Shown piece after piece: positions 1-64,000 of a stretch of 64,000 bases of DNA; the stretch's first letter is position 1; each line of letters begins with the position of its first letter. A program made the translations under genes and the position numbers. The notes beneath the pieces were generated by a model, which was not told the origin of the DNA, did no database searches, and saw only the letters and a list, made by a program, of their open reading frames with translations. Source of the DNA: Macrostomum lignano (lineage: Eukaryota). The DNA lies in NCBI GenBank assembly GCA_002269645.1, contig NIVC01002441.1:62001-126000 (forward strand), read 5' to 3'.

Positions 1-438
1 TAAACTCTTGTCTTCTGGCGCTAAATTGAAGCTAAACTCTTGCCTTCTAGCGCTAAATTGAAGCTAAACTCTTGCCTTCTAGCGCTAAATTGAAGCTAAA
101 CTCTTGCCTTCTGGCGCCAAATTGAAGCTAAACTCTTGCCTTCTGGCGCCAAATTGAAGCTAAACTCTTGTCTTCTGGCGCTAACTTGAAACTAAACTCT
201 TGTCTTCTGGCGCTAAATTGAAACTAAACTCTTGTCTTCTGGCGCTAAATTGAAGCTAAACTCTTGCCTTCTGGCGCTAAATTGGCGCTAAACTCTTGCC
301 TTCTGGCGCTAAATTGGCGCTAAACTCTTGCCTTCTGGCGCTAAATTTGCGCTAAACTCTTGCCTTCTGGCGCTAAATTGGCGCTAAACTCTTGCCTTCT
401 GGCGCTAAATTGGCGCTAAACTCTTGCCTTCTGGCGCT
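1..438. repeat. 32-bp minisatellite (TAAACTCTTGCCTTCTGGCGCTAAATTGAAGC), truncated by window start
   Basis: Unit recurs at 1, 33, 65...; about 13 copies with a switch from GAAGC to GGCGC variants. Confidence 0.95.
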
Positions 439-1135
439 AGAAACTAGAACTGCCTTGTCCCTCTGGCAATTTTTTTTCTTAGTTATGTTATAATAAGGAC
501 ACTAACTATGGATGCTGCGACTCTGGCTTGTGACCCCTCTGCCACCACGGATGAATAATAGCCTGGCTAAGCCACTGTCCTAATCAATTACGTTGTGAAT
601 GGATTTGTATTGTAGATACGTCAACAGAAGCAATGTGTGCACTTGAGTGCTGGCATAACATGTAGCATAGCATAACATTAACAACACACACGAGCTAGAT
701 GAGGTCACAGAAACCTCACAAAGGGGAAATGTGTAGCGCGACAGACACGAGACCGTACATAAAAGTCGGACTGTAGTAGAGAGAAGGGAAAGGGCTAGGC
801 GAGGCGGAAAGGATGTAGATGGGAGGCTGAGAAACCGAAAATAGATGCACGAGAGAGGCTGAGCATGATCTAACAGCCGCATGAATTATTGATCCATATA
901 GCTCTGATACTTAACCCTGTTCCCTGTCCCAGTGTGTCGTCTGCAAGCAAAATTCTGCGGCTTGTGTAGGTCAGCGGGTGCACTTTTGCACGGCTTACAT
1001 GCGCGCACTCATGCATATTGAATTTACTTCGCCTGCCGAACAACCACTCCCATTCTTGCTGATGTAAATCCCGTGCTGCTTCCGTGATCATCTTCAACAT
1101 ACGCATTTGCTGCTATTGGTTCCCGTCTATCTACT

Positions 1136-1985
1136 ATACATCCGATTCCCATCTATCTACATCCGATTCCCGTCTATCTACATCCGATTCCCGTCTATCT
1201 ACATCTGATTCCCATCTATCTACATCTGATTCCCATCTATCTACATCTGATTCCCATCTATCTACATCCGATTCCCGTCTATCTGCATCTGATTCCCATC
1301 TATCTACATCAGATTCCCATCTATCTACATCTGATTCCCATCTATCTACATCCGATTCCCGTCTATCTGCATCTGATTCCCATCTATCTACATCAGATTC
1401 CCATCTATCTACATCAGATTCCCATCTATCTACATCAGATTCCCATCCCATGTATCTAAATCTGATTCTCATGTATCTACATCTGATTCCCATCTATCTA
1501 CATCAGATTCTCATGTATCTAAATCAGATTCTCATGTATCTAAATCAGATTCTCATGTATCTACATCTGATTCCCATCTATCTACATCAGATTCTCATGT
1601 ATCTACATCTGATTCCCATCTATCTACATCAGATTCTCATGTATCTAAATCAGATTCTCATGTATCTACATCTGATTCCCATCTATCTACATCAGATTCT
1701 CATGTATCTAAATCAGATTCTCATGTATCTAAATCAGATTCTCATGTATCTACATCTGATTCCCATCTATCTACATCAGATTCTCATGTATCTAAATCTG
1801 ATTCCCATTTATCTACATCAGATTCCCATGTATCTAAATCTGATTCTCATGTATCTACATCTGATTCCCATCTATCTAAATCTGATTCTCATGTATCTAC
1901 ATCTGATTCCTATCTATCTACTCTGATTCCCATCTATCTACATCCAATTCCCTTCTATCTACAATCTACACAAGATTCCCATCTA
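1136..1985. repeat. 21-bp minisatellite with two variants (TACATCTGATTCCCATCTATC / TACATCAGATTCTCATGTATC)
   Basis: Direct periodicity; explains the 7-aa periodic ORFs at 1084..1926 and 1134..1493. Confidence 0.95.
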
Positions 1986-2723
1986 TTGATATCTACCTAC
2001 CTCACCTTACTAACTACGAGCGTATGAACTACCTGACCTTAATATCTATCTAACTCGCATTCTAAACCTCAGCCTCACATTAAACTATCTGCTTTAAATG
2101 CCTCTCCACCTTACATGCTATACTACACGTGCAGTGCTCTCTCCCCCAATTTGAGCAACCAACACACGCAGGCAAGCAAGCATTACTCTGAGCCCACATC
2201 CCACAGCCGCAGACTCCCCCTCCCGCTGTATTATTTCAGTTAACATTGACTCTCAGTGGTACCAGCTAACACTAACAAACACACGCAGCCGGGTTCCGCA
2301 TGTCCCCCCCCGTCACAGAGCCCGAAGCTGTAGATTTAGGTGGTACGCATATTTGCAGTCATGTCGCAAGCTGCCGCCTGTGCGCTATAAATAAACTAAG
2401 AGAGAGGTAGAGAGAGAGGGAGGGGGGAACTGCAGTGCGCAGCTTAGCAATCTTATACTGGCTAATATTGAAAAATGCATTAATGCATATTTTAACAAGG
2501 ACAATAGAGGCGCGTATGTGGAGTAGCAACCGTTGCTTAGTCCTTGTGGAAAGCTTTTTATGCCTCCTAGTCCTAATATTGATTGATTTCAATATAGCAC
2601 AGGGTAGGTATTAGGCTGCTTGGGGAGAGCAGCAGGGGGAGAGAACAATGACAAGCATTGTCAGAAACAAGAGCACTGAGTATTAAGTAGCCTGTAAAAG
2701 TGCACCAATGTGACACAACTCAC

Positions 2724-4572
2724 AATCAAATCTAGACGACTCCGACTGATCCTGGGGTTCCAATTTAGTCTCTGCTGCGCTGGCCGAGGGGGCCACCTCC
2801 TGCCGTTCCATCTTGATGCGCTTCTTGGCGGGCCCTTGAAACTCTTTGGTCTCCTTGGAAGCAGAAGACACTGATTGCTCCTGCTCAGCCGAGTCAGCGC
2901 TACGGCGTTTGAACGAGCGCTTGGGACTGTACACCTCGGAGGCTGGGGTCTGGTGAAGTGAAGAGTCGGGTGCAGAGCCGAGTTCAAGGGGCTGTTAAGG
3001 CATTATTCTGTAGGCTGCTTGGGCTATTATTCGGGACAATGTTGATGGGCTATTATTTGGAGAAATGTTGATGGCAGATGGGGTATTATTCGGAGCAATG
3101 TTGATGGGCTATTATTCGGAGCAATCTTGCTGGGGAATTATTTGGAGAAATATTAATGGGGTATTATTCGGAGCAATATTAATGGGGTATTATTCGGGAC
3201 AATGTTGATGGGGTATTATTCGGAGCAATGTTGATGGGGTATTATTCGGAGCAATATTAACGGGGTATTATTCGGGACAATATTGATGGGGTATTATTCG
3301 GGACAATATAGGGATTTATATTGATAAGTCAGATGGCTGGGTTACAATAGAACCGAGTGCAACGGTCCCAGGAAATTATAAATACAAACTTCACTCAAAT
3401 TGAGCGCATGGAAGTGTGATGAGCACCTAAGCGAAATAATAATCACTAAGGAAACTGACTAAACTTGTGCGCCATAAGCTCTGCACCTGGGACGCATATA
3501 CAAAGGATCTTCCTTTACCCTGAACAGTTTCAGGCATTGACTCAATAGTTGTTTCTGAGCATAGCAGAGCAACTATGCGTGCTATTTGTGCTTAAAATAA
3601 CTGCCTCAAGAACTGATTGTGCGCGTTTATTTTCAATTTTTTTTCTCACAAAATGCCGCTTGGCGCCTTGGGGAATGGAAGCAAAAAAATTTAATACTTT
3701 ATCTGTTTTTCTTTACTCTCCTGCTCAATTATCGCATCTGGCTTGGCTCTCTGTTTATAGCCTGTGATTAAAGGAAATTGCTCGAAAATACGGGAGATAA
3801 ACCAATTACATACAGCCAGGGAAGCAGCTGGTGCACTGACAAAAGAATGTGCGGCTGGAATAATCATCTGTTCAATTAGTCTCGTGCAGCTGTGCTGTAA
3901 AACTGCAACAATATTGCTTTTTAAAAACCACGGTTTCTGAGGCTCCTTGTGGGACTAAAAGTAGCTGGTGAACATTAGGGGTAGCTGTGGGGACAGGAGG
4001 GGTAGCTGTGGGGACAGGAGGGGTAGCTGTGGGGACAGGAGGGGTAGCTGTGGGGACAGGAGGGGTAGCTGTGGGGACAGGAGGGGTAGCTGTGGGGACA
4101 GGAGGGGTAGCTGTGGGGACAGGAGGGGTAGCTGTGGGGACAGGAGGGGTAGCTGTGGGGACAGGAGGGGTAGCTGTGGGGACAGTAGGGGTAGCTGTGG
4201 GGACAGTAAGGGTAGCTGTGGGGAACGGAGGGGTAGCTGTGGGGACAGGAGGGGTAGCTGTGAGGACAGGAGGGGTAGCTGTGGGGACAGGAGGGGTAGC
4301 TGTGGGGACAGGAGGGGTAGCTGTGGGGACAGGAGGGGTAGCTGTGGGGACAGGAGGGGTAGCTGTGGGGACAGGAGGGGTAGCTGTGGGGACAGGAGGG
4401 GTAGCTGTGGGGACAGGAGGGGTAGCTGTGAGGACAGGAGGGGTAGCTGTGGGGACAGGAGGGGTAGCTGGGTGGACAGGAGGGGTAGCTGGGTGGACAG
4501 GAGGGGTAGCTGTGAGGACAAGAGGGGTAGCTGGTGGACAGTGCAGTAGGCAGTAAACTCACCCCTTTCATC

Positions 4573-4646
<74 letters not shown>

Positions 4647-5660
4647 ACGCTGCTCCTCCTGCTGCATCCGTCTGAGCCAAGCCTTCTTCAGTCCCACAGC
4701 CGGAGTAGCAGCAACGGAACCCGCAGTGGCGGGAGCGGACGGCGGCGGACTGCCAGACGGTCCGGGCGTCCCAACGCTGGCGATTGACCCAGTCGGAGAA
4801 GATGTCGAATTGCTAGGTGTAGAATTCTGCTGAGTTTTTTGCTGGAGCTGTGGCTGGGGCTGGGGCTGGGGCGGCTGCTGCTGCTGCTGCTGTTGTTGTT
4901 GTTGTTGTTGTTGTTGCTGCTGTTGCTGTTGCTGTTGCTCCTGCTTTTGCTTCTGCTGCTGCTGCAACTGCTGTTGCTGCAGCTGCTGCTGTTTCTGAGG
5001 CTGATGCTGCTGTTGTTGTGGAGGCGGTTGCGGTAGCGGCGGTGGCGGCGGCGGCGGTGGCGGCTGTTGAATGACAGGCGGTTGCCGAGGCAGCGGCGGA
5101 GTGGCTCCAGCAGCGGGCAAAGAGTTCGGCGTGGCTGGATTAATCGGCCGAGCTTCCTGCGTGAAGGAGGCCGCTCTGCTGCGCGACCGTTGCTGATGGT
5201 GATAGGATAGAGGCGGGAGCGGCGGCGGCGGCAGTGGCGGAGGCAGCGGCTGGGGCTGCTGATGCTGACTACTGCGAGGCATGGGAGCGTGTGGGGCGTG
5301 CGGCTGCGGGATCAGGTGACGGCGCAATGGAGCGGCTGCGGCGGCTGCAGCGGCGGCAGCAGAATTGATCCCGCCAATCGATGACATCTGCTGCTGTTGT
5401 TGCTGGGGCTGGGGCTGCTGCTGCTGCTGTTGCTGGCGTTGAAGCTGTTGATGAGCCTGATAGTGCAGCAGGCTGTGCTGGTGCTGCCTGTTCATCTTGT
5501 CGATGCTGAGCTGGAAATGCTGCTCAACTAAGTCGCTGGTTTGATCAGCCACCGCCGCCGCCGCCGCCGCTGCTGACGTTGCTGGCGTCAATGGCGGCGG
5601 GGGAGGCGGCGGGGGAGGCGGCTGCTGCTGTGTCGGTACAGGCAGTGGCACTTGGCTAGA

Positions 5661-5691
<31 letters not shown>

Positions 5692-8575
5692 GCAGCGGCG
5701 GCGACTGCTGCGGAGGGTCCACTGTTGCCGCTGCCGCGTGGCGGCGTCTTGCGGCTGCTGCTGCTGCTGCTGCGAGGCTTCGCATCATCGTGCCTGTACA
5801 TCCTGGTGAATTGAGGATGTGGGCAATTCTTATTCAAACATAAGAAGTTAGAATTAGCCATGACAACCCAAAACTGTCTTGGTCATGTCACAGAAGTATA
5901 CCATACTATGGATATGGACAGATAAATATGAATATGAATAGCTATTGGTAATAAGTGAAGCGAATTGGGGATACTAATCGCTTCCGTTTCTCGGGGATTT
6001 ATCACCCTTCTCTCTGTGGTTTTATATTTGATTCGTTATTTTAGTCTCAGTGTCGTAAAACTACTCGCATATATTAGCGCCTCCCAGTTGTGGAAATAGC
6101 TCGTAGTCTAGAAAAGCAGACAAGCGAAGCCATAATGCTGTTGAAGTGAAATCGGGCTCTCGGACAGAAGACGGTGATAAATCATTAGACGGACGGGAGG
6201 AAAGGAAGTGGACAGCTTGGAGCGGTCAAGGCGTCTTGTCCAGATCCAACCCATGTAATGTCACTGCGCAGATGACAAATTTGCGATAATGTTTTGAATA
6301 TTCGTTATCTTTCATTTCGTATTCATAGTAATAGTAAAGCGGTAGGAAATGGTTAGTTAGCATTTGTCCTTCATTGCTATTTAAGAGTGCGCGCGCGAGC
6401 AGCAAAACAAATTTTAAACAGAATATATAAAGTTCCTAACAAACCAACCCTCAACCGGCGCTGTCAAAAGGCCCAACTGAAGACCTGCCGACCGACAAAA
6501 ATCGCTAATAGAACAAAGACCAACTGGAGTAAGGCTCAGACTGCTGGCGCCACAACAATCTAAGCCTCTTTATTTTTACGATCTACTAGCGTATATATGA
6601 TAAATTCTTCTTATATGATAGTATGCAGTAAAATATTGAGAAGATACGCATCAGTTCAATTCATAGCAGATGTGAAGGCAGGCGGGCTTGATAATAATTA
6701 ATAATATATATTTACAAACTCTGCACACAGTGCGCCACGGTTGAACCCCCCAAGGGTACAAGCAATAAAACTTTAGACCCAACCGGGGCATGACTTTGGT
6801 GTTTTTAACTATTTAGTAAGTTGTGCGTCAAAGCGGAAAGCACGAGAGACGAGAGGCACACGAGGCCTGCGAGGGAGAGAGAGAGAAGGGGCAATCTAAA
6901 GGCCTGGCGGCACAAGGAAGGTCGGAATGCAATGTATGTGCAATGTTCAACCGTGTACACACAAGTCCGCTCACTTGAGTTTATCTTAACCTATTATTAT
7001 ACGGACTAGATAATATATTCGTTCAACTTTTATTAAATCGTCAATCAAATTTAAACTTAAAAGGTTGCAACAAATTCCAGCGTTTTGAGAGCTAGTTTAG
7101 ATAAAAGGAGGGGGGAGCTGGGAGAGGAATCTAGAGCAGCGATGCACTTAAAGTTCAAGCGTGCGCGTTAGCTTAAGAAATTGAAAAACACCGCCGGGCG
7201 CCGCTTATGTTATACACGAGCTATTATTAGTGTAGCTTAAATAATTGGATTTGATAAGCTCTTTCCCACCATTGGCTTGACTTGCGGGCCCATACAACTT
7301 ATTACTTAGATAAGCGAACAGCCCCAGATTCACTAGCCTCACTCCCGCCTGTAAATTTCACCAAGCCGAAGATTTTTTAATAGATTAGCCTATTCTGCGC
7401 AGTTCTCGCTGCCAAAAATTAAACTTTGACCTTTCCCCAAGTGCAGTTTAGCCTATTATTTAGCCTATACCCCAGGGCCCAAGGCAGGCAAGAGTATTCT
7501 AATTATCAGAAGCTATAAAATATTTCATTAAATTGAAGTCACCTTTATGGCTTTATTTGTTTGTTGATAAACGCAGTCGCACGTTCATTATGAAATAAAT
7601 AATTAATTAACTCCATGTGTACGTTCGATTGGATGGAAATTTTACTAAAAAACAGCTTACGTGCAAGTACACGTAAACACATAATATGTGGACATTATTG
7701 GAGGAGTGGAGGACCAAAAGCATTAAAAGGACAAAGTGTTGGTTAAAAGGCTGGCTGGGTCTAGCCTAGGCTAGGAGTATAGCATTCCCTCATTCAAGGT
7801 AAATGTTCAGGCCTCAGAGCAGAGCAGTATAAAAAAGTCGCACTCACCGTTCCATTTGGCTCTGATTTCTGCACAATTCATCCTGATACTGCAGCAGCAT
7901 CCAGAAGGGCGGCGGAGGCACATCCGGATGCATGTGCTCCCACATTGATTTCAAATTGCTGTAGTGCGGCTCTTTGGCCGCCGCTGCTGCCGCCGCTGCC
8001 GCCGCCTGCGGAAATGCGGCAGCCTGCTGCATTACCTGGCACATCTGAGCATGCGCCTGCATTCGCTGGTACTCTTGCTGCAGTCTTTGTTGATGCATCT
8101 GTTGTTGCTGCTGTTGAGCCTGTTGTTGCTGTTGTTGTTGCTGTTGTTGAAGTGCCAGTAGATGCGCGTGGTGCTGTTGATATAACAGCATCTGCTCAGC
8201 GTCCGCTTTGCTCATTGACGCCAATGACCCTCCTGAAGTTGTCGCTGGATACTTCGGAATGGCGTGACCATTTCCGCCGTATATTGAACTTATTAAATAG
8301 TTTTTCTCACTAGATGGTAGACTCTGCTGTTGCCGCTGATGATGATGGCTGCTGCGGCTGTGCTGATGCTGTTGCTGCTGCTGGTGCTGCTGCTGGTGCT
8401 GCTGCAACTGCTGCTGCTGCAACTGCTGCTGCTGATACTGCTGATGATGCTGAGCTAGTTGAGCTGCAGCTGCAGCGGCCGCCGCAGCTGCAGCAGCCTG
8501 GCTATGATTCTGCTGCTGTGCCATCAGCGAGGCTTGCGAAGCACCACTGCTGCTGCTCATTAGCTTCTTGTGCAT
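2724..8575 (-). CDS. Spliced gene, low-complexity Gln/Pro/Ala/His-rich protein, likely nuclear; exons 8575-7848, 5802-4563, 2991-2724; 3' end unresolved. Weak resemblance to the N-terminal region of KDM3/JMJD1-type proteins
   Basis: Donor CG|GTGAGT (7848) joins acceptor CACCAG|G (5802) in phase 2. Donor GGG|GTGAGT (4563) joins TTAACAG|CCC (2991) in phase 0. Donor T|GTGAGT at 2724. Frame stays open across all three exons. Contains LKKAWLRR and basic patches (KRSFKRR, PAKKRIK). Confidence 0.8.
3020..3310. repeat. ~26-bp intronic minisatellite (GGGTATTATTCGGAGCAATRTTRATG)
   Basis: About 10 degenerate copies next to the acceptor of exon 2991-2724. Confidence 0.85.
3977..4535. repeat. 21-bp G-rich intronic minisatellite (GGGGTAGCTGTGGGGACAGGA)
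   Basis: About 26 near-identical copies immediately downstream of the donor at 4563. Confidence 0.95.
4575..4646 (-). repeat. Uninterrupted coding (CAG)24 polyglutamine tract
   Basis: 24 perfect CTG on + strand inside exon 5802-4563. Confidence 0.95.
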
Positions 8576-9009
8576 TTCGGGAGCTTTCTACAGGAAGACT
8601 GAATGAGGTAAAATTCAAACAGCCAATATATAGGTGTACAATTATATTGGCTTGGACTGGAGGGTAATCTCGTTCTTTATTAAGACCGAAGTCTGTCTGT
8701 CTGGGTTCTTTTCTGTTAGTCTAAGTGCGTTCCAATTCCGTTCCGACTGAAGTGACACACACAGAGATCGGGTCAGGATGTTCTATTTATATTGGGGGTA
8801 GTGCTGCACTTGCCTTGGTTTTTGAACACGAGAGGCGGGGTGAGACAACTGGGCTTATCTTGCCATATACACAGACGGGGCACGCATTATTATTAAAGCG
8901 AAATTCCAAGTCCAGCCGGTTATACTGAAGGGTATTATTATTATGGCAGCCAACCCCCGGGCGGCCAACCTCATTCCCCGCGAAACCTTTTTAGAGAGTG
9001 CAACGCAGG

Positions 9010-9046
9010 ATTGGCCCGCCAAGGGGGGGCCGGAGTTGGGGCGGGG
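9010..9046. promoter_or_regulatory. Possible CCAAT box (ATTGG 9010-9014) and GC box (GGGGCGGGG 9038-9046) upstream of gene 1
   Basis: Motif match in a GC-rich patch ~450 bp upstream of the ATG; short motifs only. Confidence 0.2.
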
Positions 9047-11569
9047 TTGTGCAACGTGTAACGAAAACGGAGTTGGGGTGGTGGGGCCTGGCTTGGACTG
9101 CAGAGAGGAGGCCAGTGTGGTTTAGTTGGTTGGTTCAGTTATAAAACACTGAAGGAGCAAGGAAGGCCCAATATTTCGGGTCAGATGGGTGCAGTGGCAG
9201 CCTCAGAAAATAGCTCGTAAATTTTGCATACTCTGCTTTAACAAGCCCGTCATTGGCCTCTTCAATTGAATATTGTCTACCTGCCTGCCCGGCTCATCAA
9301 TCATCATGATCCGTCGCCTTTAGCTAGCTAGCAAGCTTAGCTCTTTATCTTCACCTCTTCACAAGCTTGCATCTGTCATTTACCGAGATTGAATTAGAAA
9401 TTTGAAAGCTTCTTGAAGTCACATCTGATTATTACAATTTATTTCTTGTCGTTAATTAATAGAAAATTAATTTCTTTTTGAGAAAACGAATTTCTAAAAT
9501 AATAGCTAAAGCCGACAGACACGGTGGAAAATGTAATTTTAAAAAGTGGATTTTTAATTGCATTAAAATTTACCATTTAAGCCCTTGTATCCAGGATAAC
9601 TAGGATTAGCGGGAAAATCGCCCCTTTTGCGCGCTCATTTTGTAATTAAAATTTGAGTCTCAGTCAGTAGTCACTCACTGCGGACTCACTGCAACTATAC
9701 TGCACCGTGTAACAGAAAGCCTTCTTTTGATTAATTTCCATTTCCAACTAGGGTGGGGCTCAGCAACCAAAAACAAGGTCGCAAGCGCATAAAGCGCACA
9801 AGAAAATCTGCCTAAGCAGCAATAGCGGCACATTGTTCTGTTGTTTGCATTGGCTTTTATTTAGCACAAGTACAGTCAAGCCCAGTGTGACTGCTGGGTG
9901 GAAATCGGAATGCATGCGATAAATATATTACTTTTTGTACTTTGCCCTTCGCTCTTAACATTAACTAAGACTAATAAATGTGACCATTTTATAGGTTGCT
10001 GATAGCTAATAAATAATCAGTATGTTTAAAATTTAACTTGCCTATCTATAAACAAACAAGGCTTATATCCAGATAGAAAATACGGGGTTATTTCACTTTC
10101 TATTTTGTACTGTGTAGCACACACATCAAGCTATGTACACCCAGACAACACAACCGTTGATAAGATAAGGGGCTTGGCTTAGCCTTAGGGCGTTGGGGCT
10201 TGGTTAGAAAGATAATATAGCACTACTGGAATTTGGAGAGTAAAATAGCGTGCTGAACATGTGGGGTGGAACGCGCTGGGGTGCTTCGGAAGGCCTGGCC
10301 TGAACCTCACCAACCCCCCCCCGCCCCAGTGCATACAAAAAGGTCAAAGAATGCCCAAGAATTGCGCAGCTAAGCAAAAAAACTTATGCATGGCAATATT
10401 AGGCATGAAGTGGTGGATAAAAAGTCCTACTTATACAACTGATATGAAAGGTCATTCCACGCTTACCAAAAAGTAAAACAGGCTTTATAGCTGATTCGGA
10501 AAGGCACTGCTGCACTTTAGCAGCTTAATATCTCCTCCCCCATGCTAGGCGCAGCTGCACATCTGACATCTCCGATACCAACAACCGTGGCAAAAGAACA
10601 TGGCGCACTAGCAACAGGAAATAAATTTATAAATTTTCTTTTGCGAAGCAAACAGCTTGGATGGAACATAAAAGGTGAAGGCTGCTAATATTACGTTAAA
10701 ATATTTATAGTACATGCATCAAAATCTGATATTCATAGGCAAAGAGAAAGGGAAAATTATTATCAACGGCTTCGATTTATGAATATTTGTAGAAATTGAT
10801 ACTATTGGATTAGACACGCCTAGAAGCCTCCGTCGGCTTGAGAGAAGTCAAAGTACATTATATATCTTATATGTATACATATAGATAAGCCAGAGATCGA
10901 TGCATCGGAATAAGAGACTTTTATCAGCTGCTAGTTGATTGCAAATCGATCCCAAGGGAATATTTGGTTAGGGGTAGAGCATAGAGGAATGGAATCTGAA
11001 TTTATAAGCATAGAATTAGTCTATCAAATATCCATCCATCAATATACGAGTACTATAGACGCGTGCTCAAGTTTCAGCACTCTTGAAAAGTATATATATA
11101 TATTACGAGCGTGGATGCGACATAAGTTTCTACGTTTCGTACAATTTCGGTAACCCGGATTTATATATTGTAATGTAAACGATATGTACTCGTATACCTT
11201 TCGCATAGCAAGGCAGCGCAGACTTAAAACCAAGAGAGAGGAAGAGAGGGAGATTCTATATTGATAAGAATAATTTGGAGAATAAAAATTCTGAAAAAGT
11301 GTGCATGGGAAGTTGGAAACCGTAACAAAAATATGTTGACTCATATAAAAGTACAAAGCTTCCATTTATTTGAGCTACTCAAATAGTAATGTTATCGGGT
11401 CGGGCGGTTTGCTCAAACTACGAGTACTTTCTGGCGAATGTTGTAGAGAATGCTTTGAAAAATCCTCCAATCTTCACATTCCAAAAGTCCTTCGAAATCG
11501 GTTGGGGGTTCCGAAGAGTGCCTGGCATGCGTAATAAAATTAGAAGCCTAGGGTGGAAAAAGTTAATAA

Positions 11570-12230
11570 AATTTGGGAATGTGAAGAAGCTTGGAGTTGC
11601 AAATAGTACCTGTATAATAAAATCGGGGGAATGTAAAGAAGCTTGGGGGTTGAAAATAGTCCCTGTATAATAAAATCGGGGGAATGTAAAGAAGCTTGGG
11701 GGTTGAAAATAGTCCCTGTATAATAAAATCGGGGGAATGTAAAGAAGCTTGGGGGTTGAAAATAGTCCGTGTAATAAAATCGAGGGAATGTGAAGAAGCT
11801 TGGGGGTTGAAAATAGTCCCTGTGTAATAAAATCGAGGGAATGTGAAGAAGCTTGGGGGTTGAAAATAGTCCCTGTGTAATAAAATCGAGGGAATGTGAA
11901 GAAGCTTGGGGGTTGAAAATAGTCCCTGTGTAATAAAATCGAGGGAATGTGAAGAAGCTTGGGGGTTGAAAATAGTGCCTGTGTAATAAAATCGAGGGAA
12001 TGTGAAGAAGCTTGGGGGTTGAAAATAGTCCCTGTGTAATTAAATCGAGGGAATGTGAAGAAGCTTGGGGGTTGAAAATAGTCCCTGTGTAATAAAATCG
12101 AGGGAATGTGAAGAAGCTTGGGGGTTGAAAATAGTCCCTGTGTAATAAAATCGAGGGAATGTGAAGAACCTTGGGGGTTGAAAATAGTGCCTGCGTAATA
12201 AAACCCGCGGGGGAATGTAAAGTTCGGCAA
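11570..12230. repeat. 53-bp minisatellite (AAAATCGAGGGAATGTGAAGAAGCTTGGGGGTTGAAAATAGTCCCTGTGTAAT)
   Basis: About 12 copies; explains ORF 11418..12230. Confidence 0.95.
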
Positions 12231-13259
12231 TTTAAAAGCTCACATTACATGCACGTGGCTAAGCGTCAAAAAGGAAAAATTCCTCCCAAAGTTATGTAAG
12301 TAGGAAAATTCGACCTCAAAGCTTATCATACAAGGGTGGCTAATTCAAGCAGCTCGAATTATCAGGATGTTAGAATAGCCTGCACGTTGACGACAAGGAC
12401 TACTTAAGTATACGTTACTTTAGTCGTCCTTGGTTGACGACTTGTCTAAGCTCAACCTTGCAATTGTTTCTATAGCATTTGGCGGGCAAAATTGCATGTA
12501 ACATTAGCTGTTCTTTGAGCTTGCTCACCCCCCCCCCCAGAAGATGGGGAGTGAGGCGTTGGTTTATGCAGTGTTTTCCTTCTTTACCTCCGTATATTGT
12601 TAAAAATAGAATATTATTACGAGCGTACAACACACAATGCCGACTGAGCATCAATGCATGAGGAGAGATTGTGATTATGAGCAGATAATGAAGGAGACTG
12701 CTGCATGCTTCAATGAGAATTTACCTATTCAATCAATGCGTTAATGCAGATTAGCATAACTTCCAATAATAATATTACTAACCATAATATTCCCTTCCAA
12801 TCAATAGAATCTAAGCCATAAAAAACGCACAACAGAGGCCTTTTGATTAATTCTTTATTCTATAGTCACACCAAGAATGGTAAATAATGTATAGAGTAAA
12901 AATTAATATACAATATGGGCATTGAATTCATTGCTCATTGCATGCTGCTATTGTTGTGCAGACGCAATTGCACTGCTTGTTAGATGCCGGGATTCAATAG
13001 GATTTGAGTGCGTTCTCTCGCGCAGTCACATTTTCAACTCGTATTGCTGGGCTATACATTTTATTACTATACATATAGAATGCAATCGGTCCGAAGTGAT
13101 GCGGGAAATGCCCTCCCTGGGTGCAAATCAATCAACGACTGGATGAGAGTGAGGGGAATGCAGTTGAATTGAGATGAGAGAACACACAGATTTGAGGGCA
13201 TAAAACTGCGAAGGGAAGATAGGCGTCACGTCACAGCTGGTAGGAAAATCCGGGGCATT

Positions 13260-13510
13260 AGAAACAGAGGGAGGGACAGGGAGAGAGGGAGAAAGGAGTA
13301 GAAGGAGAGAGAGATGGGGAGATTGGGAGAGATGGAGAGGTGGGGAAGAGAGAGGGAGAGGGATAGAAGGAGAGAGGGAGAGAGGGGGAGAGAGAAGGAG
13401 GGAGGGATAGAAGGAGAGAGGGAGAGAGGGGGAGAGAGAAAGTAGAGCATAAGAAATATAGGGGAGGGAGACTTCGGGATGAAAGAGAAGATGAATGGAG
13501 GAAGCAAGAG
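13260..13510. repeat. GA-rich polypurine low-complexity tract
   Basis: Almost purely G/A for ~250 bp. Confidence 0.85.
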
Positions 13511-14469
13511 AAGATGCGGGAGAGCTAGGGGCTGGAAGGGGGATGAACCGATGCAGTGAGCAGTGTAGCGGCTATTAGAAGCAAAACAGATTCAATGCTC
13601 AAAGCAGCGCCTGAGCGGAAAGTAGCAGGATCTCGGGAAAGCAGGATTCTCTCGGGGCAGTAAATCGTTAAATTTTCTAGCGCGACAGCGGATATGAGAG
13701 CACGGGCATGCAGATTTCAAGGTTTTTTTTGAAAATTAGCCTGTCACAAAAACAAGCACGGGGGGCTCAGCTGGACTGGGCGAGGGCATATTAGTAGAAG
13801 CTTCTGAGTCCATCCCCTATAGCTCAAAGCAAAAGGGGGGGCAGACTAATTTTGAGGCGCGGCAGAGGAAAGAGGCACGGCAAAAAGGAAATGACGAGTA
13901 AGGAGGAGGAGGAGACAGAAACTCGAGAGGCTGCGCAGTCATCATCCCGCTTTGCACTTTTAAGCAGAGCCTGAGCAGTATTATTATTAGAACAGAGAGC
14001 ATTGTGAGTAGCCCCCACCCCACCCCACAGCCCCAGTAAACAAGCTCGGCTTCCTGCAGGCAAGACGACTGAAAGCTTTAATCTGCTACAGCTCGGAGCA
14101 TTGGGGCGGATTTCGAGAGAATCCTTATCGATCCGCGGATTGCTGAAGGAGGGGAGGGGGGCTTCTTGAAGAGAAAATTGAAACTGCACAGCCGGTCACA
14201 TGATTAACTGTTACTAGGACAAGATCTCCGCGCTTCCCTGTCCCATGGAGCAGGGTACATCCTGTCTACTAGCTCCTCTATACGAGTATCTGTCCGCTGC
14301 CGCTCGCAGTGTTTGGCCCAGCTATTTATGAATATTCACAACATTAAGCTGCTTAAGTCTTCTTACACTGCAAAATTGCTATAGCAAAAGAAGACATGCG
14401 ATTTCAATTTCATATCTCAAGTATTGCTTTAAAAATCTAATATCAGAATCTCAGAAGCTTTCAGAATTT

Positions 14470-16540
14470 CTCATTCCTCTCAGAATATCACTGTTTATCT
14501 CGAATTTCTCTCAGAATCTCACTGTTTATCTCCCATTTCTCTCAGAATCTCACGGTTATCTTCCATATCTCTCAGAATCTCACTATTTATCTCCCATTTC
14601 TCTCAGAACCTCACTGTTTATCTCCCATTTCTCTCAGAATCTCACTGTTTATCTCCCATTTCTCTCAGAATCTCACTGTTTATCTTCCATGTCTCTCAGA
14701 ATCTCACTGTATATCTTGCATTTCTCTCAGAATCTCATTGTTTATCTTCCATGTCTCTCAGAATCTCACTGTTTATCTTGTATTTCTCTCAGAATCTCAT
14801 TGTTTATCTTCCATGTCTCTCAGAATCTCACTGTTTATCTTGTATTTCTCTCAGAATCTCATTGTTTATCTTCCATGTCTCTCAGAATCTCACTGTTTAT
14901 CTTGTATTTCTCTCAGAATCTCATTGTTTATCTTCCATGTCTCTCAGAATCTCACTGTTTATCTTGTATTTCTCTCAGAATCTCATTGTTTATCTTCCAT
15001 GTCTCTCAGAATCTCACTGTTTATCTTGTATTTCTCTCAGAATCTCACTGTTTATCTCCCATTTCTCTCAGAATCTCACGGTTATCTTCCATATCTCTCA
15101 GAATCTCACTATTTATCTCCCATTTCTCTCAGAACCTCACTGTTTATCTCCCATTTCTCTCAGAATCTCACTGTTTATCTCCCATTTCTCTCAGAATCTC
15201 ACTGTTTATCTTCCATGTCTCTCAGAATCTCACTGTATATCTTGCATTTCTCTCAGAATCTCATTGTTTATCTTCCATGTCTCTCAGAATCTCACTGTTT
15301 ATCTTGCATTTCTCTCAGAATCTCATTGTTTATCTTTCATGTCTCTCAGAATCTCACTGTTTATCTCACATTTCTCTCAGAATCTCATTGTTTATCTTCC
15401 ATGTCTCTCAGAATCTCACTGTTTATCTTGTATTTCTCTCAGAATCTCATTGTTTATCTTCCATGTCTCTCAGAATCTCACTGTTTATCTTGTATTTCTC
15501 TCAGAATCTCATTGTTTATCTTCCATGTCTCTCAGAATCTCACTGTTTATCTTGTATTTCTCTCAGAATCTCATTGTTTATCTTCCATGTCTCTCAGAAT
15601 CTCACTGTTTATCTTGTATTTCTCTCAGAATCTCACTGTTTATCCTCCATTTCTCTCAGAATCTCACTGTTTATCTTCCATATCTCTCAGAATCTCACTG
15701 TTTATCTTGCATTTCTCTCAGAATCTCATTGTTTATCTTCCATGTCTCTCAGAATCTCACTGTTTATCTTTCATGTCTCTCAGAATCTCACTGTTTATCT
15801 CACATTTCTCTCAGAATCTCACTGTTTATCTTCCATGTCTCTCAGAATCTCACTGTTTATCTTGTATTTCTCTCAGAATCTCATTGTTTATCTTCCATGT
15901 CTCTCAGAATCTCACTGTTTATCTTGTATTTCTCTCAGAATCTCATTGTTTATCTTCCATGTCTCTCAGAATCTCACTGTTTATCTTGTATTTCTCTCAG
16001 AATCTCACTGTTTATCCTCCATTTCTCTCAGAATCTCACTGTTTATCTTCCATATCTCTCAGAATCTCACTGTTTATCTTGCATTTCTCTCAGAATCTCA
16101 TTGTTTATCTTCCATGTCTCTCAGAATCTCACTGTTTATCTTTCATGTCTCTCAGAATCTCACTGTTTATCTCACATTTCTCTCAGAATCTCACTGTTTA
16201 TCTTCCATGTCTCTCAGAATCTCACTGTTTATCTTGTATTTCTCTCAGAATCTCATTGTTTATCTTCCATGTCTCTCAGAATCTCACTGTTTATCTTGTA
16301 TTTCTCTCAGAATCTCATTGTTTATCTTCCATTTCTCTCAGAATCTCACTGTTTATCTCGCATTTCTCTCAGAATCTCATTGTTTATCTTCCATGTCTCT
16401 CAGAATCTCACTGTTTATCTCGCATTTCTCTCAGAATCTCATTGTTTATCTTCCATGTCTCTCAGAATCTCACTGTTTATCTTGTATTTCTCTCAGAATC
16501 TCACTGTTTATCTTCCATGTCTCTCAGAATCTCACTTATT
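14470..16540. repeat. 31-bp minisatellite (TCTCAGAATCTCACTGTTTATCTTCCATGTC), ~2.1 kb
   Basis: About 67 copies; stop-free on + strand, so it produces three overlapping 600-aa spurious ORFs. Confidence 0.97.
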
Positions 16541-17109
16541 TATCTCAATTGGAGTTCCATCAAAAGCTCAGCCATTCTACCTTAATTACCCGAACTGTTG
16601 GCATCAAACTCCCTTCGCTCATGCTACAGCAAGGTTTCCATGGTCTTATTTTTCGGCAGCTCAGGCAGTCTGGCTTCAATTATGCAGCTGTTCCTCGGAG
16701 TGGCACGCACAATGCACGCCAATACTATATTTATAATACATTTATTTACATGACTGTTTTTTTATATTGAAATGCATTGTTTCTCACCGCCGTGTTGTTT
16801 CCTGGGGTCGCGCGAGTCGCATTACAGTCGCAATAATAATGTTTTGAGCACAGCAGAGAGATTAAATCCGCCACCCCAGCCAAGAAATGTAATGCTCTAT
16901 GCAATGCTCAACTGACAATGGCGCAGATTAGGCAGAGAAAAATTCCAAATTCTTTGATTAGAACCCTGGATTGGGAAAGCTTGAAGAAAATAGAACACGA
17001 CAGAATGAACTTTTAGTTCTAAACTGTTTTGCCAACTGAATAACTAATAATTTGCGTGTGATATTTTGTTTAAAAAAGGTGCAGGAGATCGCGAATGCCG
17101 ATAAATGAC

Positions 17110-17340
17110 CCTCTTGCTATCATGGCGCCCCCTTTTGCTATCATGGCGCCCCTCTTGCTATCATGGCGCCCCCTCTTGCTATTATGGCGCCCCGTCTTGC
17201 TATCATGGCGCCCCGTCTTGCTATCATGGCGCCCCCTCTTGCTATCATGGCGCCCCGTCTTGCTATCATGGCGCCCCGTCTTGCTTTCATGGCGCCCCGT
17301 CTTGCTATCATGGCGCCCCCTCTTGCTTTCATGGCGCCCC
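17110..17340. repeat. 21-bp minisatellite (CTTGCTATCATGGCGCCCCST)
   Basis: About 11 copies, GGCGCC core. Confidence 0.95.
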
Positions 17341-18143
17341 TCAGCAGATATCTAGCGCCTCTAAGTACATATTTAGCGCCGCTAAGTAGACATGTAGCGC
17401 CTGGCTACGCATTTCGAATGAACAAAATCCTTTAATGCTAATAGCATGCCATTTAAAGCAGACGAGAGGCAGATACTAATACTAATCAGTAGCAGCCTCT
17501 TCTACAGGCAGCACAAGCCGATCAGATGTAGGATCACGAATTCTTAAATATAGAGCAAAAGAGCTGTTGAAGAGCTTCTTTAGAAATTACCTACGCCCCT
17601 TTGCTGTTCCCCCGTCAGCCTTCCCGTTACCCATGCTAATTAGGGGTGCATCTTTGTAACACAGCTTTTGAGGCTTCGCGAATTTCTCTCCAAGTTATCC
17701 CCATCATGCCGACCCGCCTGCCCCTGCGTATTGAACTTCGCGTAATGACCTTGCTATGAACCAACTTGTAGCAGAAAGTGATAGCAGCTTTATCTGCTAT
17801 CTGCTATTATCGCCCGCACAGTGTCGCACTAGTTCAGAATGATGAAATAGAAATTGTTTATGAAAGCTATGTATGCACATACATTGCGAGTACCAGAAAT
17901 AGACGACAGGTAGAGAAGACATACTATCAATATTATTAGCCTAAGGACAACCACTCGTATGAAGTATCTGGATTGGAAATTATTAGTCCTGTAGCAGGCT
18001 GATAGAGCTTTGGAATTAAAAAAATACAATATAGACAAAGGGCACCGACTTCTTGCCATGTGTGTGGCTTTCCAATCCATATTGGCTAATTCTAGAAATT
18101 CATGGCTCAGGCTGACCACCGGACTCCCTCTCACCCCTCCTAG

Positions 18144-18146
<3 letters not shown>

Positions 18147-18185
<39 letters not shown>
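18147..18185. repeat. (TC)n microsatellite
   Basis: About 19 perfect dinucleotide units. Confidence 0.95.
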
Positions 18186-18186
<1 letters not shown>

Positions 18187-18399
18187 GTGCAAAAAATACA
18201 ATGACGTGACAAGCCTGTGAAGGTTTAGGCTCTTATCTATTAATTAGTATTACTCACACTGTTTGGCGAACAAATTGCTAAAAAAACAAAAAACTGCACT
18301 TAATTTATGAGCAGGTTTTTTGTGTAGCTCACTAGCTGTTGCTGTGTTTCTCCATGCTACCGTCTGGCGACAGGGCGATTTTCAATTGGGTTTCATGTC

Positions 18400-19355
18400 A
18401 GGGGGTGCCAAACTTCTGCAGGATGTCAGAGGGGCGCCAAACTTCTGCAGGGCGTCAGAGGGGCGCCAAACTTCTGCAGGGCGTCAGAGGGGCGCCAAAC
18501 TTACTTAGGATGTCAGAGGGGCGCCAAACTTACATAGGATGTCAGAGGGGCGCCAAACTTCTGCAGGGCGTCAGAGGGGCGCCAAACTTACTTAGGATGT
18601 CAGAGGGGCGCCAAACTTACATAGGATGTCAGAGGGGCGCCAAACTCATATAGGATGTCAGAGGGGCGCCAAACTCATATAGGATGTCAGAGGGGCGCCA
18701 AACTTACATAGGATTTCAGAAGGGCGCCAAACCTACATAGGATGTCAGAGGGGCGCCAAACTTACATAGGACGTTAGAGGGGCGCCAAACTTACGAGTAC
18801 ATAGGATTTCAGAAGGGCGCCAAACCTACATAGGATGTCAGAGGGGCGCCAAACTTACATAGGACGTTAGAGGGGCGCCGAACTTACATAGGACGTTAGA
18901 GGGGCGCCAAACTTACGAGTACATAGGATTTCAGAAGGGCGCCAAACCTACATAGGATGTCAGAGGGGCGCCAAACTTACATAGGACGTTAGAGGGGCGC
19001 CGAACTTACATAGGACGTTAGAGGGGCGCCGAACTTACATAGGACGTTAGAGGGGCGCCGAACTTACATAGGATGTCAGAGGGGCGCCAAACCTACATAG
19101 GATATCAGAGGGGCGCCGAACTTACATAGGATGTCAGAGGGGCGCCAAACCTACATAGGATATCAGAGGGGCGCCAAACTTACATAGGATGTCAGAGGGG
19201 CGCCAAACTCATATAGGATGTCAGAGGGGCGCCAAACCTACATAGGATATCAGAGGGGCGCCAAACTTACATAGGATTTCAGAAGGGCGCCAAACCTACA
19301 TAGGATGTCAGAGGGGCGCCAAACTTACATAGGACGTTAGAGGGGCGCCGAACTT
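18400..19355. repeat. 29-bp minisatellite (GTCAGAGGGGCGCCAAACTTACATAGGAT), bracketed by short inverted ends GGCGATTTT (18374) / AAAATCGCC (19370)
   Basis: About 32 copies; the flanking 9-bp inverted repeat suggests a MITE-like shell. Confidence 0.9.
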
Positions 19356-20089
19356 ACATTGGATGTAAAAAAATCGCCACAAGAGATGCGCCGGCAGAGC
19401 GCGGCAGGGCAATCCAGCCTCCTCCACCTTAACTGCATCGCCGCACTCACTGCCCAGTTGCAAAACAAAAGAAGAGAAGAAAAGCAAAAAAGTTCAACTC
19501 GGAGAGGGTAGCTATAGTATAGCGTGCAAAACAGACTAGATAGATAGCATATTCACATAAAAATAAATAAAGAAGGCCCCGTCTATTGAGATGAACTGCA
19601 GTAAAAGTTTGAAAATTTGAAAATGGCATCTGACTAGAAGCTATAGCTATAAATCTCTTGAAACCGTTCGAAATGCGGAATATAAAGTTATTTTGTCATC
19701 ATGTCGGCGCAGATGGATGGACGGACGGGCGGGCGGTTGGAGCAATTTTGAATTTTACACTCTATAGATCGAGCCGCCGGGCCTTTAAAGCTGACTGACT
19801 AGCTAGGTTTCCAGGGAAAATGACCGGAAATACTAAAATGGAAAATTTTGCAATTTTCGGATGCATGCTTGTGCAGCAGTATTTGGGTATTAAGGATAGC
19901 ATAAAGCCGGCTGCAGAATATTTTTATGCGGAATTGGTTTGAACTATTGCCCAAGAATGCATAATTTTTATTGGGACAGGGAAATCGAATTTCCGCTTTC
20001 AGAATTCGAGATAAAGGATGGGTCGTTTGCAATCCAGGATACATCTTGAACGTAATGTCTTGGGCATTCCGTTTGAAGGCTTAAGATTC

Positions 20090-20595
20090 AGTGTTGGGAT
20101 TTTAGGAATTGGGATTTCAGGGTTTGATATTTCAGGGTTTGAGATTTCAGGGTTTGGGATTTTCGTGTTCGGGGTTTCAGGGTTTGGGATTTCAGGCTTT
20201 AAGATTTCAGGGTTTGGGATTTTCCGGTTTGGAATTTCAGGCTTTGGGATTTCAGGCTTTGGTATTTCAGGCTTCAAGATTTCAGGGTTTGAGATTTCAG
20301 GGTTTGGGAATTCAGGAAGTTTGGGATTTTAGGAATCGGGATTTCAGGCTTTGGGATTTTAGGGTTTGGGATTTCAGGCTTTGGAATTTCACGGTTTGGG
20401 ATTTCAGGCTTCAAGATTTCAGGGTTTGAGATTTCAGAGTTTGGGAATTCAGGAAGTTTGGGATTTTAGGAATCGGGATTTCAGGCTTTGGGATTTCAGG
20501 GTTTGGGATTTCTGGCTTTGAGATTTCACGGTTTGGGAATTCAGGGTTTGGGGATTCAGGGTTTGGGGATTCAGGGTTTGGGATTTTAGGGTTTT
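20090..20595. repeat. 15-bp minisatellite (GGGATTTCAGGGTTT)
   Basis: About 33 degenerate copies; produces 5-aa periodic ORFs. Confidence 0.9.
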
Positions 20596-21444
20596 GGTAG
20601 TTTCATTTTTTTCGGGAATGTTCTGATGATTTATAATTCAAATGCGCCATCGGGTCCTTAAAAAATTCACTATAGCAATCAAGGAATTGATGTTACTTCT
20701 CAGCCCTCTTCTCTTCTTTCTCTTCTCCTCTCGTCTTCTCTCCTTTATATCTCTCATCTTAACAATCCTCTCATCTTCTCTCTGATCTCATCTTCGCTTT
20801 CCTCTTCTCTGTCTCCTGTATTCTCTCCTCTACAGTTAAGCCGACTCCAGATTTAGATCAACGCACAATAGCTGGGGAGCAGGATGCAAACACAGCAGCA
20901 TTAATCTGGAAACTGTAAAGCACAGATGGATGGCAGAAGTGCATTGGACAGGAATTTGGGCTAAGCTAACTAAGACCCTTGGACAGATACCCTCTCGCCT
21001 AAATGCGAGCCGGGCATTCCAGTCTGCACCCAGCCCGGTATCAATATTGCATTCCGCATATAGACTTTAGGCAAACAACCAATTCCTCATTTGGAAACCA
21101 AGCAAGGGGAAAAGCAAGCAAGCTGTGTCTTGTTGCACTTTTAGCGATCGGCCACAGTTGCTAGGCTGGGCTAGTCATACATTATAGAAGAAGGCCGACT
21201 GAGAGGGGGGTAGAGAGGGAAAGAGTGGAATTTGCACTGCAACAGCAGCCTTTCGGCACCCAAATAAGGCATTATATTATAACTTTTGTAGAAGACAAAA
21301 TCCTCCATCCTTTTTAGGTTCCTAATTTAGCCCAATGCATTGAACTACTGGGCGGCTGCCCTCACACCAAATAGTTAAATAGGGGTCAAATGGGGATAGT
21401 GCAGATGCTGAAATGCCAACCCTCATTTGGCCGTCCAATAATCA

Positions 21445-22800
21445 CCTCTGTCCAACAATCGCCCATTGGAGAATCGCTCTTGTCCAAGAATCGCCCATTG
21501 GAGAATCGCCCCTGCCAAGAATCGCCCATTGGAGAATCGCTCCTGTCCAAGAATCGCCCATTGGAGAATCGCCCCTGCCAAGAATCGCCCATTGGAGAAT
21601 CGCTCCTGTCCAAGAATCGCCCCTGCCAAGAATCGCCCATTGGAGAATCGCTCCTGTCCAAGAATCGCCCCTGCCAAGAATCGCCCATTGGAGAATCGCT
21701 CCTGTCCAAGAATCGCCCATTGGAGAATCGCTCCTGTCCAAGAATCGCCCATTGGAGAATCGCCCCTGCCAAGAATCGCCCATTGGAGAATCGCTCCTGT
21801 CCAAGAATCGCCCATTGGAGAATCGCCCCTGCCAAGAATCGCCCATTGGAGAATCGCTCCTGTCCAAGAATCGCCCCTGCCAAGAATCGCCCATTGGAGA
21901 ATCGCTCCTGTCCAAGAATCGCCCATTGGAGAATCGCCCCTGCCAAGAATCGCCCATTGGAGAATCGCTCCTGTCCAAGAATCGCCCATTGGAGAATCGC
22001 TCCTGTCCAACAATCGCCCATTGGAGAATCGCTCCTGTCCAACAATCGCCCATTGGAGAATCGCTCCTGTCCAAGAATCGCCCATTGGAGAATCGCTCCT
22101 GTCCAACAATCGCCCATTGGAGAATCGCTCCTGTCTAAGAATCGCCCATTGGAGAATCGCTCCTATCCAAGAATCGCCCATTGGAGAATCGCCCATTGGA
22201 GAATCGCTCCTGTCCAACAATCGCCCATTGGAGAATCGCTCCTGTCCAAGAATCGCTCCTGTCCAACAATCGCCCATTGGAGAATCGCTCCTGTCTAAGA
22301 ATCGCCCATTGGAGAATCGCTCCTATCCAAGAATCGCCCATTGGAGAATCGCTTCTGTCCAAGAATCGCCCATTGGAGAATCGCTCCTGTCCAAGAATCG
22401 CCCCTGCCAAGAATCGCCCATTGGAGAATCGCTCCTGTCCAAGAATCGCCCATTGGAGAATCGCCCCTGCCAAGAATCGCCCATTGGAGAATCGCTCCTG
22501 TCCAAGAATCGCCCATTGGAGAATCGCTCCTGTCCAACAATCGCCCATTGGAGAATCGCTCCTGTCCAACAATCGCCCATTGGAGAATCGCTTCTGTCCA
22601 AGAATCGCCCATTGGAGAATCGCTCCTGTCCAAGAATCGCCCATTGGAGAATCGCCCATTGGAGAATCGCCCATTGGAGAATCGCCCATTGGAGAATCGC
22701 CAATTGGAAAAATCGCCCCTCTCTAAAAATCGTTCCTGTCCAAAATCGACCATTGGAGAATCGCCCACCCAAGAATCTCCTATTGGAAAAATCGCCCTTT
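21445..22800. repeat. Modular ~32-bp minisatellite (AAGAATCGCCCATTGGAGAATCGCTCCTGTCC) built from ~16-bp GAATCGC submodules
   Basis: Direct periodicity; ORFs in nearly all frames are repeat artefacts. Confidence 0.95.
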
Positions 22801-23712
22801 GTTGTTTTCGAGCTAAAAAAAGAAAAAAATACAGCTGGCAATATATTTTATAACCGAAATGCTGGGATAAGAACGTTGCATGGTTTCATTACATTTAATC
22901 TTATCTTTTTGAAGAAGAGTGAAAAGCGGAATTGAAATGATTATTTAGTGTAGAGAAAGCGGCGAATAAATCATCCACAAAAACTGAAGCACTTCACTAA
23001 ATAAGCTGCAGCTTTGTCATGTCAATTTGTGGCAATTATTTTAAAAAAAATGCATTGCCTATGCAGTGCTCAAGGGGCAGGGCAGATGGGATGGAAAAAG
23101 CAGATATGGCAAAGAAGATTAAGCCTTCTACTCATCCAGTCTGTTTATTGTAGACAGAAAGCAGACTACAACAGCCTTTCATCTGCAGCCATCGCGGAGC
23201 CCTCCTCCCTCCCTCGAATCGGAATAAATGTATGTTTTTTCATCTGAAAACCAAAATTCCAATTTTAATCTGCAGGAAATTCAATAAAATGCTGCCTGTC
23301 AGTTTTTTTTAATTAGATGATGAAAGCTCTCCATCATTGGGGGAGGCGGAGTAGTTGAAATAATGAAGAAAAATACGAGTATTCAATCGTATATACTACT
23401 AAGGCCCCCCCAAAGCCCAAATGAGTAGTGCAGTTCGAATATAGCAACTAAAAAACAGAAACCAGCAATAAAAATAGCAAAACTCGGGCATCGATTTTCA
23501 ATTTGATTTGATTGTAAAAATAGTCAACATTGCCTAGAAATGCGAAACTTTAACAAGTTGATGATGCAGTTTTCGATTTGGTGTACAGCTGAAAATTTTA
23601 AATAATACCCTAGCAACTGAGTTTGAGTTCATAGTCCTAACAAACGGGTTTGAGTTGATCACCCTAGCAACCAGGTTTGAGTTCATCACTTGATTCCCAA
23701 GCCGGGGACCTG

Positions 23713-26700
23713 TCAGGCCTCTGTTTGGGGCAGCAGTCCCGCTGAAGCGCACATCAGCACCGCAGTCTCCAGCCGCTGCAGCGCCGCCGGTTCCCGCAAT
23801 TCAGCCGCCTTCCAGGTGGCCACCGACACCTGGAGCAGCTCGGCCAGCAGGCGGCGCAACTCATCGCTGTCGTCCTCCCCGACGTACGGCCGTCTGCCGC
23901 ATCGCCGCAGCAGGCCAGCAACCCGCGGCTCCAGCAGGAGGCCCAGCCGAAGGCAGTCGAAACGCCTTGACGGCAGGCTGCACTTCAGCCAGGCCAAGCA
24001 GCGGTTCAGCAGCGCCGGGAACGGCTCGGCGGGCAGGCAGGCGGTGCACAGGAAGGCCAGGTCGGACACCGTCGACGACAATGGGCCACCAGTCGACACC
24101 GGAGCCAGATTGTCTAACAGGTCGCAGAGCAGCCGGCCGATCGCGGCCAGGGCGGCCGGGCGGAGCCGAAGCAGGTCGGCCAAGCGGCCGAACAGCCGCC
24201 GGTCGGGTCCGGGGCCAGCTGGGTCGGCCAGCAGGCGAGCCAGGCGGCCGGCGGCGACCGGACACTCTGGCCGGGCAAGGAAGGCCAGCCAGGCGGCGCG
24301 AGAGACGCCGGCAGGAAGTCGCCGGCCGCGGAGAGGCGAGGCCAGTTCGCAGTCGAGGACATCGTCAAGCAGGCGGTCGGCGCCGCTGTCGCCAGCGAGG
24401 CGGCGCAGGACGGCGTCAGCGAAGGCGGAGCGGCGAAGCCGGCAGAGGCCGCGGGCAGCGAATAGCGCGGACTCCGGCTGAGCGGCGCAGGCAGCAACGA
24501 ATCGGCGGTCGGCTTCGGCGACTTGCCCGACGGTTGCGGCCAGCTGATTGGCAGCGGAGTGCAGCCTGGACAGCGACAGTTCCGGAGAGGCCTCCAGCAG
24601 GTCGGCAGGGTCTCGGCGAAGACGGTCAGCCAAGTAGAGCCAGTAGCCTAGGCCGGTAAGCGCGGCAAAGAGGCCGAACTCGGCCAGCTTGCTGTCCGGT
24701 GCCGGTCGGCCGACGCCACCGAGGACCGTCGGACTGCTGCCGAAGTTGTCCCAGTTTTCAAACTCGACGTCCTCGAAATGATCGACATCGCGATCTTCTG
24801 CGCCAAGGCCAACTCCGCCGCTGACAACCTCGATAACACCCTGGGAGAGCAGCCATAGTATTATAATGAGCGGAGCTTGAGATGAAGGGAATGGATATTG
24901 TTAGAGTCTGGGATGAGGACCGGCATCAGTTCTTAGGGAGTCCAGTAGGATCAGGGATGGGGAGCTGGCATCAGTGCTTAGGGAGTCCAGTAGGATCAGG
25001 GATGGGGAGCTGGCATCAGTGCTTAGGGAGTCCAGTAGGATCAGGGATGGGGAGCTGGCATCAGTGCTTAGGGAGTCCAGTAGGATCAGGGATGGCGAGC
25101 TGGCATCAGTTCTTAGGGAGTCCAGTAGGATCAGGGATGGGGAGCTGGCATCTGTGCTTAGGGAGTCGAGTAGGATCAGGGATGGCGAGCTGGCATCAGT
25201 GCTTAGGGAGTCCAGTGGGATCAGGGATGAGGACCGGCATCAGTTCTTAGGGAGTCCAGTAGGATCAGGGATGGGGAGCTGGCATCAGTGCTTAGGGAGT
25301 CCAGTAGGATCAGGGATGGGGAGCTGGCATCAGTGCTTAGGGAGTCCAGTAGGATCAGGGATGGGGAGCTGGCATCAGTGCTTAGGGAGTCCAGTAGGAT
25401 CAGGGATGGCGAGCTGGCATCAGTTCTTAGGGAGTCCAGTAGGATCAGGGATGGGGAGCTGGCATCTGTGCTTAGGGAGTCGAGTAGGATCAGGGATGGC
25501 GAGCTGGCATCAGTGCTTAGGGAGTCCAGTGGGATCAGGGATGGGGAGCTGGCATCAGTGCTTAGGGAGTCCAGTAGGATCAGGGATGGGGAGCTGGCAT
25601 CAGTGCTTAGGGAGTCCAGTGGGATCAGGGATGGGGAGCTGGCATCAGTGCTTAGGGAGTCCAGTGGGATCAGGGATGGGGAGCTGGCATCAGTGCTTAG
25701 GGAGTCGAGTAGGATCAGGGATGGCGAGCTGGCATCAGTGCTTAGGGAGTCCAGTAGGATCAGGGATGGGGAGCTGGCATCAGTGCTTAGGGAGTCGAGT
25801 AGGATCAGGGATGGGGAGCTGGCATCAGTGCTTAGGGAGTCCAGTGGGATCAGGGATGGGGAGCTGGCATCAGTGCTTAGGGAGTCCAGTGGGATCAGGG
25901 ATGGGGAGCTGGCATCAGTGCTTAGGGAGTCCAGTGGGATCAGGGATGGGGAGCTGGCATCAGTGCTTAGGGAGTCCAGTGGGATCAGGGATGGGGAGCT
26001 GGCATCAGTGCTTAGGGAGTCCAGTGGGATCAGGGATGGGGAACTGGAATCTAATGGGTCTAGTATAAGGAAGTGGCAGCTCTCTCTTAGGAATCGAGAA
26101 GTTATGGAATTGAGCAGGAACTGGACTAGGTAATTAAGAACCCCGGAGAACATAATAAAGCATACAATTTCACCTCATACGCATCGGCAGAGTGAGCACA
26201 GAGCCGCTGCCGCAGCTGCACATCCTCCAGCAGCAAATCCAAGCAGCGCAGTGGCCGTCGCCGGTCGGGATGCCGCGCGCACACGGACTCGAGCAGCAGG
26301 CCGGCTGAGAGCAGCAGTCGCTGAGGCTCCGCTGTCAGCTCCCGCAGGCGGCTCTCGCAGCCAAAGAAAACGTCGAGAGCGCCGGCTCTCGCCGCGTGGC
26401 TCAACGCCGCTTCGGCCAGTCGGACATCGCTGCGGTCCAGCGCCTCGGCCAGCGCGGCAAACGGTTGCAGCCGGAAGTCAAACCCAGCTCGCACCGGCAG
26501 CTGCAGCTCCATCAGTTGCCAGCAGTTGGCAACCAGCGAGTCCTCATCTACTTGGCCGCTGGCCAGCTCCTCCAGCCAGCCGAGGCAGGCAGCCCGCATT
26601 CGACACTCAGCGTATGCCAGCCAGACCCGCGCCAGATGGCCGCCGGTGAACTCGGCGACATCCGCCGGGTTTGTCGCGCTCGAGACAGCTTCGGCTGCGT

Positions 26701-29700
26701 CGGCAGCCGCGTCAACGAAGCCGCTCAGCGCCAGCCGCAGACGCGGCAGCAGCCGCCTGCCCTGGCAGTGGCCGGGCGCCCAGGCTAGCAGGCGGCAGAG
26801 GCAGCTGGTCAGCAGTTCGGCCTCGCCAGTCCGCTCCGAAGCTGGCGACAGCGGAAGCAGGCGAAGCCGCCCAGTCAGGGAGAGCAGGCTGCAGGCCGGG
26901 GACGGACCGCTCGCCGCAGCGCCCTGCATGTAGAGATGGTTGGGATCTTTTGCCTGTGCATTCGATCGATAGTCCTCATCAGAGCACAAAGCGTCCGAAA
27001 TCCTACAAAACCGCCTGAGGATCTGGTAGGTTGCGGGTGGCCCAGCAACTGAGGATTTGGCAGGGTGCCAGTGGCCCAGCAACTGAGGATCTGGCAGGGT
27101 GCCAGTGGCCCAGCAACTGAGGATCTGGCAGGGTGCCAGTGGCCCAGCAACTGGGGATCCGGCAGGGTGCCAGTGGCCCAGCAACTGAGGATCTGGCAGG
27201 GTGCCAGTGGCCCAGCAACTGGGGATCCGGCAGGGTGCCAGTGGCCCAGCAACTGAGGATCTGGCATGGTTGGGTTGGACTCAAGTACAGAGCTCCACAA
27301 TGGCAGCAGGTGTAAGTGAGCACAGACCAGCTCACCTCAGCCGCAGCTTGGTTAGCTTCGCAGTCAAGCTGTCTCAGCAGCGTCCTGGCATCCTTGGCGA
27401 ACGTAGGCGGCACCGGGGGCTCGGCCAGCTGCAGCAGGCGGTCCAGCAGCGAGATCGCCAGGCAGAGCCGCTCCGGGCAGCGAGACAGAGCGGCCCGCCT
27501 GGCCAGGCACCAGCGCAGCAGCTGAATGCACGAATTGAACACCCAGACAGCGGCGCAGGCGGGCGATTCCGCCTCTAACAGTTTATCGGCAGTTGTCATG
27601 GCAACCAACTGGGCCGAGGCCAGCCCGTCAGCCGAGGCTGCATCGGTGCCTCCACATGTGACAAACTCAATTAGGACAGGTGTTACTTCGTCAACTCCAG
27701 CCAAACGAAGCTGTCCGGAGCAGTCGGACAATCCGGCGGCGGCCAACTCGGCCAGGTCGGCGTCGAGTTGGCCGCGGCGTGGTCGGAGGCCTTGCAAAAA
27801 TATAGGGATGGAGAGGATGGAGGGATCTAGGGTGAATGGGGAGGCTACGGGATGGTAATCTGGTGTGGGAAGGCTATGGTATGGTATCTGGTGTGGGGAG
27901 GCTAGCTACGGAATGGTATCTGGTGTGGGAAGGCTACGGGATGGTATCTGGTGTGGGGAGGCTACGGGATGATATCTGGTGTGGGGAGGCTACAGGATGG
28001 TAATCTGATGTGGGAAGGTTATGGTATGGTATCTGGTGTGGGAAGGCTACGGGATGGTATCTGGTGTGGGGAGGCTAGCTACGGGATGGTATCTGGTGTG
28101 GGGAGGCTACAGGATGGTAATCTGATGTGGGAAGGCTACGGGATGGTATCTGGTGTGGGGACGCTATGGGATGGTATCTGGTGTGGGGAGGCTACGGGAT
28201 GGTATTTGGTGTGGGGAGGCTACGGGATGGTATCTGGTGTGGGGAGGCTATGGGATGGTACCTGGTGTGGGGAGGCTACGGGATGGTATTTGGTGTGGGG
28301 AGGCTACGGGATGGTATCTGGTGTGGGGAGGCTACGGGATGGTATTTGGTGTGGGGAGGCTACGGGATGGTATCTGGTGTGGGGAGGCTATGGGATGGTA
28401 CCTGGTGTGGGGAGGCTACGGGATGGTATTTGGTGTGGGGAGGCTACGGGATGGTATCTGGTGTGGGGAGGCTACGGGATGGTATTTGATGTGGGGAGGC
28501 TACGGGATGGTATCTGTGTGGGGAGGCTACGGGATGGTATCTGGTGTGGGGAGGCTACGGGATGGTATCTGGTGTGGGAAGGCTTTGGGATGGTATCTGG
28601 TGTGGGAAGGCTACGGGATGGTATCTGGTGTGGGGAGGCTAGCTACGGGATGGTATCTGGTGTGGGGAGGCTACGGGATGGTATCTGGTGTGGGGAGGCT
28701 ACGGGATGGTATCTGGTGTGGGAAGGCTACGGGATGGTATTTGGTGTGGGGAGGCTACAGGATGGTATCTGGTGTGGGGAGGCTACGGGATGGTATCTGG
28801 TCTGGGGAGGCTACGGGATGGTATCTGGTGTGGGAAGGCTACGGGATGGTATTTGGTGTGGGGAGGCTACGGGATGGTATCTGGTGTGGGGAGGCTACGG
28901 GATGGTATCTGGTGTGAGGAGGCTACGGGATGGTATCTGGTGTGGGCAATACTGAATACGGCAAATCAAGCTCGGTCTCACCTTCGCGCAGCACAGGCCA
29001 GACTCCTGAGGCCAGCTGTCGCCGGCTCGCGCCGCGCCGAGCAGAGAGGCTGGCCAGCTCCACAGCGCGCAGGCGCAGGCAGTGCTGAGTGCGCGGCAGC
29101 CGAAGCTGCTCAGCCAAGAAAGCCAGAATGCCGGTCAGCGGGTCGTCAACGTCGTCTGCTCCGGGATCGTCGCCGATGCAGCCGCCACTGCCGAAGCCGT
29201 GGTTGTCGATTTGCGCTGACCATGTGGTAAAATTTTATGAGCTTTTAGCATCTTGGATGCCAATTCAGAATTTCAGGAATGTGAAAAGGGAATTTCGAAA
29301 TGTAAGATGTTGATCTGGGATGCCAATTCTGAAATCTGGAATGCCAATTCTGAAATCTGGGATGCCAATTCTGAAATCTGGGATGCCAATTCCGAAATCT
29401 GGGATGCCAATTCTGAAATCTGGGATGCCAATTCCGTTATCTGGGATGCCAATTCCGAAATCTGGGATGCCAATTCTGAAATCTGGGATGCCAAATCCGA
29501 AATCTGGGATGCCAAATCCGAAATCTGGGATGCCAATTCCGAAATCTGGAATGCCGATTCCGAAATCTGGGATGCCAATTCCGAAATCTAGAATGCCAAT
29601 TCTGAAATCTAGAATGCCCATTCCGAAATCTAGAATGCCAATTCCGAAATCTAGAATGCCAATTCTGAAATCTGGGATGCCAATTCCGTTATCTGGGATG

Positions 29701-31704
29701 CCAATTCCGAAATCTAGAATGCCAATTCTGAAATCTGGGATGCCAATTCCGAAATCTAGAATGCCAATTCTGAAATCTAGAATGCCAATTCTGAAATCTA
29801 GAATGCCCATTCCGAAATCTAGAATGCCAATTCCGAAATCTAGAATGCCAATTCTGAAATCTGGGATGCCAATTCCGTTATCTGGGATGCCAATTCCGAA
29901 ATCTAGAATGCCAATTCTGAAATCTGGGATGCCAATTCCGAAATCTAGAATGCCAATTCTGAAATCTAGAATGCCCATTCCGAAATCTAGAATGCCAATT
30001 CCGAAATCTAGAATGCCAATTCTGAAATCTGGGATGCCAATTCCGTTATCTGGGATGCCAATTCCGAAATCTAGAATGCCAATTCTGAAATCTGGGATGC
30101 CAATTCCGAAATCTAGAATGCCAATTCTGAAATCTAGAATGCCAACTCTGAAATCTAGAATGCCAATTCTGAAATCTAGAATGCCAACTCTGAAATCTGG
30201 GATGCCAATTCCGAAATCTAGAATGCCAATTCCGAAATCTAGAATGCCAATTCTGAAATCTAGAATGCCAATTCCGAAATCTAGAATGCCAATTCTGAAA
30301 TCTGGGATGCCAATTCTGAAATCTGGGATGCCAAATCCGAAATCTGGGATGCCAATTCCGAAATCTGGAATGCCGATTCCGAAATCTGGGATGCCAATTC
30401 CGAAGTCTGGAATGCCGATTCCGAAATCTGAGATGCCAATTCCGAAATCTGGAATGCCGATTCTGAAATCTCGGATGCCAATTCCGAAATCTAGAATGCA
30501 TGTGGCGTCAGGATTCTCCGTTGCTTGAGTCCCCAACCCCAGGAACCTGAGAGTTCCACTCACAAAAGCTTTTAAACTGGCAACATTCATCCATTTCTAC
30601 TGTTCTTTGAACTTTTATGTCTTTTAACTCTTAGTTATTAAGTAGCTAATGTTACTAAATATGAGAAATATTCGTTCCCGTAACCATATCCATACCTGTA
30701 TGTTTTGTCTGAAAACCTCCGAATCTGTAGCTTACAAGCCGCGAAGCCTCTCTATCCGGCCCTCGGGTCCTTTGAAACTCACACTAGCAATCTGGCCTGC
30801 TCAAGGTTTGTGTCTTTTCCCAGCTCTCTTCACTGTAAAATAATCTCCTCTCTTTTCTCTCCTCTTCTCTTCTCCTTTATACCTTCGTCTCTAATTTCTC
30901 CTATCTCTCCTCTCTCTTCGCTATTCCGTCTTCTCTCTTCCCTCCGCTGACCCGCAGTAAGGCGCTAGATTCTCTATCTGGCTCTTGAAGTAATAAAGCT
31001 TGCCGACCCCTGGCATAGCCGTATCCTTAGCTATGGCGGAACTCTCTACCAAAATAATGTTTGGTTAACGAGGCCTCACCATCATCGTCCTCCCCGGAGG
31101 TGGCCGCTGCCTCGCAGCCCGCAACTCGGTGGCCACCCAGCGGCGCAGTAACGGCCGCCTCGGCCAGGGCCAGCAGCTGGATGGCGAACCGGACGCTGGG
31201 CGCCGACCTCAGCAGGCGCAGAGCCGCAGTCAGCAGAACTTGCCGACTACCAAGCGGACAGCGGCGAGCCAAACCCGGCGATTTCAGCAGCCAGGCGGAG
31301 GCGAATTTCACCGCCATGAGGGCCGCTGGGCCGCCGCCGCCGGGCAGCGCAGAGGTCCAGTGAAGAAACGCGTGGATGAGGTCTGCCTGGCTGGACATGA
31401 GGCCGGCCAGGGCTGCGAACAGGCTGCTCTCCAGGTGGCTGGCCGAGTTGGCCACGGCGTCGACGGCCTGGGTGGCGGCGGCAAGCAGGGCGTCCAGTAG
31501 GCCGAGGTCGGCCAGGAAGCAGTCGGCAGTGCCGGGCTGGGCTGCCAACTGCTTCAGTTCGAGAGCGGCCTCGAGGCGCTGCTCGGCAGAGGCGCAGGGG
31601 TCGGTCAGCTCGCAGCACAGCTGGTGCAGATGGTCGGCTAGAAGGTCTTTCTGTGCAATGCAGTCTTGCATTGCAAAATCGGGAGAGGCAAACTCCCAGC
31701 CCAT
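23713..31704 (-). CDS. Uncharacterised 1096-aa Leu/Ala/Arg-rich, probably alpha-solenoid (ARM/HEAT-like) protein; exons 31704-31080, 29215-28982, 27790-27336, 27022-26174, 24840-23713
   Basis: ATG in GCCATGG context. Exon lengths 625+234+455+849+1128=3291 nt. Intron phases 1,1,0,0, all with GT donors (GTGAGG, GTGAGA, GTGAGC, GTGAAA) and AG acceptors. No internal stops; GC-rich codons. Fold assignment is inference from composition. Confidence 0.85.
24905..26045. repeat. 45-bp intronic minisatellite (GGGATGGGGAGCTGGCATCAGTGCTTAGGGAGTCCAGTAGGATCA) in intron 4 of gene 2
   Basis: About 25 copies; 15-aa periodic ORFs. Confidence 0.95.
27015..27266. repeat. 34-bp minisatellite (CTGAGGATCTGGCAGGGTGCCAGTGGCCCAGCAA) whose first unit overlaps the intron 3/exon 4 junction of gene 2
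   Basis: About 7.4 copies with exact 34-bp period; first unit includes 8 exonic nt (27015-27022). Confidence 0.95.
27835..28946. repeat. 28-bp G-rich intronic minisatellite (GGGATGGTATCTGGTGTGGGGAGGCTAC) in intron 2 of gene 2
   Basis: About 39 copies. Confidence 0.95.
29315..30497. repeat. 21-bp intronic minisatellite (GATGCCAATTCYGAAATCTRG) in intron 1 of gene 2
   Basis: About 56 copies; 7-aa periodic ORFs. Confidence 0.95.
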
Positions 31705-34700
31705 GGCGTAATTTGGGGAATCCTGTAAGGGCAAATTAAAAAAGGTCTTTCTATTGAAACAGTGGTCTATGGATTGTCAAAATTATTATAAATAAGTTAA
31801 ATGCTTTCATTGCTACTTGATATATAATCTCTACAAATGGGTAAGTTAGCTTCTTAATTAAATAAACCGCTTAAAATGGCTGTTGAAGCAATACTATAAG
31901 TGACAGATCTTGATTTTAAACTTAAAGTGGGGGCCACTCTGACTCCTAAACAACCCTATGCATTTGCTACTGTACTATAATACTTAAACTTTTAGAGCTA
32001 ATTCAAAGTTAATATTTATTGCATAAACTCATTTTTTATTATTATAACATAATCATATTTAATTTAATACACTCCATTTTTAAGGCTCTAAAAACAATAA
32101 ATAGGTCAGTTATATAAATCTAATATTAAAATTATTTGATATATATCATATATAAGTCAATACTTTTTAAGTTTCTATAAATATAAGGTGGTAGGGCCTT
32201 ACTGATTAATAAGTAGCCAAACCCAAATATAAACACAAAAATAACAAAAATTCCATATGAGACAAGACAAAATATATTCTTATGTATTACTTTTGTGATT
32301 TCTTTTATCAATAAAAAATAGCTAAAATAGTTGGCCTTTGAGACAGTGCATTAATAATAGTATGATACTGTACGATAGTGCTAATAGTAACTCATTTTCT
32401 TAGAAACTTTAGTTCAAATCTGCGCTAAAAAGAAATTACTAGTATTTTTGTTTAAATGTGGTGAGTTGCAAAAATATTTTTGCGATTAATATTTGTTATA
32501 AACTATAATGATTTCTACTATAAATAGAAGCTCTGAGCAGGGCAAGAGGACCAACTCGGACAACTCGCCCAACTCGTTTAACTTGTTCATTTGTGTGCTT
32601 TAGCAAAAGCTAAAATCTGACAAGAAAATTGTTCAGTGTCTTATTCATTTCTTAGAGTGGAAGCCTCAACTTGGGAGTAATATTAAGATCCGCTAAAAGC
32701 GAGAAGTTGCCTCAGGGCAGTAATAGTAAATTCGCCTCAGGGCAGGAGAACCGCCTCAGAGCGAGAGAAAATTGCCTCAGGGCAAGGAAAATATAAAGCT
32801 GTGACCCTCTGATCCAGGGAACACCTAGGACTGAGAGATATAAGAGTAGACAGTGCCAATAGACTGCTCAGGCAAAAGGTACAGTACATGTACAACCGCT
32901 ACCATTAGATAAGTAGACGCTATCAATATAAGTAGATAAGTAGACGCTACCAATATTATTAGTACATTTATGCAAAAAGTACATTAAGTAGAAAGACAGA
33001 ATTAACAGGCCTGCAACAACTTTGGTGGCAGAGAGTAAAGTTAAACAAAAGAATAAATAAGAGCCCTGGGACAGCTTTTGGTGGCATTTAGTGGGATTCT
33101 CAGTGTACAGGGAAGAGCACTGTAACAGCTTGGTAACAACAGTGGGATATTATTAAGAAGGAAGCAAAACCCCTGTGACAACTTTGGTGGCATAACGGTG
33201 GAATTCTCATAGAGAGCCAAAAGGCCTGTGACACCTTTTAAATATTTTTTTGGATTATGTTTTGTTTCAAAAGAATATAAAAATACACTATATAATATTA
33301 AGTAAAGCCATTACTAGGCATTAGCAACAATACTAATAATTTAATTTCTAAAATAACTAATTAGTATTATATTTTGAGTGTGCTAATTTGCTATTATTTA
33401 GTTGTTTTAAATATTTATTTAGTTTGATTATTCCTTTCTGTCTGGAGATAGATTTTTTAACTATACTATACTATACACTACAACATATTTAAATCTTAAT
33501 ATCATTTCAGAGCAAGTGTAACTAGGTTTTCCAGATAATTTTTACAGATAAACTTCTTAATGTTCATTAAATAGACAACAATCACCTTTCAACACATTTT
33601 TAAATAAGTTTTTGTTTTTAACTGTAAACTGTTATACTATTGGCTCATATCATATTGGGGCCCTAGATAGATACATGCAAATCATGTAGAGTAAATGTTT
33701 TATAAAAATATTAAATTAACTGGATCTCACACACAACACAACAAATTTTTACTTAGCTCAACCCAGAGACATTACGTCGTTACCGCTAAACTAAACCAAG
33801 CATTCACCGCATTGAAATGCGAGGGAAAAAGTGAATTGACCGACATTCGGCGATAATTTTGAGTTTGCACAAACAGTACTAAAATATAACAAATGTATTA
33901 TAAGTACCAGGTACCTTAAAATTTCAAAGGACTTAAGTCACTTTCTTTCTTAAAGTACTTCACAAATTTATCTCTGAAGAGAAGTTTTAGCCTCAAAAAG
34001 TAAATAAATATTATGATTAAAAAGCGACTGACAATTTAACAGAATTATATCTAAATGATCTTTCAAGATCAGGGTCGTTCTCAAAGTTTCGACGTAAGCA
34101 GTTAAGCAAATTTTTTTTAATCCGCCTTAAATTGAGGGCTTATTTTTTCATGTGGCTCGACAATACTATTAAAAATAAACGTTTATGATTATAAACAGTC
34201 ATTTTTATTTAAAATTCTTGAGTAAATGTCAAGAGTCTGCGCATCTTCGTTTTTTAATTTATTTTTTGGATTATCGCTTTATAGCGTAATACCCATTTTA
34301 TAGATACAATATTTTTCTCACGTGGTCGTATCAAAAAGTAAAACTATCAAATATTATTTATATCTTGATTTCTTACAACCTGAAAGCCATTAAAACCTTT
34401 GGCTTGTTGAATTGACGTTTTTATTTTGACTTTTCTAGAAGCGTGACACTGTATGGGATGAAAAAAACTAACTTTCAGTTCATTCGTTCAGCTGATAGAA
34501 TCAAAAGAGAGGTGTGTTTTCATCTGTTATTAAGAAAGATGGTCACAATTTACAATATAGTATCAAATTATTCAGTGTCATTTAAAATTGTAAGAATTAT
34601 GTTAATTAAATCACGAGTTTTTAGTTTTTCAATAGCACAAAATTAACCTAACAAATACAGATTAATCTGTCTACAATAAAACAAGCAGTACCAGAGTAGT

Positions 34701-35328
34701 TCTGTTTCAAAGCCTTCATCTGTGGCTTGAAAAAAAGTACTGCCTCTATGCCCCTAGTAAAGTATTAAAAAATTCTCAGCACATTGTTAGGTTTTTGGAA
34801 GGTATTTTTGTACATCTAAAATAAACTTGGCCATTTAAATGCCCAATCTGTTGATGAAAAACAACAGAATTTTACGCTTTGTACTTAAATTTATACTGAT
34901 CTAATTTAAACTGGGTGTTGTTAGTTGTTTTTACTCAAAAGAAGATTTTTAGACTGATTTTTTAATATTTTATAGTACATTTTAAGTAGTCTGAAACAAA
35001 AATTAATATGCTAAGAAGCAGGAAAGAATAAAAGATGAATAAAAATGATGCCGTGCATTTTTATAGAAATACCATGAGAAAACAGTCTTGCATCTATGTA
35101 TGAAATGATAGTTATAATTATGAAACTAATTTTCTAGAGTTTACTAAAATAACATTTCTATGCTTCTTACTTTCTAATTAGATCGATTATGCATGATTAG
35201 TGATCTCAATTTTTAGGTAATAGATTCGGACTTTTGTTACATACCAACGACAAAAAGAAAATAGAAACATTTTTTAAAATTACTACTGGCAATGGTAAAA
35301 ATAGTACATCAGAAACGAATAATTATGC

Positions 35329-35696
35329 CAGGGACGTCGCCATGGATTCTATGGTTGAAGGGGGGGACGAAGCCAAGAATTCAGCATGTACACGACTAAA
35401 TTTCTGCTGTATATTATTTTCGGAATGTGTTGTCAACTATCATTTAAGCGCCATAGGCACTCGTTTTAGTGCCTCAGCTGCACCACTTCAGCACTGCTGG
35501 CATTCATTTTAGAACCGCTGGCACACATTTTAGAACCACAGGATCCATTTTCGCGCCGCAGACACTATTTTTGTCGTCCTGAAGCAACATTATTTTTTTC
35601 CATAACAGGTCAACGAAGGAATGCATGGTGGGGGACAAAGCATTTTACTGGGGGCTTGTCCCCCTGCACTGCCCCCCCCCGGTGGCGACGCTACTG
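35329..35696. mobile_element. Candidate hAT-like MITE nested in the 5' region of the Sola element
   Basis: Imperfect inverted ends CAGGGACGTCGCCA / TGGCGACGCTACTG, GC-rich subtermini in AT-rich context; no exact 8-bp TSD. Confidence 0.4.
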
Positions 35697-35821
35697 ATAA
35701 CGCCACATCAAGTATTAAAAATTTATCCACATCAGCTCACTGCTTGAAGCTTAAACGTAGATTTATGTCAATAAGTCTAAAAAGTTAAATCTCAAAACCT
35801 ATACATTTATCAAATAAATAA

Positions 35822-38137
35822 ATGAATTCCGTTCACTTTCAGCTCAAAAGCAACTGCTTCTTTAGTATGCCATCAAAGAAGCAGCGCGCTCGCGAGTCTT
35901 ATAAAAAATGGGAGAATAAAAAGCGTTCCGCTGATCTTGAGGGATTCAAAGAGCAGAATCGATTGAGACAAAAAAAGTTCTATTACAAACAAAAAAGTAT
36001 CATGGAATCGGACGCAGTAAAAGACCAGAGAAGACGTCAGATTAAGCCTAATTCAAGGAATGATACTAAACAGATTAAGAGCACTGCGAATGAGCGATTG
36101 AGTCGGTCTGAGGCTGCTAAGCAGCGGGAGATGAGAAAGAAAAAGGAAGAAATTTCGCGTTTGCTTGAACGGTTGAAGAAGGTGGAAGAAGAAAATAAAA
36201 AGCTGAAGCAGCAGAAGCGGCGAAGATCTAAGGCTGCTGTTTCTAGACAAGGTGCCTCTGACGATTCAGATGCCGCCGTCAAGCATATTGTGGATAGCGT
36301 CGTAGCAGTGAAACGAAAGAAGCACATGCAAGGCGTAGTTCGGCGCATTTGTGAGACTGCTGAGACTCCTGGAGTAAGAAAAGAGGTGCTCCGGCGATTG
36401 CACTGTTCCGGGAAAATTTTGAAGCCGCTTCCACCGCCAAAAGTGAAAAAGTTGCCAATGGCTGTTTCGGATTTTTTGTGTGAGGACCAAAACTCACGGG
36501 CGACTGCTGGAAGAAAAGAGACCGTGCTCAGAGGGTCGGAAAAGAAGCAGAAACGCTATCTTCTTTACGGAATGCAGATTTTGTACGAAAAATTTCTGTC
36601 TGAACACCCGACTGTAAAATGTAGCAGGGCTTCATTTTACCGTTACAAGCCGCCACATGTGCTTCAACCAAAAGTAGGCAATCGAGAACAGTGCCTGTGC
36701 CCACTGTGCACCAACGTCGACCTTTTGGTTGAAGGAATTTGTAAAGCAAAGCTAATAGATTCAACAGCTGACAAGCATGATCTTCTACGGAAGATTGTTT
36801 GCTCAGACGAGTCGTACAACTGTCTGAACAATATATGCCAGAAGTGCACTCAGCTTTCTCCTATCAAAGCTGGCGCCGCTGCTAATCAGCCAATTGTTGT
36901 GTACGACAAGTGGAAGCGTAGGACTGATGCGAATGGCATGGAGGTTGTAAAGAAAACGATGAACTGTGAGTTTGCCATAGCAAAACTTTTGAAACATTTG
37001 CGCAAATATGGCGCCCACTTCCTGCGCCTCCGACATCAATTTCGCGCTATTCGTCAGCTGAAGGACAATCTGGGCGAGCACCACCTGGTGCTACACATTG
37101 ATTTTAGCGAAGCGTATGGCGCAAAGTACCACCGCGAGACGCAACCAGCCCATTTTGGAGACCGCGGGCAGGTTACAATTCACCAGGGTGTCGCCTACGG
37201 GGTGTGTGAACGGCGAGGTGTGTCATTTGCTTCTCTGTCGTTGGACCGCAACAAGAAGGCGGAAGCAATTGTTGCACACCTGCTACCTGTACTGAAGCAC
37301 TTTTTATCCGTCTTAGGTGAAGTTGAGCGAGTCACCATCATTTCCGACTCCCCCAGCAGCCAATACCGCAACAGAATGACAATTTTTTTGTTTGATCGAC
37401 TGTTGCGGCGAATTGGCATCCATCGCTGGCAGTGGATCTTCACCGAGGCTGGCCACGGCAAGGGTGCCGCTGACGGTGTGGGAGCGGCCATTAAGCGGCG
37501 TTGCGACAACCGGGTGTCTACAGGTGAGCAGAGGCAGGTGGTCACGGTGCAGGACATGATGGAGGCAATGATGATCGGTGGCAGTAATGAAGAGAAAAAG
37601 ATTTTGCTTTTCGAGGTTACAACCAGTGACATCGAGGAGTTTGGAAATGTGCTGCAGATGGTGAACCTGTCTACAATGCCGGGCATTGCCAACTGCCACC
37701 ACGTCTGCCGAGTTGATGAAAGCGGCATCTTGTATCGGGAGCTGGTCTGTCTCTGCACAAAAGCTAATGATTACTGTCGGTGCCACAACGCTAGACTGTG
37801 GCAACCGCTGGCTTTGCCACCGATGCCAAGACAGCAGACAGTGCTTTCGGTGAAAGATGCAGCTGGTGCCGCAAGGTGTTCAACTGGCAAGCGTGTCAGG
37901 GGTCAAGAGCGAGGTCGGGGTCATGGTAAGTCGGGGACTGAGGTCGAGCGCTGCAGTTCTACCATCTGTATTCAGCCTGCAAGTTTGAGAATCCAGTGGA
38001 TTCAATGCGATGGCTGTGATGCCTGGCATCATTGTGAATGTGCTGGCTTTCCACCAAAGAGCAACCTGCCACAAAACTATTATTGCTCACCTGATTGCGC
38101 CTTCGACCTCACACAGGCTGAGATGAGGGAACTTTGA
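35822..38137 (+). CDS. Sola2-like DDD transposase with Cys-rich pre-catalytic region and C-terminal PHD finger (771 aa, intronless)
   Basis: Motifs HIDFSEAY (D427), ISDSPSSQYRN (D509), HGKGAADGVG (D551); upstream CLCPLC...C...C...CQKC cluster; C-terminal CSSTIC...WIQCDGCDAWHHCECAG...YYCSPDC; ORF uninterrupted. Met16 (35867) is an alternative start. Confidence 0.88.
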   Translation: MNSVHFQLKSNCFFSMPSKKQRARESYKKWENKKRSADLEGFKEQNRLRQKKFYYKQKSIMESDAVKDQRRRQIKPNSRNDTKQIKSTANERLSRSEAAKQREMRKKKEEISRLLERLKKVEEENKKLKQQKRRRSKAAVSRQGASDDSDAAVKHIVDSVVAVKRKKHMQGVVRRICETAETPGVRKEVLRRLHCSGKILKPLPPPKVKKLPMAVSDFLCEDQNSRATAGRKETVLRGSEKKQKRYLLYGMQILYEKFLSEHPTVKCSRASFYRYKPPHVLQPKVGNREQCLCPLCTNVDLLVEGICKAKLIDSTADKHDLLRKIVCSDESYNCLNNICQKCTQLSPIKAGAAANQPIVVYDKWKRRTDANGMEVVKKTMNCEFAIAKLLKHLRKYGAHFLRLRHQFRAIRQLKDNLGEHHLVLHIDFSEAYGAKYHRETQPAHFGDRGQVTIHQGVAYGVCERRGVSFASLSLDRNKKAEAIVAHLLPVLKHFLSVLGEVERVTIISDSPSSQYRNRMTIFLFDRLLRRIGIHRWQWIFTEAGHGKGAADGVGAAIKRRCDNRVSTGEQRQVVTVQDMMEAMMIGGSNEEKKILLFEVTTSDIEEFGNVLQMVNLSTMPGIANCHHVCRVDESGILYRELVCLCTKANDYCRCHNARLWQPLALPPMPRQQTVLSVKDAAGAARCSTGKRVRGQERGRGHGKSGTEVERCSSTICIQPASLRIQWIQCDGCDAWHHCECAGFPPKSNLPQNYYCSPDCAFDLTQAEMREL

Positions 38138-41100
38138 ACATGAACGAACTCAACTCACATGGGAATCAATTTTTAGTTTTTAATGCTATCAATATTTAGC
38201 TTTTTTATTACGAGCAAAGCATCGATCCATGACTTAGGTTATAGAAAGTTTTCTTTAGGTGGGTTTGAAAGACACCACTTGGTTTTTAATGAAGACACCA
38301 CACAAAAGTTGAAAACTTTATGCACCACACACTAACTATAATTGGAAAGATCTTAATTAATCTCTACCGGAACTTACTCGGTACCGGCACCGAACTGGAT
38401 AACATGCATGGGCGGGGGTGGAGAAAAACGATCTTGGAATCATTTTGACAGCAATGCTATGTACATCAAAGATCAGAACAGACAAGGGGTGAAGAAGAGA
38501 GAGAGAAATTTTCTTCAACCAGTCTGTAGTCAGTCAGTTTGTCCCCAGTCGGGGCAGTACAGAAGCTCAGCGCTTATGGTCTCACAAAAAACTAAGTCTA
38601 GTATTGGGTTATAGCGATAGATCCCAGTCAGCCGGCCATCTGGTGTGACTACAGCTGACCTCTTTAACCCATGGGGATATGCCATTGCAGTAAGGTCAAG
38701 GTCCACATGCTAAAGCACGCGGCCCCTTAGTGCTTTTACAGATCCATGCTAAGGAAAGTCACGGCTACAAAGAAGCACCCAAAGAAACTCTTATCTATCA
38801 CTTCTATAACAAAAATTTGGGCGTGTAGACATCAAACAGTTCTAAGACCCTACAGTGCTACATGTACAATTTATAAGTCACCCGAGACGACAGGCTTTAC
38901 TACGTGAGATGCCCCAAATGCCAAATTCTCACGTTAAAAAACCTAAAACAATGTAGGAGTCAACACACAATACTAAAAAAATAATTTAGAGCATATAATG
39001 AAAATAGCTACTGTAGTCTTTTAAGCATACAGTGGATCGATTCCTGAATCTCGTGTAGGTCTTTTAAAGGACAGTCATCAAGGCATACAGTGTATTATTT
39101 ATGCAAAAGTAAACTATATTTTCTGAATTATCTTCAAAACCTGACTTCAAATCTGAAGTAAAATAAAGCTCATTATATTAGCTCCATATTAAATAAGCTA
39201 ACATTTTTATGTATTTTTGAAGTTTCTAAATATTCAATGCTGTTGAAGCTATGCAAAGCCTTCTCAAAATTTGTTTCGAAGTCCTAATAAGTACTGGCAA
39301 ATCAGTGGTTTGTTTCATATTCTTGTATCAAGGAATTGGATTCGAATATGTGCTTCATTTTACAAATGAGATTTTTCCACTGGTGCTTGTTATTTTTTTC
39401 TTTTTAAATTTAGCTTATTGAAACTAAATGGTGAATGGTTGAACTTCAAAGAAAAACAGTTTTTTAATTATTTTCATACAGAAAAATTGTTCTAATATTA
39501 CAGTAAATCATTTTGTTATTGTTATTGTATTGTTATACCCATTTTAGATTACTTTTATATGCTGTATGTTGTTGCATTATTATCATTGCTTTGATAAATT
39601 TCACAGATGCATGTATTTTTTCCAAATTACTCTAAAACCAAAATAAGGTATGTGATCTTACTTTGCATGCATTTAACCAATCCAACAGCAATTTCAATGA
39701 AAGATTAAAGTTAGAATAGAAATACCGATATTTACCCTAAACTGCCTTGTTTCTGACTTTCACACTACATGTGCTAGTAAGCTATCAGATAACTTCTAAA
39801 TTCTAACATCTCTACCTGGTGAGCTTGCAATTTATGCGCTCCATGAATATTACATACTTTTAGAAATTGAACAGAGTTCGCATTTTAAAGTTACATCAAA
39901 AACAAATTTAAATGAATTTTCTGAAGAAAACGGAGAAAGTAGTATTCAAAATAATGATGATCTCATTTACATTTTCTGAATTTTTAAGAACTTGAAGACA
40001 AACAAGTTTAACAATAACGATGTCCGAAAAGAACTTTTTTCTTTGAAGTTAAAAACGTGTGGTGTAACTGTTTTTTAATAGTAAAATAAAATCAAATATG
40101 ACTATTTAAGTGTGTTTATCTTTGTAACTTAATAAAAAAATAAATAGACAAAATATTACTTTTAGGTGTTTCATATGCATTTTAATTAGATATTGCAGGA
40201 CAACAACTTTGTCGTCTATACATCCTTACGGTAAAATAAACAAACACGCTTATTTATTGAATATTCAAGGATTTTGTGGTTTAAAAAACCTATATGGGTT
40301 GTGGTGCCACAAATGAAAATTTTAAAGCCAAAAGAATAATATTTCATGCTTTTTAATTTTTTGTTCATAAATTCAAGCTAAGATTTGAGAACGACCCATC
40401 AGTGTGTACTTACGAGTATGCAAAGGTAGAATTTTTTCATTGGAATGGTCAGTTTATTAAACTTTATATCTTTTTTAAGATAAATTAAATACATCTGAAA
40501 GCTGGGACTACATATCACGTGAAGAAGTCCTTGATCATGAGTGAAGACAGCCCTGTTGACACGGATAAAGCCAAATTGAACATGATCGCTGACCGCCTTT
40601 AAGGCTGTTGCGAACAAGTTCTGTGTTCAAAGATCATGTTCGCAAGGCCTACTAAAGCCAACTAATATATTCAATTGGCTGGTAAAATTGCCGTCGATTT
40701 AAAATGAGCTAGGGGCCTAGACTATTATAGTTTTAGGCTAGGGTAAGGTTAAGTACAAGAGTCGTTACAGTTTAATACTAAGCCTTTTCATTATTGTTAA
40801 GCATTAGCAAGTAGTTAATCTTTACTAGGCTTAGACACAACTGGACTAATTGACTAGGCCCTAATAGGCCTAGTTCAAAAAGCTACCTTTGATATAAAGT
40901 AACTAGGCCTATTTCATTGTTAGAATTGAATTGCACTGTAATATATAGTAAATATAGTCCAATTGACTTGTTCTGGTCTACTTTAGAATAATGGCAGGGA
41001 TATATTATCTTTAGTTAAAAGGCTAGGATAGGCTATTAATGACTAGATATAAGTTGATAAGTTCTTTCTAATCTATATCTGGGCTTCTTGCTATTTTGGT

Positions 41101-41989
41101 TGAAATTTATAGAGCCTAGGCCTATACGCCTATATAGCATATGCTAGGCCTATGACTAGTATAGCCTATAGGTTTTTATTGTAGCCATATAAAGGTAGGA
41201 CAGACTAGGTCTAATCAAGTGTTATATATTATATAGACATATAGCTCATATAGCTAGGGCCTAGGTAGCTACTTTAGCCATTAGGCTATAAAAAGTTTTT
41301 GTTATTAATATTAGTGCTAGTAAATTATTTGTAGGGCCTAGGCCTATATTAAACAATTATAGTTCTAATTCTAGTATACCATAAAATAAACATTTTAAAT
41401 ATTTTTTTAATATAAGCCTACTGCCTAGTCTATTACTTTGTCTTTCGTTAAAAAATTGAATAAAAAAGTTTTGCTTACTAAGCCCAAGGCTTAGCTAGGT
41501 GGGGCCTATTATTCTTTTGAAATAATCTTTTATGATTATCTTACCTAGTTAGACTAGGCTAGTTTACCCCACTTAGTCTACTCTAATAAGGCTTCTCTAT
41601 CTAGGTTATTTTTCTTTGGCTAGCCTTTATAATTATCCTTTAAAGATAGATCTAAAAAAATTGCAGGCAACAAACTATACTAAGCAACTATAACCTAAAA
41701 TTATAAAATAGACCTTGGCCGAAATATATGACACAGAGTTTTTAATCCATAGTTAAGGGAGATATCATGGCTATGGCCCCTTGGGACCTTTGGATCTATC
41801 CTTGCTATCTCTTCTAAGTTGCCTTTCTAGGCACTCCCCTCTAGACTATCTAGGCCATCTATTCTAGGCTATTCTTCTTAGGTAGTCTTTCTAGGCTGTC
41901 TTTCCTAGGTAGCCCTCCTAGACAGCTCCTCTAGGCTATCTCTCCTACTTTACCTTTCCCAGACAGCCCTATTAGGCTACCCCTCTATG

Positions 41990-43400
41990 GCTACCCTTCC
42001 TATTCAACCCCTCAGGCTTCCTCTTATTCTACCTCTCCCATTCTACCCCTCCCAGACTACCCCTCCCATTCTACCCTTCCCAGGCAGCCCTCCCATTCTA
42101 CCCCTCCCATTCTACCCTTCTCAGGCTACCCTTCCCAGGCAGCCTTCCCATTCTACCCCTCCCATTCTACCCCTCCCAGGCTACCTTTCCTAGGCTACCC
42201 TTCCCAGGCTACCCTTCCCAGGCTACCCTTCCCAGGCTACCCTTCCCAGGCTACCTCTCCCATGCTACCCTTCCCAGGCAGCCCTCTCATTCTACCCTTC
42301 CCATTCTACCCTTCCCATTCTACCCCTCCCAGGCTACCCTTCCCATTCTACCCCTCACAGGCTACCCTTCCCAGGCTACCCTTCCCAGGCTAACCCTTCC
42401 CAGGCTACCTCTCCTATTCTACCCTTCCCAGGCTACCTCTCCCATTCTACCCTTCCCAGGCTACCCTTCCCAGGCTACCCTTCCCAGGCTAACCCTTCCC
42501 ATTCTACCCTTCCCATTCTACCCTTCCCAGGCTACCCTTCCCATTCTACCCCTCCCAGGCTACCCTTCCCAGGCTACCCTTCCCAGGCTACCCTTCCCAG
42601 GCTCCCCTCCCAGGCTACCCTTCCCAGGCTAGCCCTCCCAGGATAACCATCCGAGGATACCCTTCCCAGTGAGCTCTCAGCTCTCCCAAGCTACCCCGTC
42701 CAGTTTACCCCTCCCACTATACTCTTCCCAAGCTACTTCTCCTATGCAACCCTCCCAGGCTACCCCTGCTACTCTACCCCTCTCAGGCTACCCCTTCCAT
42801 CACAACCTCTTCCAGGCTCTCTCCCAGGCTACCCTTCCTACTCAAACCATCAGGCTCCTCTTTCCTACTCTTCCCCTTTTACTCTACACCTCCCAGGCGA
42901 ACCTTCCCAGGCAGCCCTCCCAGCCTACCCACCCCTCCCAGGCAGCCCTCCCAGCGTACCCCTCCCAGCTTACCCATCCCAGGCAGCCCTCCCTGCCTAC
43001 CCCTCCCAGGCAGCCCTCCTAGCGTACCCCTCCCATCCTACCCCTCCCAGACAGCCCTCTCAGCCTACCCACCCCTCCCAGGCAGCCCTCCCAGCGTACC
43101 CCTCCCAGCTTACCCCTCCCAGGCAGCCCTCCCAGCCTACCCCTCCCAGCCTACCCCTCCCAGCCTACCCCTCCCAGCCTTCCCCTCCCAGCCTACCCCT
43201 CCCAGGCAGCCCTCCCAGCCTACCCCTCCCAGCCTACCCCTCCCAGCCTACCCCTCCCAGCCTACCCCTCCCAGCCTACCCCTCCCAGCCTACCCCTCCC
43301 AGCCTACCCCTCCTAGGCAGCGCTCCGAGACTACCCCTCCCAGGCAGCGCTCCGAGACTACCCCTCCTACTCTACCCCTCCCAGGAAACCACTTCCAGGC
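41990..43400. repeat. C-rich ~14-bp minisatellite (CTACCCTTCCCAGG / CTACCCCTCCCAGC) in left arm
   Basis: Direct periodicity; reverse complement of the array at 50225-51900. Confidence 0.9.
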
Positions 43401-43675
43401 TATCTCCCACTGTGCCCCTGTGTACTGTCTCCATTTATGTTCGAAACTGAGAAGATTGTTTCGTTTTGGTATTATTTAAAAAGATAATGCATCATTATTT
43501 ACTTCAGACGCTTCACTCTCATTATTTCAGGTGCGTACATGCGAGTCAGCTAACGCTGACGCCGCACTTAGTATTCGGCTTTCCAACGGGGAACTGTGCG
43601 TTTACGAAAGCCATTTGGGATTTGGGATGCCAGAAAAGAAATTCTATTTTGCAAGGATCCGATGAATGCTGCCGC

Positions 43676-44910
43676 TTCGGCTGCAGTGACCACCGGCTCA
43701 AGCGGAGGACGATCGCAGGACTGTTTGCTGCCTGCCACTTCGGCTGCAGTGACCACCGGCTCAAGCGGAGGACGATCGCAGGACTGTTTGCTGCCTGCCG
43801 CTTGCTGCAGTGACCACCGGCTCAAGCGGAGGACGATCGCAGGACTTTTTGCTGCCTGCCACTTCGGCTGCAGTGACCACCGGCTCAAGCGGAGGACGAT
43901 CGCAGGACTTTTTGCTGCCTGCCACTTCGGCTGCAGTGACCACCGGCTCAAGCGGAGGAAGATCGCAGGACTGTTTGCTGCCTGCCACTTCGGCTGCAGT
44001 GACCACCGGCTCAAGCGGAGGAAGATCGCAGGACTGTTTGCTGCCTGCCACTTCGTCTGCAGTGACCACCGGCTCAAGCGGAGGACGATCGCAGGACTTT
44101 TTGCTGCCTGCCGCTTCGGCTGCAGTGACCACCGGCTCAAGCGGAGGAAGATCGCAGGACTGTTTGCTGCCTGCCACTTCGTCTGCAGTGACCACCGGCT
44201 CAAGCGGAGGACGATCGCAGGACTGTTTGCTGCCTGCCGCTTGCTGCAGTGACCACCGGCTCAAGCGGAGGACGATCGCAGGACTTTTTGCTGCCTGCCA
44301 CTTCGGCTGCAGTGACCACCGGCTCAAGCGGAGGACGATCGCAGGACTTTTTGCTGCCTGCCACTTCGGCTGCAGTGACCACCGGCTCAAGCGGAGGAAG
44401 ATCGCAGGACTGTTTGCTGCCTGCCACTTCGGCTGCAGTGACCACCGGCTCAAGCGGAGGACGATCGCAGGACTGTTTGCTGCCTGCCACTTCGTCTGCA
44501 GTGACCACCGGCTCAAGCGGAGGACGATCGCAGGACTTTTTGCTGCCTGCCGCTTCGGCTGCAGTGACCACCGGCTCAAGCGGAGGAAGATCGCAGGACT
44601 GTTTGCTGCCTGCCACTTCGTCTGCAGTGACCACCGGCTCAAGCGGAGGACGATCGCAGGACTTTTTGCTGCCTGCCGCTTCGGCTGCAGTGACCACCGG
44701 CTCAAGCGGAGGACGATCGCAGGACTGTTTGCTGCCTGCCACTTCGGCTGCAGTGACCACCGGCTCAAGCGGAGGACGATCGCAGGACTTTTTGCTGCCT
44801 GCCACTTCGGCTGCAGTGACCACCGGCTCAAGCGGAGGACGATCGCAGGACTGTTTGCTGCCTGCCACTTCGGCTGCAGTGACGGCCGGCTCAAGCGGAG
44901 GAAGATCGCT
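43676..44910. repeat. 63-bp GC-rich tandem repeat with a 439-bp (7-unit) higher-order duplication
   Basis: Unit CTGCAGTGACCACCGGCTCAAGCGGAGGACGATCGCAGGACTGTTTGCTGCCTGCCACTTCGG; a 61-bp variant recurs at 43810 and 44249. Confidence 0.95.
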
Positions 44911-45789
44911 GCTCCGCGTGCTATCATTCGGTTCCGAGACAACCGTAACGAACAGTGGCAAAGTGAGGGTTAGTTAATAAACTAGTTATGACCTGAACGA
45001 TTGTCTGAAGTGATGCGCGTTCGTGTGACTCACACCCTGGCGATGCGCAGTCCTGTACCAGCGGTTTGTAGTTGCTGTGTAGCTAAAGTTTCTGCGGGCA
45101 GCTCTATGTTGCGCGCATTACTTCCATTGTTTTTGCGTAGCTGCAAAAATTTATTCTATCCAAGCGGCACATTACCTTTGCGTTTATTGAGAGCTGTAAT
45201 TTTTTTATCCGAATAACAAATAAAAAAGCATTTTTCTCGATCGATGTCACCCCGGTAATTTGGCTGTTGCGCCACGCATTTTCGCGCATATTTGGAAGTG
45301 TCCGAAGTCGCCCAAGTATTTTTCACTTCGCGTTACACTTATTTCAGAAATTTCGCTCGCGCAAAAGAATTGATTAGATCGCAAGTCGCAGAGTGAAGTT
45401 AGGATCGCGGCGGCCTGAAAATTCTCTTATTCTGCTCAAAATGTTAAACTTTCCTTAGCTAATGGCAAACTATCCACATAGTCTGGCTTATTTGCTACCT
45501 CAAGTAAGCTAGGTTTAAAAATATCATTAAAGTTGGGTTGCATGAACAAGCGCGCACTAGCAAAAGCAAGCACGGCTAGAATGGAGATTAGCACAAGAGC
45601 GTATTGACACTGACGCAAGTATTTCACCTACATGTACATGTATGCTCAATCATGAATAAGTGCCAGTATTCACACGAGTATGTTTGACTTAGCTGCAGAG
45701 GGCATCACCGAGGCGCAGGGGTGGGGGCCCCAGCTGGGCCCGGTCCAGAAGCGCGCCGGCGGAGCCAGCCTTGCCGGGATGGAAACCAT

Positions 45790-46052
45790 AACATCGTGGG
45801 CCGGGATCCGCTTGAGCTCCACCTGGTTGCCCAGCGCAAGCCCATGGAGCCGGGCGTTGCAGTCCAGGGACAGATCTGGAGTTGGTGGTGCTGCAGCAGA
45901 CGGCCAGAATGGCTGCTTGGCTGTCGGAGTGAAAAATAAATTTCTGACTGCAAGCTAAACTGCCTTCGACGCAGCTCTGCCACACAGAAGCTGATGGCAA
46001 GCACCTCGCTCTGAAAAACACTGGAATTGAGTCCCAGTGTGCTGCCATTAGG
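45790..46052 (-). pseudogene. Decayed RNase H domain of a non-LTR retrotransposon
   Basis: Three frames supply successive motifs LGLNSSVFQSEVLAI, SDSQAAILAV and LDCNARLHGLALGNQVELKRIPAH; at least two frameshifts; WxPxH Trp lost and GNExAD absent. Confidence 0.7.
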
Positions 46053-46271
46053 TAGTGATGTAACCGCACTTGTCGCCTGTCCGCTCCGTTGAGGGACGAA
46101 CGCATGACTAGAGGGGGGCAATGACCGTAGGCTGCCTATGACCGGGCAGGCCTGGTCGAAGACCTTAGCCCAGTCTCGACGGCTCTGCGCAGGGGGTGCA
46201 CGGCGATGAGCGGGACCCTTCGAAAAAGTTTCCCTGCCCTATCCCGCGACCAGAGCGTGGTTACATCAGTA
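46053..46271. mobile_element. ~219-bp MITE-like insert with hAT-type ends
   Basis: TAGTGATGTAACC at left versus GGTTACATCAGTA at right (12/13 inverted match); no 8-bp TSD. Confidence 0.45.
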
Positions 46272-47691
46272 GTTAATAATACATGTACCTTTGCACGCCT
46301 AATATTTAACAACAAAACTTATCTCTACTTTTGCCACTTTAATTTACTGATTGCAAGTGGATCCACACGCAGCCGTGGAGTGGATTGGAGCATAAGAAAA
46401 CTCCAGCGTTGGAGCGAGTACTGGAGCTGATATATACGTCCAGTACTGGAGTTTCGGTTTTGGCACTGGAAAAGTGCAGATAACTCTACTGGATGACCTT
46501 CTGGCGCTCTGGGACCGGCGCCAATCGACTCAGGGAGCCGAAATCTATCAGAAAATGTTGGGCGCATAGGCGCAAAAGCCACTCTGCAAAATGCCAAAAT
46601 GTTGTATCCTCCCCGCCGGCCTAGGTGCACTTGTCAAATTTGCACCTTATCAACCTGCTGTCAGTAAAGATTCTGCAAGTAAACCGGCTGTCCTGCAACT
46701 TGCAACTAATCAAAACTACGCAAGCCGCTGAGCAGTGTCGCACTAAACTGCACGCTAAAATCGACCATCAATCTAGTATTGGAGTCTGCAAGGCTCTAAT
46801 GCTGGAGTTTCCTTTATATTCCACTACTGGAGTTACGCCAATATGCACTTCTTTCCGAGCCATACGACTGTAAGATATATGCTAGTATCGGAAAACTCCG
46901 TATAAACTGTAAAAGGCAAACATAGATGGCTATAACAAAGTTAGCATCTATACAGGCCAGGTGTTTGAAAGAAACATTCAGCTACGGCTTCAGTTTGCGA
47001 AGTCGGTGAGAGCAAACGGGGGTTGATTGCCTGGACGTCTCGGGAATCTCATCATGCCTTTATACATGTAGATGAAGTTGGCCAGCCTTCGAGACACTTG
47101 CACAGCAGATCTGCATGGGTCCAGTTGAACATGGAAAATTTTTTCAAGGATCTTCTCAAACGCAAGCACGGAAGTGTTAGCGCAACGCTGCCCAGAATCA
47201 AGAGAATGGGCATGACAGAAGCAGCTGCAAAGAACTCTCTATAGTAGTGAATTCTCTACAAGCAGTGGAAGTATGAGCAGGCAAGTTTGTTTCAATGACT
47301 CGACCGGTCTGACAAATTTTATTTGTGTGAACGTAGTCACTGTAATAAATAAAGGCTTTTCCTCGGTAGAAAATCGAGCAACGTGGATAAACGTACATGT
47401 AGCTCGTCAAAACTGACATTCTCCTCAATTCATCGGTGACATCATGCTGACAACATGCGGATGGCGAAGCTTGAAGATGTAGTCGTGAAGTTGAAGAGGC
47501 AATTAACGGGAGCACGAGAATTTCCCGCAGGAATTTTTCCCGCCGAGCTTTCCCCGCAGGAGCTTTCCCGCACGAGATTTTCCCGCAGCGAGTTTTTCCC
47601 GCAACGAAAATTTGCCGCAGGAGCTTTCCCCGCACGAGATTCTCCCGCAGCAAGTTTTTACCGCAGCGAGAGTTTCCCCGCAGGAAATTTC

Positions 47692-48061
47692 CCCGTCGAG
47701 ATTTTCCTGCCGAGCTTTTACCGCCCAGATTTTCCCGCACGAATTTTCCCCGCACAGACTTTTTCCAGCAGAAAGATTTTCCCGCAAGAAATTTCTCGTG
47801 ATTGCCTGTTTACCTTCGTACCTACCTTCCTACCTGTCTGTCTGTCTGCCTGCCTGCCTGGCTGGCTGCCTGTGTCGAATTTATCAAAAGAAAATCGCGT
47901 CTCTGCTAATAGCTTTCCTTTTTATAATTTCTTTCTTAAGGTAAACAGGCAATCACGAGAAATTTCTTGCGGGAAAATCTTTCTGCTGGAAAAAGTCTGT
48001 GCGGGGAAATTCGTGCGGGAAAATCTGGGCGGTAAAAGCTCGGCAGGAAAATCTCGACGGG
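47692..48061. repeat. Near-perfect ~124-bp inverted repeat (47692-47816 / 47938-48061) with 121-nt loop
   Basis: CCCGTCGAGATTTTCC...GCCTGTTTACCTT mirrored by AAGGTAAACAGGC...GGAAAATCTCGACGGG; one 1-nt indel. Confidence 0.95.
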
Positions 48062-49664
48062 CTGCAGCTAAGTCAAGTAACCCTCTACTACTGTACACAA
48101 CTCTCAAATCTGCTCAATAACTTGCATGTAGATAGTGCATGTGCACTTGCCAAGCGGAGAGAAGGCTAAACACTTCTACCCGGTATTGTGCTTCTCAGTT
48201 CAAATACGTATTTAAGAAATTAATAACATGCAATCCGTGTTTCCCATTTAAGTTATTTTCAGCAGTACAGCATTTTTGCGCCCCCTCATAATTGGTACCC
48301 CTCATACTCATGTTGGCCTCCCAAACTTGGACCGCCCCCTCCCAAAATGAAATTCTAGATCCGGCATTGCTCGTGCATGATAAGACTAACTGAATTTACT
48401 ATTACTAGTATACCTATACTAATTATAGATCATTTGCCTTGATCGATTGAAAAGAACTTACATATGTAAATGTCCATGTACCAGGAAAGTCATAAGGCTA
48501 TTTAAAAGTGACAGGATGTCAGGCTACGAGACTTTCACACAGAGGCTTTTCTCGCCGAGCTTTCCTCTCATGTTTAACCAACAGGTGCTGCAGAGACGGA
48601 GGGCGAGGAGAAAGGGAGGCCAAGAGGGGTAGACAAACTATTGAGACTACTGTAATGTAAAATCATATACTTTATACCTCTCGCCCTATGGCTCTACCTC
48701 CCATTATTCTTTGTGACCGTCACGTGACCATATTTGTGTCATCAAAAGAGAATTCGATAAAACAGGAATGTTTCAGAACAGGACAGAGTGAGTTATCGCA
48801 AAAAGCATAGGTAAAAGCAGTGCAGCCTGTTTTATTTTAGAGTCACATGTTTATAATACCAGGTTTGGCGAAAAAACGCGCTGCATAGTTCTCTCAAAGT
48901 TTGATTAGCAAAACTCGACAGGGGGGGACAAAAAACTGGTTACAGCAGTACAGAGCGAGAGAAAGAGGGTCACCGTTTGATGGTAGTGCAATATTGCAGA
49001 GGTCACGGATTAAATGTTCTACATGCCACAGTCACAGACAAGTGTGACCAAACATATTTAAACGGCTAACAGCTAATTTCTGTCCAATGTGGCTGAATAG
49101 TCATACATGTCGTAGTCGTCACTGTCGTCTTCTTTCTGAGATCCTTCTACGAGGATCCTGCGTGCACTCTGCGTTCTGTGCATCGGCAGCAGCGTAATGC
49201 ACATTGCTTTGTCTCATCTCGACACCTGCCAATGAACGAGAGAAAAATTCCTTTTATTTAAAATGCAAATGCATGATGCAAAGCATTCCAATACAGTTCA
49301 TAGCTAATCTGCATTGTTAGCACTTGATGCTGGAGTGACTATGAGCGGAGAAGCTGAATAGGTTATGTACGCGACCAAAACAATTCACTGATTTCAACAG
49401 GAAGAAGCTAAATACATGCCATCTTACCATCTACGTACTCTTTTTGTTTCAAACGACCTCATTTAACGTATTCTGCTGATGATATTGTAGAGTGTATAAG
49501 CGGCAGCACATAATACTCATATTTTTTACTCACTGCTAATTCCACGCGAAGATAAATAACTGGCAAGGATCGCCTCTGAAGGAAATCGGATAATATGCTC
49601 CTTCATTAGTCCTTCGTTCGCCCTTAGCACTCGCAACACTCGTAGATGATAGCACGCGGAGCAG

Positions 49665-49930
49665 CGAGCTGCAGCAAGCGGCAGGCAGCAAACAGTCCTG
49701 CGATCGTCCTCCGCTTGAGCCGGTGGTCACTGCAGCAAGCGGCAGGCAGCAAACAGTCCTGCGATCTTCCTCCGCTTGAGCCGGTGGTCACTGCAGCAAG
49801 CGGCAGGCAGCAAACAGTCCTGCGATCGTCCTCCGCTTGAGCCGGTGGTCACTGCAGCCGAAGTGGCAGGCAGCAAACAGTCACTGCGATCGTCCTCCGC
49901 TTGAGCCGGTGGTCACTGCAGCCGAAGCGG
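49665..49930. repeat. 63/61-bp repeat (about 4 copies) in right arm
   Basis: Reverse complement of the 43676-44910 unit. Confidence 0.9.
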
Positions 49931-50224
49931 CAGCATTCATCGGATCCTTGCAAAATAGAATTTCTTTTCTGGCATCCCAAATCCCAAATGGCTTTCATAA
50001 ACGCACAGTTCCCCGTTGGAAAGCCGAATACTAAGTGCGGCGTCAGCGTTAGCTGACTCGCATGTACGCACCAGAAATAATGAGAGTGAAGCGTCTGAAG
50101 TAAATAATGATGCATTATCTTTTTAAATAATACCAAAACGAAACAATCTTCTCAGTTTCGAACATAAATGGAGACAGTACACAGGGGCACAGTGGGAGAT
50201 AGCCTGGAAGTGGTTGCCATGCCA

Positions 50225-51900
50225 TGGAAGGGGTAGCCTGGGAGGAGTAGTCAGGAAGGGGTTTTGGGAGAGGTAGCCTGGGAGGGGTAGAATGGGAGAG
50301 CTGCTTGGGAAGGGTAGCCTGGGAGGGGTAGAATGGGAGAGCTGCCTGGGAAGGGTAGCCTGGGAAAGGTAGCCTGGGAGGGGTAGAATGGGAGGGCTGC
50401 CGGGGAAGGATAGCCAGGAAGGATTGCCTGGAAGGAGTCTGGGAGGGCTGCGGCTGCCTAGGAAGGGTAGCCTGGGAAGGGTAGCCTGGGAGGGCTGCCT
50501 AGGAAGGGTAGCCTGGGAGGGGTAGAATGGGAAGGGTAGCCAGGAAGGATTGACTGGAAGAGGTAGCCTGGGAAGTATAGCCTGGGAAGGGTAGAATCGG
50601 AGAGCTGCCTGGGAAGGGTAGCCTGGGAGGGGTAGAATGGGAGAGCTGCCTGGGAAGGGTAGCCTGGAAAGGGTAGTCAGGAAGGATTGACTGGAAGAGG
50701 TAGCCTGGGAAGGGTAGCCTGGGAGGGGTAGAATGGGAGAGCTGCCTGGGAAGGGTAGCCAGGAAGGATTGACTGGAAGAGGTAGCCTGGGAAGGATAGC
50801 CTGGGAAGGGTAGAATCGGAGAGCTGCCTGGGAAGGGTAGCCTGGGAGGGGTAGAATGGGAGAGCTGCCTGGGAAGGGTAGTCAGGAAGGATTGACTGGA
50901 AGAGGTAGCCTGGGAAGGGTAGCCTGGGAGGGGTAGAATGGGAGAGCTGCCTGGGAAGGGTAGCCAGGAAGGATTGACTGGAAGAGGTAGCCTGGGAAGG
51001 ATAGCCTGGGAAGGGTAGAATGGGAGAGCTGCCTGGGAAGGGTAGCCTGGGAGGGTTAGAATGGGAGAGCTGCCTGGGAAGGGTAGTCAGGAAGGATTGA
51101 CTGGAAGAGGTAGCCTGGGAAGGATAGCCTGGGAGGGGTAGAATGGGAAGGGTAGCCAGGAAGGATTGACTGGAAGAGGTAGCCTGGGAAGGGTAGCCTG
51201 GGAGGGGTAGAATGGGAAGGGTAGCCAGGAAGGATTGACTGGAAGAGGTAGCCTGGGAAGGGTAGCCTGGGAGGGGTAGAATAGGAGAGCTGCCTGGGAA
51301 GGGTAGCCTGGGAAGGGTAGCCTGGGAAGGGTAGCCAGGAAGGATTGACTGGAAGAGGTAGCCTGGGAAGGGTAGCCTGGGAGGGGTAGAATGGGAGAGC
51401 TGCCTGGGAAGGGTAGCCTGGGAAGGGTAGCCAGGAAGGATTGACTGGAAGAGGTAGCCTGGGAAGGATAGCCTGGGAGGGGTAGAATAGGAGAGCTGCC
51501 TGGGAAGGGTAGCCTGGGATGGGTAGCCAGGAAGGATTGACTGGAAGAGGTAGCCTGGGAAGGGTAGCCTAGGAGGGGTAGAAATAGAATGGGAGAGCTG
51601 CCTGGGAAGGGTAGCCTGGGAAGGGTAGCCAGGAAGGATTGACTAGAAGAGGTAGCCTGGGAAAGATAGCCTGGGAGGGGTAGAATGGGAGAGTTGCCTG
51701 GGAAGGGTAGAATGGGAGAGCTGCCTGGGAAAGGTAGCCAGGAAGGATTGCCTGGAAGAGGTAGCCTGGGAGAGGTAGAATGGGAGAGCTGCCTAGGAAG
51801 GGTAGCCAGGAAGGATTGCCTGGGAGAAGTAGCCTAGGAAGGGTAGCCATAGAGAAGTAGCCTAATAGGGCTGTCTGGGAAGGGTAGCAGCCTAGGAGAG
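50225..51900. repeat. G-rich minisatellite (CCTGGGAAGGGTAG modules) in right arm
   Basis: Reverse complement of 41990-43400, with arm-specific module AGGAAGGATTGACTGGAAGAGG. Confidence 0.9.
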
Positions 51901-54300
51901 GTTGAATGGGAAGGATAGCCTAGGAAGGCTACTTGGGTGGGGTAGAGTAAAAAAGGGGCTGTCTAAGAGGGCTGCCTGGGAAGGCTGCCTTAAGGGTTTG
52001 CTTAGAAAGGCTACCTAAGAAAGATAGCTTAGAAGGACTACCTAGGAGGAATAGTCTAAAATAGATAGCCTAGATGTCCTGGAAGGGGAGCCTAGAAGGG
52101 CTACCTAGAAGAGGTAGCAAGGGAGATCCAAGGGTCCCAAGGGGGCATAGCCATGATATCCTCCTTAACTATGGTTAAAAAAACTTTGCATCATATTTTT
52201 GGCCTATAACTATATATATGCAAGGTTTATTTTCTAATTTTAGGTTATAGTTGCTTTGTATAGTTTGCCCTTTTCAAATTTCTCTAGATATTTTCTTGAA
52301 AGATAATTATAAAGGCTAGCCAAAGAAAAAATAGCTTAGAATAAAGAAGCCTAGCTAGAATAAACTAGATTAGGTAGACTAAGTGAGGTAGACTAGCCTA
52401 GTCTAACTAGGTAACGTAGTCATAAAGGTTGTTTAAAAGGAATAATAGCCTAGCTAAGCCTTGGTAAGCTATAGTATAGGCAAAACTTTTTATTTACTTT
52501 TTAAACTTATAACAACAAAGTAATAGGCTAGGCCTATACTAACAAAATATATTTATTAAATGTTCATAGTATAGTAGGCTCTATACTAGAATTAGAACTA
52601 GAAATGTTTATGTTTAATATAGGCTCTACAAATAATTTACTAGTACTAATATTAATAACAAAAACTTTTTTATAGTCTAAAGACAAAGTAGCTACCTAGC
52701 TATATGAGCTATATGTCCATATAATATACAACACTTGATTAGACCTAGCCCTACCTTTACATGGCTGATGGCTACAATAAAAACCTATACTAGCCATAGA
52801 TAAGCCTAGCATATGCTATATATAGGCCTGGGGCTAGGCTCTAAAATTTCAACCAAGAAGCCCAGATATAGATTGGAAAGAACTTATCAACTTATATCTA
52901 GTCATTAATAGCCTATCCTAGCCTTTTAACTAAAGATAATATATCCCTGCCATTATTCTAAAGTAGACCAGAACAAGTCAATTGGCCTATATTTACTATA
53001 TATTACAGTGCAATTCAATTCTAACAATGAAATAGGCCTAGGCCTAGTTACTTTATATCAAAGGTGGCTTTTTGAACTAGGCCTATTAGGGCCTAGTCAA
53101 TTAGTCCAGTTGTGTCTAAGCCTAGTAAAGATTAACTACTTGCTAATGCTTAACAATAATGAAAAGGCTTAGTATTAAACTGTAACGACTCTTGTACTTA
53201 ACCTTACCCTAGCCTAAAACTATAATAGTCTAGGCCCCTAGCTCATTTTAAATCGACGGCAATTTTACCAGCCAATTGAATATATTAGTTGGCTTTAGTA
53301 GGCCTTGCGAACATGATCTTTGAACACAGAACTTGTTCGCAACAGCCTTAAAGGCGGTCAGCGATCATGTTCAATTTGGCTTTATAAAGCGGCGTATCTG
53401 TCAACACGGGTGGTGAAGAACATGCGAATGCACCCGTTTCGAGATTCACTGCAGTGAACAATGAAAGTTGCCGTGTTTTTACGTTCTTTCTCCTATGTGG
53501 TCCTTGCCAGCAACGTGTTAGCGCGAAGTTTAGCAGATTGAGCTAAACACACATTTACAGTACGATTGACACGAATACATGTACCAAAGACCGACTAGTT
53601 GCTGGTGGATCAAAGCCAGTCATCATTCAGCTCGTACAAGGTTTCACGTACATGTAGGCTTCTTTTATTGAACTATTCAGTGAGTAAATTAAGATGTGAA
53701 TTACGAGCAAATATAGTCGTGGCATCTACGCGAATCAACGTAGTCTTGCATGTATGAAAGAATCATTACGGGATATATAATGGATCATTTATATTGAAAG
53801 TGCATGCATACGCGAATAAACTCAGCAGCCGTTTCAAATTACTGTCGATGTAGTCCAGGCTTCTATAGAAAATTACGAGTTTTAAGCAAATTGCTTGGAT
53901 GCTATTAAAAAATTGCTGCCCCTCGGTAAGGCTCGTATAATTTTCGATTTTTGTCTGAATACGTAGCATTTTATTGACCCAAATGAAGTAAGTTCAAAAT
54001 TGGCATTATTTTACCCTGAAATTGTAAATAAATCTGATTAAAAAAAAACAAAAAAAGATTCGCGCAATTTTTTATTAAGTAATAAATTTTAAGGAATCGA
54101 TCGTATATAATATACTGGAATTTATCACAATATTAAGATAGAGTACATAAACGTTATCGTTACAAAACATTTAAAAAATACAATACTCGTAGTATTGGAG
54201 AACTGTAAATAAAAATCAGCATTGTACGAGTATTGAAATCTATATGGATATTGAGAAAGTTGTCTTCTAAGACACTGCAAAACAAGGCTAAGCGCAAGCG

Positions 54301-55922
54301 TCACAGGCCCGTGTACCGAGTTCTAGGCCGCGATTCCATAACGCAGGCAATCTCACGCTGATAGACCAGAAACGCTCTAGTCGCAAAGTCGAGCGGCAGG
54401 TACTGGTACACAGAGTGCACGTAATTCACTTCGGTCGCTAATAGCGCTCTCCGGACCGCATTACGGCAAGCAAAACGCAACGACTGCGGCGAGTTAATTG
54501 CTACTGAACAGCGGGATGAATTAATAGTGCGGCGCAGTTCATTAACGGCCGACTCCGCGGCAGCCAGTTGCGATTGGCTGGCGCCCCGGCCAATTAGAGC
54601 CGCTTGAACACCCGAGTAGTTGTACACGCCAAGAAGTGCACTAAAAAATGCTTCCGGGCGCATCAGCGAATCCAGCAGGAATAGACTCTCGGCTACATAT
54701 CGATTGACTATTGGCTCGCGCTCGTGTTCGTCTGGGAACAGAGCCCGGGTGGGCCGCAGCGGCGGCTCGATGCGCTCCTCGGCCCATACTGTGGTCTCCT
54801 TCACCAGACTGGTGTAGCTGACTAGGCAGCGGCAGGCCACGGCCGGATCGGTGTGGCCCACCGGCTGCATCAGGCCAACAAGCAGGTGCATTGTGAACGA
54901 TACGTAGCTGTCCATCGCGCGTCTGCAAACCGGTTGGCAAGGGAGAGAATGTACAGGCTTTTATCTAACCACTTCTCCCTGTCACGCTGGAACCACTCAC
55001 TGCCGTTGCTTGCTGATCATCATTCCTCTTGATTTCTGATCAGATTTCTCCACGTTGCTTTCTGATCACTCCCTTTGCTTTCTGACCAACCTATTTGCTT
55101 TCTGATCACTCCGTTTGCTTTCTATCACATGATTTGCTTTCTGATCGCTTGCTTTGCTTTCTGATCACTCCCTCTGCTTTCTGATCACTCCCTCTGCTTT
55201 TTGATCACTCCCTTTGCTTTCTGATCACTGCTTTTTATTACTTTCGGGGACTTTCTTATCCCTCTCTTGTTTTGTGCTCACTCCCCTTTGTGTCTGGTCA
55301 CTACCACTGGTTTCTGACGGTCACTCCCCTTGATTTCTGGTCTCCCGAGTAGCTTTCTGATTAAACCTGGTGCGTTCTCAATTTCTTATCACTCTCCATG
55401 ATCCTCACCCTGGAGTAGTTACTACCCACTAACGTCTATAGCAAATCGATGATTGTCACGCTCAATGATAGACTCCCCTCATTATCTGATAAAACGAGTC
55501 AACATCGCTCTAGAAGTCACTCACTCTCGCGTCATGCTGTCAATGAAAGCGTGCAACACATCGCGCCAAAGAATTGGTGCCCGTCTGGCCAACTCAAGCA
55601 TAGCCCTGGGCGCCCTGGCACTAACGGAGCAGTCCAACGGGCTCTGGCCAAGAAAGTTTCTAACTGTAGGATTGGCGCCCAGCTCAATCAAAGCGCGCAC
55701 GGAGCCAGCCCGGTCCGATCTGGCGGCCAGGTGCAAGGCGGTTAGCGCAGACTGACTAGTGATCTCATCATTAACACCCAGCCGGCTGCTAGTAACTAGA
55801 TCGCGCATAGCATCGGCGTCCTCGTCTAGGACTGCCGTCTCCATTCGCCGTTTCGGATTGCTGTCCGAATTGGCAGACAAAAACTGCAGTAGAACGCTGC
55901 CGCCGCCAGGCTGATTGGCCAT
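54301..55922 (-). CDS. Ankyrin-repeat and SOCS-box protein (ASB-like), 339 aa; exons 55922-55525 and 54922-54301
   Basis: Donor GA|GTGAGT joins TTTGCAG|A in phase 2; total 1020 nt. Ankyrin motif TALHLAARSDRAGSVRALIELGANPTVRNFLGQSPL; SOCS box PQSLRFACRNAVRRAL...YLPLDFATRAFL. Confidence 0.85.
55020..55230. repeat. Degenerate ~21-bp intronic repeat (CTTTGCTTTCTGATCACTCC)
   Basis: About 9 imperfect copies in the ASB-like intron. Confidence 0.75.
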
Positions 55923-56329
55923 GTAATATGCTTTCTTTATTATTACTGCTCACCCAAACTAATTAACTATTGAGAACCGGTAAATACCAAAAGACAGGTG
56001 AGCCCGGCTGCAATAGAGAATATCGATTGGCTACTTTATATTAGATTTTACACAGCAGTAGGGAATGTCATTTAAATCATCCTACCTCAAGCTTATTACA
56101 TACTGGCATAGTACAGGTGAACAAGGTTACTTGGAGGCGATGCGAGGAGATGCGTCCCACCCCAAATGAAACATAACGAGGCCAACAGACTCTGAAATGA
56201 TAGGGATTTATATTTTAACGGCCTCATAGACTCCAATAAACAGTGGCGCCAACCAAGGGACAGAGACACCAGCCTGTTTCTGATATACAGCTGTAGGGGC
56301 ACTAACCAACTGGTGCCCAACCAATAACA

Positions 56330-56890
56330 TGGGAGAGCCAACCAAGAGATAGGAGAGCGGCGCCAACCAAGAGATAGGAGAGCGGCGCCAACCAAGAGAT
56401 AGGAGAGCGGCGCCAACTAAGAGATAGGAGAGCGGCGCCAACTAAGAGATAGGAGAGCGGCGCCAACTAAGAGATAGGAGAGCGGCGCCAACCAAGATAT
56501 AGGGGAGGGGCGCCAACCAAGAGATAGGAGAGCGGCGCCAACTAAGAGATAGGGGAGGGGCGCCAACGAAGACAGAAGCGCCAACCAAGAGATGGGGGAG
56601 GGGCGCCAACTAAGAGACAGGAGAGGGGCGCCAACAAAGACAGAAGCGCCAACCAAGAAATAGGAGAGGGGTGCCAACCAAGAGATAGGGGAGGGGCGCC
56701 AACGAAGACAGAAGCGCCAACCAAGAGATGGGGGAGGGGCGCCAACTAAGAGACAGGAGAGGGGCGCCAACAAAGACAGAAGCGCCAACCAAGAAATAGG
56801 GTAGGGGTGCCAACTAAGAGATAGGGGAGGGGCGCCAACCAAGAGATAGGAGAGGGGCGCCAACGAAGACAGAAGCGCCAACCAAGAGAC
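56330..56890. repeat. ~25-bp minisatellite (AACCAAGAGATAGGAGAGCGGCGCC) with shorter GAAGACAGAAGCGCC variant
   Basis: Period 25 at 56341/56366; GGCGCC core. Confidence 0.9.
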
Positions 56891-58224
56891 AGTGGATCCG
56901 TTACTGTAGATAGAATTTTAGGATATAGAAGCATTCAGATTCACCAAATGTGTACCAATGCAGAACATGTTTAAAAAAGCTTTACTGTAGACAACTGGAT
57001 TGACAGTTAACTTGATTTTTTAGATATAGAAATCTATATCGGAGCAAGTCACTGGCACCAAAGCTGTCCTATAAAACACTATACTGTACTCCACGAAAAC
57101 TATTATAGTTAAAACCGTAGCCTCTTTACCTAGTTTAGCAAAGTAAGTACAGAGGCTCGATGTCGTGGAGGTTAAAAGTCTTGAAAGCGATGCAATACAG
57201 TCACTGTAGGTAGCTGGATTGACAGTCTATTTGATATACAGCCTTGTTAAAGCTGGCAAATCACTGGCACCAAAGTTACCCTTATAGCGTGCGTAATATA
57301 TCCACTGCCAATGCCTGATAGCCGTGACACCTTTGAGAGAAAACTGTGAAGGGTTTCATTTCAAAGGGACACAGGAGTGGAATAAACTGTAGCAATATTT
57401 AACTGATAATAATAATATATAAATAATGTGCACATTAAAACACCAATCGAGTCATTTGATTTTTTTTGAAAAAAATGGTTTAATCGAAATATATTTTTTA
57501 CCTAACACAAATAGATGTATAATAAGCTTTAGCCAGTCAGCTTTTCGTCTTCAACAACAACACATTGCAGGCTAATAAACATTAATAAACAGCTATACGC
57601 CAACAAAAGATGGAGAGAGAAATCACTGGGCAAAGCTGAGACGGTGCTTCTATTGTATTAAGGAAATATTCAAGCTGGATATTGGAACAAAAAACACTAG
57701 CGACTATCAGTGTTCAGCTAATTGAACCGGTAATTTTTATTAATTATTAATAACGCGTATTAGTTTAACAGAGCATTGCCAGTAACACGATAGCTGTCTC
57801 AGTTAATCCGGGGGGATATTAAATGGCAGCCGGCAGAGCAATAATAATTTCACTTATTTTTCAATAGATGAACAGACTCCTGTAAATGCTTGCAGCACGC
57901 GTTATAGAGAAAACACACAGGGATGACAGATAGGTAACAAAAGTTACTCAAGATAGCTCCCCATCCCCCAGAAAATGAGACGCACGGCCTGTCGCAACGC
58001 AAACAGTGATTGCCAAAATACAATAGAGATGTTTAAACTATAACAAAATTTGAACTAACCAATGATACTTTTTTAAAACTTTTTTAAATCATCCAAAAGA
58101 TGGTAAACAAACCTATGCTAAGCTGACAAGTCTGGTAGAAAAAAACAACTACAGTTGGTAAAAAATGTGTTCGTCAGAGGTCCTATTCAAACTCGCGAAG
58201 ACCCCCAAATAGCAAGCAATGGTT

Positions 58225-61571
<3,347 letters not shown>

Positions 61572-64000
61572 TTATTTAGGGCAACTAGCTGAAAAATACA
61601 GATAACAGAGGCCCGACTGGATATTAAGGCTAATAAGAACAATTTTTAAATAGTGTTTTTGCCAATGAAAGAGGCTCAATTCAATTTAGCCTATGAGGGC
61701 AAAAAAGGTCAAGTTTTTGGCCTAGCTAGGGGCTAGGGCACTACCCCTTTTGCTATTGAAGCACATATCAGATTTCAGGTTAAGTTTGCTAGTAATTTTC
61801 AATATAAAATTTTTTTCTTCTAAAATAATTTTAAGCCAGAGACAACTTACAAAAACAATTGGTAAAACAGGATAAAGATGCTAATTTACACTTGTAATAG
61901 GTCTGCTTATGAATAGCCAAAGGCAAATGTTGCTTAAACTAAAGCTTTAAACCCAATTGGAGTGAATAAGGGTCTAATAGAATGTTAGGTTGATGCAAAA
62001 ATCAAATGGTGGACCTTTAGGCCTACCTATAAAAGTATTCATTTGATCTTATGCAGCTATGCAAAGTTTGCCTTGAGCATTTTCATACTTGGGGTGCATT
62101 CGAGTAGCTTAAAATGGGTTAAAAAAACTTCAAATGACTTCAAATGATTTTAAGTGCTATTTTAATGTCCTCAGTAAAACAAAACAAATGACAAGATTTT
62201 ATTTCAAAAAAGTAAAAAGTATTTATAAACAAGGTTTTTAGAATTGTAAATACCTGTTTTAATACTTTAAGCAAGTAGATAGTCAGTCAGTCTAAACCTG
62301 TTTTCTACATTTTGAGATAGTAAATTATAACAAATTGTTAAGTGATAAATATTTTTCAATGCTGCTTCAGTAAATTGCTTTCTCCTATTGTTGTTCTTTT
62401 AGTGTGAATAATCATTTTAATGATAATAAATGTCAATCTAAATTACTTTATTAATAGGTGTGATCAAGTCCCCAGCAATGCATATATTCTTCAAGCACGG
62501 TGCCAAAAGAAGAGTGGTGAAATTATCCACACTTTCTATTTTCTATTATTAGTACCCACAGATTGACTAATGTACTATTAGAAGCAGCTTTACATGTAAT
62601 TACATGTAAATAGCTGGCACTAGTAAGGCTGTTTTATCACTTCTGTTGACTTATGCCAGAATATGTTTATATAGGGCAACAACTGAATATCTTCAGGAAA
62701 ACTAAAAGAAAAAAGACTGAACTTCTGAAGATAGTTGCCAGTCTATGTGATACTTGTAAAAAGATACCTAGCCTATGCATCAATTCCCCATGTACACAAT
62801 CTACTTTTTTTACTGTTGATGGTTTTTTGAATTATTTACTAATGACAAGAATGTGCCTTATTCATCCTTATTCCTTTATTTTTTAAATCAATATTAACAT
62901 TCCCTCCAAACTGTCATTCTCAATTTTTAGTGCTTTTAATTTAATTTCTACTTTTACTTATAAACTTGTAAAAAAATTCAATATTATGTACACATTGCTT
63001 AAATTATTGGTAATAAAAATCTGTCAAAAATTAATTTCTAAGTCAATTTTAAACACATTGTAGAAAATTAATTACATGTCTTTTTCATATCGTGATTGCA
63101 AGCAGTGTTGTTATAGGCATTTCTGAAAAATAATCTGCAGATTAAAAAAAACTGCAGAGTATATTTTTCATGAATTAGAAAGTTAAAAGATCCATTTTTA
63201 ATCCTCAAAAATACTTGTTCACAATATTATTAAAACCAATTTCAACAACATCCTAATCAAAGAATCTAAATGCTAATGTATTCTGGGTCTCCTAAAGTAA
63301 AATGCTAACAATATAAAAAAGTGTAGTAGCGTAGCATATAAAATTAGCAGAGACATATAGAGAGAAAAGGAGGGATAGACAGAAAACAGACAGAGACAAA
63401 TGCAGAGAGAGAGAGAGAGAGAAAGAGAATGAGTGAAAGAGAGAGAGAGAAAGTCTATCGATAGCAGCCTTGAAGCTCTACATATAACTGTTATCCCAAT
63501 GAAGCACATTTTGCAATATCTCTAATAGCTGAAGGTCAAGCCCTCACACCATCTCTTGCCTTGTTTGAAGTTCGGTGTCGCACTTGCTGCAGCTCCAGCG
63601 CCTGCACCTACTGTAGCTCTAGCACCTGCACCTACTCTACAAGGCCTAGCTCTATATAGCCTAGCATCACTGGTATCCTCAACCAATATTTTAATAGCCT
63701 GTTTAAAGAACTTCAGAAGTCTTGCTACCACCTACCTGTTAGTAGACAATCCAAGCCAAGCCAAGACAAACCAAGGTTTATGGAACCACTGGATGCTTTT
63801 TCAATTGGCCAAGTATGGATATAGAGCAGAATCTACTAAGGTATGTGGTCAACGCCACCCATGCTATTAAAGTATAAGCACGCTAGTCAGTTTGGTGATT
63901 ATCTAAACACTGCCACCATGATGAGTGCGCTGAGCCTGCCTATATTTGGCCAATCTAGTAGTGTCTAATACAAAAACAGTCTTAACACCACTCTGTTTCT

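Follow-up and report, generated by a model that had tools for sequence, protein, structure and literature searches.

A structurally intact and very probably autonomous Sola2 DNA transposon from the Macrostomum lignano genome

The window analysed here is a stretch of 64,000 nucleotides from Macrostomum lignano (assembly GCA_002269645.1, contig NIVC01002441.1, positions 62,001 to 126,000 of the forward strand). It contains a long transposase open reading frame lying between two AT-rich non-coding arms, which end in terminal inverted repeats (TIRs) flanked by a target site duplication (TSD). The features are as follows (positions within the window).

34072-40397, probable Sola2 element, whole, 6,326 bp
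34068-34071, no strand, left TSD copy ATCA (direct sequence reading; same 4 bp as at 40398-40401)
34072-34085, plus strand, 5' TIR GGGTCGTTCTCAAA, 14 bp, perfect (direct reading; pair 100% complementary)
34086-35821, plus strand, 5' internal non-coding arm, 1,736 bp, GC 32.4%, presumed promoter and 5' UTR
35822-38137, plus strand, transposase ORF, 771 codons and stop, no internal stop
35832-35842, plus strand, splice-acceptor-like ttcactttcag just 5' of the probable start codon
37079-37519, plus strand, predicted RNase H-like catalytic core, aa 420-566 (conservation, AlphaFold2, Foldseek, family profile)
37100-37102, plus strand, D427, in HIDFSE
37346-37348, plus strand, D509, in IISDSP
37472-37474, plus strand, D551, in GAADGV
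37985-38089, plus strand, PHD-like Cys4-His-Cys3 finger, aa 722-756, following an RG-rich linker
38138-40383, plus strand, 3' internal non-coding arm, 2,246 bp, GC 32.6%
40384-40397, minus strand, 3' TIR, exact reverse complement of the 5' TIR, reading TTTGAGAACGACCC on the plus strand
40398-40401, no strand, right TSD copy ATCA (direct sequence reading)
42029-43402, minisatellite array, 14-bp unit
43669-44909, minisatellite array, 63-bp unit

The identical 14-bp TIRs and the exact ATCA duplication described in the first-pass annotation were both recovered at these positions. The two TIRs are the only matches to this sequence in the 64-kb window, even if two mismatches are allowed; beyond 14 bp their similarity is imperfect (17 of the first 20 bases match). 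When 3 kb on either side of the ORF were shuffled 3000 times, a perfect 14-nt inverted repeat arose by chance in 318 of the shuffles, and such a repeat together with an identical 4-bp flank in 4 (~0.13%). The empty site expected from the joined flanks reads ...tctttcaagATCAgtgtgtactt..., and no further copies or fragments of the element are present elsewhere in the window. The element is located in AT-rich non-coding DNA with minisatellite arrays around it, those listed above lying ~1.6-4.5 kb downstream. The place ~2.4 kb downstream where a "gene 2" had been proposed falls within these arrays and no gene could be confirmed there; their stop-free frames contain no credible Pfam domain, and "gene 2" has the appearance of tandem repeats. 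The window also carries an HSP60 exon, which points to a flatworm-like metazoan and has 83% identity to its best hit.

The unbroken frame of 771 codons stands as first described. The true start probably lies 15 codons downstream of the annotated one, as homologues begin with MPxKK..., which aligns with the sequence from Met16 on (MPSKKQRAR..., position 35867); translation from this methionine would give a protein of 756 aa. Exact look-ups found no database record of the 771-aa protein or of the 756-aa one, and related proteins form 4,942 clusters at 50% identity. A Pfam scan of the ORF returned only a sub-threshold PHD match to the C-terminal finger (E=0.0039; 17.6 bits against a cutoff of 24 bits). 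The finger is retained in one relative (P0146) and its beginning is present in another (P0003); this region of the AlphaFold2 model is of low confidence.

The three aspartates predicted to be catalytic are all present, and conservation among homologues speaks for them: D427 is invariant in the alignment, with conservation of 90% or more at D509 and D551. AlphaFold2 predicts for the core the RNase H-like topology b1-b2-b3-a1-b4-a2-b5-a3 (pLDDT ~80-95), and the best Foldseek matches to the core are RNase H-fold nucleases, including the P element and Mos1 transposases. Directly after the first aspartate the window copy reads DFSEAY instead of the DFSENY of nearly all relatives; the alanine recurs in one relative, P0143. 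The Sola superfamily is characterized by a DDD transposase, a 4-bp TSD, TIRs of 11-1124 bp and a size of mostly 2-9 kb (PMC10741241). The predicted DDD transposase with its RNase H-like core agrees with this description, as do the 4-bp ATCA on both sides, the 14-bp TIRs and the length of 6,326 bp.

Pfam contains no Sola model, and the three Sola groups were compared by profile scores with one or two references per group. A family profile built from the window protein and 21 homologues and scored against published catalytic cores gave 99.9 bits for Sola2-1_HM (E 4e-32), 20.4 for Sola2_DFa-2, 10.1 for Sola1-1_AP and -0.7 for Sola3-1_HM; with a subclade profile, the scores were 37.6 bits for Sola2-1_HM, 0.9 for Sola1 and 2.1 for Sola3. 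Among the published Sola1, Sola2 and Sola3 cores only Sola2 thus fits the profiles, in keeping with the original assignment, and grouping of the window transposase with Sola2 rather than with Sola1 or Sola3 is supported at the level of sequence. Sola2-1_HM from Hydra is the Repbase reference for Sola2 and corresponds to group E.12 in Majorek et al. 2014 (PMC3985635). In pairwise BLAST its entire core aligns collinearly with the window protein, although with only ~22% identity, and the pattern DF[AS]E.Y ... E.Q..H ... H ... [ST]D...QY[KR]N ... W.F....HG is shared over all 130 residues. Compared with this reference, the window protein falls in a divergent subclade (P0002, P0003, P0143 to P0146 and P0181, 43-58% identical), which is marked by SDSPSSQYRNR, the RG-rich linker and the C-terminal PHD-like finger. 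A metagenome scan with the subclade alignment yielded distant relatives only (27-42% identity); a search of the contigs concerned for conserved termini and TSDs gave a noisy signal, and the TIR together with the subterminal pattern had no match in a metagenome scan.

The dictyostelid Sola2 elements DFa-2 and PPa-1 are 10-15 kb long, carry a Fanzor1 passenger gene and preferentially target AWWT (Bao and Jurka 2013, PMC3627910). They have in common with the window element a 4-bp TSD and short TIRs (12-22 bp in the dictyostelid comparison), and their transposases share the motifs R[SA].FY.[FY].P..V...NR...CP.C, DF.E and HGK..D with the window protein. The termini differ: dictyostelid Sola2 starts with 5'-GAGC (GAGCA, like the compact relative L002) and duplicates AWWT, whereas the window element starts with 5'-GGGTCG and is flanked by ATCA. 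A Fanzor1/TnpB-like passenger ORF is absent, no ORF outside the transposase exceeding 92 aa within the element. The AT-rich arms had been given as 1.75 and 2.26 kb, which are indeed their sizes counted with the TIRs, and they are much longer than the arms of L002 (~0.6 and ~0.3 kb). The longest ORF is 92 aa in the 5' arm, where GC climbs to 0.39-0.44 at 35200-35800, and 68 aa in the 3' arm. Neither arm contains Rfam families, tRNAs, long ORFs, tandem arrays, or direct or subterminal repeats; six-frame translation of 38138-39000 (X placed at stops) gave no Pfam domains, and nothing else in the window resembles the 3' arm. The content of both arms is unexplained.

One Macrostomum lignano gene model (P0001) implies that the transposase exists in a second copy: 551 residues of the model are identical to the window protein (aa 8-207 and 341-691). 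In this model the transposase part is fused to an RPB3 gene (its RPB3 part being M. lignano A0A1I8J1Z1), and the upstream exon is attached exactly at 35843, i.e., directly after the splice-acceptor-like sequence. RPB3 is absent from the window, and the 34 kb upstream and 23.6 kb downstream of the window copy contain nothing that matches the flanking exons of the model, which encode 156 aa on its upstream side and 290 aa, RPB3 among them, on its downstream side. As the model thus joins an identical transposase to a gene lacking here, it would represent a copy with identical protein sequence at a different locus. This model is the sole member of its 90%-identity cluster and has no other close match, so the copy number appears to be low. 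The DNA collections searched, which do not include the host genome, yielded neither DNA of a second copy nor an empty site nor a MITE derivative. We rejected the model as evidence of genuine alternative splicing, since its four GT/AG junctions are what any gene predictor would put out; furthermore, the skipped segment would take out a conserved region.

The window copy is structurally intact, with perfect TIRs, an exact TSD, an open frame and the DDD triad. These 6,326 bp very likely constitute a Sola2 DNA transposon that is full-length and autonomous. Part of this best explanation, held with the same confidence, is a transposase of ~756-771 aa, the product of the element's single gene, with a helical N-terminus rich in Lys and Arg, a conserved Cys-rich region (~aa 215-345), the DDD core and the PHD-like finger. 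The transposase would bind the 14-bp TIRs and excise the element, and reinsertion at a 4-bp staggered cut followed by repair would yield the ATCA duplication. Perfect ends with their TSD, the open frame and the second copy with an identical protein together suggest that the insertion is recent and that the family is mobile now or was so very recently; "recent and possibly mobile" is a fair inference for this copy.

A genuine Sola2 element could also look intact and yet be immobile, because of weakened catalysis (e.g., N431A), missing subterminal sites or host silencing. We regard this as a real though minority possibility: DFSEAY replaces the near-universal DFSENY, no subterminal repeat motifs were found in the window element, in contrast to the relatives L005 and L015, and the copy number is apparently low. 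Nevertheless, P0143 shares the alanine, no column uniform among all close relatives differs in the window copy (i.e., every subclade-invariant residue is retained), the TIRs and TSD are perfect, and the identical protein occurs elsewhere. It is improbable that the copy in the gene model arose by segmental or whole-genome duplication rather than by transposition, in which case it would be no sign of recent mobility. The M. lignano genome has recently undergone duplication on a large scale, and the second copy is known at the protein level only, but the exons flanking that copy have no counterpart in the searched surroundings of the window copy. Very improbable is an assignment outside Sola2, whether to Sola1, to Sola3 or to some unrelated superfamily, and so is a host gene that was domesticated and has inverted repeats by chance. 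Such readings could draw on the 22% identity to Sola2-1_HM, the missing Pfam model and the non-dictyostelid GGG... termini and ATCA, but are opposed by the lead of Sola2 over Sola1 and Sola3 (>35-90 bits in the profiles), by the rarity of such TIRs with a 4-bp TSD in the shuffles and by the second copy at a separate locus. For a domesticated transposase gene as such, loss of the TIRs and TSD and a single orthologous locus would be expected; the perfect TIRs and TSD and the copy elsewhere speak against it.

Sola2 transposons have received little study. The window element is one unremarkable representative of what is a very large family, and with so many clusters of relatives one more intact member leaves the general picture of transposons unchanged. 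Its interest lies in what could be done with it. We found no solved structure of any Sola transposase, and a literature search for a Sola transposition assay found no report; a copy such as this one, clean and complete with defined ends, offers a good construct with which biochemical work on the superfamily could begin. We tentatively suggest that the Sola2 element may be autonomously active and that its conserved PHD-like finger would steer integration, by way of chromatin marks or transposon ends. PiggyBac likewise combines an RNase H-fold DDD cut-and-paste transposase and a 4-bp TSD with a C-terminal cross-brace zinc finger in a Cys-rich, PHD-like domain, but the likeness is an analogy only, with no detectable sequence relationship to the window transposase. 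PiggyBac targets TTAA and excises precisely; to our knowledge, neither property is known for Sola2. Transgenesis methods exist for Macrostomum lignano (PMC8717057), which an endogenous cut-and-paste vector could supplement. If the element is indeed active and steered by its finger, it would make a Sola transposase accessible to biochemical work for the first time and be a candidate for a native vector in transgenesis.

The element is best explained as a full-length, autonomous Sola2 cut-and-paste transposon. Direct reading of the window gave the following ends and coding region:

34068-34085, left end, ATCA-GGGTCGTTCTCAAA, preceded by caag
35822-38137, + strand, transposase ORF (771 codons), the only long ORF between the element ends
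40384-40401, right end, TTTGAGAACGACCC-ATCA, followed by gtgt

The first-pass annotation had described identical 14-bp TIRs and an exact ATCA TSD, and both are present: the 14-mers (34072-34085 and 40384-40397) are exact reverse complements of each other, and ATCA stands at both borders. Since the TIR-adjacent base is unlike at the two ends, the TIR does not extend beyond GGG, which makes the duplication exactly 4 bp; inward, the similarity continues imperfectly (17/20 of the terminal bases match). When the 3 kb on either side of the ORF were shuffled 3,000 times, a perfect 14-nt inverted repeat arose in 318 shuffles, and one with identical 4-bp flanks in only 4. Within the 64-kb window the two ends are the sole occurrences of the 14-mer (up to 2 mismatches tolerated), and no further copies or fragments of the element were found; a scan of metagenome contigs for its terminal pattern gave no match. 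The 14-bp TIRs would be the binding sites of the DDD transposase, which would then cut the element out and reinsert it where it makes a staggered cut of 4 bp.

The ORF is indeed unbroken and carries the three predicted catalytic Asp residues, D427 (in HIDFSE), D509 (in IISDSP) and D551 (in GAADGV); D427 is invariant among the relatives, D509 and D551 at least 90% conserved. An AlphaFold2 model from a 22-sequence alignment has a mean pLDDT of 71.9, with confident prediction over aa 210-660. Its aa 421-566 follow the order b1-b2-b3-a1-b4-a2-b5-a3 of an RNase H-like fold; D427 closes b1, D509 directly follows b4 and D551 opens the next helix. The top Foldseek PDB matches all have the RNase H fold (herpesvirus terminase nuclease, Argonaute PIWI, P element transposase, Mos1); no solved structure of any relative was found by sequence. 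The protein deviates at 18 of the 91 columns conserved across the whole family, but these are traits of its subclade (closest relatives, 43-58% identical). No column is unanimous among the nine closest relatives yet different in the window protein. The most notable change is DFSEAY in place of DFSENY, its Ala being common to one relative, P0143 (DFSQAY). The C-terminus consists of an RG-rich linker and a Cys4-His-Cys3 PHD-like finger, which is conserved in the relative P0146 and starts in another, P0003; the read-through ORF is therefore the real product. As Met16 (MPSKKQRAR...) lines up with homologue N-termini and a strong acceptor (ttcactttcag) lies 24 nt before it, the true transposase probably starts there and has 756 aa. 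An exact-protein look-up of the 771-aa and 756-aa products in the assembly index returned no record.

The AT-rich internal DNA, put earlier at about 1.75 and 2.26 kb, amounts to 1,736 and 2,246 bp and in GC content (32-33%) resembles the DNA flanking the element (31.6% and 33.5%); the ORF has 49% GC. Some Sola2 elements carry a Fanzor-type passenger gene (PMC3627910). Such a gene is excluded here, as the arms contain no ORF >92 aa and no Pfam domain; tRNAs, Rfam families and repeats were not found in them either. The arms are several times longer than those of a compact metazoan Sola2 relative of ~3.4 kb (L002, 1427-4819). This relative has TIRs of ~110 bp (~80% identical) and no visible intact TSD. 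It starts with GAGCA, as do the dictyostelid Sola2 elements (e.g., DFa-2 of D. fasciculatum), whereas our element starts with GGGTCG. Two distant Sola2 relatives bear short motifs that recur, in inverted orientation, in both subterminal regions, TCACGGACGTTTG in L015 (~88-250 and ~3490-3890) and GTCATTAGAGTAACG in L005 (~25-440 and ~4030-4410), and the transposase may bind there; such repeated motifs are absent from the window element.

Pfam offers no model for the protein; the scan gave only a PHD match below threshold (aa 722-756). A word-indexed search found 22 relatives, and an exhaustive HMMER scan 4,942 clusters at 50% identity (E<=1e-3; 482 at E<=1e-30); the family is therefore very large. 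One relative, P0022 (1,054 aa), contains an Ulp1 protease domain (PF02902), which suggests domain capture within the Sola2-like family. References were the Sola1-1_AP, Sola2-1_HM and Sola3-1_HM catalytic cores (supplement of Majorek et al. 2014, PMC3985635); Bao and Jurka 2013 (PMC3627910) supplied the Sola2 transposases from Dictyostelium fasciculatum and Polysphondylium pallidum.

Bit scores of the references with the family profile (window protein and 21 homologues) and the subclade profile (closest relatives only)
Sola2-1_HM: family 99.9 (full-length, E 4e-32), subclade 37.6
Sola2_DFa-2: family 20.4, subclade 0.1
Sola2_PPa-1: family -1.7, subclade 5.0
Sola1-1_AP: family 10.1, subclade 0.9
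Sola3-1_HM: family -0.7, subclade 2.1

The scores of the three cores support the proposed assignment to Sola2 rather than Sola1 or Sola3. In pairwise BLAST, the Sola2-1_HM core is collinear with the window protein over its whole length (22% identity, E 4e-4), whereas the Sola1 and Sola3 cores gave no meaningful alignment. Sola elements are described as having a DDD transposase, a 4-bp TSD, TIRs of 11-1124 bp and a size of 2-9 kb (PMC10741241), and the element agrees with each of these points; for Sola2, the TSD is likewise 4 bp (PMC3627910).

The surroundings are extremely dense in minisatellites: >20 distinct arrays, with repeat units of 14-63 bp and as many as 67 copies, lie across 1-64000. 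In several frames they yield ORFs that lack stops and may pass for genes:

1129-1963, 14472-16545, 24910-26051, 27837-28946, 29313-30499 and 43669-44909, example minisatellite arrays
42020-44910 and 49670-51890, arms (~2-3 kb each) of a large inverted structure
60840-61562, - strand, single large exon of mitochondrial HSP60 (Pfam Cpn60_TCP1, E 4e-35)

The arms of the inverted structure share the same minisatellites in opposite orientation, with 335 nt at 99% complementarity (43384-43718 versus 49884-50218) around a ~4.8-kb core in which no gene is recognisable; the structure may represent either an element with long TIRs or an inverted duplication. The HSP60 exon, the sole clearly conserved host coding sequence found in the window, is flatworm-like (best database identity 83%, no M. 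lignano HSP60 among the matches).

The main rival explanation is that the element looks intact yet is immobile or silenced; we regard present-day mobility as a real possibility, a little short of an even chance. Anatomy, Sola2 membership, fold and second copy are established, whereas catalysis, like present-day mobility, is inferred. The M. lignano gene model P0001 (UniParc UPI0007A2BD0E, 998 aa, chimeric) shares aa 8-207 and 341-691 of the window protein without a single difference, and all its other parts had no match anywhere in the window. One skipped exon aside, its C-terminal part is identical to A0A1I8J1Z1, the RPB3 of M. lignano, and this extends to the translated leader. Judged from this gene model, a second copy with identical protein sequence therefore adjoins RPB3 in M. 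lignano. The window itself very probably stems from M. lignano or a very close relative; its extreme minisatellite density and its flatworm-like HSP60 exon are compatible with this. All four P0001 junctions lie on GT/AG; these 'introns' are best read as gene-predictor artefacts rather than real splicing, and the joining of Sola2 transposase exons to this RNA polymerase II subunit is probably an annotation artefact due to a transposon copy upstream of RPB3. That the second copy stems from duplication instead of transposition is unlikely, because the flanks of the two copies differ. An autonomous Sola2 element of this kind is no surprise; its merit is a practical one, since the biochemistry of Sola could make its start with such a clean substrate.
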